From Octopus vulgaris (lineage: Eukaryota): DNA of 64,000 bases. A program made the position numbers and the translations under genes. The stretch covers positions 59,334,001 to 59,398,000 of the forward strand of contig OX597823.1 of the NCBI GenBank assembly GCA_951406725.2. The letters run 5' to 3'. The notes under the pieces are model-generated. The model had not been told where the DNA came from and did no database searches. It saw nothing but the letters and a program-made list of their open reading frames with translations. Shown here piece after piece: positions 1-64,000 of the stretch (its first letter is position 1; each line of letters begins with the position of its first letter).

Positions 1-186
1 TTAAGAGTATTGTGTATGGCTTGGTTGGAGGCCCAAACCCTGCAGATTATTTTACAGAGCTTAGAAAAACTGAAAGACTGTTGCATTAAGTGTGTGAATC
101 TGAGAGGGGAATATGCTGAATAAAATCATAATTAATATTTCTGTATTTTCTTTTACCCAGAACCAGGAACTTTACAGCACCATCGT
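1..186 (+). mobile_element. Mariner-derived MITE, left end cut off by the window edge
   Basis: Same family as 543-762. Retains transposase C-terminal remnant (FTELRKTERLLH / KCVNLRGEYAE*) and right TIR ccaggaactttacagcaccatcg. Confidence 0.75.
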
Positions 187-204
187 GTGTATGGGTGTGT
201 TTTT

Positions 205-239
<35 letters not shown>

Positions 240-267
240 TGTGTGTGTTATATATATATATATATAT

Positions 268-465
268 GATGACCATACACATCGCTGGTCACAATGCGCT
301 TTGCATTATTTTATATATGCCACCCTGTTGGCTATAGTTGTGGCGAAAGAGTACAGCAGGGATCGCCACCACCCCTGCTAGCCTCGTAGCTTTAGATGTT
401 TTATATACTCACAACATATCAAAACCGCGATCCTACGACTAGTATACTGGGCCATTGCGCCTCCA
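268..465 (-). mobile_element. tRNA-derived SINE (family of 37146-37450) with many micro-deletions
   Basis: Minus strand reads tggaggcgcaatggcccagt...ggatcgcggtttt...taaagct...gcaggggtggtggcgatccctgctgtactct, colinear with 37146-37315. (TA)n on both flanks. Confidence 0.75.
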
Positions 466-542
466 TACATATATATATATATACATACACACACACACAC
501 ATATATATATAAATATATATACACAAACACACACACACACAC

Positions 543-762
543 ACAGGGTGGGGGATTGAAAAGTTCCTGGCTTCAAGAGTATCGGGAAAGGCCTGGTTTG
601 TGGCCTAACCTTCTGAGTTCTTTTACAGGGCTTAGAAAAGCTGAAGGACTGCTGCAATAAGGGTATAAATCTGAGGGGGGAATATGTTGAATAAAATCAT
701 AATTAACTGATCTTCTTGCATTTTCTTTTACTCAAAGCCAGGAACTTTTCAGCACCATCTCA
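543..762 (+). mobile_element. Mariner-derived MITE (~220 bp)
   Basis: TIRs tgaaaagttcctggctt / aagccaggaacttttca, TA at the right end. Internal remnant encodes the mariner C-terminus GLEKLKDCCNKGINLRGEYVE*. Confidence 0.8.
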
Positions 763-774
763 TACTTCAGGAAC

Positions 775-920
775 TCACTTACAATTGAGGGTGACTGGAG
801 CGACACATGAAATGAAGTATTTTGCTCAAGAACACAACACATGCTCAGTCCAGGGATTGAAATCACATTCTCATGATCATGAGTGCAACTTCGCTAACCA
901 CCAAGTCATTTACTTTCACA
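775..920 (-). mobile_element. Degenerate SINE head and body (family of 46519 / 61420)
   Basis: Reverse complement contains gtgttcttgagcaaaatacttcatttca...gctccagtca, as in the 46519 and 61420 copies. Confidence 0.65.
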
Positions 921-2105
921 ATACCAGTTAAGTACTGGGACTTATTTAATCAGTTAACCATCACTACCACCTCTAAAAAATTCTTTCAGCTTTGTTCTTA
1001 GGATAGAAATCAATATTTTTCATCACTGATTTAATGCAGTATTCTGAAAATTATTGTTTAGAAACTGGAACACATATTTGTTTGATAAGAATGGATTTCC
1101 TGTGTCTTTTGATCACCAATTTATATTTTACTTCTTTTACTTATATATCTTTACAGAAACAATTGTGTAACAAGAAATCACATTTCCATTCTATTTGTCG
1201 TCTTAGTTGATTGTCTAAGCCATTCTAGATTAAGTGTCAATCTCAATAGTGTAGCATGCTTAGAGAAGAAAATTTAGCATTTATTTTTATCTACCAAATA
1301 ATTTATAACAGCAACCCATATATTTCACTTTATTTTCGCATACATCTTTGTCGGCTTTTATTTTTCCCTAAGAAACAGTTTTATCTCTATTTGATGGATT
1401 GTTATGGCATTTTCTTATTAATTTTCTTAATGTTCAATAACAATTTGGTAAATGAAAATATATCTTTATGAGGAACATTTTAAGAGATTCCATTTCAAGA
1501 ACATAAAATTGTTTCAGGTGCTTTATGGAAAATCTAGTGAAATACAACAGCTATTGTACCTTCAGAAAAATGATGTTGGGGATGGAGTATATTGGTATGA
1601 TATGAGAATGAAATTTATGAAATCGTAGCATAAATATCGGATCAGCAGAAATGGGATAGGTGAAATGGATAGAAGAAAATATGGAATAAGATATAAGCTA
1701 TTTTTAACAGTGAATATTCTAGATGATATATTTTCAAAGAACCTTTCAGCAATCTTTCTTTTAATTATGGGCTACTTGGAACTCATGAATAATTTTGACA
1801 ATCATAATTCACAGAAAGTTTCAAGAATTACTTAGACAATTTTTGAATAGTTGAAACATTAAATATGCTCTACTCTTAAATGACTGAGTAATATTATGAT
1901 CATAAAACTTGAAGAAAGCTGAATAATTTTTATGCTGCATAGCATAGTTAGCTGACTAATGCTGAACAGAAAGTATTTAGAACATGAAGTTAGTATAACA
2001 ACTCTTGTATTTTTCTTGAAATCTTCAATCCATTGGTTAAGGTTGGACATATATTTGCACATGCGTGCCCAGGTCAGGGCAAGATTTTTAATAACTCTTT
2101 TGATA

Positions 2106-2340
2106 CCTATTTCTTTATTGCTCACAAAGGGCTAAACATAGAGGGGACAAACAAGGACAGACAAACGGATTAAGTTGATTACATCGACCTCAGTGCATAA
2201 AAGGTACTTTATTTATCGACTCCAAAAGGTTGAAAGGCAAAGTTGACCTCGACGGAATTTGAACTCAAAACATAACGGCAGACGAAATACCGCTAAGCAT
2301 TTCGCCCGGTGTGCTAACATTTCTGCCAGCTCGCCACCTT
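2106..2340 (-). mobile_element. SINE family B, full length
   Basis: Head aaggtggcgagctggcagaaatgttag (A-box-like), B-box gagttcaaattcc, core gactttgcctttca..cctttt.gg.gtcgataaa. 15-bp TSD taactcttttgatac (2092-2106) / taactctattgatac (2340-2354). Confidence 0.85.
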
Positions 2341-3109
2341 AACTCTATTGATACAAGCCTGCCTGAAACTGTCCAAGTAACCAAAAAAAAAAAAACAGAG
2401 ATTGCATGTTGTATGATAAAAAAAATAATATTTTTCAGGGTTTAAATGAAGGTATTGCAGGAGTTATGGTACAAGATAAAAGCTATCTGTTTTGTAGGAA
2501 TAGGTAATTTGGCAGTGTTTTCTTGTCTTAGCTATGGCAGTGCAGCTATGAGTGAACTACTTGGAATACTGGGTGTATGTGCTCTTGTCGTATGTGTGAT
2601 ATAGAAGGAACTTGCTTAAGAAAATAGTTTCAGTTCCTTGTTTCAGATGGTCCCCACATACAGCATGCATGCTACCAGAGATTGTTAGAATAGAAATTAG
2701 CAGATTTTAGACCAATCAACTGATTTGATGTGCTGGAGAATCCAAGTGACTGAGTATTGCATAGTATATCTGTGGATGGGTGGATGGGTGCAATGAGGCT
2801 GAGATGGTGAGAGTTTGGAAAAGATTCGTTTGCAGATGAGAATAATAGAACAACATGGGTATATGCTTGTGTGATGATAAGAGATGTGTTTAGAGACGAA
2901 ATCAGTTGCTGTAGATATTCATTGGTTGCAACGGATACAGTTTGTTCATGGGTGCCTCAGTATGCTATGAGTGTAAAAGCTACAAAGAGTTTAACATTAT
3001 ATAAACGTGCGAGTACATGTGTGTATTCATGTGTATATGTCTATGTTCGTGTGTGCATGTGTGTGTGTGTGTATACATGCACGTGCATGTGTGTGTGTGT
3101 GTGTGCATG

Positions 3110-3142
<33 letters not shown>

Positions 3143-3251
3143 CTTTGTTGTAAAAGAAATATCATTTAATAATTGTCTAGGCATATATATGTACATACAC
3201 CGGTATGTATGCATCTTCAACACTAGATACAATAGGATTATTGTTATTATC

Positions 3252-3252
<1 letters not shown>

Positions 3253-3303
<51 letters not shown>
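3253..3303. repeat. (AGT)n microsatellite
   Basis: Direct reading. Source of the poly-S/V/T ORFs. Confidence 0.95.
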
Positions 3304-3731
3304 TCGTTGTTATTGTTTGTGTGTAAGTTTTGTGAGATTATTAATGCTTTATTTACATGTGACAAAAAATATATACATGCACCGACAAACACACACATGA
3401 GCACACATACACATGTGGCACATTCTCACACACACACACATACACAAACACACACACTCACATACATACACACACACACACATGTGCAAACACACCATAT
3501 ACATGTGATAAATTCTGTAAATACAGACTTGTTTGTAATGAGCTTATTTAGTATATTGGCAGAATTTTAAATTGGTTTACTTTGTCTTAAGAATATATCT
3601 TTTAATAATTGCTTCCAGTTGGAAGATCGACTGTGGGAGAAAATTTTGATTTTATTTTGCATCAGTCTCAACGTTTTTTTTTACATGTTCTGAACTACTG
3701 GTAAACATTGTAAATACTCGAAATTCACTCA

Positions 3732-3781
<50 letters not shown>

Positions 3782-3826
3782 ACACACACATACACACATA
3801 CATACATACATACATACATACATAGT

Positions 3827-4188
3827 CTTTTATTCTTTTTCTTGTTTCAGTCATTTAACTGCGGCCATGCTGGAGCACTGCCTTAAAGGGTTTTAGTCAA
3901 AGAAATTGATGCTGGAAGTTATTCTTTGTAGGCTTGTACTTATTCTATCAGTCTCTGTTGCCGAAACGCAAAGTTATGGGGTCAAAAACACACCAGCATC
4001 AGTTGTCAAGCAATGGCACTGTTACACACACAAACACATACACACAGGTGCATATATACACGACAGGCTTCTCTCAGTTTCCTTCTACCAAATCCACTCA
4101 CAAGGCCTAAGGTGCCATGTAGTGGGACTGAACATGGAACCATGTGGTTGGGAAGTAAGCTTCTTACCACATAGCCACACCTGTGCCT
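3827..4188 (-). mobile_element. SINE family A with an internal deletion
   Basis: Matches 53146-53550, including the tail gtgctccagcatggccgcagt..aatgactgaaacaag. Confidence 0.85.
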
Positions 4189-4201
4189 ATATACATACAT
4201 G

Positions 4202-4241
<40 letters not shown>

Positions 4242-4242
4242 A

Positions 4243-4370
4243 TTGTTAAACAGGATGTCAAACATTAAGGCAAGGCTAACATCTCAAGTCATATACAATA
4301 ATATTACAGGAAGAAATTCAAAATCTTGAGATGTTTACCTTGCCGTAATGTTTGGCATCCTGTTTAACAA
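4243..4370. repeat. Inverted repeat, ~46-bp arms with a 36-nt spacer, in TA-rich context
   Basis: ttgttaaacaggatgtcaaacattaaggcaaggctaacatctcaag (4243-4288) versus cttgagatgtttaccttgccgtaatgtttggcatcctgtttaacaa (4325-4370). Confidence 0.9.
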
Positions 4371-4508
4371 ATTATATATCCGCTGCATCAGAAATCTGCA
4401 ATGGCTACATAACTACCATCTCGGCTATAACCTTGGCGCCCCAGTAATCCGTTACAGCACTTAACTAGTGTACCTAATCATTTAAATCACCTGTGAACTA
4501 AACCCCTG

Positions 4509-4550
<42 letters not shown>

Positions 4551-4552
<2 letters not shown>

Positions 4553-4800
4553 TGGTGGCACGTAAAAAGCACCATCCGATCGTGGCCGTTTTCCAGCCTC
4601 GTCTGGCACTCGTCGTGGCACGTAAAAAGCACCCACTACACTCACAGAGTGGTTGGCGTTAGGAAGGGCATCCAGCCATAGAAACATTGCCAGATCAGAC
4701 TGGGCCTGGTGCAGCCTTCCGGCTTCTCAGACCCCAGTTAAACCGTCTAACCCATGCTAGCATGGAAGCGGACACTAAACGATGAAGATGATGATGATGA

Positions 4801-4803
<3 letters not shown>
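4551..4803 (+). mobile_element. SINE family C 3' part with (GAT)n tail
   Basis: Repeated ggcacgtaaaaagcacc units, gttggcgttaggaagggcatccagc core, aacccatgctagcatggaa...aacgatga(gat)n tail. Other copies at 26530-26842(+), 50523-50820(-), 59040-59455(+). Confidence 0.85.
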
Positions 4804-4831
<28 letters not shown>

Positions 4832-4834
<3 letters not shown>

Positions 4835-5050
4835 TTGGCAGCATCACTTGTGTCTCAGTTTGGTTCATTTGGTCCCTCCTTGATGCTTAAACCTAACAGC
4901 TCAAAAAGCCAAGTCAGGAATGGAACAGTTTCAAGCACTGATTGTATGGCAAGGTGGGTGGAGGTCTTGGCTGGAGTTGCCAGACCTTGTGTTGCTTTTT
5001 TTTTTGCTTCTTCTGTAATTTTCCTCCTCTCCTCAAAAGTGGAATAGCCA
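4832..5050 (-). pseudogene. 3' end of an RTE-like non-LTR retrotransposon, decayed
   Basis: TFEERRKITEEAKKK, then in a shifted frame LPYNQCLKLFHS*LGFLSC, which resembles the RTE C-terminal CxxC...SRxGLxSH motif. Confidence 0.5.
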
Positions 5051-5483
5051 AAATGAATATACATATATATACATACATACATATTAATATTTCGCTTCTG
5101 CATAGTAAGACTAATAACCTGGTGTAGAACTGAACTCAATATATATGATTGATTGATTGATTGATTCCAGTTTCAGCTTATGAGCTGTGGCCATGCTGGG
5201 GCACATATATATATGTATTATGCAGAACATCATTTTAAAAGAGTATAGATTGGTAATAGATCTTTCCATAGCTGTCAACATTAACATCCTTACTCCTAAT
5301 GCCTGTACGTTCTGAAAATGTAAATTTTCCCAAATAAATTCCACTTCATATTCAAAGGCTCTGATAAAGCAATAGGATGTTACCCAGGGACTCAACTAGA
5401 ATCCACCACATCTTATTACAGAAACAACTGTAAGGTAATGAAAACCCGTGCTAGCTCAGAAAACGGACGTTAAACGATGATGA

Positions 5484-5513
5484 TGTCTCTGGTGTCATCT
5501 CTTTATTCTTATG

Positions 5514-5545
<32 letters not shown>

Positions 5546-5750
5546 AATGTATGTGACCACGTGTGTATTGTTGGCAATTTTTTCCTCCATCTGCCCTTCC
5601 TTGGATCTTTCCTTTTTCTATATTTCTGACGAAGAGCTCCACTCGAAATGTTAAATCCTCCTTCTTTCTTTCCTTTCCTGAGCGTCCAGTAACACTATAC
5701 TTGTTCCACGTCCTCGCGTTGTTGTGTTTTCATGTTTGGATTAACGTTAT
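5484..5750 (+). mobile_element. Penelope-like 3' repeat fragment with hammerhead motif
   Basis: Pyrimidine-rich segment containing the hammerhead core at 5622-5656 and ending in (TA)n. Shares ttcctgagcgt with the 42146 family. Confidence 0.65.
5622..5656 (+). ncRNA. Minimal type I hammerhead ribozyme motif
   Basis: attt-CTGACGA-a-GAG ctcca CTC-GAAA-tgTT-aaat: stem I attt/aaat, both catalytic boxes intact, 3-bp stem II, stem III reduced (AAtGTT, probably AACGTT before CpG decay). Confidence 0.7.
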
Positions 5751-5770
5751 ATATATATATATATATATAA

Positions 5771-6010
5771 GAGCAATACATAGACCAAACAAAAAACAGT
5801 CTACGTAAAAGAATAGCCCTGCACAGATCCCTGATAAAAATTCCCTAAAACAGAAAAATAGCATTCAGCCAATGCATAGACATTTGTGCCAATAACAAAA
5901 ATCCAAGCTTCAGAATTTTTCCCCTCTACCAATTCAGGGATGATACAACCTGGAGCCAACGAGTTAGTAAAGAGATTCTCTGCATGACAAAATACAGGCC
6001 CCTTCTGAAT
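5771..6010 (+). pseudogene. Penelope-like GIY-YIG endonuclease remnant, 5'-truncated
   Basis: EQYIDQTKNSLRKRIALHRSLIKIP*NRKIAFSQCIDICANNKNPSFRIF..PLYQF...RVSKEILCMTKYRPLLN fits the YIGxT-R-H...E...LN pattern. One stop and one frameshift. Not in the ORF track. Confidence 0.8.
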
Positions 6011-6388
6011 GCATCTACAACAAATGACATATCCACCTCGGTCTTAGTAGGACACAAATACACATGCAAATGTTAAAAATGATAAACTCAAGAGATTCCC
6101 AAAAATTCATTAAAAAAACAGTCCCAATCAGTGCTATAATCCATAACGTGCCAATTTTAAGTCATTCAATCATTTAACACCTTACTACTTTCACACTACC
6201 TACATTCCTTATTATTCTCCCTTCTCTTTCTTCTTCTTCTTCTTTTTCCCTATCAAGAATTCACAAGAGTAAACAAGAGAGACAGAGACAGGCAGAAACA
6301 AGGGAAATGCCACTTGTATTTGAACACTATACAAATATTCTTTTAAAATACTTTTCTTCTAATTTTTCTAAATTTAATTGTTTAATTG

Positions 6389-6430
6389 TTACAGTTGAAA
6401 AAGTCTCAATGACTGAAACCAGTATTGAAA
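6389..6430 (+). ncRNA. Degenerate hammerhead motif at the 3' end of the 5771 PLE remnant
   Basis: ttacag-TTGAAAA-a-GTC tcaat GAC-t-GAAA-ccag-TA-ttgaa. The core is mutated, but position and architecture fit. Confidence 0.4.
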
Positions 6431-7752
6431 TGTTTTTATAAAATTATTTTGGCATTTTCTATCTTGACTTTTTTTTTCCATATATATATATATATATACA
6501 GGTAAACATTGACATACTGGAAATTTTGTCACTAAGTCTCTCTCTCTTTCACACTATTTACATACATACATGCATACACATATATATATTCTTTTATTCT
6601 TTTTCTTGTTTCTGTCATTTGACTGTGGTCTGCGATGTAGATGTTTTAAACTTTGCATTTATATAGTCTGACAAGCTGTCTACAAGGCTCCACTTTGTGG
6701 ATGAAAAACCTTGAGTAACTCTATGCCCAAGGTATAAAATTTTTGTTGTAATAATTACTGCACTATTCTTTAGAGTGTGCTTCTTTCTGATATATGTCCT
6801 TTTTATTAACTATATATATATATATATATATACATATATATAGTTTGCTGCTCCACTAAGGTGAAATCAACAAAAAGTAGTACTCCATTCAGTGAGAAAT
6901 AAATATCACTTATTGCAAAGAGTATAATGATAGGAGCTTCTAATCCAGGCAAATCATCCAACTCATGCCAGCATGCTTAAATGATGCTGATGCTGATGAT
7001 GATGCTGATGAGAATGATGATGACAATGATGATGATGATGATGATGAGACCCTTGAAGAAGTGTGATAGCTACCAGTATCAATTGATTAAACTGACGCCA
7101 GTATTTGACTAGTTCTTCTTTATTTCATTGATCCCAGAAAGACGAAAGTCAAATTCGTCACTGGCAGCATTTCAAGTAAAGAACTATAAAGGACCGAAAC
7201 TTAAATACCACAAGGTATTTTGTCCAACGCTCTAACGATTCTGCCTGCCAAGTCACATTATTTTAATAAGTACATTGAAAATACAGTGGCTGTTTTAATC
7301 TTCTTTATACCTTCTTTCCGTTGCCAAAAATTGACTTTGATTTTCTTCATGTGTACACAATTTTGAAACAATGAACAATTTGCTTTGCCCTTCATAGAAC
7401 ATAATCTGAACTAATTCCAGAGAACTTGACCTATATAACAAAAGGTTTCCAAGTTCTAATCTCATTGATGAATCTAATAATCAAATAGGTTCCCATTAAA
7501 TTCTTATAAATAAATAAGAGTGAAAAGCATTAGCCTGGTTCTGTAAAAGCTGTTTCTAAAGGTGAATACCATTCTTATAGTAAAACATCAAACCCTACCC
7601 TACCCTACCCTACGCTCTTTTATTAGTCTTTTGACTTTTTTTTTCTGTCCTTTACTTGGATTGGTCCACTTGTGGGTTCAATCTCTATTCCCAAATAATA
7701 TATTAACAGTTTGTGAAGTATGTATATAAATATGCATCTGTCGGTGAACAAA

Positions 7753-7762
7753 TATAGATAGT

Positions 7763-7838
<76 letters not shown>

Positions 7839-8070
7839 ATGATAGATAGATAGATAGATTGATAGATAGACACACTGACAGACAGACAAACGGACAGACA
7901 GACAGATAGATGGATAGGGGAATGGATGAATGGATAACTTGACAGACAGACAGACAGATAGACAGGTAGGTAGGTACGTAGGTAGGTAGGTAGGTAGGTA
8001 GCTAGGTAGACTGAAAGATAGATAGACCTAAGTTCATAGATAAATAGATAGATTGATAGATAGATATATA
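7753..8070. repeat. Compound (GATA)n/(GACA)n/(GGTA)n microsatellite
   Basis: Direct reading. Confidence 0.95.
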
Positions 8071-8179
8071 AATACATACGTAATCTATTATATCTGTCAT
8101 CACTCATGTATATATAAACATTTTTATATGTGTAAATATCGGCACTTATCTGTAAGTGTACATACAGTTTGTATACATC

Positions 8180-8385
8180 AAGGTGGTGCGCTGGCAGAAA
8201 CATTAGCACACTGGGCGAAATGCTGAGCAATATTTCATATCTTTATGTTCTGAGTTCAAATTCTGCTGAGGTCGACTTTGCCTTTCAGGGTCGATAAATT
8301 AAGTACCAGCTGTGAACTGGGGTCAGTCTAATTGACTGGTTCCATCTCCAGAAATTTCGGGCCTTGGGCCTAGAGTAGAAAAGTA
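8180..8385 (+). mobile_element. SINE family B, alternative tail
   Basis: Same head and core as 19014, tail aaatttcgggcctt.ggcctagagtagaaaag. Similar copies at 12620-12835(+), 16017-16240(+), 34850-35063(-), 57857-58075(+), 58395-58607(-). Confidence 0.8.
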
Positions 8386-8391
8386 TTTATA

Positions 8392-8464
8392 TAGAGTAGT
8401 ACTTTGGTTTTCAAACAACTCTGATCACTATTAAAACATGCTTAATATATATATATATATATAT

Positions 8465-8525
<61 letters not shown>

Positions 8526-8663
8526 TATATAAAGCACGATTTATACATGATCAGATGCATTCATAAACCGAGGTACTACTGTATTAAATGAATATGAGAA
8601 AGACAGGAGATAAAGCACGATTTATTTGTGATCAGAGTTGTTTGAAAACTGACGGTACTACTG

Positions 8664-8665
<2 letters not shown>
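8392..8665. mobile_element. pogo/Tigger-like MITE with a duplicated right terminus
   Basis: Left tagagtagtactttggttttcaaacaactctgatcac is inverted to right gtgatcagagttgtttgaaaactgacggtactactgta. A second right-end copy ends at 8583 (gaggtactactgta). TA ends. Confidence 0.7.
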
Positions 8666-8701
<36 letters not shown>

Positions 8702-8749
8702 TATGTAGATGTATATATACATATAGAGAGAGAGAGAGAGAGAGAGATA

Positions 8750-10047
8750 CAGGGTGCTGTGAATAACTTGTCTAAATTGTGCAATATTGAAAATAACACT
8801 GACATCTCATTTCAATAGATATATGTACCAAAAGTACATAAAAATATCTTCAAATACAAAAGAGTTAATTTATTCAACAAAATCGCATTGTCTTCAATCA
8901 TGACCTCCAGACAACTTTGGAATCTCCTGCGACTCTTCTGGGACGGTTTCCTTATTTAAGTTCGTGAATGCTGCCATAATCCTTGCCTTATGTTTATCTT
9001 TGGTGTTACAAGGAGTTTTGTTAGTCTTTCGCTCAACTGTGCCCCACACAGAATAATCAAAGGGCTTGCAGTCTGGAGAGTTAGGTGGCCAGATGTTAGG
9101 GTTGATGTGGTCAGAGAAATTGTCTGACAGGCATGACTGGGTTCTACTGATTTTGTGGCATAGAGCAGAGTCCTGTTGCCAGACATAGGGTCTTCCAGCA
9201 GCTACTCTCTTGACCCAGGGCAGCACTACCTCTTCCAAGCACTTGATGTAGACCACCGTGTTGAGTTTGGGGCTGTACGGGAAGATGACTGGAAGCATAA
9301 TGTCACCAACACTAGTGATCACTCAAAACACCTTGATGTTGACTGGATGTTTGATTTTTATCACTCTCAGTATATGTTTTGAGTGCACAGCAAGCCAACA
9401 GTTGTTCTGTGTGTTCCCCATCTGATACTGGCAAAACTTTTTCTTGTCTAAAACAACCAAAGCATGTTCAGTTAGAAGGGATGCTTGAGTTTGTCCCAAA
9501 ACTTCATAGCATGATCTTTCCTGTTGTCCTTGATGGCTCGGGATAAAAATTGGCCCTTTCTCATCTTGTATGAAGAATACTGAATGTCTTCATGCACCAC
9601 CTGCTTGATAAGAAACTGAAACACACCCATGTCCCAGGCAATAACCTGATTGACTTGGAGGGATCATTGTCAATCATGGCCTGAATCTCACCAACAAATT
9701 CGGGAGTTATTTTCTTATCAGAATGATCAGAGTGAGTTTTCCGAGCTGCCATACCTTCATAATCACCATTAGACTTATGCAACTCATTTCGAATCCTCTG
9801 CACTGTCCTCAGATTGACACCCAAACACTCAGAAATGTTTGTATTGGAGCTTCCAGTATGAATACCAAGCAGTACAGCATGTCATTTCTAAATTTCTGAC
9901 AGAGGGAATTGCATCATGGTGCTGTTTATCTAACACACGGTGCCCAGCTGACCCTACTATACTGTATAGTTGACAAAATCAAAAACACACAATGCACATG
10001 CTCAAGATCAAAATATAAAATGGTGAGAATTTACCAATCACAGCCTG
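8750..10047 (-). mobile_element. Decayed full-length Tc1/mariner element, DD37D (maT) type
   Basis: ~1.3 kb with degenerate CAGG-starting TIRs (ta|cagggtgctgtgaataa; caggctgtgattggtaa on minus). Transposase fragments inside. Confidence 0.85.
8894..9918 (-). pseudogene. DD37D transposase pseudogene
   Basis: HTH-like GVNLRTVQRIRNEL (9561-9824). Catalytic region YVWQQD-(37 aa counted)-D within WPPNSPDCKPFDYSVWG (8894-9322). The first-D region near 9450 is disrupted. Stops and frameshifts present. Confidence 0.9.
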
Positions 10048-10554
10048 TCTGTGTGTGTGTTTACACATGTATATAAATGGGTATACATACATACATTTAT
10101 ATATATATACACACCACACACAAAGACACACAAACACACATAAATGCACACACATAAGTACCAATGTTCGTGTGTCAATGTATTTGGAAATATTTACAGA
10201 CAAATCTTACATTCTGTGATTTAAATTTGAAATTTTATATCCAAAATTCTGAAGCACTTTGATGTAGTGAATCAAACCCTAAAGAATTTTGGCTCGAAAT
10301 CCAAGACATATTCATTTTGTTTACAACAAAGGCCTCACATTTTGATTTACAGCAGACAAGTACATATAAATAAAATTATCTCCAACTAATATTCCTTTTG
10401 TGATAATATCGATAGTGTGGGTTTGGTAGGTTATTCATTTGCTTGATTTTTACATCCATTTTTCCATGTCAGCATGGGTTATATGAATACAGCATTGGGG
10501 CATTGATCGGAGGAGGTAGGTATGTTGATAAGTAACTACGTAGGTAGGCAGTCA

Positions 10555-12097
<1,543 letters not shown>

Positions 12098-13048
12098 GAA
12101 ATAAATTAGCCGTCAATAACAGTATATAATGTATTGATCTGGAATAGTATCTCTTGGCAGGAATTTCAATATTGTGTCCTCCTTCATAAATAACCCCAAC
12201 TCTACAATTCAGTTTATTTTTATAGCAAAATGGCTGAAGACTATTGATCATTATTAATGATTTTAAATATTGACAGAGTGCTTTTAACAAACCTCTCAAT
12301 GTAAAATACTAATTTTTACATCAAATTGAAGAAGAAAACAGTCATGTTTGTTTTATATTTTTTTCCTTGGGCATATTTTTGTTTGTTTGGTTTTGCTTTT
12401 TTTATTTTTATCCACTTGCTAATACTATCGCAGATTGTGATATGATATAGATCCCAAATAATTGGTTCTCCATTGAAAGATTTGTATAAGCAGGAATATA
12501 TTTGTAGGTGGAGAATAGTTCTGTAAATGTATATAGTTGGAGACTGAGAAGTTTATAGTGTGTCCGTAGATTAAGAGTTCTATGGTTCACATATGATCAC
12601 CAATATTTTTAGTATTATTCAAGTGGCGAGCTGGCTGAAATGTTAGCACACCGGGTGAAATGCTTAGCGGTATTTCATCTGTCTTTAAGTTTTGAGTTCA
12701 AATTCTGCCAAGGTTGACTTTGCCTTTCATCCTTTCAGGGTCGACAAATTAAGTACCATTTCAATATTGGGGTCAATCTAATCGACTGCTCCCTGTCCCC
12801 CAAAATTTTGGGCCTTGTGCCTAGAGTAGAAAATAATATTTGTTTTGTTAGGAATCATGAGCTTAACTCTCAAGTTCTTTTACTTGTTTCAGTTACTTAA
12901 CTTTGGCCATATGGGAGACCACCTTGAAGGGTTTTAGTCGAACAAGTCAACCCCAGAGTTTATTTCTTAAGCCAAGTACTTATTTTACCGGTCTCTTTTG
13001 AGGTGATGGAGGAACAAACACAGACAAAAAGACACACACACATAAATA

Positions 13049-13126
<78 letters not shown>

Positions 13127-13258
13127 TGTGTGTGTGTGTGTATACAAGTTCAGTAAAATTTAGATTCAAATGAATATGGTACTTAAGTTAAAGGCACCAG
13201 AATTTAGTATGGTAATTCAAAATTGGGTGATTATAATCAAAATAAGCAAGAAGGATAT

Positions 13259-13304
<46 letters not shown>

Positions 13305-13306
<2 letters not shown>

Positions 13307-13706
13307 TTCTTTATTAGCCACATAGGGTTACACACAGATGGGACAAATTACAAGGTAGAGCTTTTCTTTTTGGGGAGAAAAAATAGGGTGGGGGTAGGTT
13401 TTCAATCAAAAGTGATCGTAAAAAAAGAAGGAAAAAGGAAAGAGAAAGAGGAAAGCAAAAAAAAATCGATCAATAGGGATCGTGTATTACAGAAATGTCA
13501 TGATATAAAGTGTAAAGGGGGAAACAGATGAGTTTTATCCATGGAAAGAAAAGCCTACGCAAAAGACCACGGTAACCTCGATCAAAAATGTCAGTTGTTA
13601 ATACATTCCAGGGATCTTTGGAAGTTGTCTATAGGTCCCGGCCCAAAAGTCGTCTTAAACAGGAGGGTCAGGTATTCCTCGTCGACGCCCAGGTTCGCCC
13701 CAGAAG
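13305..13706 (-). mobile_element. Probable 3' UTR of a LINE inserted in (TA)n
   Basis: CpG-rich relative to background. The minus strand is pyrimidine-rich and ends ggctaataaagaag directly into (TA)n. Clade not determinable. Confidence 0.5.
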
Positions 13707-13929
13707 GGTTTCTTTCAGCTTCTGTCTACCAAATCCACTCACAAGGCTTTCGTCAGCCTGAATCTATAGTAGAAGACACTCAACCAAAGTACCACAAATT
13801 GGGACTGAACCCAGAACCATATGGTGGAACGCAAGCTTCTTACCACACAACCACACTCAGATCTTTCTTTTCATTTTCTATTGTATGACAAGGATATGCT
13901 GTTGCAGTGTTAATCTTTTATTTTTATTA

Positions 13930-14353
13930 GTCTTAGTCATTTTGACTGTGGCCATGATGGAGCACCACCTTGAAAGGATTTTAGTTAATTGAATTGACCC
14001 CAGAGCTTATTATTTTCCTTTTAAAGCCTGGTACTTATTGAATTAGTTTCTTTTGCTGAACTACTTAGTTACAGAGCTATAAACAAACCAACACCAGCTG
14101 TTAAGTAGTGGTAGGGGACAAACACGGACACTAAAACACACACACTCACACACATGCACATACAAGTTCACACACATACACATACACATATATACAACTG
14201 GATTCCTTCAGTTTCTGTCTACTAAAAGCACTCTCAAGGCTTTGGTCAGCCTGAGGTTATAGTAGAAGACTCTTGTTCAGGGTGCCATGCAGTACGACTG
14301 AACTTGGAACCATGGGGTAAAAAAGTAAGCTTCTTACCACACAGTCACGCCTG
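13930..14353 (-). mobile_element. SINE family A, diverged
   Basis: Head, internal (CA)n and tail are colinear with 53146. A second head fragment lies at 13707-13857. Confidence 0.8.
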
Positions 14354-14368
14354 AAAATTTTGATGTAA

Positions 14369-14735
14369 CATGGAATACTATCTTGCAAAACCGATTTTTT
14401 CATTGATATCCATGTGGAACTGTGAAATACAAAACTTATTTTTCATTGACTTTCATGTGAAATCTCATATCATAAAGCCACTTTTCTATTGACATCTATG
14501 TGGAATTCCCATCATGGAAAATTGCATTTTCTCCATTTATTTTCATGTGGAATTCTGTAACAAAAAATTAATTTCCCAGTTGACACACATGAAGATTTCC
14601 ACAATACAAAATCTATTTTCTTAATGACTTTCATATAAATTTCCACAACACAAAATTGATTTTCCCATTGACTTGTAAGTTAAGTTCTGTAAAGAAAACT
14701 TAATTTTCCTATTGGCTTCCACATGGAATTCTGAA
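14369..14735. repeat. Degenerate minisatellite, ~43-bp unit, ~8-9 copies
   Basis: Recurrent catgtggaattc...caaaa.t.atttt.cattgac. Confidence 0.8.
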
Positions 14736-16617
14736 AAGTAACATGAATTATCTAATTCCAGCTCAACCAAGTCAACATTTTTGTTTACTGTTTGCATAAG
14801 TATAACTTCAAAAATTATTGGCCTATGAACAATCAAGTTAGTATTTGTAGCTGACAAAGCAGAACAATACAGAAATACATGTATCTAACAGTCTAATGGT
14901 ATTACCCACAACCTAAAAGAATATGTATTTACTCAAGTCTAGATGGAGAATTTTCTCTCAGACTATTCTCGTAGACTTAGGATTTCTCATGGTCAATTAC
15001 AAAAGAAAATGTTAAACACGACTTAACATGATTATAATTTCCCTTTGCTTTCATGTTCAATTCTGAAAATACAAAATATATTTTCCCATGACTTCGCTAT
15101 TATATATGTTATGTAAAGTCAAGGAGTAAAAAAGTGTTGCTATGTAATCTAATTCTACATTATAGCAAAATTTTCAGGAATGCAATGATTCTATAATTGC
15201 AGGAGATGTCTGTGGTAGGTATTAATAAGTAACATAATTTCACTAGTATAAAAAAAACAAGAAGCACTGTGGAATTGATGAGTAACATATTAGTTTGTCA
15301 TGTTTGGAAATAATTCCTTCTTTGTTAGACCATTGTCCAGTGTCTGTGTCCAAGGTTATTTTTGTACCTCAGCTTTTTAATACTGCAGAAACCAATAAGA
15401 TGATCCAAGGAATGTTTGAGGCTTGAGAAACAATTAACTTTAACCAAAGATATGAAAATTAAAGTCCAACATGATGGAATCTCAAGCGAGCAGCTTGCTT
15501 GCATGAGAATATGATTTTCTTGGTCAGCCAAAACAGTAAAATCATATCAGTTGTAGAGGCATAATAATCTCAATTATTATAAAGAATCTATCATTAGCTT
15601 TCTAATATGAGGAAACAAATTTTGATGCAGAGCCAGGAAATTTAGAAGCAGGACTAGTCACTTATATTTACTCCAGTGCTCAAATGGTACTTAATTTAGC
15701 GACCTCTGGAAGAATGAAAGGTAAAGGCAACCTTAGTGGAATTTGAAATCAGAATTCAAAGACAGACAAAATGCTGCAAAATGCAAACAGTTCTGCTTGC
15801 TCAGTGCCTTAAAAATCTAAGTAAATATTAAGTAAAAATTATTTTAGCATGGGACCACAGGGTACAGCATTTGTCTGAATTGGTAGCCACCTTCCTAGAC
15901 TACATACATAAGATGGGTTTCCTTTTAGTAACCATTTAAATTTTTTATTCTACCAATACTCATCCAATATGTTGGTTCCAATGAGTTTGTCTTTTCGTTA
16001 TTATTTATCATTTCCATAAGGCAGCAAGCTGACAGAATCATTAGCATGCTGGGTTAAATACTCAGTGGTATTTCATCTGTCTTTTTGTTTTGAGCTCGAA
16101 TTCCACCAAGGTCAAATTTGCCTTAGATCCTTTTGGTGGGTGGTTGATAAATTAAGTACCAGTTATACACTGGGGTCAATGTAAATGACTAACCCTCTCC
16201 CCCAAAATTTTGGGCCTTGTGCCTTTAGTAGAAAGGATTATACATTATTTTCATGGTTTTCTTTTTTTATTCCAGATTATTTTGGTTATCATACCTCATA
16301 AAAAGGTATTATTTCAAAGATAAACTCATACAGTTGGTAATGATGTGGCTCATGTTTTCAGTTTTCATTTGGCATAATCTGCAATGATTGTCCATTGAAT
16401 GTCCTTAATTTTTGGAAAAGGAACTTTTACAGGATTTTTTTTCTTGTATTGATGGGAATAACCAATCAAATGAGTTGCTTTCAATTTGTCATTTCATGTT
16501 TACTTTTTAAGTTAGTTTAGTACTAACATGTAGGCATGGAATGACCAAATAATTAAAGAGTTTAGTTTGCAACCACAAGGTCTTAGGTTCAATGTCACAT
16601 CATGGTATCTTGGACAA

Positions 16618-16697
16618 ATTAGCTATGTGTTATCCCGTTTCATGGCATCTTGGAAATTTGTCCAAGATGCCATGAAACGGGATAATACATAGCTAAT
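16618..16697. repeat. Near-perfect hairpin, 37-bp arms, 6-nt loop
   Basis: attagctatgtgttatcccgtttcatggcatcttgga-aatttg-tccaagatgccatgaaacgggataatacatagctaat. The single mismatch is G:U on the + strand. Confidence 0.95.
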
Positions 16698-16797
16698 GAA
16701 TGAAAGGGTGAAGATGGAAACTGTGGAGAAGCCCATCGAGTGAATTGTTCATGTAATTTCTGAACAAGACAGACTCTGATTCTGTCTTGGAATTACA

Positions 16798-17103
16798 TTA
16801 ATCCTTTAGTGTTCAGCTCATTCTGACAAATGTAATGCTTATTTATTCATATTATTTTGAATTAATCATGCCTTATCTTACTCTTTACTCTTTTACTTAT
16901 TTCAGTCATTTGACTGTGGCCATGCTGCAGCACCACCTTTAGTCAAGCAAATCGACCCCAGGACTTATTCTTTGTAAGCCTAGTACTTATTCTATCGGTC
17001 TCTTTTGCCGAACTGCTAAGTTACAGAGACGTAAACACACCAGCATCGGTTGTCAAGCAATGTTGGGGAGACAAACACAGACACACAAACATATACACAC
17101 ATA

Positions 17104-17157
<54 letters not shown>

Positions 17158-17471
17158 TACAATGGGCTTCTTTCAGTTTCTGTCTGCCAAATCCACTCAC
17201 AAGGCTTTGGTCGGCCCGAGGCTATAGTAGAAGACACTTGCCCAAGGTGCTACACAGTGGGACTGAACCTGGGACCATGTGGTTGGTATGCAAGCTACTT
17301 ACCGCACAACCACTCCTACGCCTTGTAGATTTGAAATTTCAATGATGTGATTGTTTAATTTTAGAAGGACATTGGTGGGTTGGTGTGAAATGCTGGATCT
17401 AGTTGGTTTGCTTGTAAAACAAGTAGAATATTTGCGCCAGATATAGCCGGATTAAATGCTAAAATGGTTAA
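16798..17471 (+). mobile_element. TTAA/piggyBac-like MITE (family E) split by a SINE A
   Basis: Ends ttaatcctttag and ctaaaatggttaa. Other copies at 50840-51042(+) and 23008-23190(-). Confidence 0.7.
16879..17322 (-). mobile_element. SINE family A, full length, nested in a MITE
   Basis: Complete head, (TA)n and tail. Interrupts the MITE sequence at ttatct|tgtag. Confidence 0.9.
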
Positions 17472-19013
17472 AGGTACAGATGACTGAGGATTTTCAATCA
17501 TTTACACATTAATTCAAGAGCAGATAATTCAGCTGATTAAAGAACCGAATCTTCATCGTTAAATATCAGAGATTCACCAATACTACTCAAGTCTGTGTTT
17601 TGGTTTTTTTCCATTCTAAGTAATCACATCCAATCTTCTCAATGAACAGATCTATTTTTGCACATACATTATATGAAATATAAATCAGTTCTGCTGTTAT
17701 ATATTATCGTTCATACTTTATTGAAAAACAATAATAAACCTCATTATAGAGATACAAGCTTGCAGAATAATATACAAATATCTTGTTTTTGCAACACACG
17801 GAGCAACTAGTAAATTAACTGAGTCTCAGTTTATTGTAAGGTTGCTGTTTAGTTTCAAAATAAAGTATTTCTATAAAGAAGATTCCACTAATATAAACAA
17901 ATCTATGTGCATAATGATATATGCATTAATAAAATAAGTTTAAGTAGGAGTTAACTTCAGAGAACAAACATAGATTATTCTGACTCACACCCTCCTCGCT
18001 TTAAATCAATTTCAGAAAGAAAAATGCAAATTAAATACGGCATGAGAGTGATTGTATTTATTTATTTATGTTTTTTATTTAATTTTTTTTTATTTTATTA
18101 TTATTTGCTCTCTGTGGTATGTGGGTGTGTGTTTGCTGTGTCTCGTTTTTAATTTTTCATATATTCATATGAAAGTACCATTTTCTGGAACAGCTATTGT
18201 CCCCTTCTGACAGTAATTTACAATGAATAAAGAGCACATATCATTAAGGAGACATAGATTTATATGTGCACCAGCTGAACTACACATTAAGAGGAAAAAA
18301 TTACATGACTGAAATTGTTAGGCCTGGCATATTTATTAGATTAAAGATTACATCCAATAGCTTTTGAAATTGAAAAATGTCCATTTAAGAGAAGACAATT
18401 TCGGTAATTTTCATCTCAATCTAAAGTGAAGACAAGATACAGAATAGATGCACTTGTCAGTATTTTCATATTTCTAATATGAAATAAATAAATACATAAA
18501 TATATAAATAAATGTATGAATTTATTACAATTGTAGTAATATTCAGCCCACTAAAACTTTATTTCCAACCAAGTTTTATATATATATAAAGTGAATTAGA
18601 TATTTTTAAGAAGGATATCATGTAAATACATTTACATCAATTCACTAACTTCAGCATTTCTGTCAACAGAAATCATATTAAAACCACAGTATAGCACAGT
18701 ATATTGCAAGATAAGTACTTTCACTATTTAAGCTTCTCTTAAGCCTGTCCACTTTTGTCATATTGGATAAGTCTTTTCTGCATGAACAAGCATAAATAAG
18801 TGAATAACGAATTTTTAGAGACTTTTCTCTGAGTTGGATGTCTAAGATCTGAAATAAATAAATCTTTCTTTAAAAATTCTATGCCAAACAACTGCACAGA
18901 AAGGATTAATATTTTGCTAAGTTTTAAATGAAAAATATTATTATCAGTAGAATATTTCAGATCATTAGATAATTTTATTGTTGTTATTATTTAAATGGTG
19001 TATATATATATAC

Positions 19014-19249
19014 AAGGTAGCGAGCTGGCAGAAACGTTAGCACGCCGGGCAAAATGCGTAGCCGTATTTCGTCTGCCATTACGTTCTGAATTCAAATTCC
19101 GCCAAGGTCGCCTTTGCCTTTCATCCTTTCGGGGTTGATAAATTAAGTACTAGTTACGCACTGTGGTCGATATAATTGACTTAATCCATTTGTCTGTCCT
19201 TGTTTGTCCTCTCTGTGTTTAGCCCCTTGTGGGTAGTAAAGAAATAGGT
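19014..19249 (+). mobile_element. SINE family B, well preserved
   Basis: aaggtagcgagctggcagaaacgttagcacgccgggc...ttcaaattccgcc...cctttcatcctttcggggttgataaattaagtac...agccccttgtgggtagtaaagaaatagg. CpGs retained. Confidence 0.9.
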
Positions 19250-19887
19250 ATAGATATATACCATATATTCATACAACTTGACTGTAGATACTGAGTAAAT
19301 TAATATATAGCAAAAGGTGTGGTATGTAGCTGAGAAAACAGACCATAATATCTAACTCAAGAGAGAGGATGAGTGGTGTAGAGGGAATGAGCATTGAGGA
19401 TATTAGAAACATCTGGTTCAGAGTTGCAATAATTGACTCAATGAAGCTCATGCTGTTGTGTGGGAGTTTTGTTCCTTACTCTGGTGGGTGTTCATCACTA
19501 TCTGATGAACCTTTGACTCTTACATTTGGAGATGGATAAAGTAGCATCCTCAGAACACAAATTTACCCCAAAATGTTTACCCTAAAATGTTGTTGGGCTG
19601 TGGTATGTATTGGTGAAGTACTTGCCTTTAGCATTCCTCTGATTGACAAACAATTGGAAAATAATACTATTAAATTATCATTGGAATTATAAACAATTAA
19701 TGGTGTTTGGAATTATGTTACATGACAGGTGCCAGTTAGTGTGACAAATATTTTTATCATTTTGTTCGCCACTGATACACAGTTTGAGCAGAAATCCCAA
19801 GACACTAAGAATAAAGAAAGTGACAATGATTAAACCAAGGAATTAATCCAGCATCCTAAAACTCAGCTGATTGATGGGCCAATGAGG

Positions 19888-20070
19888 TAACTTGATCTGC
19901 TGGAAATAACCAAGCATCCATATATTTACATCCCCACAATCTGAGAAATGGAAGGACATATTGAACAATGTGGTTACTGATACATAGAATTGTGGAATAG
20001 TCATGAATGGAATGGCTTTGAAGACCTGCTCAATCAGGGCTTACCTAGGGTTAAACATCAGTAATAACGA
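19888..20070 (+). mobile_element. Old dispersed retroposon 3' segment with an (AAC)-like tail
   Basis: ctgct.gaaata.ca...ggaatg.ctttga...ctgctc.atcagggct.acct.ggg.taaaca recurs at ~30180-30305, 39880-40050, 60250-60500 and inverted at ~38895-39050, 41450-41540, 56440-56640. Confidence 0.6.
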
Positions 20071-20264
20071 TTCTCACAGCTAACAAATTATCATCCTCAT
20101 CATTATCATTCTGTAGAAATTTCATGCTTAAACATTAAACAAGGTTAAATCATAAGATGGAGTTCACTCAGTTAATAGAACATCTTCCTGCAGTGAGCTG
20201 CACTTATAGTGTACCTGCTAATATCTTTGTAGACTGAGCCAGTTGGTAAGTGTTACCAGTTAGC

Positions 20265-20672
20265 AGGTGCAGGAGTGGCTGTGTGGCAAATAGTTTGCTT
20301 ACCAACCACATGGTTCCAGGTTCATTCCCACTGTGTGGCCCCTTGGGCAAGTGTCTTCTACTATAGCCTTAGGCCGACCAAAGCCTTGTGAGTGGATTTG
20401 GTAGACGGAACCTGAAAGAAGCCTGTCGTATATATGTATATATATATATGTGTGTGTGTGTATATATTTGTGCGTCTGTGTTTGTCCCCCCAACATCGCT
20501 TGACAACCGATGCTGGTGTGTTTACGTCCCCGTAACTTAGTGGTTCAGAAAAAAGAGACCAATAGAATAAATACTAGGCTTCCAAAGAATAAGTCCTAGG
20601 GTCGATTTGCCCGACTAAAGGCGGTGCTCCAGCATGGCCACAGTCAAATGACTGAAACAAGTAAAAGAGTTA
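20265..20672 (+). mobile_element. SINE family A, full length
   Basis: A-box tggctgtgtgg, B-box ggttcattccc, ccttgggcaagtgtctt core, internal (TA)(TG), tail gactgaaacaagtaaaagag. Confidence 0.9.
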
Positions 20673-21609
20673 AAAAATGCAATTTGCAGATCCTTCATCT
20701 CAGTATTACACAGTACCAAACATGATTATAAGTATGTATTGGCTGAATCATTGGAACATGGAACATATTGCTTTGGAATATTTGTGCAGCTCTGTATATT
20801 CTGTGTTCAAATCTTATTTAGGTCAACTTTTCCTTCAGAGGGTCAATAAAATATATTACCAGTTCAGTGTTGTAGATTGGCATTGGACACAGTACTTAAC
20901 TATGTTACTCCCATCTCTTTCTTTCTTTCTTCCTTTTTTCTTTCTTTGTTTCCTTTCCTTCCTTTTCCTTTCTTCCTTTTTCTCTCCTTGTAACTATAGG
21001 CATTGGCAATCATGGGACTCCTTGTCAAAGCCTGAATGATTAAGAAAGATACAGTAGTGGTTTACTGATGCCTTCTTTAGATTTATCTACAGTTTATTCA
21101 ACTAGTCTCCTACTTTCCTCAGCTAACTTTTGGAGCACAGAGCCTACTTAGTCCTTAGGCATGTCCACACTCTGGTGAGCCAAACACATGTCTAGGGCTC
21201 AGCATGTCCAGGACCAAACCTTCCTTCAAGCCCTCTGTACCTTAACCATAGGACCATCTTCTCCTAATTGATTAATAACTGGAGCCCTTCATGGGTACTA
21301 CCAATCCAGATCAAAGCAAAGTTAGGAATAGGTATGGATGGCCAAGTAGCTAAAACATGACAGCAGATGGGCATCCAGAAGTCATGACCTGAATGTGACC
21401 CAGCCCCTTTAAAGTGTAAGAAGTTAAGGGCCAAAACTCTCACCTGAGTGAGGTTTCTTCTCTGATAACCTTCTAATGTTTAGTTCTCTTGAGAGTTTCT
21501 AACTAGTGGTAATATATTTTCTCAGCCCCACAAGGATAAAGAGATAAATTTGACCCAAGCAGGATTTGAGCTCAAAATGTGACGAGGTATAGCTAAATAC
21601 TACAAAGTA

Positions 21610-22175
21610 TTGGGTTGTCCGGAAAGTTCGTGCTGATTTTTAAAGGAAAGGAAAAGGTCAATAAATACTTGCCATTACATTTTTAATCAACCAAATATGA
21701 ACCATTTTGTTGCACAATGCGTCTCCATCTTTTCTTTAACTTGAAAATGCCCTCTTCCTAGAATTGAGGTGGTTTCATAGCAAAGAATTCATCAAGGTAT
21801 CTTTTTATGTCATCCAAGGAATTGAAATTTTTACCATTAGCACTTTTCTGCAGAGACCTGAATAAGTGGAAATCTGAGGGAGCAATATCAGGTGAATATG
21901 GAGGGTGAGGTAACACATCCCAGCCTAGCTGCAGCAATTTTTGTCTGGTTCCCAAAGCATCAAGTGCCCAAAATGAACTTTCTTATCTTCCATTTTAAAG
22001 GGTTACAGAATTAAAACAGGTTATAGGAACATAAATATTCTTTCACGAAAAAATATCTTAAACTGTGCTCTAAATGGAGGTTTAGTCAAATCCTATTTTA
22101 TGGATTCAACCATGTTCTAAAATAAGTCAAAAGGTAAGCTACTTTAAATCGGCATGAACTTTCCGGACAACCTAA
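21610..22175 (-). mobile_element. Internally deleted mariner (566 bp), non-autonomous
   Basis: TA TSD, TIRs ttgggttgtccggaaagttcgtgc / gcatgaactttccggacaacctaa. Encodes LGWDVLPHPPYSPDIAPSDFHLFRSL. Splits an older SINE at aaagta|ttttgtccaac. Confidence 0.92.
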
Positions 22176-22798
22176 TATTTTGTCCAACACTCTCAACAAG
22201 AAAAATAATTTTAAAAACACTTATAAATATTTTAGATTGTGATTTCTATGGTTATAGTCAACACTATTTTGATGCGTTATTTCCTCTTTAAATATTTTTG
22301 TATTAAATAGTTATTTGTATTAAATATTTTTGGTGGTGGTGAAGAGATGCTGTTAGATCTCAGATATCAGATTGCTGAGGCCTCATGGATACAAACAACA
22401 AAACAGTGAGATGAATTACATCAACATGTTTGCATAACAAAATTGTTTCAAAAAAAAAAAAGTCATCAGAAAAAAAAAAAAATTATAATGTCAGTGATTA
22501 TAATAATTGCTATTGCTGTTGTAATAGTGTCAGTGATTGAAATGATAGTGAACGTGATGATGATAATGATGACGACAACGACGACAATGACGATGATGAT
22601 GATGATGATGATGATGATAAGTGCAGCATGAGCAAATTTCTGTCAATTTTAGTGTGATGTAGTTCTTTTTTTGTTTTTTTATCGGTGTAATGTAATTAAC
22701 CAATTAATTGGCTGATTGATTGATTCATTGATTATTTAAGTTATTTAAAATTCAAATAAATTTAGCTTTCAAATATTGATTTCTTATATTGATGGAAT

Positions 22799-23000
22799 AT
22801 AAGGCAGTGAATTTGATAGAGTGGCAGGTTAAATGATGTCACAGTGTAAGGCAGTGAAGTTGTTAGAGTTGTTGCTTAAATATCAAATATAAAGCAGTCA
22901 CATTAGTAGAGTAGTGATCTAAATGCCACAATTTAAGGCAGCGAAGTGACAAGAGTGGGTGTCTAAATGCTTCAATAGAAGATAGTAGAGCTGGTAGACT
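22799..23000. repeat. Degenerate minisatellite, ~43-47-bp unit, ~4-5 copies
   Basis: Recurrent taaggcagtgaa.t...agagt.g....taaat. Confidence 0.75.
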
Positions 23001-23189
23001 GCCAGTTTAATCCTTTACTATTTAAACTGGCCATATCCAGTCCAAATATTCTGTTTTATGTTCAAACCAATCAGATCCTGCCTCTCACACATACCTTACA
23101 ACGTTATCCTAAAAATAAACAATCGCATCATCAAAATCCTGAAGCTACGAGATACGAGATAACACATGATTATTTCAAAACAATATGAA

Positions 23190-23636
23190 TTACCAACCAC
23201 ATGGTTCTTGGTTCACTTCCACTGCATGGTACCTTGGGCGAGTGTCTTCTAGTTTAGCCTCAGGATGACCAAAGCCTTGTGAGTGGATTTGGTAGACAGA
23301 AACTGAAAGAACCCCATTGTATATATATATATATATATATATAATAATATCAGGAAGTATAATATATATATATATAATTATATATATATTACAGAGATGT
23401 ATTTGCATAGCGAGTGACTTGATCTGAGATCGTGTGCTGGAATGAAAACAATTGCAGCATGGAAGGTGTTTATAAGCCATTTAAGAAATACACAATTTAA
23501 ATTTAAATGTTGAAGTGAATCTAACGGTTTTGTGTGTTTCTTAAATGGCTTATAAACACCTTCCACGCTGGAATTGTTATATATATATTACATAATATAA
23601 CTATATATTATATATATACATGATAATATATATATA

Positions 23637-23673
<37 letters not shown>

Positions 23674-23890
23674 TATGTGTGTGTGTTTGTGTGCCTGTGT
23701 TTGTCCTCCCCAACATCACTTGACAACCAGTGCTGTTGTGTTCATGTCCCAATAACTTAGCAGTTCGGCAAAAGAGACCGATAGAATAAGTACTAGGCTT
23801 ATAAAGAATAAGTCCTGGGTTTGATTAGCTCGACTAAAGGTGGTGCTCCAGTATGGCCACAGTCAAATGACTGAAACAGGTAAAAGAATA
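23190..23890 (+). mobile_element. SINE family A with an insertion in its internal microsatellite
   Basis: Head 23190-23320, tail ~23680-23890, fold-back insert 23390-23580. A second SINE A follows at 23897-24290. Confidence 0.85.
23447..23578. repeat. Inverted repeat, 49-bp arms with a 34-nt spacer
   Basis: aacaattgcagcatggaaggtgtttataagccatttaagaaatacacaa versus ttgtgtgtttcttaaatggcttataaacaccttccacgctggaattgtt. Confidence 0.92.
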
Positions 23891-24320
23891 TATCATGGGC
23901 ACAGGTATGGCTGTATGGTAAGAAGCTTGCTTCCTGACCACATGGTTCTGGGTTCAGTCCCACTGTATGGCCCCTTGGGCGAGTGTCTTCTACTATGGCG
24001 TTGGGCTCACCAAAGCCTTGTGAGTGGATTTGGTAGACGGAAACTGAAAGAAACCCATCTTATATGCATATATGTGCTTGTATGCACCAGCGCGCGTGCG
24101 TGCGCGTGTGTGTGTGTGTGTCTGTGTTTGATTCCCATCACTGCTTGACAATCAGTGTTTGTTCAACAAAAGAGGCCAATAGAGTAATTACCAGGCTTTA
24201 ACGAAAAAGCAAAAAATGGGACTGGTTCTAATTAATTCAATTAATTAAATATTCTTCAAGGTGATGCCCCAACATAGCCATAAAAGTAAAAGATAAAACG
24301 TATAAGCATAAAACGTATAA

Positions 24321-24486
24321 GGGTTTCCTGTCCATAAAGGCATTAACTTTATGGTGCATCATCAGACCCCAAGACCTGTTGGCCTATGACTTCTTTAGAA
24401 TATGGACTACCCTATATTTTAGGCAAACAGGTCTTGGGAGTCTGACGATATGCCATTAAGTTAAACCCTTTATGGATGGGAAACCC
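24321..24486. repeat. Imperfect inverted repeat (~66-bp arms, 33-nt spacer), probable old MITE
   Basis: gggtttcctgtccataaagg...ccaagacctgttggccta versus taggcaaacaggtcttgg...cctttatggatgggaaaccc. Confidence 0.85.
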
Positions 24487-24913
24487 AGAGTAACCACATA
24501 AACTGGGCTTCACCAGGAAAAGATATAGGCTGTTCTGCTTATTTGAGTTGCTTCTTCTCCAGATTTATGCTTTTCTAAAAACAATATATAAACATATGAC
24601 AGCTTCTTCCAGTAGATACCAAATCCACTCAAAAGGCCTTGGTTAGCCCAGGGCTATAGTAGAAGACTCTTGCCCCAAATGCCATGCAGTGGGACTGAAA
24701 CTGAAACCATACGGTTGGGAAGCAAACTTATTAATACACAGCCACACCTGTGCCTTTGATATTTGCTTTTTTTTTTTTCGATTGGATACAAAACCTACTT
24801 CATTTTTAGAAAGAAGGAATCAAATAATTATATATTTTTGAAAGGTATGAAATATTTAAAGGGATGAACCAGGTAGAGTATTTGAACCTGATATGACAAG
24901 TTTAAATGTTCTA

Positions 24914-25340
24914 GGGTAGTAACTGTTGTTTGCTATTTACTTACCCCTAGAAAGTATGAAACATGACTAATATTTCCTTCAAACTTTGCTTTACGTACAT
25001 TTATTTAAACCCCAAAGTATCCCTTTCAACAGATGACTATGATGTGCCTCCACTATGCTTGCCCATAATCAGAGATACACATATCATCAGCCACTAAGGG
25101 ACATGTTCAAATGGTTAAGGTCAAGCAACTGACAAGCAAATCTGTGGTATTGAGCAGAATATATGCTATAATGATACTTCTGCTTCAGCAACTCAATGCT
25201 GAATCTGCCTCAAATGTAATGGAAAATAATTCAGTTTCAAAACATTGATGTCCAGTTTATAAAAGCAAAGTTTGAAGGGAATAATTGTCATTTCCTTTGA
25301 TTTCTAGATAGAAGCAAATAGGAAATAACATTTACTGACC
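24914..25340. mobile_element. Non-autonomous DNA transposon with ~75-bp degenerate TIRs
   Basis: atgactaatatttccttcaaactttgcttt (left) versus aaagcaaagtttgaagggaataattgtcat (right), extending outward to gctattt / aaatagg. Confidence 0.7.
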
Positions 25341-25738
25341 AAAGACAAAAAACAAAACAAAAGTATATTAATTTTGTTACACAGTGTTATTAAACGATAT
25401 CTCCTATAGCTCACCAATTCAACACAAGAAGATTAGTGAGAAAAGTACCTACCCTACTTTAAAAAAATTTTGTTTCAGCATTAGTAAGGTCATCAAACCA
25501 CAGAAATCTCATCCAAGAAGACTTCTCCAACCCATTACTAGCATGGAAAAAGCCGGCACAAATACAATGATGATGATGATGATAATGAGGAAGATGATGA
25601 TGATGATGATGATAATGAGGAAGATGATGATGATGATGATGATGATGTGATGATGATGTGATGTTGATGGTGGATCACATGCTGAAGTGATGCAAATTGT
25701 ACTGAGGGGAGTGAGAAAAAGAGAGAAGGTGAGAGAAT

Positions 25739-25773
<35 letters not shown>

Positions 25774-26084
25774 TGTGTGTGTGTGTGTGCATGTGTACCT
25801 TTAATATAAAATTAGTAATTATCAAACCACCTTTGTTAATATCAAGGCATGATACTAGAAGCAATAAGAGCATCAGGGAATAATGAACATGTGAGGGAGG
25901 GAAATGTTCATTCATAGCAGCTGAAGGTAATTAGTATTAGAATTAAAGGAAGAAAATAAATTCGCAATAGAGTAATCCCTGCATGTGTTCACTGAACCCA
26001 TTTAAAGAAATCGAATCAGATGTTCTGCTATAGGCAAGGGAAGTAGGTTTAGAAAAGCAAATAGCTGGTATGTGTGTGTGTGTG

Positions 26085-26498
26085 TGTGTGGAAAGGAGCT
26101 TGCTTCCCAATCACATGGTTCTGAGTTCAGTTCTACTGCACATTAGGCAAGTGGTGTCTTCCACTATATACTCTTGGGCCTACCAATGTCTTGTGAGTGG
26201 ATTTGGTAGATGGAAACTGAACGAAACCTGTCATATGTATGCATGTGTGTGTGTGTGTGCATGCACGTGTGTGTGCATGCACGTGTGTGTGTATGTCTTT
26301 GTGTCTGTGTTTATCTCTTACCACTGCTTGGTAATCGGTGTTGGTGTGTTTATGTCCTTCTAACTAAGCAGTTCAGCAAAAGAGACTTGTAGAATAAATA
26401 CAAGGCTTAAAATAAATACTGTGGTCAATTCATTCGATAAAACATTCTTCAAGGTAGTGCCCCAGCATGACCACAGTCTAATGACTGAAACAAGTAAA
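26085..26498 (+). mobile_element. SINE family A, diverged
   Basis: Colinear with 53146. Confidence 0.8.
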
Positions 26499-26529
26499 CG
26501 TCGAAATATATATGTGTGTGTGTGTGTGT

Positions 26530-26842
26530 GCCAGTGGCATGTAAAAAGCACCATTCAAGCATGATTGTTGCCAGTGCCGCTGGACTGGCTCATGTGCAGG
26601 TAGCACTTAAAAAACACTTTTTGAATGTTGTCGTTGCCAGAATTGCGTAACTGGCCCATGCGCCGGTGGCACGTAAAAGCACCCACTACACTCTAGGAGT
26701 CATTGGCGTTAGGAAGGGCATCAGGCTGTAGAAACTTTGGCAGATCAGATTGGAGCCTGGTGCAGCCTTCTGGCTCACCAGTCCTCAGACAAACCCATGC
26801 CAGCATAGAAAGCCAACATTAAACAATGATGATGATGATGAT
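26530..26842 (+). mobile_element. SINE family C with three internal ggcacgtaaaaagcac units
   Basis: Core ttggcgttaggaagggcatc and (GAT)n tail. Confidence 0.85.
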
Positions 26843-26895
26843 ATATTATACACACATATATACATACATATATATACATATATATATATATATAC

Positions 26896-26938
<43 letters not shown>

Positions 26939-28263
26939 AAATATATATATATACATATAAATATATGTATATATATATATATATATACATATCTCACATC
27001 CATATGTGTGCGTGCATGCGTGTGTGTGTCTGTATGCTTGTGCGTGTGTGTGTGTGTGAGTGTTATCTTTAAATTTTACATTCTTTGGTAGTCATAATTT
27101 AACAGCTCATTATTCAATAGAAATTGTTTTTCTATATTTGTTTCTTTCTTTTGTCTCTCTTTTTTGTTTAAATATTGTCTTGCATAATTTTCTTAGTAAG
27201 AGTCTGTTAACATATTATCATGGACTGTGATCATAATAGTTAAATGAGAAAATGTTCATATCTCCAAATTGATTTCAAGTGGTTAATTATGATTTAAGTT
27301 GGGTGATAAAGATAATTAAATGCAATTACAAAATTGGATTACATAATTTCAACACGGTGAATAATAAGATGCAAAGCTGAATGAATCGATGAATATACAA
27401 ATGAATGTAAACATTTTTTAGTGTCTTAATATTGTTTTAAATCTTAAAGATGTGACAGTAACATTATACTCATTGTAATTATATTTGAAATAAGCTGATT
27501 TTGTAAAGAGATCCATTCAGTGGATAACAATTAACTAGCTTTCCATTAATTATCATGATGAGTGCTCCAGTTGATCTGATCAACAGAACAGCCTGCTTGT
27601 GAAATTAACATGCAAGTGGCTGAGTACTCCACAGATACGTGAAAACTCTTAATCATGTAACATTTACACTGGCCATATCCAGCCAAAATAAATCTATCTG
27701 CTGTAAATCCTCAAGTATAAGACAATGGGTCCCGTAGCTCAGTGGATTATCTTGTGAAGACCAGCTGAATGCAGTGCTTTACTTGTAAGTAAGTAAGTAA
27801 GTAAGGGTTGCTACAAGTAAAGATAAATGGCCACAAACATATTGTCTCAAGAAGACTCGTCCAACCCATGCTAGCATGGAAAAGCAGGTATAGAAATGAT
27901 GGCCAATAACAACAACAATGATAACTACAACGACGATGACAACGGTGATGATGACGATGATGACGACGACGATGACAACAATGATGATGATGAAGAAGAA
28001 GAGAAGGAGGAGGAGGAGGAATATGAGGAGGATGGTGATGGTGGTGAAGTTGTTCAAATAATATCAGAGAGAGTAAAAGAGACAGAACAATAAAAGGAGA
28101 GAAAATGGGGAAAAAAGAGAGGAGGGAGGAGAGAAAAAGAGAGATAGAGAAGGAAAGAAAGAGAAAGGAGAAGTGTTAAAATTAGAAATAGATGCAGGCA
28201 TGGCTGTGTGGTTAAGAAGCTTGCTTCCCAATCATCTGATCACCCTTACCCGTCTTGTTGCTT

Positions 28264-28271
28264 AACAACAA

Positions 28272-28361
<90 letters not shown>

Positions 28362-28404
28362 CAGCAGCAGTTGCAGCAGCAGCAGTAGTAGTAGTAGTAG
28401 TAGT
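28264..28404. repeat. Compound (CAA)(CAG)(TAG) triplet array
   Basis: Direct reading. Confidence 0.95.
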
Positions 28405-28650
28405 GTGAGGGCATGTGCTGTAACAGTTCATCACTGCATCCTCTATCTGTTGGTGATTCCCTACTCCTGGTGAATGACACCTTTGCACCACTCAGACAAC
28501 AACCCTCCAACCCATGGGTCTGCTTGGGTAGTCAATACTAGTGAGGGTTTTATGAGGTCAAAGTGCAAATCCTACCTCAACCTCTTTTAGTTGCTTTTAC
28601 AACACACATGCCTATTCTCTGACATGCTGGTCACCACACAGTATGGAAGA
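28405..28650. mobile_element. Dispersed repeat, second copy at ~51395-51640
   Basis: Shared tttgcaccactcag.caaca...catgggt.tg.ttgggtagtca...agtgcaaatcctac.tcaacctcttttag. Confidence 0.75.
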
Positions 28651-31031
28651 AAAAACACGTAAATATTTCACCAATGCCAGATGCAAAAATAAAACCAGCA
28701 GTAAATTTGCAAAGGGCTTAGAGTTCTAAATGACAACAGTCAGAATTTTATTAATCAACTCCACACTGGACTTGGCCGAAGCAAAGATGCCAAAGTGAAA
28801 TAGATGACATATTATAGAATCTTATTTCTGTAACTGCATGTGGTAAAACTCCAAACCAGGAGTCACCTGCTGATTTGTCTGTTATTGGATTTCTCCTTTT
28901 TTTTCCCCCCCATTTTTCTTTTTGTTGTTTTCAGATACAATAGAAAAGAAAGCTGAAAATGAATGTATAAAAAAAAAATGAAAAAACATTTGATACAAAC
29001 ACAATAATGGTAATCAGATTCCAATATATGTTCCAGGCATGTAAGATGTCTAATAATTAGATGTGATACGTTAAAGTGCACAAGTTTCACTGGATTGGAT
29101 ATAGTTTCCATTGTTTGTTTTTACTTTGCACTTGTATGTATTCAGTAAGTATGATTTCTGAATTTTCATTATTCTTGTCTTAACCCATATTCAATTTTCT
29201 GTCACTTCCAATCTTCTTAATGTTTTCTTAACTGTCTTATGACAAGTTTTCATGAAATTATCATCTTTCCTCTAGTTTCTATGCAAAACCAATTTGATAT
29301 ATTTATCATAAGGTCATTTTATCTGTTATCAGCATGACATGTGTATATCACCAATTGTTTCTCTTCTATAAACCTGCATTTGAAGCCTTTAATTCCAGTT
29401 TGTCATTTTCAGATCAACCTGATAATGTCAATCACTTAGAATAATATCTTATAATCAATGATAAGGGTACATAATATTCCAGTCACATCCTTTATAAATC
29501 TTAATTTTATGACTATCATGAATATGGTGTAGCACTGCCTACATGTGAGGATTTATTTATTTATGTTCTAGTTTTATTATTAGGATATTGCATAGTGGAA
29601 TATTACATAGAGATCCATAGAATAGTCACTGGAAACAGCTGAGTTATCACTTTGTTCAACAGTAGTCATCATCATCATCATCATCATCGTTTAACGTCCG
29701 CTTTCCATGCTGCACCAGGCCCAGTCTGATCTGGCAGTGTTTCTACAGTGTTTCTGATCTGGCAGTGTTTCTAGTATGTGTGCAAAGCATTAGATTGCCA
29801 GAATTGAGCAAAATACCTTGTGGTATTTGTTCTGGCTCTTAATGTTTTGTGTTCAAATCCCACCGAGGCCAGCCTTTCCTTTTGTCCTTTCAAATTTTTA
29901 AAATAATGTACCAGACCAGATAATTGGGTTGGCAGAATTGTCAAATAATCAAACATGAGACCTTATTGCATTTGTTCCACCTTTTAACATATTGACTTCC
30001 TGAATGGTTGACTTAGCCTATCATCCAGTTTAACAGTATACCTGGACCTTGTAACCCTTTCACAGAGTTCACATAGTTGGAAGCATTTAGGTCAGGTCTC
30101 TAGTTTGAGAATAACTCCCTGTCTCCCCCCCACCACCACCACTAGTCTTAAGGCCTCCGAAAAATTAAAGATTCACAGGTGTTAAGTACACACTGGATAA
30201 TGATGTGCTGGACAAACAAATATCTAGCCAGCTCAAGATTACAGCATCTTTGGTGATAGGTTTGCTCAAACAGGCTTGCCCTGGGGCTAAAAAGTAACAA
30301 CGACAGTATACACAGGAAAATCAGCTGAATTCTGTAATTGTTATATGATGATTAAAAAGCTCATTTGTCAGTCATTGATGAAAATTTTTATCATTAGTGA
30401 ATAATTAGTAGAGGCAAATGTTGTTTAATGATATTGTAGCTCTAATGAGTAGAGGCATGGTTATCATCATCATCATCTTCATTATCATTGTAGTTTAACA
30501 TTCGCTTTCCATGCTGGCATGGAACTGGCCAGCCAAGAGGCTGCACAAGCCTCCAATCTGATCTGGCATGGTTTCTGCAGCTGGATGCCCTTCCTATATA
30601 TGATGGACTTCCTTACAATTTACAGCTACTAAATTTCTCGAAGTATTGTTTGCCTGAATCCATAGAAGAAGATATCTGCTCAAGGTAACACTAGAGAGGG
30701 ATCAAAGCCATTGTGCTTCAACTTGAACTCAAACCCTTTTGATTGTGAAGGAAACTTCTCAAGCAGGGGGCTATTCCTGTAAATAAGAATAAAAGTTCTT
30801 TCCAGTTTAGGAATCCTAAATGCAATCAAAACCGTCTCTCCTTTTTACTGCATATTTTAACATAAACTTTCCTTTACTACATCATGTGTGTGTGTGTGTG
30901 TATGCATATATATATATGTATATGGGTGTGTGTGCATGTATGAGTATATATACATGTGTATATGTGTGTATGCATGTATTAACATATATGTATGTGCATG
31001 TATATATGTGTGTGTAGATATATATGTTGAT

Positions 31032-31062
<31 letters not shown>

Positions 31063-31352
31063 GGTGTGTGTGCTCGTGTGTATACATGCATGTGCATGCA
31101 TGTGCTTACATGGGGATGTTTGCCTTTGCCTTTTCTTGGCATCATATTTAAAATTCTAAATGTATGTCTCCCTCTTTTGGGGTAATATGACTCTGTTCAG
31201 AAACACGAGAGAGTTGACAACAGGGTAGGCCTCAGGTTATTGGACATTTGCCTCAATAAATTCTACCAGATCAATGCTAGCACAGAAAAGTGAATACGGA
31301 AATGATAATGAAGAGGATGATATTACATGGTACTGATGTCGATAAATGTATA

Positions 31353-31582
31353 TTAACCCTTTTGATACCAACCCGGTTGAAACCACCTCTGGCTCTGTAG
31401 TACAAATGTCTTGTTGTCATAAATTTTGAATTAAAATCTCCCACTAAACCTTAGTCAAATTTTCCATTCCTAACACTAGCTTAATGATAACTAAGTTATT
31501 TTACTAAATTCTTTGTTATGTTTCAATTTATTTGAAAGAAACAGAGAGCATCTCAAAATAAATATGGTAACAAAAGAGTTAA
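31353..31582 (-). mobile_element. TTAA/piggyBac-like MITE (family D, ~230 bp)
   Basis: ttaa|cccttttgatacc ... ggtaacaaaagag|ttaa. Confidence 0.85.
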
Positions 31583-31765
31583 CAAACATTTCTTGATACA
31601 GAACTCCATATCAGGAGTACAATGGATCGTATGAAATGTGTTGACGAAAACCTCAAGTTTCAATTGTCAAGAGGCTTACTGATGTACATTTGCTGGATTC
31701 ATTCCTTTATGAATTTTATTATGGTCAACACTGCTTGTCAACCCACAGTTGGATTCATAATGACT

Positions 31766-32456
<691 letters not shown>

Positions 32457-33090
32457 GAGATGATAACAGGAATATATTCATTGACTACAGACACTCTCCT
32501 TGAAAACTTGCCTCTATTATATTTAGTCAAAAGAAATCAATTTGTATAAGAGAACTTTATAATTTTAGTGCACTGTTATTTCTCTCATTATGAATTTTCT
32601 GAAGTAATTTTTCATACACCACTTCAGTTAACTTCAGATATGATTCAGTCAGCAACAACTTAGGACATAACTAACAATCTAATAGCAAAAACCTCCATGT
32701 AATGCACTTTGAACAGAAGCAATGGATATAAATTCATCTGAAAATTATTTACTATATAATCAAAATTGAACAGGACTATACGAAACAGAGATGAATTTAA
32801 ATCTAAATTTATAATTGATATCATATTAGAGTTACAGTGTGTAACACGCATAAGCCCATTAAAAGCAAAACGGGAGTGTGGTAGATAATAATGTTAATGG
32901 TGCTTACAAACGACATTTTGTCCAATGAATGTTAAGTGATTAAATATATACATAAATAAATAAATTGAATGTTTATTTTTGCTAAAATTCTATGTTATTG
33001 TAGATGCTGGTGACATTGATTTAACTATGGCATATGATATGGAGGGGATGTGAGAAATTATTATTGAATGTAAGAAATATTATGCAATAA

Positions 33091-33660
33091 GTGCAGGCAT
33101 GCCTGTGTGGCAAGGAGATTGCATCCCGACCACATGGTCCCGGGTTCAGTCCCACTGCATGGAACATTGGGCATGTGTCTTCTACTATCGCCTTGGGCCA
33201 ACCAAAGCCTTGTGAGTGGATGTGGTTGACGAAACCTGAAAGAAGTCCATCTTACACACACACACACACACGCATATATATAAGTTAATTAGGGGATATA
33301 TTAATCTCATAAAGGGACGATTACATCCAAGAAAGCACTGGTTTTATACCTTATATCTTTAGGAAACAAAATTTCCCTAAATCAATAGGTATGTATTAAG
33401 CATATAATCCGTATTGGATTAAGGAAATGGAGAGTTACTTGTTGATAATTATTTATTAAATAATTATTAACCACTAACTTTCCATTTCCTTCTCTTAATT
33501 TAAATATGGATTATGTGTGTGTATGTGTGTGTGTGAGTGTGTGTGTGTAAGTATGTATGTATGTATTATTTATGTGTGCATGTCTGTGTTATTCGGCCCC
33601 TCCCCCCACCATCGCTTGACAACCAATGTTTGTGTGTTTATGTCTTAGTAACTTAGTAGA
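33091..33660 (+). mobile_element. SINE family A with a palindromic insertion in its internal microsatellite
   Basis: Head 33091-33250, partial tail to ~33660, insert 33280-33517. Confidence 0.75.
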
Positions 33661-33684
33661 ATTAAAGAATAATAAAATGAACAC

Positions 33685-34015
33685 CACTGTGGATCCTTGC
33701 AACTTCCACCCACTGTCATGCCATCATAGTGCTGGCTGCCTTCCATGCCATACCACACTTAACAAGATCATAAAGCAAAGCCTAGATACTGCAGGCTTCT
33801 CTTCCCAGCTTAAGCCAGTGGAGCTAGACTGAGGGGATGGTAAAAGGCCAGACTGTAGGACAATTTCCCTGTTCCCTGGCAAAAGGCCACACAACCTCCA
33901 TCTGAGATGTCACATGCTGTGAGATCTTCTCTAGTGGCAACTTAGTGTTGTCAGTTACCAGCTCACTCTCCAACGCTCATCAGGCTGAGAAAAGCAAGCC
34001 GTCAAGATATTAGTC
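33685..34015 (+). pseudogene. CRE-like non-LTR retrotransposon remnant (zinc knuckle plus restriction-like endonuclease)
   Basis: HPLSCHHSAGCLPCHTTLNKIIKQSLDTAGFSSQLKPVELD*GDGKRPD fits the CRE-type HxxSC..G..RH..LN..I...L..A....EP.GL...DGKRPD pattern. Confidence 0.75.
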
Positions 34016-34099
34016 ACCCTCTGACTAATAGCCCACTACAGCTACATGGGATGGTGTACATGCAGTTTTTGGTCATATTCTTTTCTGTTTTACCCAAAG

Positions 34100-34450
34100 G
34101 GGAATATGACCAAAACTGCATGTACTCCATCCCATGCAGCTGTGGTGGGCAATACAAAGGCAAAACATTGCCACCCACTCAAAATAAGGGTAGAGGAACA
34201 TCGCAAAGCTGTGACACAAGGAGATATTGATAAATTGGGTATATATGATCATGTATGGAAAAATGGAGACCACTTCCCCCTGTGGGATGAAGTTAAAATA
34301 ATAGAGGGAGAACACCACTGGAAAATACGAAAACTAAAAGAAGCAGCACATATGCTAGGACACAACAACCTCCTAAGCAGAATGAGTGCAGATATGAGCA
34401 GCATATGGGAACCGGTATTAAGGAAGGATAGAAGAATATTAGATTTATAA
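34100..34450 (+). pseudogene. Penelope-like GIY-YIG endonuclease remnant
   Basis: NCMYSIPCSCGGQYKGKT (from 34114), then a +1 frameshift into CHPLKIRVEEHRKAV...DHVWKNGDHFPLWDEVKII..EHHWKIRKLKEAAHM...LS. Confidence 0.88.
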
Positions 34451-34479
34451 GCCCTAAAATTCACTCCATAATTGCCCAT

Positions 34480-34552
34480 GTGCATATGGCGTAGTGGTTA
34501 ACACCACAGGCTACTAACCCCAAGATTCCAAGTTTGATTCCAGGCAGTGACC
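34480..34552 (+). promoter_or_regulatory. tRNA-like segment (A/B boxes) inside the PLE 3' region
   Basis: A-box tggcgtagtgg, anticodon-like loop ctactaa, B-box gtttgattcc, ~73 nt. Acceptor stem is poor, so not a functional tRNA. Second copy at 52661-52732. Confidence 0.7.
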
Positions 34553-34620
34553 TGAATAATAATAATAATAAAATCGAAAAATGCCTTAGGAATGAGAACC
34601 CAGGTTCAAAATTTTCCCAA

Positions 34621-34666
34621 GATACCTAATGAAGGCTGGAGGGTATATCAGCCGAAACATTGTGTT
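34621..34666 (+). ncRNA. Minimal hammerhead motif (core G5A variant)
   Basis: gatac-CTaATGA-a-GGCTG gagggtatat CAGCC-GAAA-caTT-gtgtt. Confidence 0.7.
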
Positions 34667-37145
34667 AACAACAAACAATATGAAGACAAATATCCGTCAA
34701 ATATAAATAATATAAATAATGTATATAATTCCTCATCTCTTTAAATATAGAACACGTTGTACTACACTTTAATAGTTTTCCTCTGAAGCAGCTGGAGATA
34801 CGATAGTTTGACCAAAAGAACTAGCTATTGCAAGGAAAATAAAATATTCATTTCTAATCAAGGCACAAAGCCAGAAATTTTTAGGGGAGGGTGCTAGTCG
34901 ATTAGATCGACCCCAGTATGCAACCAGTACTTAATTTATTGACCCTGAAAAGATGAAAGGCAAAGTCGATCTCAGCGGAATTTGAACTCAGAATGTAAAG
35001 ACAGATGAAATAACACCAAGCATTTTGCCCAGCGTGCTAACATTTCTGCCAGCTCACCGCCTTAAGAAAAATTAAATATTAAACAACAAATGCATTTGGT
35101 CAAACCTAGACATAAGACTGTTTAACATAACAGCAACAAATTCAAAACTGGTTCATTTAGAAATTTAAACTTCAAAGCACTACATTATAAGAGAATTAGT
35201 CTTGTTCTTATGATGTGCTTTCATCTTCCCTTATTGTACAATAATATCATGACAAAATAAATAACTGGGCTCTATAGGGTTAAGAATTAAATAAAATTAA
35301 CCATCTATGATGGAGTATAATATAAAGATAAATTACATATATGTGTGTGTGTGTGAGTGTGCGCGTGTCTTTATTAATAGTGAAGGAGATTATATATGTT
35401 TGATCTAACTTTTTTGTTTCCATTTTGAATTTGTTATTAAAATAGAAGATACTTTTGAATATATCTCAATTTAATTGTTTCCTTCTTAAAGTGAAGTGAA
35501 AATTTTAGTATAAGAAAAACGTGAAGGACCTTTTCTTTAAGAATGGCATTCAATGTTTATTGTTATATCAATTCCAAAACACTTATATATAATTTGCTAT
35601 ATTTTAGCTTAAACTTTGTTTTATTTATTTAATTTTTTTTTCTGTAATATATATCATACTCTAATGATGAAAGATAATAGCCTCTCAACTGTATTTAAAG
35701 ATAAATCCTCAAATCCTATAAAATTACACCATATGAGAATGTTTCCCTACTTGTGATGTCAAGTGTAGACACTGCAGTGTCTGATATGACTTGAAGAATC
35801 TCTTGTTATTCTAATTTGTCAAACTAGTAAAAGTTGGCAATTATCTCTGAGTTGTTGATAGTTGATTGTGCTTTCAGAATCATTTCAAATATAGATTGAT
35901 GTAAGTTAGATTAGTGTGACTGTAATTCAGATTATAACATTTGGGAGTTACTTTGGTACTCAGGATATTAGTAGGCAGTGATACAATCCAAAGATAGTTG
36001 ATTGTAGATAAATTTCTCTGAGAAATGCAATTACGCGTACTGCATTGATCTTGTGTGAGAAGAAATTTATGGGCTTTTCTGATCAGAGCTACTTCACAAT
36101 GTTTGATGTAATGAGATTTATAATTGCTGATATGAGACAAAGATTAGCTGTGATAAATTAAAAGCAGATTTGCAGAAGTCAATACCTAAATCTTTTATAT
36201 ATTGGTACTTCACTTAATGTATTTCAACTGCTATTTACTGCAAACTATTAGTTGCCAATATTAACTGTTCCCTTTCAATAGAATTTCTTGAAGCATATAA
36301 TTTAGAAGATTATTCTGTTAAACAAACTCACTAACAAAACAACTCATTACTAGTGAGTTAATACTAATGTCGGAGCTTCTTAACTTTCAGATGTAATAAC
36401 GATATCTTCCAGTTTGTAAATTACAATCATGACTTTGTATTCTGATAGTTTAAGCATGTGAATTAAGATAATTATTACATTCAATATTATCCTGGGGATG
36501 AAATTTAATTGGGTAACCACTGGCCAGTAGATTTCTCAGATCTTGAGCAGGTTTGTTCTGTTGTTCTATTCAATCCTTAAATTAATCAATATTTATATAT
36601 CTCACGTACGTATGTTTGCAGAGGTGGAACAAATCCACCTCTGACATTAATTTCAAGAACACAATAACTGGGAGCTTAAGGTGCTAAACCGCTGGTTATA
36701 TGATTATGAGTTCTAAACTCGTTAATAGTACACATCTCTGGTTGACATCAGAAATCAAATAATAAAACAACTTTCCAGAGAAACTAGTATTGATTCTATA
36801 CCAGAAGTTTTTTTGTAAAGTTTGCAGATTTCTATAAATTCATACGCTACAGAAAGACGAGCGCAGTAATGATTCAAGAAAAGATGACTCATTTTTAAAG
36901 TTTATGATTGTATCGAGTGTTTGCAGTGTGTATCCCAGTTTTAGAATAGATGTACTGTATTGCTGCATGTCATAAGAGACAACTAAAAAAGTTGGCACAT
37001 GGGAGGGATTCGATCATAAAATTCTGCATCAGAGAAACTGTTTAAACCATACCAGAATGGAAAAGCAGATGTGAAACGTTGAAGATGATGATGGTGAGTG
37101 GTGATACTGAGCATACAGATTTCTGTGTATATAAAATCATATGAT

Positions 37146-37450
37146 AGAGGTACAATGGCCCAGTGGTTAGGGCAGCGGACTCACGGTCGGAGGATCGCAG
37201 TTTCGATTCTCAGACTGGGTGTTGTGTGTGTTTATTGTGTGAAAACACCTAAAGCTCCACAAGGCTCCGGCAGGGGATGGTGGCAACCCCTGTTGTACTC
37301 TCTCACCCCAACTTTCTCTCACTCTTTCTTCCTGTTTCTTGAGTAACGCTGCGATGGATTGGCGTCCCGTCCAGCTGGGGGGAACACATACGCCATAGAA
37401 ACTGGGAAATCAAGCTCATGAGCCTGGCTAGGCTTGAAAAGAGCGCATAA
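37146..37450 (+). mobile_element. tRNA-derived SINE
   Basis: A-box tggcccagtgg, B-box gtttcgattc. The 3' part gctgcgatgga.tggcgtcccgtccagctgggg...gagcctggctaggctt is shared with 46519. Confidence 0.85.
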
Positions 37451-38356
37451 ATAAAAAAAATTAAAAAATCATATGCTCAGTACTAAAGTAAACATTTAAA
37501 AAATGTTCCCCCTTCTTCTTTCTGTTACTCTTCTTCCCTCTCTCTCTCTCTCCCTCTATCTCTCTTTCTTTGATGAAGAACTTCACTCAAAATGTCGATG
37601 CTCATGTCACCCCATGGCATACAAACTGAACTTAACATTTGATATGTAAAAGTTTCTTTTCCCTGCATTACAATCACAGAGTGAGAAATTGGTCATAAAC
37701 TTAGGGTTGCAAGCATTCTGACCATGAGAAATTTTGGTACCCTTACAAAAGAATTAACAGCAAAGTCAACCTCAGTGGAATTTGAATTTACTACATAAAG
37801 ATGGACAAAATGCCACTAAGTGTTTTGCTCAGCATGCCAATGATTCTACCAGTTCACCGCCTTCAGGTACAGTAAAATATTGCTATCACTATGTGAAAGA
37901 AATAAGCTTCAAAGATACTTTCAAGAGTAAGCTAGTAACCACTGGATTGATTTATTTTTGGTTCTATAGAAACTATAATGGTGGTCAGCAGAGGAGTACT
38001 AATTTGATGAAGATGGTTGTAAAGGGAAGTAAGCTGCTTGTAAGCTATATATTTCCACCTAGGTGAACTGAGCCAATAGAAAGAAAGTGACTAAGGCATA
38101 AATATAGAATGATGAGACATGGACAGATGACATTCTATTTATTCAGTCAGTTCCAGTATAATTATCTTTCATTGTCCAAGGAAATACTTAATGAGGAAGG
38201 GATGTTTAAAAGGAGTGAAACCCTTTTAAATGATTATCTTCCAGGTAGTTTTTCATTAAAGCCATTTTAACTGTTCAAGCATTATTTTTTACAGTTAGAG
38301 ATGACACTTTATCAAAGTGCGGAGACATATTTTTCTAATGAACATCACAGTATAGT

Positions 38357-38825
38357 AGGTTGATGAGCTGGCAAAATCGTTAGCATGCTGGGCAAAATGC
38401 TTAGCAGTATTTGGCTGCCGTTACATTCAGAGTTCAAATTCCACTAAGGTCGACTTTGCCTTTCATCCTTTCAGGGTCGATTAAATAAGTATCTATTTCT
38501 GTACTACCCACAAGGGGCTAAACACAGAGAAGACAAACAAGGACAGACAAAGTCGATTATATCGACCCCAGTGTTTCACTGGTACTTAATTTATCGACCC
38601 CAAAAGGATGAAAAGCAAAGTCGACCTTGGTGGAATTTGAACTCACAACGTAGCGGCAGATGAAATACCGCTAAGCATTTTGCCCCGTGTGCTAACGATT
38701 CTGCCAGCTCGCTGCCTTAAATAAGTACCAGTTACACACTGGGGTTGATGTAATCGACTTAATCCCTTTGTCTGTCCTTGTTGTCCCCTCTATGTTTAGC
38801 CCCCTGTGGACAATAATGAAATAAA
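38357..38825 (+). mobile_element. SINE B containing an inverted SINE B (38492-38716)
   Basis: 11-bp TSD ttaaataagta at 38481-38491 and 38717-38727. Confidence 0.9.
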
Positions 38826-40047
38826 TATACTAAGAGTAGCTTCTAACTTGATGTAGGTTCAAATTCTCACAAAATCAATACAATTTGCATTGTTATTCTA
38901 GTTTCTATTTAACCCCAGGTCAGAAATACTTGAGCAGGTCTGTAATCAAAGTCATTTCTAGCAATGATCACTTGATCTTTTTCCTTGGATTTTTGCTTCA
39001 CTAAAATAATAGGTTGAAGAAAAGCTTTGCTGCTATGACACTGGGGAACTCATGAACATCACAATATCCTGTTCATTCCCAAAGTTTATTGAAAGTTCAT
39101 GCCTAAACGAAAGAAATCAATATATTTCTCCAATAAACGAAGATCCAATATTTTTTCATTGTCTTGACCATATAAGGAAATTTGAATTTTTTTTATGACT
39201 TATGACTAACATTTCCTATTATGAAAACAAAGAAAATAATGAATGTCTTGAAAAAGTACTTAGTAATTGAAAACGAATATGTCAGTTGTAAGTGTGCATT
39301 TTTTGATTAAATTGTATATGCAAATACTTAATTATATGTATTTAGGACCAAACAGAGGAAATTATATAATAATATAACAAAAATATCAATTTTTTTTCAG
39401 ACAATATCAATTTTTTTTGTCTGAAAAATTAATACTGTCTACACCAAAGAATATTGAATTTGATTTTCAATAATTGAATTTATTAAATACTAAATGAAAA
39501 GTAGAATATATTAATAATTTTGTTTTCTTTTTTTTAAAAAAAAAACTGTATTTAACTTTATTATTATTTTTGTCTGTTGCTAGGTTTTCATTGTTATAAA
39601 TTTACATTAGTTTGATGTGAAATAGTGAAATAGTTCGCTTGTTTTTTTAATGTTTTTAATTTAATAGCTTTAACTGTTTTGACATTTGTGAATGTCTTGA
39701 TTTAGTTTTTTTTACAAATAAAACATCTTGTAAAAATAAGAACAATATTTTTTTTTTTATAAAAAACAATATTTGCATTTGCAGATCATATTCACACAAA
39801 TTCACCTTTATCGTTCATAATAAACAAAGTGCATCTCTCTCTCTCTCTACAAAACAATAAGAGAGCTTCTGTATATATAATTACTCAACCTGCTAGAAAT
39901 AGCAGCTAAATCTTCTTCAATTTGCAATCTACTATCCTAAGAAGAAAAAGAAAACATTGGCTAGTGTAGTCCTATATTTACAAACAGATCAGTTAATTAT
40001 AATTTGAACACATCCAATCATGTATCTGAAATTAAACAAGAACAACA

Positions 40048-40084
<37 letters not shown>

Positions 40085-40318
40085 TAACCTCGCCTTCGCC
40101 ATCGTCATCATCATCATCATCACTGTTTTAATATTCACTTTTCCATGCTTGCATGAATTAGACTGAGTTCATTGAGGTTGGTTTTCTAAAGTGATCCCCT
40201 GATCCTGCTTATAGCTATTATGTTGTGGAATAGATCCCCTGTAAAGGCATCGGAGTCTAGGTTTGAATTTTTTGAGCACTACTAAGTGTCTTGTCTTATG
40301 TACTTAGAATCATCTGTG

Positions 40319-40353
<35 letters not shown>

Positions 40354-40358
<5 letters not shown>

Positions 40359-40862
40359 AACTGTGTACAGTTGTGGAAATTAGCTGCCCAGTAGATGCTA
40401 ACATAAATATGAAGATCAGTGAAAAAGAGAATAGCTATGCTGAACTACTGAGAAATCTGCAGTTACTCTATCCAGAGTACAAGTTCAGGTTTATACCTGC
40501 AATTATTGGTGCCGTGGGATATGTAACACACTGCCTAAATATCAACCTTGAGACATTAGACTTTTCAAAACCAGAATGGAGAAAGCTAATTTGAAGATTA
40601 CAGATCCAATCCATCACTGGAATTGTAAAAATATGTAAAACTTTCCAGAAGTTTATCATTCAAATATATATGAGCAGGTCTAGATATGCCACTATATGCA
40701 TTAAAATACATACATTAAAACAAAGCATATAAATCTGCATATATACATACATACAAAAATATCCTGTTTGATGTTGTTGAAATTCTTATAAAAGAGCTGT
40801 GGATCAGGTTAGAAACCAGCTCTTTCTCTATTGGCAAGAAGTCTTGAAATAAAACTGAATAA
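40354..40862 (+). mobile_element. 3' end of an R4/Dong-like RLE retrotransposon
   Basis: EKLCTVVEISCPVDANINMKISEKENSYAELLRNLQLLYPEYKFRFIPAIIGAVG...LI*RLQIQSITGIVKICKTF. The 3' UTR ends aataaaactgaataa then (CATA)n. A related 3' tip lies at ~44922-45003. Confidence 0.85.
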
Positions 40863-42145
40863 ACATACATACATACATACATGAAATACAACATACATGC
40901 ACATCTTTCACTGATGTATAATATCAAACTGTAATCAAAAAAAGAAAAACGCTTCTATTAGTGACACTCTTATCTCACTTTTACCATCAAACATGCAGCG
41001 AACCAGTGCTTGGTGCACTGGAAACCTGTAAAACCAGTGGTGCTGTTGTTTACAAATGTGATATAAATTAAATAAATAACAACTTTTTAAGACAGGAAGC
41101 AAACTAGACTCTGTGGAGCAATCAATCAATGTTTTTTTTCTGTATGTGTTTATGCAGATTAGATCTTTTTAAAGTGAAAGCATGTGTGTTTCCAGCTGAA
41201 ACATGGGAATAACAGAATTGTCAGTTTAACAGCAGAGGGCTACATCTTGCTTTGAATCTCCCCAAGCTTAGTCTGTATAAGTCAGATGTCCTTCAGGTTA
41301 GGCTGTACAGATTCTATTTAAAGATACTTTAAGTATGTTTACAAATGAATATAAACCATTTCTGATGTCCTTCAGGAAATCTTTTAAAGGTTTGATATGA
41401 AAATACTTTGACATAGCGCGTTTGCATATTAAAATAGATTCATGTTGATGTTGTTAAGTATTCTATAATCCCAGGTTGGTCCTGGTTCAGCAACATTCCA
41501 ATCAAAAGAGTTCTAATCACGAACTTTTTATCATTTCCTTTCCGGTGTAGTTTATCAGATTAATATTATTTTGATAAAATTTGTTTCAGAAGATAAAGAA
41601 TAAAGATATTTACATGAAGAGGTGCTAATCTCTAATTGTAGAGGGAATGCATAGAAGGGGTAGACCCTGGATGATGTGAGAGGAAGTGGTGAGAAAGGAT
41701 CTTGGTACTGAGACTCTTGGCTGTTTGCTGTGTTTGAGAAGATGCATGAAGTTAAGTAAAATCTTGGTTGTTCTTGCATACTGGCATGTCCTCTGCATCC
41801 ATCTCCAGCTGAGCATTCCTTATCTTGTGGGCTCATCAGTGCTGGTGTCATGTAAAAAGCACCCATGCCAGTGTTGCATAAGAGCACCAAGTACACTCTG
41901 TAGAGTGATTGACATTAGGAAGGGCATCCAGCCATAGAAACTATGTCAAAACAGACATGGAACATGGACAACTCTTCAGCAGGCTAGCTCCTGTCAAACC
42001 ATCCACACAGATAAAGGAGGATTAAGTACAAAGAGTTCCTTTCAAAAATATGGTACGTATATAAAGTTAATCACCACATCAAAGTGGCTGTTCCATGTTT
42101 CTACTAGTTTAACCTCAGGCAGTATACATGTATACATACATATAT

Positions 42146-42303
42146 AGTTTTGTCTCTCCCTGTTTATTTCTGTGTTCCTTTCTGTTGAAGAGCATAGGCT
42201 CGAAATGTAAAATACTTTCTCACTTCCTGAGCGTTAAACTAATACACCTGTTTGGTGTTTATAAAGCCGTCTTCGTCTTTTGTTTTTTTGTAAATTATCA
42301 CTA
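42146..42303 (+). mobile_element. PLE-like 3' repeat with variant hammerhead (42178-42213)
   Basis: cttt-CTGTTGA-a-GAGC atag GCTC-GAAA-tg-TA-aaat, flanked by TA-rich microsatellite. Confidence 0.7.
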
Positions 42304-42373
42304 TATATATACATATATATATACATAGATCTATATCTATATATATCTATATCTATCTATCTATCTATTTAAA

Positions 42374-42420
<47 letters not shown>

Positions 42421-43536
42421 ATATGAATAAATATATGCATACATACATACATATACATGCATACATACATACATACATATACATACATACATATACATAC
42501 ATACATATACATACATATATATATATACATACACACACAACAGGCTACTCCACCTCTCACTCACAAAGCATTAGTCATCCACCTAGGACTATAGAAGAAA
42601 ACACATACCTGAGGTGACTCTCAGTGGAAATGAACCTGAATGCCTATGATTGCAAAATGAACTTCTTAAACACACTCTCATGTCCAAATGAAGAAATGAT
42701 GTTTATTTCTTCTGAGTTAACTGAAAAACATTTAGTTCCATTAGTAAATTTCAAAAACTTTAATAATTTGAGAATATTTTTTTCATAGTTATTTTTAAAT
42801 CTATATTTCAAAGACTATTTTATTTAATCTTTAGAGATTGCTGCAATGTCTTTTAAATTCCTTTTGACATGAACTGCCTTTACTATTTTCTAAATTTATA
42901 CTATCATGCAAAGTGCCTATTTGGAAACTGAATTCCCCCAATTCTTTCTTCCATTTGTAAGATTTTAGCACATTTAAATTAATATCTTTGAACATTTTTA
43001 TATTTTTTCTCAGTTATTTATTTTTTTTTGTTCTTTATCCTTTTCTGTTTTTCCTTTGGCCTATTCATACTGACCATTCTTACAGACACTGAAGGCATAG
43101 CAATATTTAACATCAGACATTCCTGAAAACCTGAATAATGCTCTAATTAGTGCAAGAGCTCGCATTAGTTCATGCCATCATTTTTACATTCATCATTCAT
43201 CAAATTTCTATAATATAACTATTTTTGGAAAATTCCTAAATTGTGGGCAAATATAATTAGGCACATCTTTAAACTTTAAGAACAGTAATGATAAAGCACA
43301 GGGTTTTTTGCACTAAAACTCACTAACGAAACTCATTTCTAATAAACAGAGAGATTAATTTGCAAATTTATTAATACTAAACCACCTGGCTGAAATTCTA
43401 TACATATCATATGCAGAACTACACAATTATATTTGAACATAATGTTATTTAATCACATAGAATATATAGACAAAAAAAATTATAAATGTAAGCTATAAAT
43501 AGATAAATACATACAGAAAATAAAAATAAGTGTGTA

Positions 43537-43587
<51 letters not shown>

Positions 43588-43589
<2 letters not shown>

Positions 43590-43890
43590 GGAGAATTCAC
43601 GAAAAAAACAAAAGATGAAGACAGGTGGTGTAGAAAACAAACAGATGTATTAGTATAACGCTCAGGAATAGAAAAAGTCTTTTACGTTTTGAGCCTACAC
43701 TCTTCCACAGAAAGGAACACAGAAAGAAACAAGGAGAGAAAAAATGTGTGTAGTGGTGATTGCCAGACAGAAGGGTCACACAGGAGAGCGAAGAAGTAGG
43801 GGAGATAACAAAGTAAAAGTGATCCCAAAACGAAGGTGCGCATGTGTGTAAGAAAGTACATATGTGCGTGTGAAAGAGGGCTGGTGTACA
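43588..43890 (-). mobile_element. Same PLE-like family, longer inverted copy with variant hammerhead (43679-43714)
   Basis: Minus strand: cttt-CTGTGGA-a-GAGT gtag GCTC-aAAA-cg-TA-aaag. Confidence 0.7.
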
Positions 43891-45205
43891 CACACACTTT
43901 ATTTGTGCATTAAGGCTACCATTGATTTCAGGTTAAAGAAATATCTTAAAACACTAATAAAGAATTTTTACCCATGCAGTATTGATTACTTATTTTCATT
44001 GTTTGATATTTCCATACACACACACACACACACATGCACATATGAGTGTGTGTGTGTGTGTGTGTGTGTATGCGAGTGTTTGCAAGTGTGTGTGTATATA
44101 TGTATGTACATAAATGTCAAACATTGAGAGTGAGAGCTCACCACATTGGTGGATAAAGATTCTTTATTTGTGTATTAAGGCTACCACTGGTTTCATGCAA
44201 ATTAAATATCTTAACAATTTTTCAAGCTGATTACATGGAGAAATTGGTGTTCATCTCCATGTTGGATTGAAACAAGTATATATGTATAAAAGACATGTTT
44301 CTTTTCACTGTTCTGACTTGTCTCAAGTTTAAAATGTGAGGTTTTGTTGTCTGCATTCAGGATGATAGAACTTTGCATGCTTGTCAGAAACCAGCTCCTC
44401 CAGAGGGTAACACACCATTGTTGCAAAACCAATATACAATGCCATTCAGAAAAAAATACTGTCCTGGAATAAATATAGAGAAGAATACATGCACAAACAT
44501 TAACACAAATAACACTGGTGGAAAATTCCCACTGATACATTTATGAAGATTGAATATAAGAGAGTAGCTACTGCTGTTTGGGACTGACATTGAAAAGAAT
44601 GTAGTGTCACAGAGGTCAGCTGTCATGCTGATGTGAATATCTCTTTAAAAATCAAAGAGAAAGAAGATAACTATAGACAACTGCTTTGAAGCCTCCAGCT
44701 TCTATATTCAGATAATAAATTCACATTTATACCAACAATAATTGGTGAACTTGGTTTTTGCGAGTAAATTTTAAAGTAACAATCTAAATAAGTAAGGGTT
44801 TCCTATAAAACAAATCATCAAGCTTACTCACACATTACAAATACAATCTGTAGGTGGAACAGTAAAAATATGCGAGACTTCCGTTATGTTTAAGACGTCA
44901 TATTCTTCTTGTTATCTACATCCCAATGATGGAGCTGGGTATGCTTGTTAGAAACCAGCTCCTTCCTCAATGGAAAAATTAAAATAATTAAAAGCAAAAG
45001 TGAACATACATACGTACATACATACATACATAAGTGTGTGTGAATGTGTCTAAGTAAAAGCTATCCTCATCCTTTAAGCTTATGTTTCCAATATCTGTAT
45101 CTATATACTTGAACAGATAACATATATAGACAGATTTCTTTGCAAACAAAACATATGAGTATATAAAAAAGAAATATATATATATACATATAGATAGATA
45201 GATAG

Positions 45206-45268
<63 letters not shown>

Positions 45269-46518
45269 CACAAACATATTTATATATATATATGTACACG
45301 TACACATATACACACACACATATTAATTTTCTATTTTTTACTTTTTTGTCTGTAAACTTTCTTTTGGACCACTAACTCTAAGGATGTAATTTAAGAACAG
45401 TACAAGAATCCTCAACCTTTCACTTCAGTATTCTTTTTTATCAATAAAAAGCTGCACTTCATAAGTAGTGCCAGAGTTTGGCATCATCTCTTTAGGTGTA
45501 TATAACTGAAAGGTTAAGAAGAAGCTTGATATTTTCTAACATTTTGGTAAATATATTTAAGTTGTTAAGGACGTTAACACAACAAGACTGTGAAATAGTA
45601 AAAGGTGGATAGTGGCAATGAAAAGATTTGTTAATGTGGAGAGCTAACAAAAGTTGGTATTATTGTTCAAAGCTTTCATTATATATATATCAGAATACAA
45701 CAACAATGGCAACGATATGAAAACAGCAGCAACAACCACAGAAACAACAACAGCAACTGTAATAATAATGATAAGTATGATTGCAACAACAATATCAATA
45801 ATCATGATATGACTGGTAACACTTAGAAACGTAGAGTATTTGTTTGAAAAGAGTAAAATTTAAATGTCTTATCTCTAGTATATTGTCATCTAAGTTTGAG
45901 CAAATGAAATGGACTTCGTTTTGACATTTCTCATATTATTTCTGTCTTACAGTCAATGCTGTGAGATTTCCTTTAATGAAACACACACAACTGACTCAAG
46001 TAGACCAATACAAGAGATGTGGATAAATAAATACAGGGAGTTGGGCTTATTTATTCTTATTTTTATAAAAAATACTTGAAAAAGGACTTTTTAAAGAGTT
46101 TGGAAAAAAACATATTTAAAATGAAAAATAAAGTGATATACAGTTTACCAATAAATATACATGTACTGTTTGGAGATCGCTTCTTATTTTTTAATTAATT
46201 AACCAATAAATTTGCATGCATGCATACATATATACTTAGGTATTTACGTATGCATGCACACACACACACACACACTCATGCACCCTACTTCTCTCTTGTT
46301 CAGTTACCTGCCATCATTTATATTGTATTTTAGAATTTGGTTATCTTTTGTGTTAATCAGCAATGATTTCTAAATCAAAACTGAACCACGAGTGCAACTA
46401 GGATCTGTAATTTCAGAGCTTAAGTAGACACTTCCATATATAAAGCAGTATGCTACACCTCCAATACTAATACTAATACGGAAATGGATAAGTTTAAACA
46501 GATTATATATTCGAAATT

Positions 46519-46768
46519 GTGGAGGCGCATGGCTTAGTGGTTAGGGTGTCAGCAGCATGATCGTAAGATTGTGGTTTCGATTCCTGGACCGGGCAACGCA
46601 TTGTGTTCTAGAGCAAATCACTTCATTTCACATTGCTCCACTCCACTCAGCTGGCAAAAATGAGTAATGCTGCAATGGACTGGCGTCCCATTCAGCTGGG
46701 GAACACATACACCATAGAAACCGGGAAACCAGGCCCATGAGCCTGGCTAGGCTTTAAAAGGGGGCATT
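46519..46768 (+). mobile_element. tRNA-derived SINE, chimeric relative to 37146 and 61420
   Basis: A-box tggcttagtgg, B-box gtttcgattcc. Body shared with 61420, tail shared with 37146. Confidence 0.85.
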
Positions 46769-47170
46769 TATTATTTTTTTATATTTGGAATTAATGCTCT
46801 AAATATGTAATATACCAAAGAATTAGTCTAACTTTCAAGATACCAAAACGTTGCAATTTCGTTGACCTGTGATATAAATATATCACATAGAAGATGTAAA
46901 ATATATTAGACGTGAAAAAAATACAGAGGAAATTTGCAGTTGATTGTTGTCTTTGAATGATTTTATGTAAGAAATTCATACCATTTCCTGTTCTAATGCT
47001 GCCATTAATAACAGAGGAAAATATCCAAATATATCTTTTATCCTCAACCCCACCCATCTTTTGATTCTTTTCCTTTTTTTATAATTTTTTTTATATGTTC
47101 CTATTAGCATTTTGGGGAATAAATGATATCTTATTTTTATTTAACAGTATAAAATAGGTGTATGTGTGCT

Positions 47171-47216
<46 letters not shown>

Positions 47217-47607
47217 AAAGAAGGGGAAAAGTGAATAATAAAATCATATTTAAATTATACATCTTATTGATTTTCACTCTGAAATTCTTTTCAGTGTATG
47301 ATTTTATTTCATTGTTATTCACAGCTAGGTAATCTTTTATTAGAGAAGTATGATATCTAAATTATAAATAATAAATACAAATATATAAATAATAAATATA
47401 AACAAATAAATAATAGATATAAAGCATGGCTGTGTGGTAAGAAGCTTGCTTCCCAACCACATGGCTCCGTGTTCAGTCCCACCGTGTGTAAACTTGGGCA
47501 AGTGTCTTCTACTATAGCCCTGCACAGACCCAAGCTTTCTGAGTGGATTTGGTAGACTGAAACTGAAAGAAGCCTGTCATATATATATATATATATATAC
47601 ATATACT

Positions 47608-48008
47608 TTCTACTTGTTTCAGTCATTTGACTGCAGCCATGCTGGAGCACAACCTTTAGTCTGTGCTCCAGCCTTTAGAGCACATCAACCCCAGGACTTA
47701 TTTTTTAGAAGCCTAGTACTTATTCTATCGGTCTCTTTTGCTGAACTGCTAGGTTACTGGGACGTAAACACACCAGCATCGATTGTCGAGCGATGCTGGG
47801 GGACAAACAAAGACACACAAACATATTCACACATATATATATATATATATATATATAGATATATACGACAGACGTCTTTCAGTTTCCATCTACCAAATCC
47901 ACACAGAAGGCTTTGGTCGGCCGGAGGCTATAGTAGAAGACACTTGCCCAAGGTGCCGCGCAGTGGAAATGAACCTGGAACCATGTGGTTGGTAAGCAAG
48001 CTTCTTAC

Positions 48009-48010
<2 letters not shown>
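47608..48010 (-). mobile_element. SINE family A, full length, within a SINE cluster spanning 47424-48262
   Basis: Flanked by a + strand head (47424-47580) and a + strand tail (48045-48262). Confidence 0.85.
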
Positions 48011-48039
<29 letters not shown>

Positions 48040-48318
48040 GTATGTATGCATGTATTCGTATTTGCCCCCTGCACCACTTGACAACTCGTGCTAGTGTGTT
48101 TATGTCCCTGCAACTAAGCAGTTTGGCAAAAGAGACTGATAGAATAAGTATTACGCTTTAAAAAAATAAGTTTGGGACTGATTTCTTTGACTAAAATACT
48201 TTGAGGTGGTACCCCAGCATGGCTGTAGTCAAATGACTGAAACAAGTAAAAGATAAAAGATAATTAAATACACAATAAATATAAAAAAATAAATAAACAA
48301 TTGCTTATTGTATTAATA

Positions 48319-48885
48319 TTGTGTTGTCAGGAAAGTTCATGCTGATTTATAGTAGCTTACCTTTCGACTTATTTTAGAACATGGTTGAGTCCATAAAATA
48401 GGATTTGACTACACCGCTATTTAGAGCACAGTTTAAGCTATCTTTTCATGGAAGAAGGTTCATGTTCCTATAACCTGAGTTAATTTTGTAACCCTTTAAA
48501 ATGGAAGATAAGAAAGTTCATTTTCAGCACTTGATGCTTTGGGAACCAGACAAAAGTTGCTGCAGCTCGGCTGGTATGTGTTACCCCACCCTCAATATTC
48601 CCCAGATATTACTCCTTTGGATTTCCACTTATTCAGGTCTCTGCAGGATAGTCTTAATGGTAAAAAATTTCAATTCCTTGGATGATGTAAAAAGAAACCT
48701 TGATGAATTCTTTGCCATGAAACCACCTCAATTCTGGAAAGAGGGTATTTTCAAGTTAAAGGAAAGATGGAGATGCATTGTGCAACAAAATGGTTCATAT
48801 TTCGTTGATTAAAAATGTAATGACAAGTATTTATTGACCTTTTTCTTTCCTTTAAAAATCAGCACGAACTTTCTGGACGACCCAA
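48319..48885 (+). mobile_element. Internally deleted mariner (567 bp), same derivative as 21610
   Basis: TA TSD and TIRs. MEDKKVHFQHLML is joined to the C-terminal ...NFNSLDDVKRNLDEFFAMKPPQFWKEGIFKLKERWRCIVQQNGSYFVD*. Confidence 0.92.
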
Positions 48886-50056
48886 TAGTTTTTTAACAAT
48901 AAGCACAGACATCTGTTCAAAGAAGTTCTTCAGAAATTAAATTGTTCACCATGCTGGGGTACCACTTCAAAGTATTTTAGTCAAACATATCAGTCCCAGA
49001 CTTATTTTTTTAAAGCCTAATACTTATTCTATCAGTCTCTTTTGCCAAACTGCTTAGTTGCAGGGACATAAACACACTAGCACGAGTTGTCAAGTGGTGG
49101 AGGGAGAAAATACGAAGACATGCATACATACATATATATGTGTGTGTGTGTGTGTGTGGTAAGTAGCTTGCTTACCAACCACATGGTTCCAGGTTCACTG
49201 CAAGCAAAGTTCAACATCATCAATTCACCATTTTTCTTTATTTTCAATAAAATAGTTTTTAACTATTAAAGGTGAAATACTATAGATAAATTTACTAAAT
49301 TCTTTGCTATATTTAAAATTAATTGAAAGAAACACAGAGCATCTCAACAGAAATATGGTAACAAAAGGGTTAATAGGAAAAGATCAACGAAAAAAACTTT
49401 GAAAGTAAATCAAAATCATGTGATCTGGCATTTTGGCAGTTGTAGCAGATAGTTCTCTGCCAACGATATAAATAAAAGTGGTTTTATGCACCACAAGTCC
49501 ATATGAGAGGCCCTCTCAAGGTAAATAATGCAGTACTTTGTGTACTAAGATAACTACCACGTTAGTTTGGAGATAAATTTTACCTTCTGGTGTTCACATT
49601 GCTTTTGTCACAATTATTTTTTAATGCCAGATAATTTTCTTTCACACCTCTAAAAATTATGCCATTGCTTATAATAACACACATATATATATACATATAT
49701 ATGAAAGGCTTTCACACAGTTTCTTTCAACCAGTTATACTCACAGGACAATAGTCATTCTAGGACTATAGCAGCAGACGCCCAAGGTGCTGCAGAGTAGG
49801 ACTGAACCTGAATCACATAGTTGTGAAGCAAGTTTCTTAACCATACAGTCATACCTGTGCCTAGGTAGTGAAAATAAATAAACAAACAGACAAATAAATC
49901 AAACAAACAAACAATCAAATAAATAAAGGAATCAATTTATCTTTAGTTATTTATTAAATAAAAATTGTAACAAGTTATTTTTATTGATTGTGTAAATATA
50001 GCGAAAACTTAGCTATTTCATTATGAATCAAAGTTTTTTTCATAGATCTTTTCCTA

Positions 50057-50283
50057 TTAACCTTTTTGTTACCATATTTCTGTTGAGATTCTCAGTGTTT
50101 CTTTCAATTAATTTTAAATATAACAAAGAATTTAGTAAAATAACTTAGTTATCATTAAGCTAGTGTTAGGAACATAAATTTTGATTAAGGTTTGGTGGAA
50201 GATTTTAATTCAGAACTTGTAAAAACAAGACATTTATACTACAGAGCCAGAGTTTTCAGCCAGATTGGTATCAAAAGGGTTAA
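50057..50283 (+). mobile_element. TTAA MITE family D
   Basis: ttaacctttttgttacc ... ggtatcaaaagggttaa. Confidence 0.85.
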
Positions 50284-50522
50284 ATTATTCATTATTCTGC
50301 ATTTTTCTAAACATGGCCAAAAAAGAAATGTGTCAATCCCTCAGTTTATCACAAATACCAGAGAAATGATACAATGAAGTCCTCATTGTTTTATCAGAAA
50401 ACTGGCTGTCATCTAGACTTTGAGAATGAGATGAAATTTCTTTTTATAATATTTATATTTATCTAATATTTATCTAAATATTTTGGGGCAGCTATTTATG
50501 ATATGATGATGTCTCCCTCACT

Positions 50523-50820
50523 CATCATCATCATCATTATCATCGTTGAAATGTCCGCTTTCCATGCTAGCATGGGTTGGACGATTTGACTGAGGACTGG
50601 CGAACCAGATGGCTGCACCAGGCTCTAATCTTGATCTGGCAGAGTTTCTACACCTAGATGCCCTTCCTAACGCCAACCACTCCGAGAGTGTAGTGGGTGC
50701 TTTTACGTGCCACTTGCATGAGGGTCAGTCAGACGGTACTGGCAACGGTCATGCTCAAATGGTGTTTTTTATGTGCCACCTGCACAGGAGTCAGTCCAGC
50801 AGCACTGGCAACGATCTCAC
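50523..50820 (-). mobile_element. SINE family C
   Basis: (CAT)n, ccatgctagcatgggttggacg, gatgcccttcctaacgccaacc. Confidence 0.85.
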
Positions 50821-51740
50821 TGATTTGATATAATCGATATAGTCAAATGCAATGCTTACTTATTCACATTGTTTTGAATTAATCATGCATTATCTTGTAG
50901 CTTTGACATTTCTAAGATGTGATTGTTTATTTTTAGCATGACATTATAGGATAGGTGAAAAAGACCAGATCTGGCCAGTTTAAACATGAAACAAGTAGAA
51001 TGATTAAGCCAAATATGACTGATTTAAATGCTAGAAGGTTAGAGATTTCTTAATCCTTTTTATACCAATCATCCTGAAACCAGCTCTAATAACCACCCCT
51101 AACAATCACCCTAAATTCTTATTTCTTTATTGCCCACAAGGTGCTAAACATAGAGGGGACAAACAAGGACAGACAAAGGGCTCAAGTCAATTATATCGAC
51201 CCCAGTGCGCAACTGGTACTTAATTTATCGACCCTGAAAAGATGAAAGGCAAAGTCAACCTCAGCAGCATTTGAACTCAGAACTTAGAGACAGACGAAAT
51301 ACTGCTAAGCATTTCTCGCCCAGCATGCTAATGTTTCTGCCAGTTCACCCCAAATTCTATGAAATAAACTTTCCATTCGAAGTCATGATAGTAATGTGGA
51401 AGTATGGGCTGCAACTGCCCATCGTTGTATCCACCATTTATTGCATACAACAATGTGCAAAGGATGCATTTGCACCACTCAGGCAACATTCTGCCAACAC
51501 ATGGGTTTGTTTGGGTAGTCATTGCTGGTGAGAGTTTTACTAGGTTCCAGTGCAAATCCTACTTCAACCTCTTTTAGATGCCTTTTACAAAATACTGAGG
51601 AAATATTGGGTTTATTCTTTGACACACAGGTTCCCACACAGCACTTGAGAAATACAAAATGAAGTATTTTGCACAAGAACATAACACACTGCCTGATTCA
51701 GGAATCGGCTCTATGACCAGACAATCATGAATGTAATACT

Positions 51741-51969
51741 TTAACCCTTTTGTTACTATATTTCTGTTGAGATGCTCCGTGCTTCTTTCAATTAATTTTA
51801 AATATAACAAAGAATTTAGTAAAATAACTTAGTTATCATTCAGCTAGTGTTAGGAACATAAATTGTGACTAAGGTTTGGTGGAAGATTTTAAGTCAGAAC
51901 TTATGAAAACAAGACATTTGTACTCAGAGCCAGAGCCGGTTTCAGCCGGGCTGGTAACGAAAGGGTTAA
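51741..51969 (+). mobile_element. TTAA MITE family D, best-preserved copy
   Basis: ttaa|cccttttgttac ... gtaacgaaaggg|ttaa. Confidence 0.9.
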
Positions 51970-52558
51970 ATTGGTCAAAATTATAATATCTTTCCTCGAA
52001 ATTCCATCTTAATTAATGTGCAAAATACCAGTATAAAAGTGACAAGATTATTTTGGTAAGTTCTTCCGTTTCAAAAATCATTGAAACAATGGCTGTATAT
52101 ATGAACAGAAATATAGCAAGAAACAAGTAAAGTTTTTTCATTTGGAGAATATAAGCTGGCCTCTAACCAAGTGGAAAGACATTTTTGTTCTAGTTAGGAC
52201 AGATGGTGTTGCTAGTGGCAGGGATCTGTGGTCATTCAGATCAGTTAATCTGTTGGTGTTTGTGCAGGGATAACTTATATTTGTGTGATAGATATGTTTC
52301 ACTTCAGTATGTAAGTATCTGTGCTTCACAAATGTATGTGCATGTATGTGTGTGTGTGTGTGTGTGAGTGTGCTTGTGCATACGTGTGTGTGTGTGAGTG
52401 TGCTTGTGCATACGTGTGTGTGTGCGTGTGTGTGTGTAAATTAATTTACACTGAGGTGTAAACAATAATACTGTTCTATATTTAAGAGATGAGGAATTAT
52501 GTACGTTATTTACATTACTTATATTTGATGGATATTTGTCCTCATCTTGTTAGCTGTT

Positions 52559-52604
52559 AACACAAAGTTTCCGCTGATATACCCTCCAGCCTTCATCAAG
52601 TGTC
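52559..52604 (-). ncRNA. Minimal hammerhead motif, antisense copy
   Basis: gacac-tTGATGA-a-GGCTG gagggtatat CAGCg-GAAA-ctTT-gtgtt. Confidence 0.65.
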
Positions 52605-52764
52605 TTGGGGAAATTTCGAATGTGGGTTCTCATTCATAAGGTATTTTTTTATATGTCCACAGGCATATGGTGTAGTGGTTAAGAGCATGGCTACCAACCC
52701 CAAGATTCCGAGTTTGATTCCAAGCAGTGACCTGAACAACAACAACAACAACAACAACAATAAC

Positions 52765-52817
<53 letters not shown>

Positions 52818-52888
52818 TAATAATAAGAATAATAGTAACATCGAAAAATACCTTAGGAATGAGAACCCAGGTTCGAAATTTCCCCCAA

Positions 52889-52934
52889 GACACCTGATGA
52901 AGGCTGGAAGGTATATCAACTAAAACGTTGTGTT
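52889..52934 (+). ncRNA. Minimal hammerhead motif
   Basis: gacac-CTGATGA-a-GGCTG gaaggtatat CAaCt-aAAA-CGTT-gtgtt. First box intact, GAAA mutated. Confidence 0.65.
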
Positions 52935-53145
52935 AACAACAAACAAGATGAGGGCAAATATCTGTCAAATGTAAATAATGTAAATAATACTGTTGTCAAT
53001 TCTCCTGTCAACAAATCATCTGCTGGCTCTGCACTTTCAATGAGAGTGGAACAAGAGGTCCCTTAATGGAAAAAACAGCTAAAGTTTAGCGACAAGAAAG
53101 GCATCCAGCTGTAAACAATGACTCGATAATATATATCTAATATAT

Positions 53146-53550
53146 AGGCACAGGAGTGGCTGTGTGGTAAGTAGCTTGCTTACCAACCACATGGTTCCGG
53201 GTTCAGTCCCACTGTGTGGCACCTTGGGCAAGTGTTTTCTACTATAGCCTCGGGCCGACCAAAGCCTTGTGAGCGGATTCGGTAGACGGAAACTGAAAGA
53301 AGCCCGTCGTATATATGTATATATATGTATATATATGTGCGTGTGTGTTTGTGTGTTTGTGTTTGTCCCCCTAGCATTGCTTGACAACTGATGCTGGTGT
53401 GTTTATGTCCCCGTCACTTAGCGGTTCGGCAAAAGAGACTGATAGAATAAGTACTGGGCTTACAAAGAATAAGTCCCACGGTCGAGTTGCTCGATTAAAG
53501 GAGGTGGCGCTCCAGCATGGCCGCAGTCAAATGACTGAAACAAGTAAAAG
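53146..53550 (+). mobile_element. SINE family A, best-preserved copy
   Basis: ggcacaggagtggctgtgtggtaag (A-box), ggttcagtccc (B-box), ccttgggcaagtg (CORE-like), internal microsatellite, tail plus (AAAG)n. Confidence 0.92.
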
Positions 53551-53917
53551 AAAGAAAGAAAGAAAGAAAGAATATCTGTCAAACCATGTAAAATGAGCAA
53601 ATATGTGTTTGAGTGTGCAAGAGAAGGAGAGAGACATTATCTTATTCTATCTAACCTATGCTATTAGGAGTTGAAAAGAGATATGAACATGCTGAGACTT
53701 AATATTTCCCTGTTCACAGCAGTGATGTTAAGATATATGAAATGATTTAGTTCATATCATTTATTGTAGAGCCCTCAGGAAATTTGTCAGTACAGCAAAA
53801 TCTCAAATTGTAAAATGTACTTTCCATTTAAAATTTGTTTGGAGTGAGTTTGTGGCCAGTGATGTGTTCACTAGTATGTTGAGCAAGCTGTTCAACTACA
53901 TTACTGGTTTAGTCATT

Positions 53918-54229
53918 CTGTGTGTGTGTGTGTGTGTGTATGTGTGCATGTTTGAATGTATGTATGTATGTATGTATGTATGTATGTATGTATGTATGTA
54001 TGTATGTATGTATGTATGTATGTATGTATGTGTGTGTTTGTATGTGTTTAACTTCAACTTACTGATGATAAAGTGTCTTTGAATAAATGAAATATTGGCC
54101 CTGAAAGAAAATGGGAAACACAATGAAAAGATTAATGACTATAATGATTGCAAGCAATTTTTATGACCATGTTATAAACAAAATAAAATAAAGAAAAATA
54201 ATTGAAAAATATAAGTACACACCTATCAT

Positions 54230-54282
<53 letters not shown>

Positions 54283-54422
54283 CATACATACACACATACA
54301 TACATACACCCACACATATATATACACACATACATACATACAATCATATATATATATATATATATATATACATATGTACGTATGTATGTATGTATGTATG
54401 TATGTATATATACACACACATG

Positions 54423-54503
<81 letters not shown>
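53918..54503. repeat. (TG)/(TATG)/(TA)/(CA) microsatellite cluster
   Basis: Direct reading. Confidence 0.9.
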
Positions 54504-54508
<5 letters not shown>

Positions 54509-55512
54509 CATATAGGCTCGTGGAAATACAGATTGAATTTTAAATAAATGTGTGTGTGTGTGTGTACATGCACATGTACAATTGTATGTATGCGTGCATT
54601 ATTTTTGTTAAAAATGTTTATAGATTTACTTACTTACTCACTCCTCCCATCTTTACTTACTCACTCCTCCAAATTGTAACCACCTCAGTTTTGTCAAAAT
54701 ATGTTTTGGAGTTCAACTCATTTGTTATTTTACCATATGTATAGAATAACTGAAGATTAATGTAAGCTAAAATAGGTCATTATGAAGGATATTGATATAT
54801 ATATATATATATATGTATACATATATTGATATATATATATACATGGGGGTAAAAATGAGTATTCGAAATTCCCATTAATAAATGTAAGCCTTAGTTGACA
54901 CATAAAATAAATCTTTTTGCAAAAGAACCATACAGTTCCTTTAATTTTGTTTTATGGAATTACCCTTTTGTTTTACTGATAAAAGAATAATATTACCAGG
55001 CAAGATTAAGGATTTTATTTTCCAATTTCATTCTGCCTGTTAATCTATAAGGTTAACTCCTGTCTTAACAGTATTTTTTTAAAAATTCATTATACAAAAA
55101 TAATAAATCATTGTTTTATTCTTGAAATCTCAATAATTTTTTTTTTTTAAATGATTTGATCTTACAACTGCCAAAATGTGCTTGCTTTATCGAAAACCTC
55201 ATAAAATACTTTATTTTTCAAGAAAATAGTTTCCATACTTTTTAGATATAATTTTATTTTTACTTTAATATATAAGCTTACCCAAGATTTCAGGATTTTC
55301 AACTTAAATCATGTATAACTAGAAGTTAATAAATTTTATTAACAGCAAATAATATCACATATATTTATCAAGAAATTACTTAGCTATAGGTAGGCCTAGA
55401 CTAAGTGAACTTAAGCCCTCATGATCCCATGACTTTAGCTTCAGGTAGAGTGTCTTAGGACACAATCAAATATATGCTATTTTTAAAACAGCTATATCTG
55501 TGTGTATGTATG

Positions 55513-55560
<48 letters not shown>

Positions 55561-55562
<2 letters not shown>

Positions 55563-56000
55563 AATTTTTTGCGTAATAAGATAAAAAACCAAGGCTGTGT
55601 AGATATTAGAGCATTTATAGATAGAAAGTGTTACAGCTGTTTCTAGGATGTTTATTAATTATATCCCTTCATCGGAGATGGTGTAAGAGGATAGTTAAGT
55701 CATAGTTAGTTTAGATGTGATACAAAATAGAGAGTGAGGTGGAGAAAAGAAAATAGATGCAAGATATGTATGAGTATTGAAGTTGTAAATCTATTTTTTA
55801 GGCATAATGTTATATATGCAATATTCCAATATCCTATGAGTAATCCAAAAGTCCAACAGAGTTTAAAATGAGTCCTTCCAAATATAGAGTTTATAAGCAA
55901 TGTAAGATTCCCTTATGAGTGAGATCCAGCAGATTTTAAACTTGGTCATTCCCAGAAGAGAATTTATATAGTGTTGCAGAATCAAAGGCTTTTATTAAAA

Positions 56001-56003
<3 letters not shown>
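55561..56003 (-). mobile_element. PLE-like 3' region bounded by (TA)n, with a hammerhead motif at 55627-55680
   Basis: Minus strand: catct-CCGATGA-ag-GGAT ataattaataaac ATCC-ta-GAAA-CAGCTG-TA. Palindromic stem III ACAGCTGT. Stem I is poor. Confidence 0.65.
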
Positions 56004-56064
<61 letters not shown>

Positions 56065-56715
56065 TATAAAATGATAAATTATGGGTTTACTATAGTATTC
56101 AGAGCCAGCACTATAAAATACAATGTTTCATATACAAATACGTCTATGTAAATAATGCAAAAACAGAAATAATAGGTTATGTGTGTATATACATATTTCA
56201 AGAGTTATTGCTTTTTCATTAGCACTACATCCAGCCCATCAACTATTCACAAATTCATGGCTTAGACATCCGCTAAGTTCAGTGGTGTAACACTATTGGA
56301 TAAACCAATATATATATCATAAACTTCCCTGGTGGAAAGGTCTGTTTTAAAACAGTTGTATATTTGTGAGCTATCCTTCTGTTGTTTCTAGCAATTTGAG
56401 CAACTGTTTAGAGATCCCTTCATTAACTTCTGTTTATAAAGGACTTAGTGTTTACTGTTCCCACTGGTGAATACTGATTTAACAAGCCTACTATCAAAGG
56501 TGCTCAAGACATGACCATTTCGTCTTTCAATGTCTATGAGGCTATATTGGCTATTAATGTATTCCTTTTTAAGATAGTAGTAAGGTATTTGATTTAAGAA
56601 GGATTTTACTGTTATTTTTAGGAGGTCAAACAAACCACGTAAAGCATGGGCGGAGAAGCTTTTTAATACTAGGCATGTATTAGAAGTGTTAAGAACCTCA
56701 GTACAATATGTAACC

Positions 56716-56925
56716 AAAAAGCACTGGTGATGGTGCCATGCAAAATGCATTGGTATTGGTGTTACATAAAAAGGGCTGGTGCTGGAGTCACATGAAAAGC
56801 ACTACTGATGGTACCAAGTAAAAAGCATTGGTGATGAAGCCACATAAAAACCACTGGTGATGGTGTCATATAAAACCTCTGTTGGTAGTACAACATAAAA
56901 AGCACCCAGTACACTTTGTAAAGTG
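56716..56925 (+). repeat. 26-bp tandem repeat, ~7 copies, expanded internal unit of SINE C
   Basis: Unit aaaaagcactggtgatggtgccacgt-like, running into gcacccagtacact. Confidence 0.8.
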
Positions 56926-58111
56926 TTTAAATATGAGCTTGTCTTAAAATTTTGCAGAAATCTTCATTGCTTCTATCTTTTACTTGTCTCACTCATTAGA
57001 CTGCAGTCTTACTTGGGCACTGCCTTAAATTTTTAGTCTTAAATTTCTATAGCATCATCCAACTATAGAAACCAAACCAAAACAGAGTATGGATCTGGGG
57101 GCAGTTCCTGGCCTTGCCAGCTCCAGTCAAACCGTCCAACCAGTATGGAAAACAGATGTTAAATGATGATGATGATGATGATATATTGCAAGTGTAAAGG
57201 AACATTAATTACTACTTCCACTAAAATAGGTATGTAAGGAAAACTAGATTAGCCAGCGGAGGAAATTGAACCTGTCCTGACTGTCATGCTAAACTGTATT
57301 ACAATAAACATCAGCGTGACAGACTGTGTAGTATAGTTCCCAGGTAAAATGAAACAATAGATCTGTGGATCACACTCACTCATTTGATGAACTAGCTATG
57401 CACCAAGAGACTACTCAGTCAGAGTAGATGTAGAGTTATACAACAACAACAATAACAGCAGCAGCTTCCACAACAACGGCAACAATTACAATAACAACAT
57501 CTCAATGCTTAGTTAATCTTTCATCTCTAGTTTAACCTTTCTCTCCTATCCAAACAAACCGTTAGACAATATGAATGACTCAATATTGAATTTCATAACA
57601 AAATTTACCGATTGTTTGTTCAACTAAGTATATATTAATTAAATTCTTTACTATAATTACATTAATAAATGACTGCTGGACCATTGAAAGTCTTTGCTTT
57701 ATAAATTTCTATTTTGATGCATTCATTACAAATCTTCATAACATTGTTTCATAACATTGTTTCATTATGTTTCAATGGTATTTTCAGAATCTTTCCATAG
57801 TTACAGCTTTTTAAAGCATAACATTTAAACTTGCATCATTAAATGAAGGATAATTAAAGCAGTGGGCTAGCAGAATCATTAATATATTGGACAAACTGTT
57901 TAGTAGCATTTCTTCTGGGCCTCTAAATTCTGAGATTGAGTTCTGCTGAAGTCAACTTTGTGTTTCATTCTTTTTGAGCTGCTAAAATAATTACCAGTAA
58001 AATAGTGTGGCTTAATGTAATTGACATGAGTCCTCTCCTCGAAATTGCTCGCCTTGTGCTAAAATTAGAAAGAATTATATTAAAGAGAGCTAAGGTAGTT
58101 GAAATATATGT

Positions 58112-58344
58112 TTAACCCTTTCGTTACCAACCCGGCTGACACCGGCTCTGGCTCTGGCTCTGAGTACAAATGTCTTGTTTTCATTAAGTTTTTAATTAAA
58201 ATCTTCCACCAAACCTTAGTCCCAATTTATGTTCCTAACGTTAGCTGAATGATAACAAGTTATTTTACTAAATTCTTTGTTATATTTAAAGTAATTTAAA
58301 GAAACACAGAGCATCTCAAAATAAATATGGGAATGAAAGGGTTA
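58112..58344 (-). mobile_element. TTAA MITE family D
   Basis: ttaaccctttcgttacc ... gaaagggtta. Confidence 0.85.
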
Positions 58345-59039
58345 GCAATAGAAACATATGAAGTACATGTATATAACAAACACAATAACATTGGTTTCAG
58401 ACTTTGGCACAAAGCCAGCAATTTTGGTGGCGGGTCAAGTAAATTACATTGACTTCAGTGCTCCACTGATACCTATTTCATCAACCCTGAAAGAATCAAA
58501 GGCAAAGTTGACCTAAGCAGAATTTAAACTCAAAATGTAAAGACAAATGAAATGCTGTTAAGCAATTTCTCCAGTGTACAAATGACTTTGCCAGCTCAAC
58601 ACCTTAACACCTTTGATCCTTAAACGGTCAAAGGCAAAGTTGACCTCAGCAGAATTTGAACTCAGAACATAAAGACTAACAAAATGATGCTAAGCAATTC
58701 GTCCAGTGTGCAAATGACTCTGCCAGCTCAACACCTTAACAAACAGAATAACATTATACGCAATGGGAACATATTTCACTTTTACATAACATACCTTCAC
58801 CATCATCATCATCATTTTAATGTCCATCTTACATGCTGGCATGGGTTTGACTATTAGCATAGCTTTTTATATATTATGCTGTCTATCTAAAAATATAATG
58901 TCTAGTGTGGTTGTCTCTTCCAAGCTTGGCTGTCTAGCCCAGAACATACAGTATGAAAAGAAAATCAAAATCCAGTCAAGGATTGCAAGAAATTTTTTAA
59001 AAAGATAAAAACAAAAAGTAGAATTTAATGGTAAAAGTA

Positions 59040-59422
59040 TCCATGCCAAGTGAAACCATAGTAGTGGCCGATGCCAGTACCATCTGACTGGCACCCATGC
59101 CAGTGGCATGTAAAAAGCACCATTCAAGCATTGGGCCTCATGGAAGCAGTGACAGGTGACCAAGACCTTTGGCAATATACTGTGCTTGTGCAGTCCTGTG
59201 AAGCCAAATGAGATCGTAGTTGTGACTGATGCCAGTGTCACCTCAATGGCACCCATGCTGGTGGCACATAAAAAGCACTCACTACACTCTTGGAGTGGTT
59301 GGCATTAGGAAGGGCATCCAGCCATGGAAACCATGCCAAATCAGATTGGAGCCTGGTGCAACTCCCTGGCCTACCAGTTTTCAGTAAAACCATCCTAACA
59401 TGGAAACAGATGTTAAATGATG

Positions 59423-59455
<33 letters not shown>
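59040..59455 (+). mobile_element. SINE family C, long copy
   Basis: Internal repeats, ttaggaagggcatccagcc core, (GAT)n tail. Confidence 0.8.
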
Positions 59456-61239
59456 CTTCAGGAAGTCTGAAGAATATTATTTCAGAGACATTTAATTCCT
59501 TACTAACATACAAAATCACTCTCAAACAACAACACGATTCAGAAGAAAAGATTGTGAAGTTGAATCTAAACCTTTTAAAAAGGTGAAGATATTTATGCAT
59601 TCAGAAACGTATTGTAATGTTAATAAAATTCCAGACACGTAGCTTATGTATATTCTTGAAACTAATTTCTGAAATTAATATAAATAGTGTTTTCTCTAAT
59701 TTTACACCATTAAGTTAATATCTGGAATAGTAATAGAGTTGTGTGATCTTTGAAGAGAAAAGTGTGATATTTAGAAATTTGTGGTGTCAGCTAGAGAATT
59801 ATAACATTTAAATCTTACTTAGCTTACTGATAATGAGTTCAGTTTCCTTAAAGTGACTCAGTCTTTGTGAAAACTATAGACAAATTAAGCTTTCTTTAAT
59901 AGGTTTTTGTTCACCTATCTTCAGTTGAATTATATTTAGTAGTTAGTTTTTCATTGTTGACATGATTCATAAATATTCTTCAATGATTTATATCCTAATC
60001 TAATTTCTTGAAAATTTCCACTAGTGGTTTAACTTAGAAATTTGCTTCCTATGTCTTTTAAAGGGGTAATTTCTGTATTTCATTTTAGTTTCTCTGTTAG
60101 TTTTCACTTCTTAGTTTTGATATCAGTGTTGACATCAATGAGACAGGTTTTAGAAAATGACATTGTTTATGAAGAAAATGTAACAGGTGTTACAACAATC
60201 AAAAGGTTTTTTTCTTTCTTTTTTATCAAGATCCTTTATTGAGCTATTTAATATGCTAGAAATAGCAAGCAAATCAGCAACACTTATTCATTTATAAGTT
60301 GAGTGTCTTTCAATAATCCTTTCAACAAAAGAACATTTGCATGATCTTTCTACTCACCAGAAAGGATAGTGAATTCTCATTAAGATGTACTTTGTCAAAA
60401 GAAGGAAATAAAAGTTATTTTTATACAAAAAGATGAGACAGTCATAGTTGGAATGGCTTTGAGCTTAGGTCTCTCCAATCTAGAGTGACTTGAAACAGAT
60501 TGTGGTTGTATACAGTTGCCAAGATCAGTGATTCCTAAGCATATTTTGTCATGACATCCTTATACCATTTACTAAACATCGCAGAACACATCATTTTTAT
60601 TCTACCATATACTTTTCCTTGCTTGCATGGATCAGAAGGAATTTGTTGAGGAAGATTTTTTACAGCTAGATGCCTTTTCTGTTGCAAACTCTCACCTGCT
60701 TCCAAGTCAGGTAATATTTCCAGATGTGTTTCCACAAAAAACGGTAAATGAAGGACACTACTTGCATGATGATAACTCTCATTTTACAATTATCACACAT
60801 GAAGTCAAAGCAAAGACACAGTAAACACACACCACACACATGTGTAAACACACACACACACACACATACATATGGCAGGCTTCTTTCAATTTCTGTCTAC
60901 CAAATCCAGTCACAAAGCTTTAGTCAGCCTGCAGCTGTATCAGAAAGCACTTGCATAAGGTGCCATACATTGAGTTTGAACCTGAAACTATGTGGTTAGG
61001 AAGTAGTCTTCTTAACCTCACAGCCATACATGCATTTTTATGGACAACCATTTACTGTCTAATTTCAATGGAAAACATTTAATGAAATAAAAATTGCATT
61101 ATAGATGTAATTTACTCATACAAACCATATAACTTATAAATTTGAAAGGAGCTAAACCCATTTCTTTTATTGAAATATTTTTTAAAAACTTTATTAAAAG
61201 ACAATTTATCTCACAGAACCCCAGAAAATATTTTCACAT

Positions 61240-61286
61240 AAATCTGGTGTTTTTCAACACCTAGTTTGGTAAACACTGCTCTAGAG
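61240..61286. mobile_element. Possible hAT/Charlie-type terminus
   Basis: gtttggtaaacactg followed by ctctagag, a typical Charlie end and target. Partner end not found. Confidence 0.4.
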
Positions 61287-61419
61287 GAAGAATCCAGAAA
61301 TTGTCTAAATAATTAACCTGCCTTAATATTTGTTTAAATATGATACTTTTCCATGCCTACTCAGGTTACAATACAGTAATACTACTTTCTTTGTCACTCA
61401 CTACTTTGGTAGTGAAATT

Positions 61420-61764
61420 GTGAAGCACATGGCTCAGTGGTTAAAGTGCAGGGCTCACAATCAGGAAGTAGTGAGTTTGATTCCTGGACTGGGCTGTGTA
61501 TTGAGTTCTTGAGCAAGACACTTCATTTCACATTGCTCCAGTTCACTCAGCTGTAGAAAAATTAGTTGTATTGTCACTGGTGCCAAGTTGTATCGGCCAT
61601 TGCCTTTTCCTCGGATAACATTGGTAGCATGGAGAAGGGAGGCTGGTATGCATGGGGGCTGCTGGTCTTCCATAAATAAACTTGCCCAAACTCATGCCTT
61701 GAAGGAGAACTTTCTAAGTGCAATCCCATGGTCATTCATGACTGAAGGGTGTCCTTACCCTTTA
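61420..61764 (+). mobile_element. tRNA-derived SINE, body as 46519 with a different tail
   Basis: A-box tggctcagtgg, B-box gtttgattcc, body gagcaagacacttcatttcacattgctccagttcactcagctg. Confidence 0.8.
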
Positions 61765-62602
61765 TGAAATGTCAGGGACTAGTAGCACCTTTGGTAGGGA
61801 TCCTGCCAATTCCTTTTCAGATCAGCTCATCAGTCATTAGTAACCATTTGACCCCACAAACTGTATCGATCCAGCAATATAACATCTCGTTAACGATATT
61901 GGAAGACTGGCTAACAGATTAAAGGTAGTGAATGAGTCTTAAGCTCTTGGTAAAATTCATTAAGATCTTGTTACTTTACATGGGTGAAGTCTGGATTTTT
62001 GGAGTACAATTAAGGGTTAAGATTTATTTGGAAGAAAGGCAATAGCCAACAATGTCAATATGAAATACTATCTCAGAGTATGGTGAGACATGTAGATCTC
62101 ACTGGTCATACCACTGAATCTTTGCTATACCTCAAACCATCTTATACTAGTAGTCTAGAAAACCAGAGGTGAAGGAGTTAGGTTGGTCATCCAGTGTAAC
62201 TGATCTACCCCACTATAATTCAAATCCACAACAAATCAAGGTTCAAATTTCTGGGGACCAAAAATAGTACTTTTATTGCAATGGTCAGATTATTACCTGC
62301 CCCTGTGATAATGAATTATTGCCTCCTTTGTAGTCTTCTCACTGTTTAAGGTACATGGACGGTATATTATAGACAGTGGTAGAGGTGTTCTCTGGTCAAC
62401 TGTGCAAATAAGTCCATTGATGCAGGTGATAATCAAAAAATGCTTTTGGTATTTAAGAAATAGAATCTTGGCAATATTCAAAAACAAAGGATAAACAAGT
62501 GTACTTTGTTAAGGATGATTACATGCTTTGTTGATGAGGTCTAATATGATCAAAACATGTCTAGTTGTCTCATTAACTCAGGTTAATGTTCTCTTTTCAT
62601 CA

Positions 62603-62793
62603 TATTCGTATTTGCCAGTGTATAAAAGGCACTCTCGCATAAGACAGACCCCTAATTTTCAAGTTTATTGTGTGGAAAAAAACAAACAAGCATTTAAGAT
62701 GTTTTATCGTACACCTTTTGAAAGATATTTTGAGAGAATGTATGATTCTCTGCATGTGCATGCAATGCTGTGATGGCATACTGGAAAATAGTA
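62603..62793. mobile_element. Possible decayed pogo-like MITE
   Basis: Left cgtatttgccagtgtataa...cataagac..acccctaatttt, right atactggaaaatagta. Weak TIR match. Confidence 0.35.
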
Positions 62794-64000
62794 GAAAACC
62801 ATAAATTTATCATTAAAAAACTAAACTGTGTGAGTACTATTCTTCAACTTCATGTTTTTCAGTTTAATTGCATGGTTGTTTACATTTTAGTCATGAGAAT
62901 TGCTATACAGGATATAAAACTCATATTTCTGGCTACAAAGTTGTGTTACCATGATCAATGCTATGATTTTGTTGTCATCCACTTGTTTCCAATAGCTGAT
63001 AGGCAGATGAAAGTCTAACATTCCTTTCATCTTACAAGAATTTTCATTTAGATAATTAAAAAAAAATATTTCTTAAAGTTAACAGTGTCATTAATGAAGA
63101 CATACATCAGGTGTCAGTCGTCTGCTGAAGAAGATATAACGAGACGATGTGACCTCTACACATAACTGCCAATATATAGTAAGCAATTTTCTTCAAGTTT
63201 GTGCTGACATCATTATCATCATTTAACGTCTGTTTCCCATGCTGGCAGAGGTAGGACAGTTTGACAAGAACTGGCAAGCTCTATTGTCTATTATGGAACA
63301 GTTTCTACAGTTGGAATCTCTTCCTAATACCAACCACTTTATAGAGTGTAATTGGCATTTTTTACATGGCACCATTAACCATGAGGTCATCAAGCATCTT
63401 TCAAGACAAATAAGTGGCTTGCTTCCAATATTTTGTTATTAGTAATGATTATTGCGCTTAAATGACTTATTCTTATCCAGTTCCTGCAACACTCAGTTTC
63501 CCACTCATAATACAATTACATTAGACACTTTGATACATTTACTAATAAAGATGTGTATTTTATATATGCAAGGAATTACAATAGATTTTTTTTTATGACA
63601 TACATTGAATATGTTTAGTCTTCCTTAAGTGTATGAAGAGCTGATTTTCATTAGTCAACCTTCAACTTGATAAGACATTGAACTAATTCACTAGTGTTAC
63701 TTGCTTCTTAAGCCTAATAAACTGCTTATGTTTCCATTACAATCAGATATTCTGAAAGAAGTCCATGAGAATATTTATCTTTGATAAATGAAATATAGAG
63801 ATTTGAGTAATATAAACACTGTAATCAGAGCATCTCTAATCATATGAAAATACCATTTATATCCACTATGTAAAGTAAATTTAAGTATTAATATTAAAGT
63901 TCTGTATATTGGCAACTATGTTTTCATGTCACACAGCTACAACAGAAGACATTAGTGCAGAAAAAAAAAACACAACAAAGTGTGTACTTGTCATCTGCTG

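What the first reader, a model, noticed from the sequence alone, without database searches (positions are those of the whole stretch)
34100..34753. Parent element: GIY-YIG ORF end followed within ~30 bp by a tRNA-like segment and a hammerhead
Seen: the stop codon at 34450 is followed by tgcccatgtgcatatggcgtagtgg. The 52.6 kb copy has the same flank (tgtccacaggcatatggtgtagtgg). The tRNA-like piece is therefore an integral part of the PLE 3' repeat, not an independent SINE insertion at each locus. Inference: in tandem PLE arrays the upstream repeat supplies the promoter, so this may be a captured Pol III-type promoter driving or regulating a Penelope element.
Basis: partly seen in the sequence, partly recalled or inferred. 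Interest (0 to 1): 0.7.

Follow-up and report, generated by a model that had tools for sequence, protein, structure and literature searches.

The report
Penelope retroelement with built-in tRNA head
In what is likely an octopus, a high-copy Penelope-like jumping gene carries a tRNA-like promoter motif as a fixed part of its terminal repeat, between one unit's stop codon and the next unit's likely start codon, so that repeat would likely double as a self-transcribed short mobile element (a SINE) copied by the parent's own enzymes.

Summary
A 5'-truncated Penelope-like element (PLE) ends its endonuclease ORF at 34450. A tRNA-like head follows 29 nt later (34480-34552, A and B boxes), then (AAT)n, a minimal hammerhead and the PLE tail.

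Public runs settle the point instead. Diverged copies in three organisms read through the ORF-head junction, and depth does not dip there.

New here: an ATG at 34592 opens a frame through the hammerhead and tail that matches the N-terminus of a full-length relative. The head therefore fills half of a 141-nt stop-to-start spacer. Depth steps up 2.2-3.2-fold at the head. The ORF-less 52.6-kb copy has PLE insertion marks.

Best reading: a once-captured tRNA/SINE head likely lets Pol III make short terminal-repeat RNAs that the PLE copies in trans. Pol III driving the mRNA is less likely and untested.

Analogues are Helenus/Cassandra and Sm-alpha. Nine literature searches found no PLE case; Repbase, Dfam and the octopus OK/OR1/OR2 SINEs were not checkable. 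This scan earlier noted non-coding tRNA-bearing PLE-type units in other genomes; none of those notes describes this ORF-plus-hammerhead form.

The parts
34028..34088 (-). Inverted 5' arm of the insertion (mirror of about 34093-34153); truncation with inversion as described for PLEs
   Evidence: Self-BLAST 34028-34153 against itself reversed, 82%, E 1e-28; printed
34093..34450 (+). 3' end of the PLE ORF: C-terminal GIY-YIG endonuclease, broken by a one-base insertion at 34168/9; stop TAA 34448-34450
   Evidence: 69% identical to RT-bearing P0001, E 1.8e-33; alignments; endonuclease part of relative P0012 nearest to GIY-YIG clusters at 0.95; insertion absent in 268 of 394 RNA reads at 34169
34451..34479 (+). 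29-nt spacer between stop and head; its last 7-9 nt are shared with the 52.6-kb copy (possible Pol III leader)
   Evidence: bridged by diverged contigs
34480..34552 (+). tRNA-like head: A box 34487-34497, B box 34532-34540, 45 nt start to start; not a scorable cloverleaf
   Evidence: negative ARAGORN and Rfam; B-box C at 34535 in 1857 of 2135 RNA reads
34555..34571 (+). (AAT)n microsatellite, variable in length (about 100 nt in the 52.6-kb copy); looks like the tail of a retroposed tRNA/SINE
   Evidence: loose ends at 34555 and 34571
34592..34754 (+). Likely first 54 codons of the next unit's ORF, starting at ATG 34592 and running through hammerhead and tail
   Evidence: Aligns with residues 18-62 of full-length relative P0032; scores 71 and 67, 0 of 2000 shuffles; BLASTP E 2e-4; best of 44 long relatives, next score 38
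34621..34666 (+). Minimal type I hammerhead: stem I 34621-25/34662-66, core 34626-32, extra A 34633, stem II 34634-39/34648-53, GAAA 34654-57, predicted cut after 34661; this copy has G5 changed to A
   Evidence: majority G at 34628 in 2544 of 2834 RNA reads; features as in PMC4209133
34721..34754 (+). 34-nt optional PLE 'tail' and 3' end of the element
   Evidence: Present on one arm only of the 52.6-kb copy; RNA depth 3574, 2239, 612 over 34670-34759 and loose ends behind 34711, 34720, 34741
52472..52648 (-). Second copy, inverted arm: ATG (52633), hammerhead and tail; no head
   Evidence: 88% to 34577-34754
52651..52988 (+). Second copy, direct arm: starts about 10 nt before the head, then long (AAC/AAT)n and hammerhead, ends without the tail; no ORF body
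52464..52994 (.). 12-bp direct repeat flanking the second copy (52464-52475 and 52983-52994), partly overlapping the arm ends: target-site duplication
   Evidence: Occurs at exactly these two places on the + strand of the window

Best explanation
This is the 3' end of a high-copy Penelope-like retrotransposon family whose terminal repeat carries a fixed tRNA-like head, likely captured once from a retroposed tRNA or SINE, and that head likely lets RNA polymerase III make short repeat RNAs that the element's own enzymes would copy into the genome as SINE-like offspring. Shown: the order stop, 29 nt, head, (AAT)n, ATG, hammerhead, tail; its presence across diverged copies in three organisms; an ORF-less copy with PLE insertion marks that begins about 10 nt before the head; and a depth step at the head. 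Inferred: (1) single capture in a master copy; (2) Pol III start just upstream of the A box, read-through to the tail and stop at the first T-run in the flank; (3) that RNA holds the ORF-start region and tail which the anole Poseidon protein uses as binding and priming site in vitro, so it would be a template in trans; (4) the 2.4-kb mRNA is probably still made by Pol II or by read-through from host genes. My confidence is about 0.9 that the head is integral to the family and about 0.5 for the whole mechanism.
For: Junction: 6 of 24 listed pieces bridge it with 31 or more letters on each side (2 in X1, 1 in X3, 3 in X8; 81-86% identity), and none of the 24 leaves the alignment within 34450-34480 into unlike DNA. 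The only listed joint that skips the whole head from ORF to hammerhead side is one contig each in X1 and X3 at depth 50-57 (15 of 254 joints shown). Junction/ORF depth is 0.87, 0.82, 0.89 in DNA and 1074 against 847 in RNA. The hammerhead and tail encode the ORF start, so they are this clade's pLTR, as in PMC11167929. Head/ORF depth is 2.19, 3.23, 2.41 (DNA) and 2.53 (RNA), after a flat ORF plateau of 770-925 over 240 nt. X8 lists 79 contigs with mixed flanks (agreement 0.42) before 34482. The 52.6-kb copy starts at a Pol III-like offset and has an inverted arm, a one-sided tail and a 12-bp duplication. The single T4 run in the window copy is T3 in the majority (C at 34615 in 2117 of 2432 RNA reads). 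Precedent for tRNA heads inside LTRs: Helenus.
Against: No Pol III transcript was shown. The one RNA run is a 150-nt paired cDNA library with both mate directions about equal (0.43-0.51 from 34130 on) and 71% of reads running on into unlike DNA, which fits copies embedded in host transcripts. It shows no pile-up of starts or ends (tables 1, 2, 6). No position near the head start is among the six strongest loose ends in X23, X1 or X3, so 5' ends there are spread out or few. The depth step may partly reflect ORF copies lost at the 80% cut-off (6036 of 10103 RNA reads are under 90% alike), or ordinary partial-tandem repeats, and depth rises again at the hammerhead (4.2-6.9-fold). Two listed pieces stop 7-14 nt inside the head and run on unaligned for 90 and 153 letters; three others do the same inside the ORF. 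The lack of T4 runs is not beyond chance (P = 0.28). The tool warns that summed contig depth is no copy number. No full-length or tandem copy was seen at DNA level.
Confidence: 0.5

Rival explanations
1. Passenger: a tRNA pseudogene or simple SINE landed once in the master copy's spacer and hitchhiked without function; the short copies are ordinary 5' truncations and partial tandems.
For: The head is followed by a microsatellite like a retroposed tail, and resident SINE heads of the same build are common in the window. The cloverleaf is not scorable. PLEs are known for heavy 5' truncation (PMC8557442). No RNA start peak.
Against: Flat ORF plateau followed by a 2.2-3.2-fold step at the head; mixed flanks just before the head in X8; the B box is intact in the majority; the head occupies half of a very short spacer.
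Confidence: 0.27
2. One reading: in tandems the A/B boxes are the element's promoter, and Pol III (or TFIIIC-assisted initiation) makes the full ORF RNA, uncapped.
For: The likely ATG lies 40 nt after the head and the whole spacer is 141 nt. PLE promoters lie in the pLTR (PMC2377424). Only one T4 run lies in 34093-34754, and it is copy-specific.
Against: Full-length relatives are 768-847 aa, far beyond the 100-1300 nt of known Pol III-promoter retroelements (PMC10886601). The D. virilis promoter is LINE-like. Poor translation of uncapped Pol III RNA is from my own knowledge.
Confidence: 0.12
3. Reverse history: a free SINE first took the PLE's 3' repeat as its tail, and a template switch or recombination later put the head back into an ORF-bearing master. 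The anatomy is the same; the free SINE is the older and larger family and might be a named octopus SINE (OK, OR1, OR2).
For: Head-bearing copies outnumber ORF-bearing ones about 2-3 to 1. Three tRNA-derived octopus retroposons were named in 1994 (title only).
Against: OR2 is listed as a CORE SINE, and no such body lies between this head and the (AAT)n. The junction is gap-free in 3 of the 6 bridging pieces. No direct evidence on the order of events.
Confidence: 0.09
4. Local accident: a SINE inserted next to a PLE fragment at this locus only.
For: The flank shared by the two window copies is only 7 nt.
Against: Diverged bridging copies in three organisms, no dip in depth at the junction, and hammerhead and tail coding for the same clade's ORF start.
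Confidence: 0.02

Closest known systems
Penelope/Poseidon-clade PLEs (anole PAc, PMC11167929; minimal hammerheads in pLTRs, PMC4209133; structure summary PMC8557442)
   Same: RT plus C-terminal GIY-YIG, 5' truncation with inverted arm, 30-40-nt one-sided tail, minimal type I hammerhead overlapping the ORF start.
   Different: A tRNA-like head and microsatellite sit in the stop-to-start spacer. None of the parts of those papers that I read mentions this; in PMC8557442 'tRNA' occurs once, for selenocysteine.
Helenus, Ajax and Cassandra ('TRIMp3', PMC10886601)
   Same: A small-RNA-derived Pol III promoter inside a terminal repeat, proposed to arise by SINE insertion into the repeat; boxes kept, tRNA fold lost.
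   Different: Those are short non-coding LTR elements, and the paper argues autonomous partners must use Pol II and would not share the repeat. Here the head is in the repeat of an ORF-bearing element of another class, beside a hammerhead.
Schistosoma Sm-alpha / Sj-alpha (as summarised in PMC6765202 and PMC2770079; original papers not read)
   Same: tRNA-related Pol III promoter followed by a hammerhead in a SINE-like repeat.
   Different: Sm-alpha is non-coding, often tandem, with a canonical hammerhead and no partner ORF named in the passages read. Here the hammerhead is minimal and the unit is physically part of a PLE.
Animal non-LTR retrozymes (PMC7229834; bioRxiv 10.64898/2026.07.22.740005)
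   Same: Short hammerhead-bearing, non-coding derivatives of PLE pLTRs, moved by PLE enzymes.
   Different: Retrozymes are tandem and make circles. The preprint's main text has no 'tRNA', 'promoter' or 'Pol III'. The window copy is a monomer with an inverted arm and has a promoter-like head.
tRNA-derived SINEs, including octopus OK/OR1/OR2 (Ohshima and Okada 1994; title only)
   Same: A and B boxes in the same register as resident SINE heads, short leader, simple-repeat stretch, about 275 nt from head to end.
   Different: The 3' part is a PLE pLTR with inverted-arm insertions rather than a LINE tail, and the same head is also in the ORF-bearing parent. Identity with a named octopus SINE could not be tested.

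Membership tests
EN+ Penelope-like element (Penelope/Poseidon type) | PLE-type RT in one ORF with the endonuclease | tested here: met
   Met in relatives, not in this truncated copy: P0001 (69% to the window peptide) and its full-length cluster member P0012 carry PF00078; weak PDB hits include telomerase RT, E 0.02-0.04
EN+ Penelope-like element (Penelope/Poseidon type) | C-terminal GIY-YIG endonuclease | tested here: met
   ESM Atlas features 0.95, 10 of 10 top family hits GIY-YIG, family on 11-31% of members, query P0012 690-806; Pfam only weak, E 0.23 on P0032 and none on the window peptide; fold prediction failed
EN+ Penelope-like element (Penelope/Poseidon type) | 5' truncation, inverted 5' arm, one-sided 30-40-nt tail | tested here: met
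   Both window insertions have inverted arms; 34-nt tail on one arm only at 52.6 kb
EN+ Penelope-like element (Penelope/Poseidon type) | Minimal type I hammerhead in the pLTR | tested here: met
   Core, extra base between 9 and 10.1, G10.1-C11.1 and palindromic 15.2-16.2 in the majority letters (definition); no covariation with only three copies; cleavage not tested
EN+ Penelope-like element (Penelope/Poseidon type) | Partial-tandem full-length copies (pLTR-ORF-pLTR) | not testable with these tools
   No genome held; no loci from other collections; only indirect support from the ORF-start match
tRNA-derived SINE | Type 2 Pol III promoter (A and B boxes at tRNA spacing) | tested here: met
   (2 of 5000 shuffles)
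tRNA-derived SINE | Homology to an identifiable tRNA | tested here: inconclusive
   ARAGORN and Rfam negative; similarity to other SINE heads only; no host tRNA set available
tRNA-derived SINE | A population of copies starting at the head, independent of the ORF | tested here: inconclusive
   Depth step and X8 loose ends for; no sharp start pile-up and cut-off bias against; one such copy in the window
tRNA-derived SINE | Transcribed by Pol III | not testable with these tools
   The only RNA run laid is an apparently unstranded cDNA library
tRNA-derived SINE | LINE-derived 3' end and LINE-type insertion | tested here: not met
   The 3' end is the PLE ORF start with hammerhead and tail and the insertion is PLE-type
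Non-LTR retrozyme | Tandem hammerhead-bearing units giving circular RNA | tested here: not met
   Window copies are single or inverted, not head-to-tail; tandems elsewhere in the genome and circles not testable
TRIMp3 (Helenus) | Two LTRs with PBS and PPT, 4-5-bp TSD, non-coding | tested here: not met
   No paired direct LTRs; 12-bp duplication; joined to a PLE ORF
Octopus OK / OR1 / OR2 SINEs | Sequence identity to the published consensus | not testable with these tools
   Paper not held; no Repbase, Dfam or SINEBase; the O. vulgaris supplement has no OR1 or hammerhead entry

The most novel reading that the evidence does not exclude
An autonomous Penelope-like element whose terminal repeat is itself a working SINE. 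The captured A/B boxes are under selection and are the element's promoter, giving both short trans-mobilised RNAs and, in tandems, the ORF RNA. The short RNAs could supply the second minimal hammerhead that cuts the start codon off the mRNA. It would be the coding parent type that explains tRNA-bearing PLE-type non-coding repeats in other animals.
Probability: 0.15. Interest if true: 0.8.

Novelty: new variant of a known kind. Interest (0 to 1): 0.52.

Why it matters
SINEs are normally paired with LINEs. Non-autonomous partners of PLEs are known as promoter-less retrozymes, and Pol III heads in terminal repeats are known only from short non-coding LTR elements. Here a tRNA head, a hammerhead and the coding parent are on one molecule in a very abundant family. 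That shows a direct route by which a PLE can spawn a SINE. It also makes two open questions testable on a 300-nt construct: what promoter PLEs outside Drosophila use, and what the minimal hammerhead does. In practice, part of the 'unclassified SINE' and 'Penelope' fractions in octopus annotations may be one family.

Tried and rejected

An exact hammerhead 28-mer found 0 loci in GTDB, viral and metagenome contigs. Protein-guided locus searches found 0 confirmed of 101, 30 and 59 candidates. No flanking DNA of relatives was obtained, so head-less sister families could not be looked for.

tRNA detection: ARAGORN gave none at default and none on the two excerpts down to -ps50. At -ps70 on the whole window it gave 201 noise hits, none on the head's own coordinates. 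Rfam gave no tRNA or hammerhead match up to E 10; the whole-window scan listed only microsatellite-type hits among 150 of 161 rows shown. Folding energies of head and hammerhead excerpts were not better than shuffles (z 0.53 to -0.67). The parent tRNA was not assigned; by recall the head resembles class I tRNAs such as Arg or Thr, but this was not tested.

AlphaFold on a 4-row alignment gave pLDDT 34.5 and was discarded; no fold search was run. A search with the 49-aa N-terminal peptide found 0 of 3 candidates. A hammerhead-frame peptide motif was in only 3 of 44 long relatives, convincingly only in P0032; most of these gene calls start further downstream. Absence of T4 runs is not significant. 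No RNA holder was on record in the run list.

An intron in the tail region was considered from GT/AG letters. It was dropped because the frame is open through it and matches P0032/P0012.

Papers not held: Ohshima and Okada 1994 and Albertin 2015. Scan notes by place and by sequence gave nothing relevant.
Full report
1. What is in the sequence. The window is repeat-rich animal DNA. The nearest named protein relative is from Octopus sinensis (P0004, 81% identical over half the query), so the host is likely an octopus; no genome is held. The insertion spans 34028-34754. It opens with an inverted arm (34028-34088 mirrors about 34093-34153). It continues with the 3' 358 nt of an ORF ending in TAA at 34450, broken by a one-base insertion at 34168/9 that 268 of 394 RNA reads lack at 34169. 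The peptide is 69% identical to P0001, which carries an RT domain. Full-length cluster members are 768-806 aa. The endonuclease region of P0012 falls nearest to GIY-YIG clusters (0.95), while Pfam sees GIY-YIG only weakly (E 0.23 on P0032). P0001 has 40,459 relatives at E 0.001 or better. This is a canonical RT-then-GIY-YIG PLE; 'Poseidon type' rests on architecture, not on a tree.

2. The head. A box 34487-34497 and B box 34532-34540 define a tRNA-like stretch at 34480-34552. My A+B pattern was written after seeing the sequence. It hit 2 of 5000 shuffles of the 160 nt after the stop, and 8 places in the window against 1.2 in 30 shuffles. Three of the other places (37156, 46530, 61430) are heads of a resident SINE-like family with the same 45-nt spacing. 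The head is 35-41 of 73 identical to them, also outside the boxes (p 0.03, 0.0008, 0.003). ARAGORN and Rfam do not call it, so 'tRNA-derived' is an inference and the parent tRNA is unassigned. An (AAT)n run follows.

3. The hammerhead. 34621-34666 has a 5-bp stem I, a 6-bp stem II, an extra base after position 9 and a two-base palindrome in place of stem III. These are the features given for metazoan PLE minimal hammerheads (PMC4209133, Results and Discussion read). In three window copies 34 of 36 stem cells pair, against 19-49% when the partners are slid; there is no covariation and the shuffle control is uninformative with three rows. Each copy has a core change. Majority letters in all four runs restore G5 (2544 of 2834 RNA reads) and the G at 34659 (2280 of 3381).

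4. Is the head part of the family? Resident SINE heads also have a short leader, so that argument is not enough. I laid 4 of the 24 listed runs on 33950-34820 at 80% likeness: DNA contigs of organisms A, B and D, and raw RNA reads of D. They laid 32,323, 32,332 and 24,708 contigs and 10,103 reads. Of 24 listed pieces (the longest of more than 90,000), 6 bridge ORF end and head with 31 or more letters on each side, at 81-86% identity, in all three DNA runs. Three more cross the stop and spacer and end 7-14 nt into the head; two of these run on unaligned, as do three pieces inside the ORF. The other 15 end within the ORF or at 34452. None leaves within 34450-34480 into unlike DNA. Depth in the junction bin is 0.82-0.89 of the ORF plateau in DNA and 1074 against 847 in RNA. 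Among 15 of 254 joints shown, the one that skips the whole head (34421 to 34577) has one contig each in two runs at depth 50-57. So the head is a fixed part of the ORF-bearing family. Relatives more than 20% diverged are invisible to this test.

5. Where the head sits. An ATG at 34592 opens a frame through hammerhead and tail. It aligns with residues 18-62 of the full-length relative P0032 (scores 71 and 67 for two window copies, 0 of 2000 shuffles each; BLASTP E 2e-4). P0032 is the best of 44 long relatives, the next scoring 38. The match to P0012 is limited to its last 11 residues and is not significant alone (485 of 2000). So hammerhead and tail are likely the first codons of the next unit. 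In anole Poseidon the ORF also begins in the hammerhead and the tail marks the two RT start sites (PMC11167929, parts 1-2 of 4 read). The stop-to-start spacer is 141 nt, 73 of them tRNA-like, and the predicted cut lies 70 nt after the ATG.

6. ORF-less copies. The 52.6-kb copy is an inverted arm with tail (52472-52648) joined to a direct arm without tail (52651-52988), within a 12-bp duplication. Inverted arms and a one-sided 30-40-nt tail are the PLE insertion signature (PMC8557442, passages). The direct arm starts about 10 nt before the head. Across runs, depth is flat along the ORF (RNA 770-925 over 240 nt), then 2.2-3.2-fold higher on the head and 4.2-6.9-fold on the hammerhead. X8 lists 79 contigs with mixed flanks before 34482. 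Against a sharp start: no pile-up of read ends, and no head-start position among the six strongest loose ends in the other three runs. ORF copies may also be lost at the cut-off, and summed depth is no copy number. The RNA reads come equally from both directions and 71% run on into unlike DNA. They look like copies inside host transcripts and say nothing on Pol III.

7. Mechanism. Shown: the anatomy, its fixation in the family, and a PLE-type insertion that begins at the head. Inferred: a retroposed tRNA or SINE with an (AAT)n tail entered a master copy's spacer once. Its boxes likely let Pol III start just upstream and read the 275 nt to the tail; the one T4 run is T3 in the majority, though T-run scarcity is within chance. 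Such an RNA holds 163 nt of ORF start plus tail, close to the 172 nt that PAc needs in vitro, so it would be copied in trans. I give this 0.5, a functionless passenger 0.27, Pol III making the mRNA 0.12, SINE first 0.09 and a local accident 0.02. Pol III for the mRNA is disfavoured by the ORF length, by the short lengths of known Pol III-promoter elements (PMC10886601, part 1 of 6, passages and sections 4.1-4.2) and by the LINE-like promoter of D. virilis Penelope (PMC2377424, abstract and Discussion).

8. Comparison with what is known. It is a member of the EN+ PLEs on every feature testable here. It works like Helenus/Cassandra (Pol III head in a terminal repeat) and like Schistosoma Sm-alpha (Pol III promoter plus hammerhead; seen only as passages in PMC6765202 and PMC2770079), but fails their defining features. 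Retrozymes are PLE-derived but, in the text searched, promoter-less (bioRxiv 10.64898/2026.07.22.740005, part 1 of 5 and term search, supplements not seen; PMC7229834 and PMC7761336, passages). Nine full-text searches gave no report of a tRNA head in a PLE pLTR. The library lacks most subscription journals. The 1994 octopus SINE paper was seen as a title only (PMC4758252, passages). The 2026 O. vulgaris annotation (PMC13282606, part 1 of 3, passages and supplement search) gives PLEs 6.83% of the genome in 190 families and does not mention ribozymes; its repeat library was not seen and may hold this family. PMC8967140 (passages) adds only that SINEs and Penelope are abundant in octopus. Earlier notes of this scan describe non-coding, ribozyme-free tRNA-bearing units with PLE-type insertions in other animals; I did not check them and treat them as leads.

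9. Verdict. It is a new variant of a known kind as far as the accessible literature goes. Function is inferred, the family is old and decayed, and prior deposit in Repbase or Dfam cannot be excluded. Interest 0.52.

Noticed in passing
window 37139-37460, 46513-46770, 61413-61580, 808-922 (-): A resident SINE-like family whose heads have the same A/B register as the PLE head (35-41 of 73 identical); a candidate relative of the captured head, but with a different body.
   Followed up: partly
window 20265-20670, 53146-53551, 16884-17323, 47424-48014, 33094-33254 and others: The most abundant repeat in the window, about 400 nt with a tRNA-like start; by recall it has a CORE-type motif and may be one of the named octopus SINEs.
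   Followed up: no
window 34896-35065 (-), 2103-2340, 19014-19251, 38490-38720, 51120-51349: A third SINE-like family directly downstream of the finding; by recall its body resembles the Meta domain.
   Followed up: no
run X23 laid on window 34131: 319 RNA reads share one uniform loose end (agreement 0.99) before 34131: probably one well-expressed host transcript in organism D that has taken up a piece of this PLE's ORF end.
   Followed up: no
window 8894-9881 (-) and 48492-48812 (+): Broken frames that by recall look like Tc1/mariner transposase pieces.
   Followed up: no
window 40286-40594 (+): Short frame that by recall resembles the restriction-like endonuclease end of an R4/Dong-type non-LTR element.
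   Followed up: no
window 21604-22179 and 48315-48891: A 577-nt repeat pair in opposite orientation, 91% identical, not matching the SINE families above.
   Followed up: no
window 31344-31585, 50057-50293, 51741-51970, 58102-58348, 49291-49402: A family of about 240 nt, 83-95% identical between copies, possibly a MITE.
   Followed up: no
protein P0032 residues 1-62: A related full-length PLE protein (55% to P0012) whose N-terminus reads through a hammerhead in the same frame as the window's repeat; its DNA would show whether that sister family has a tRNA head.
   Followed up: partly
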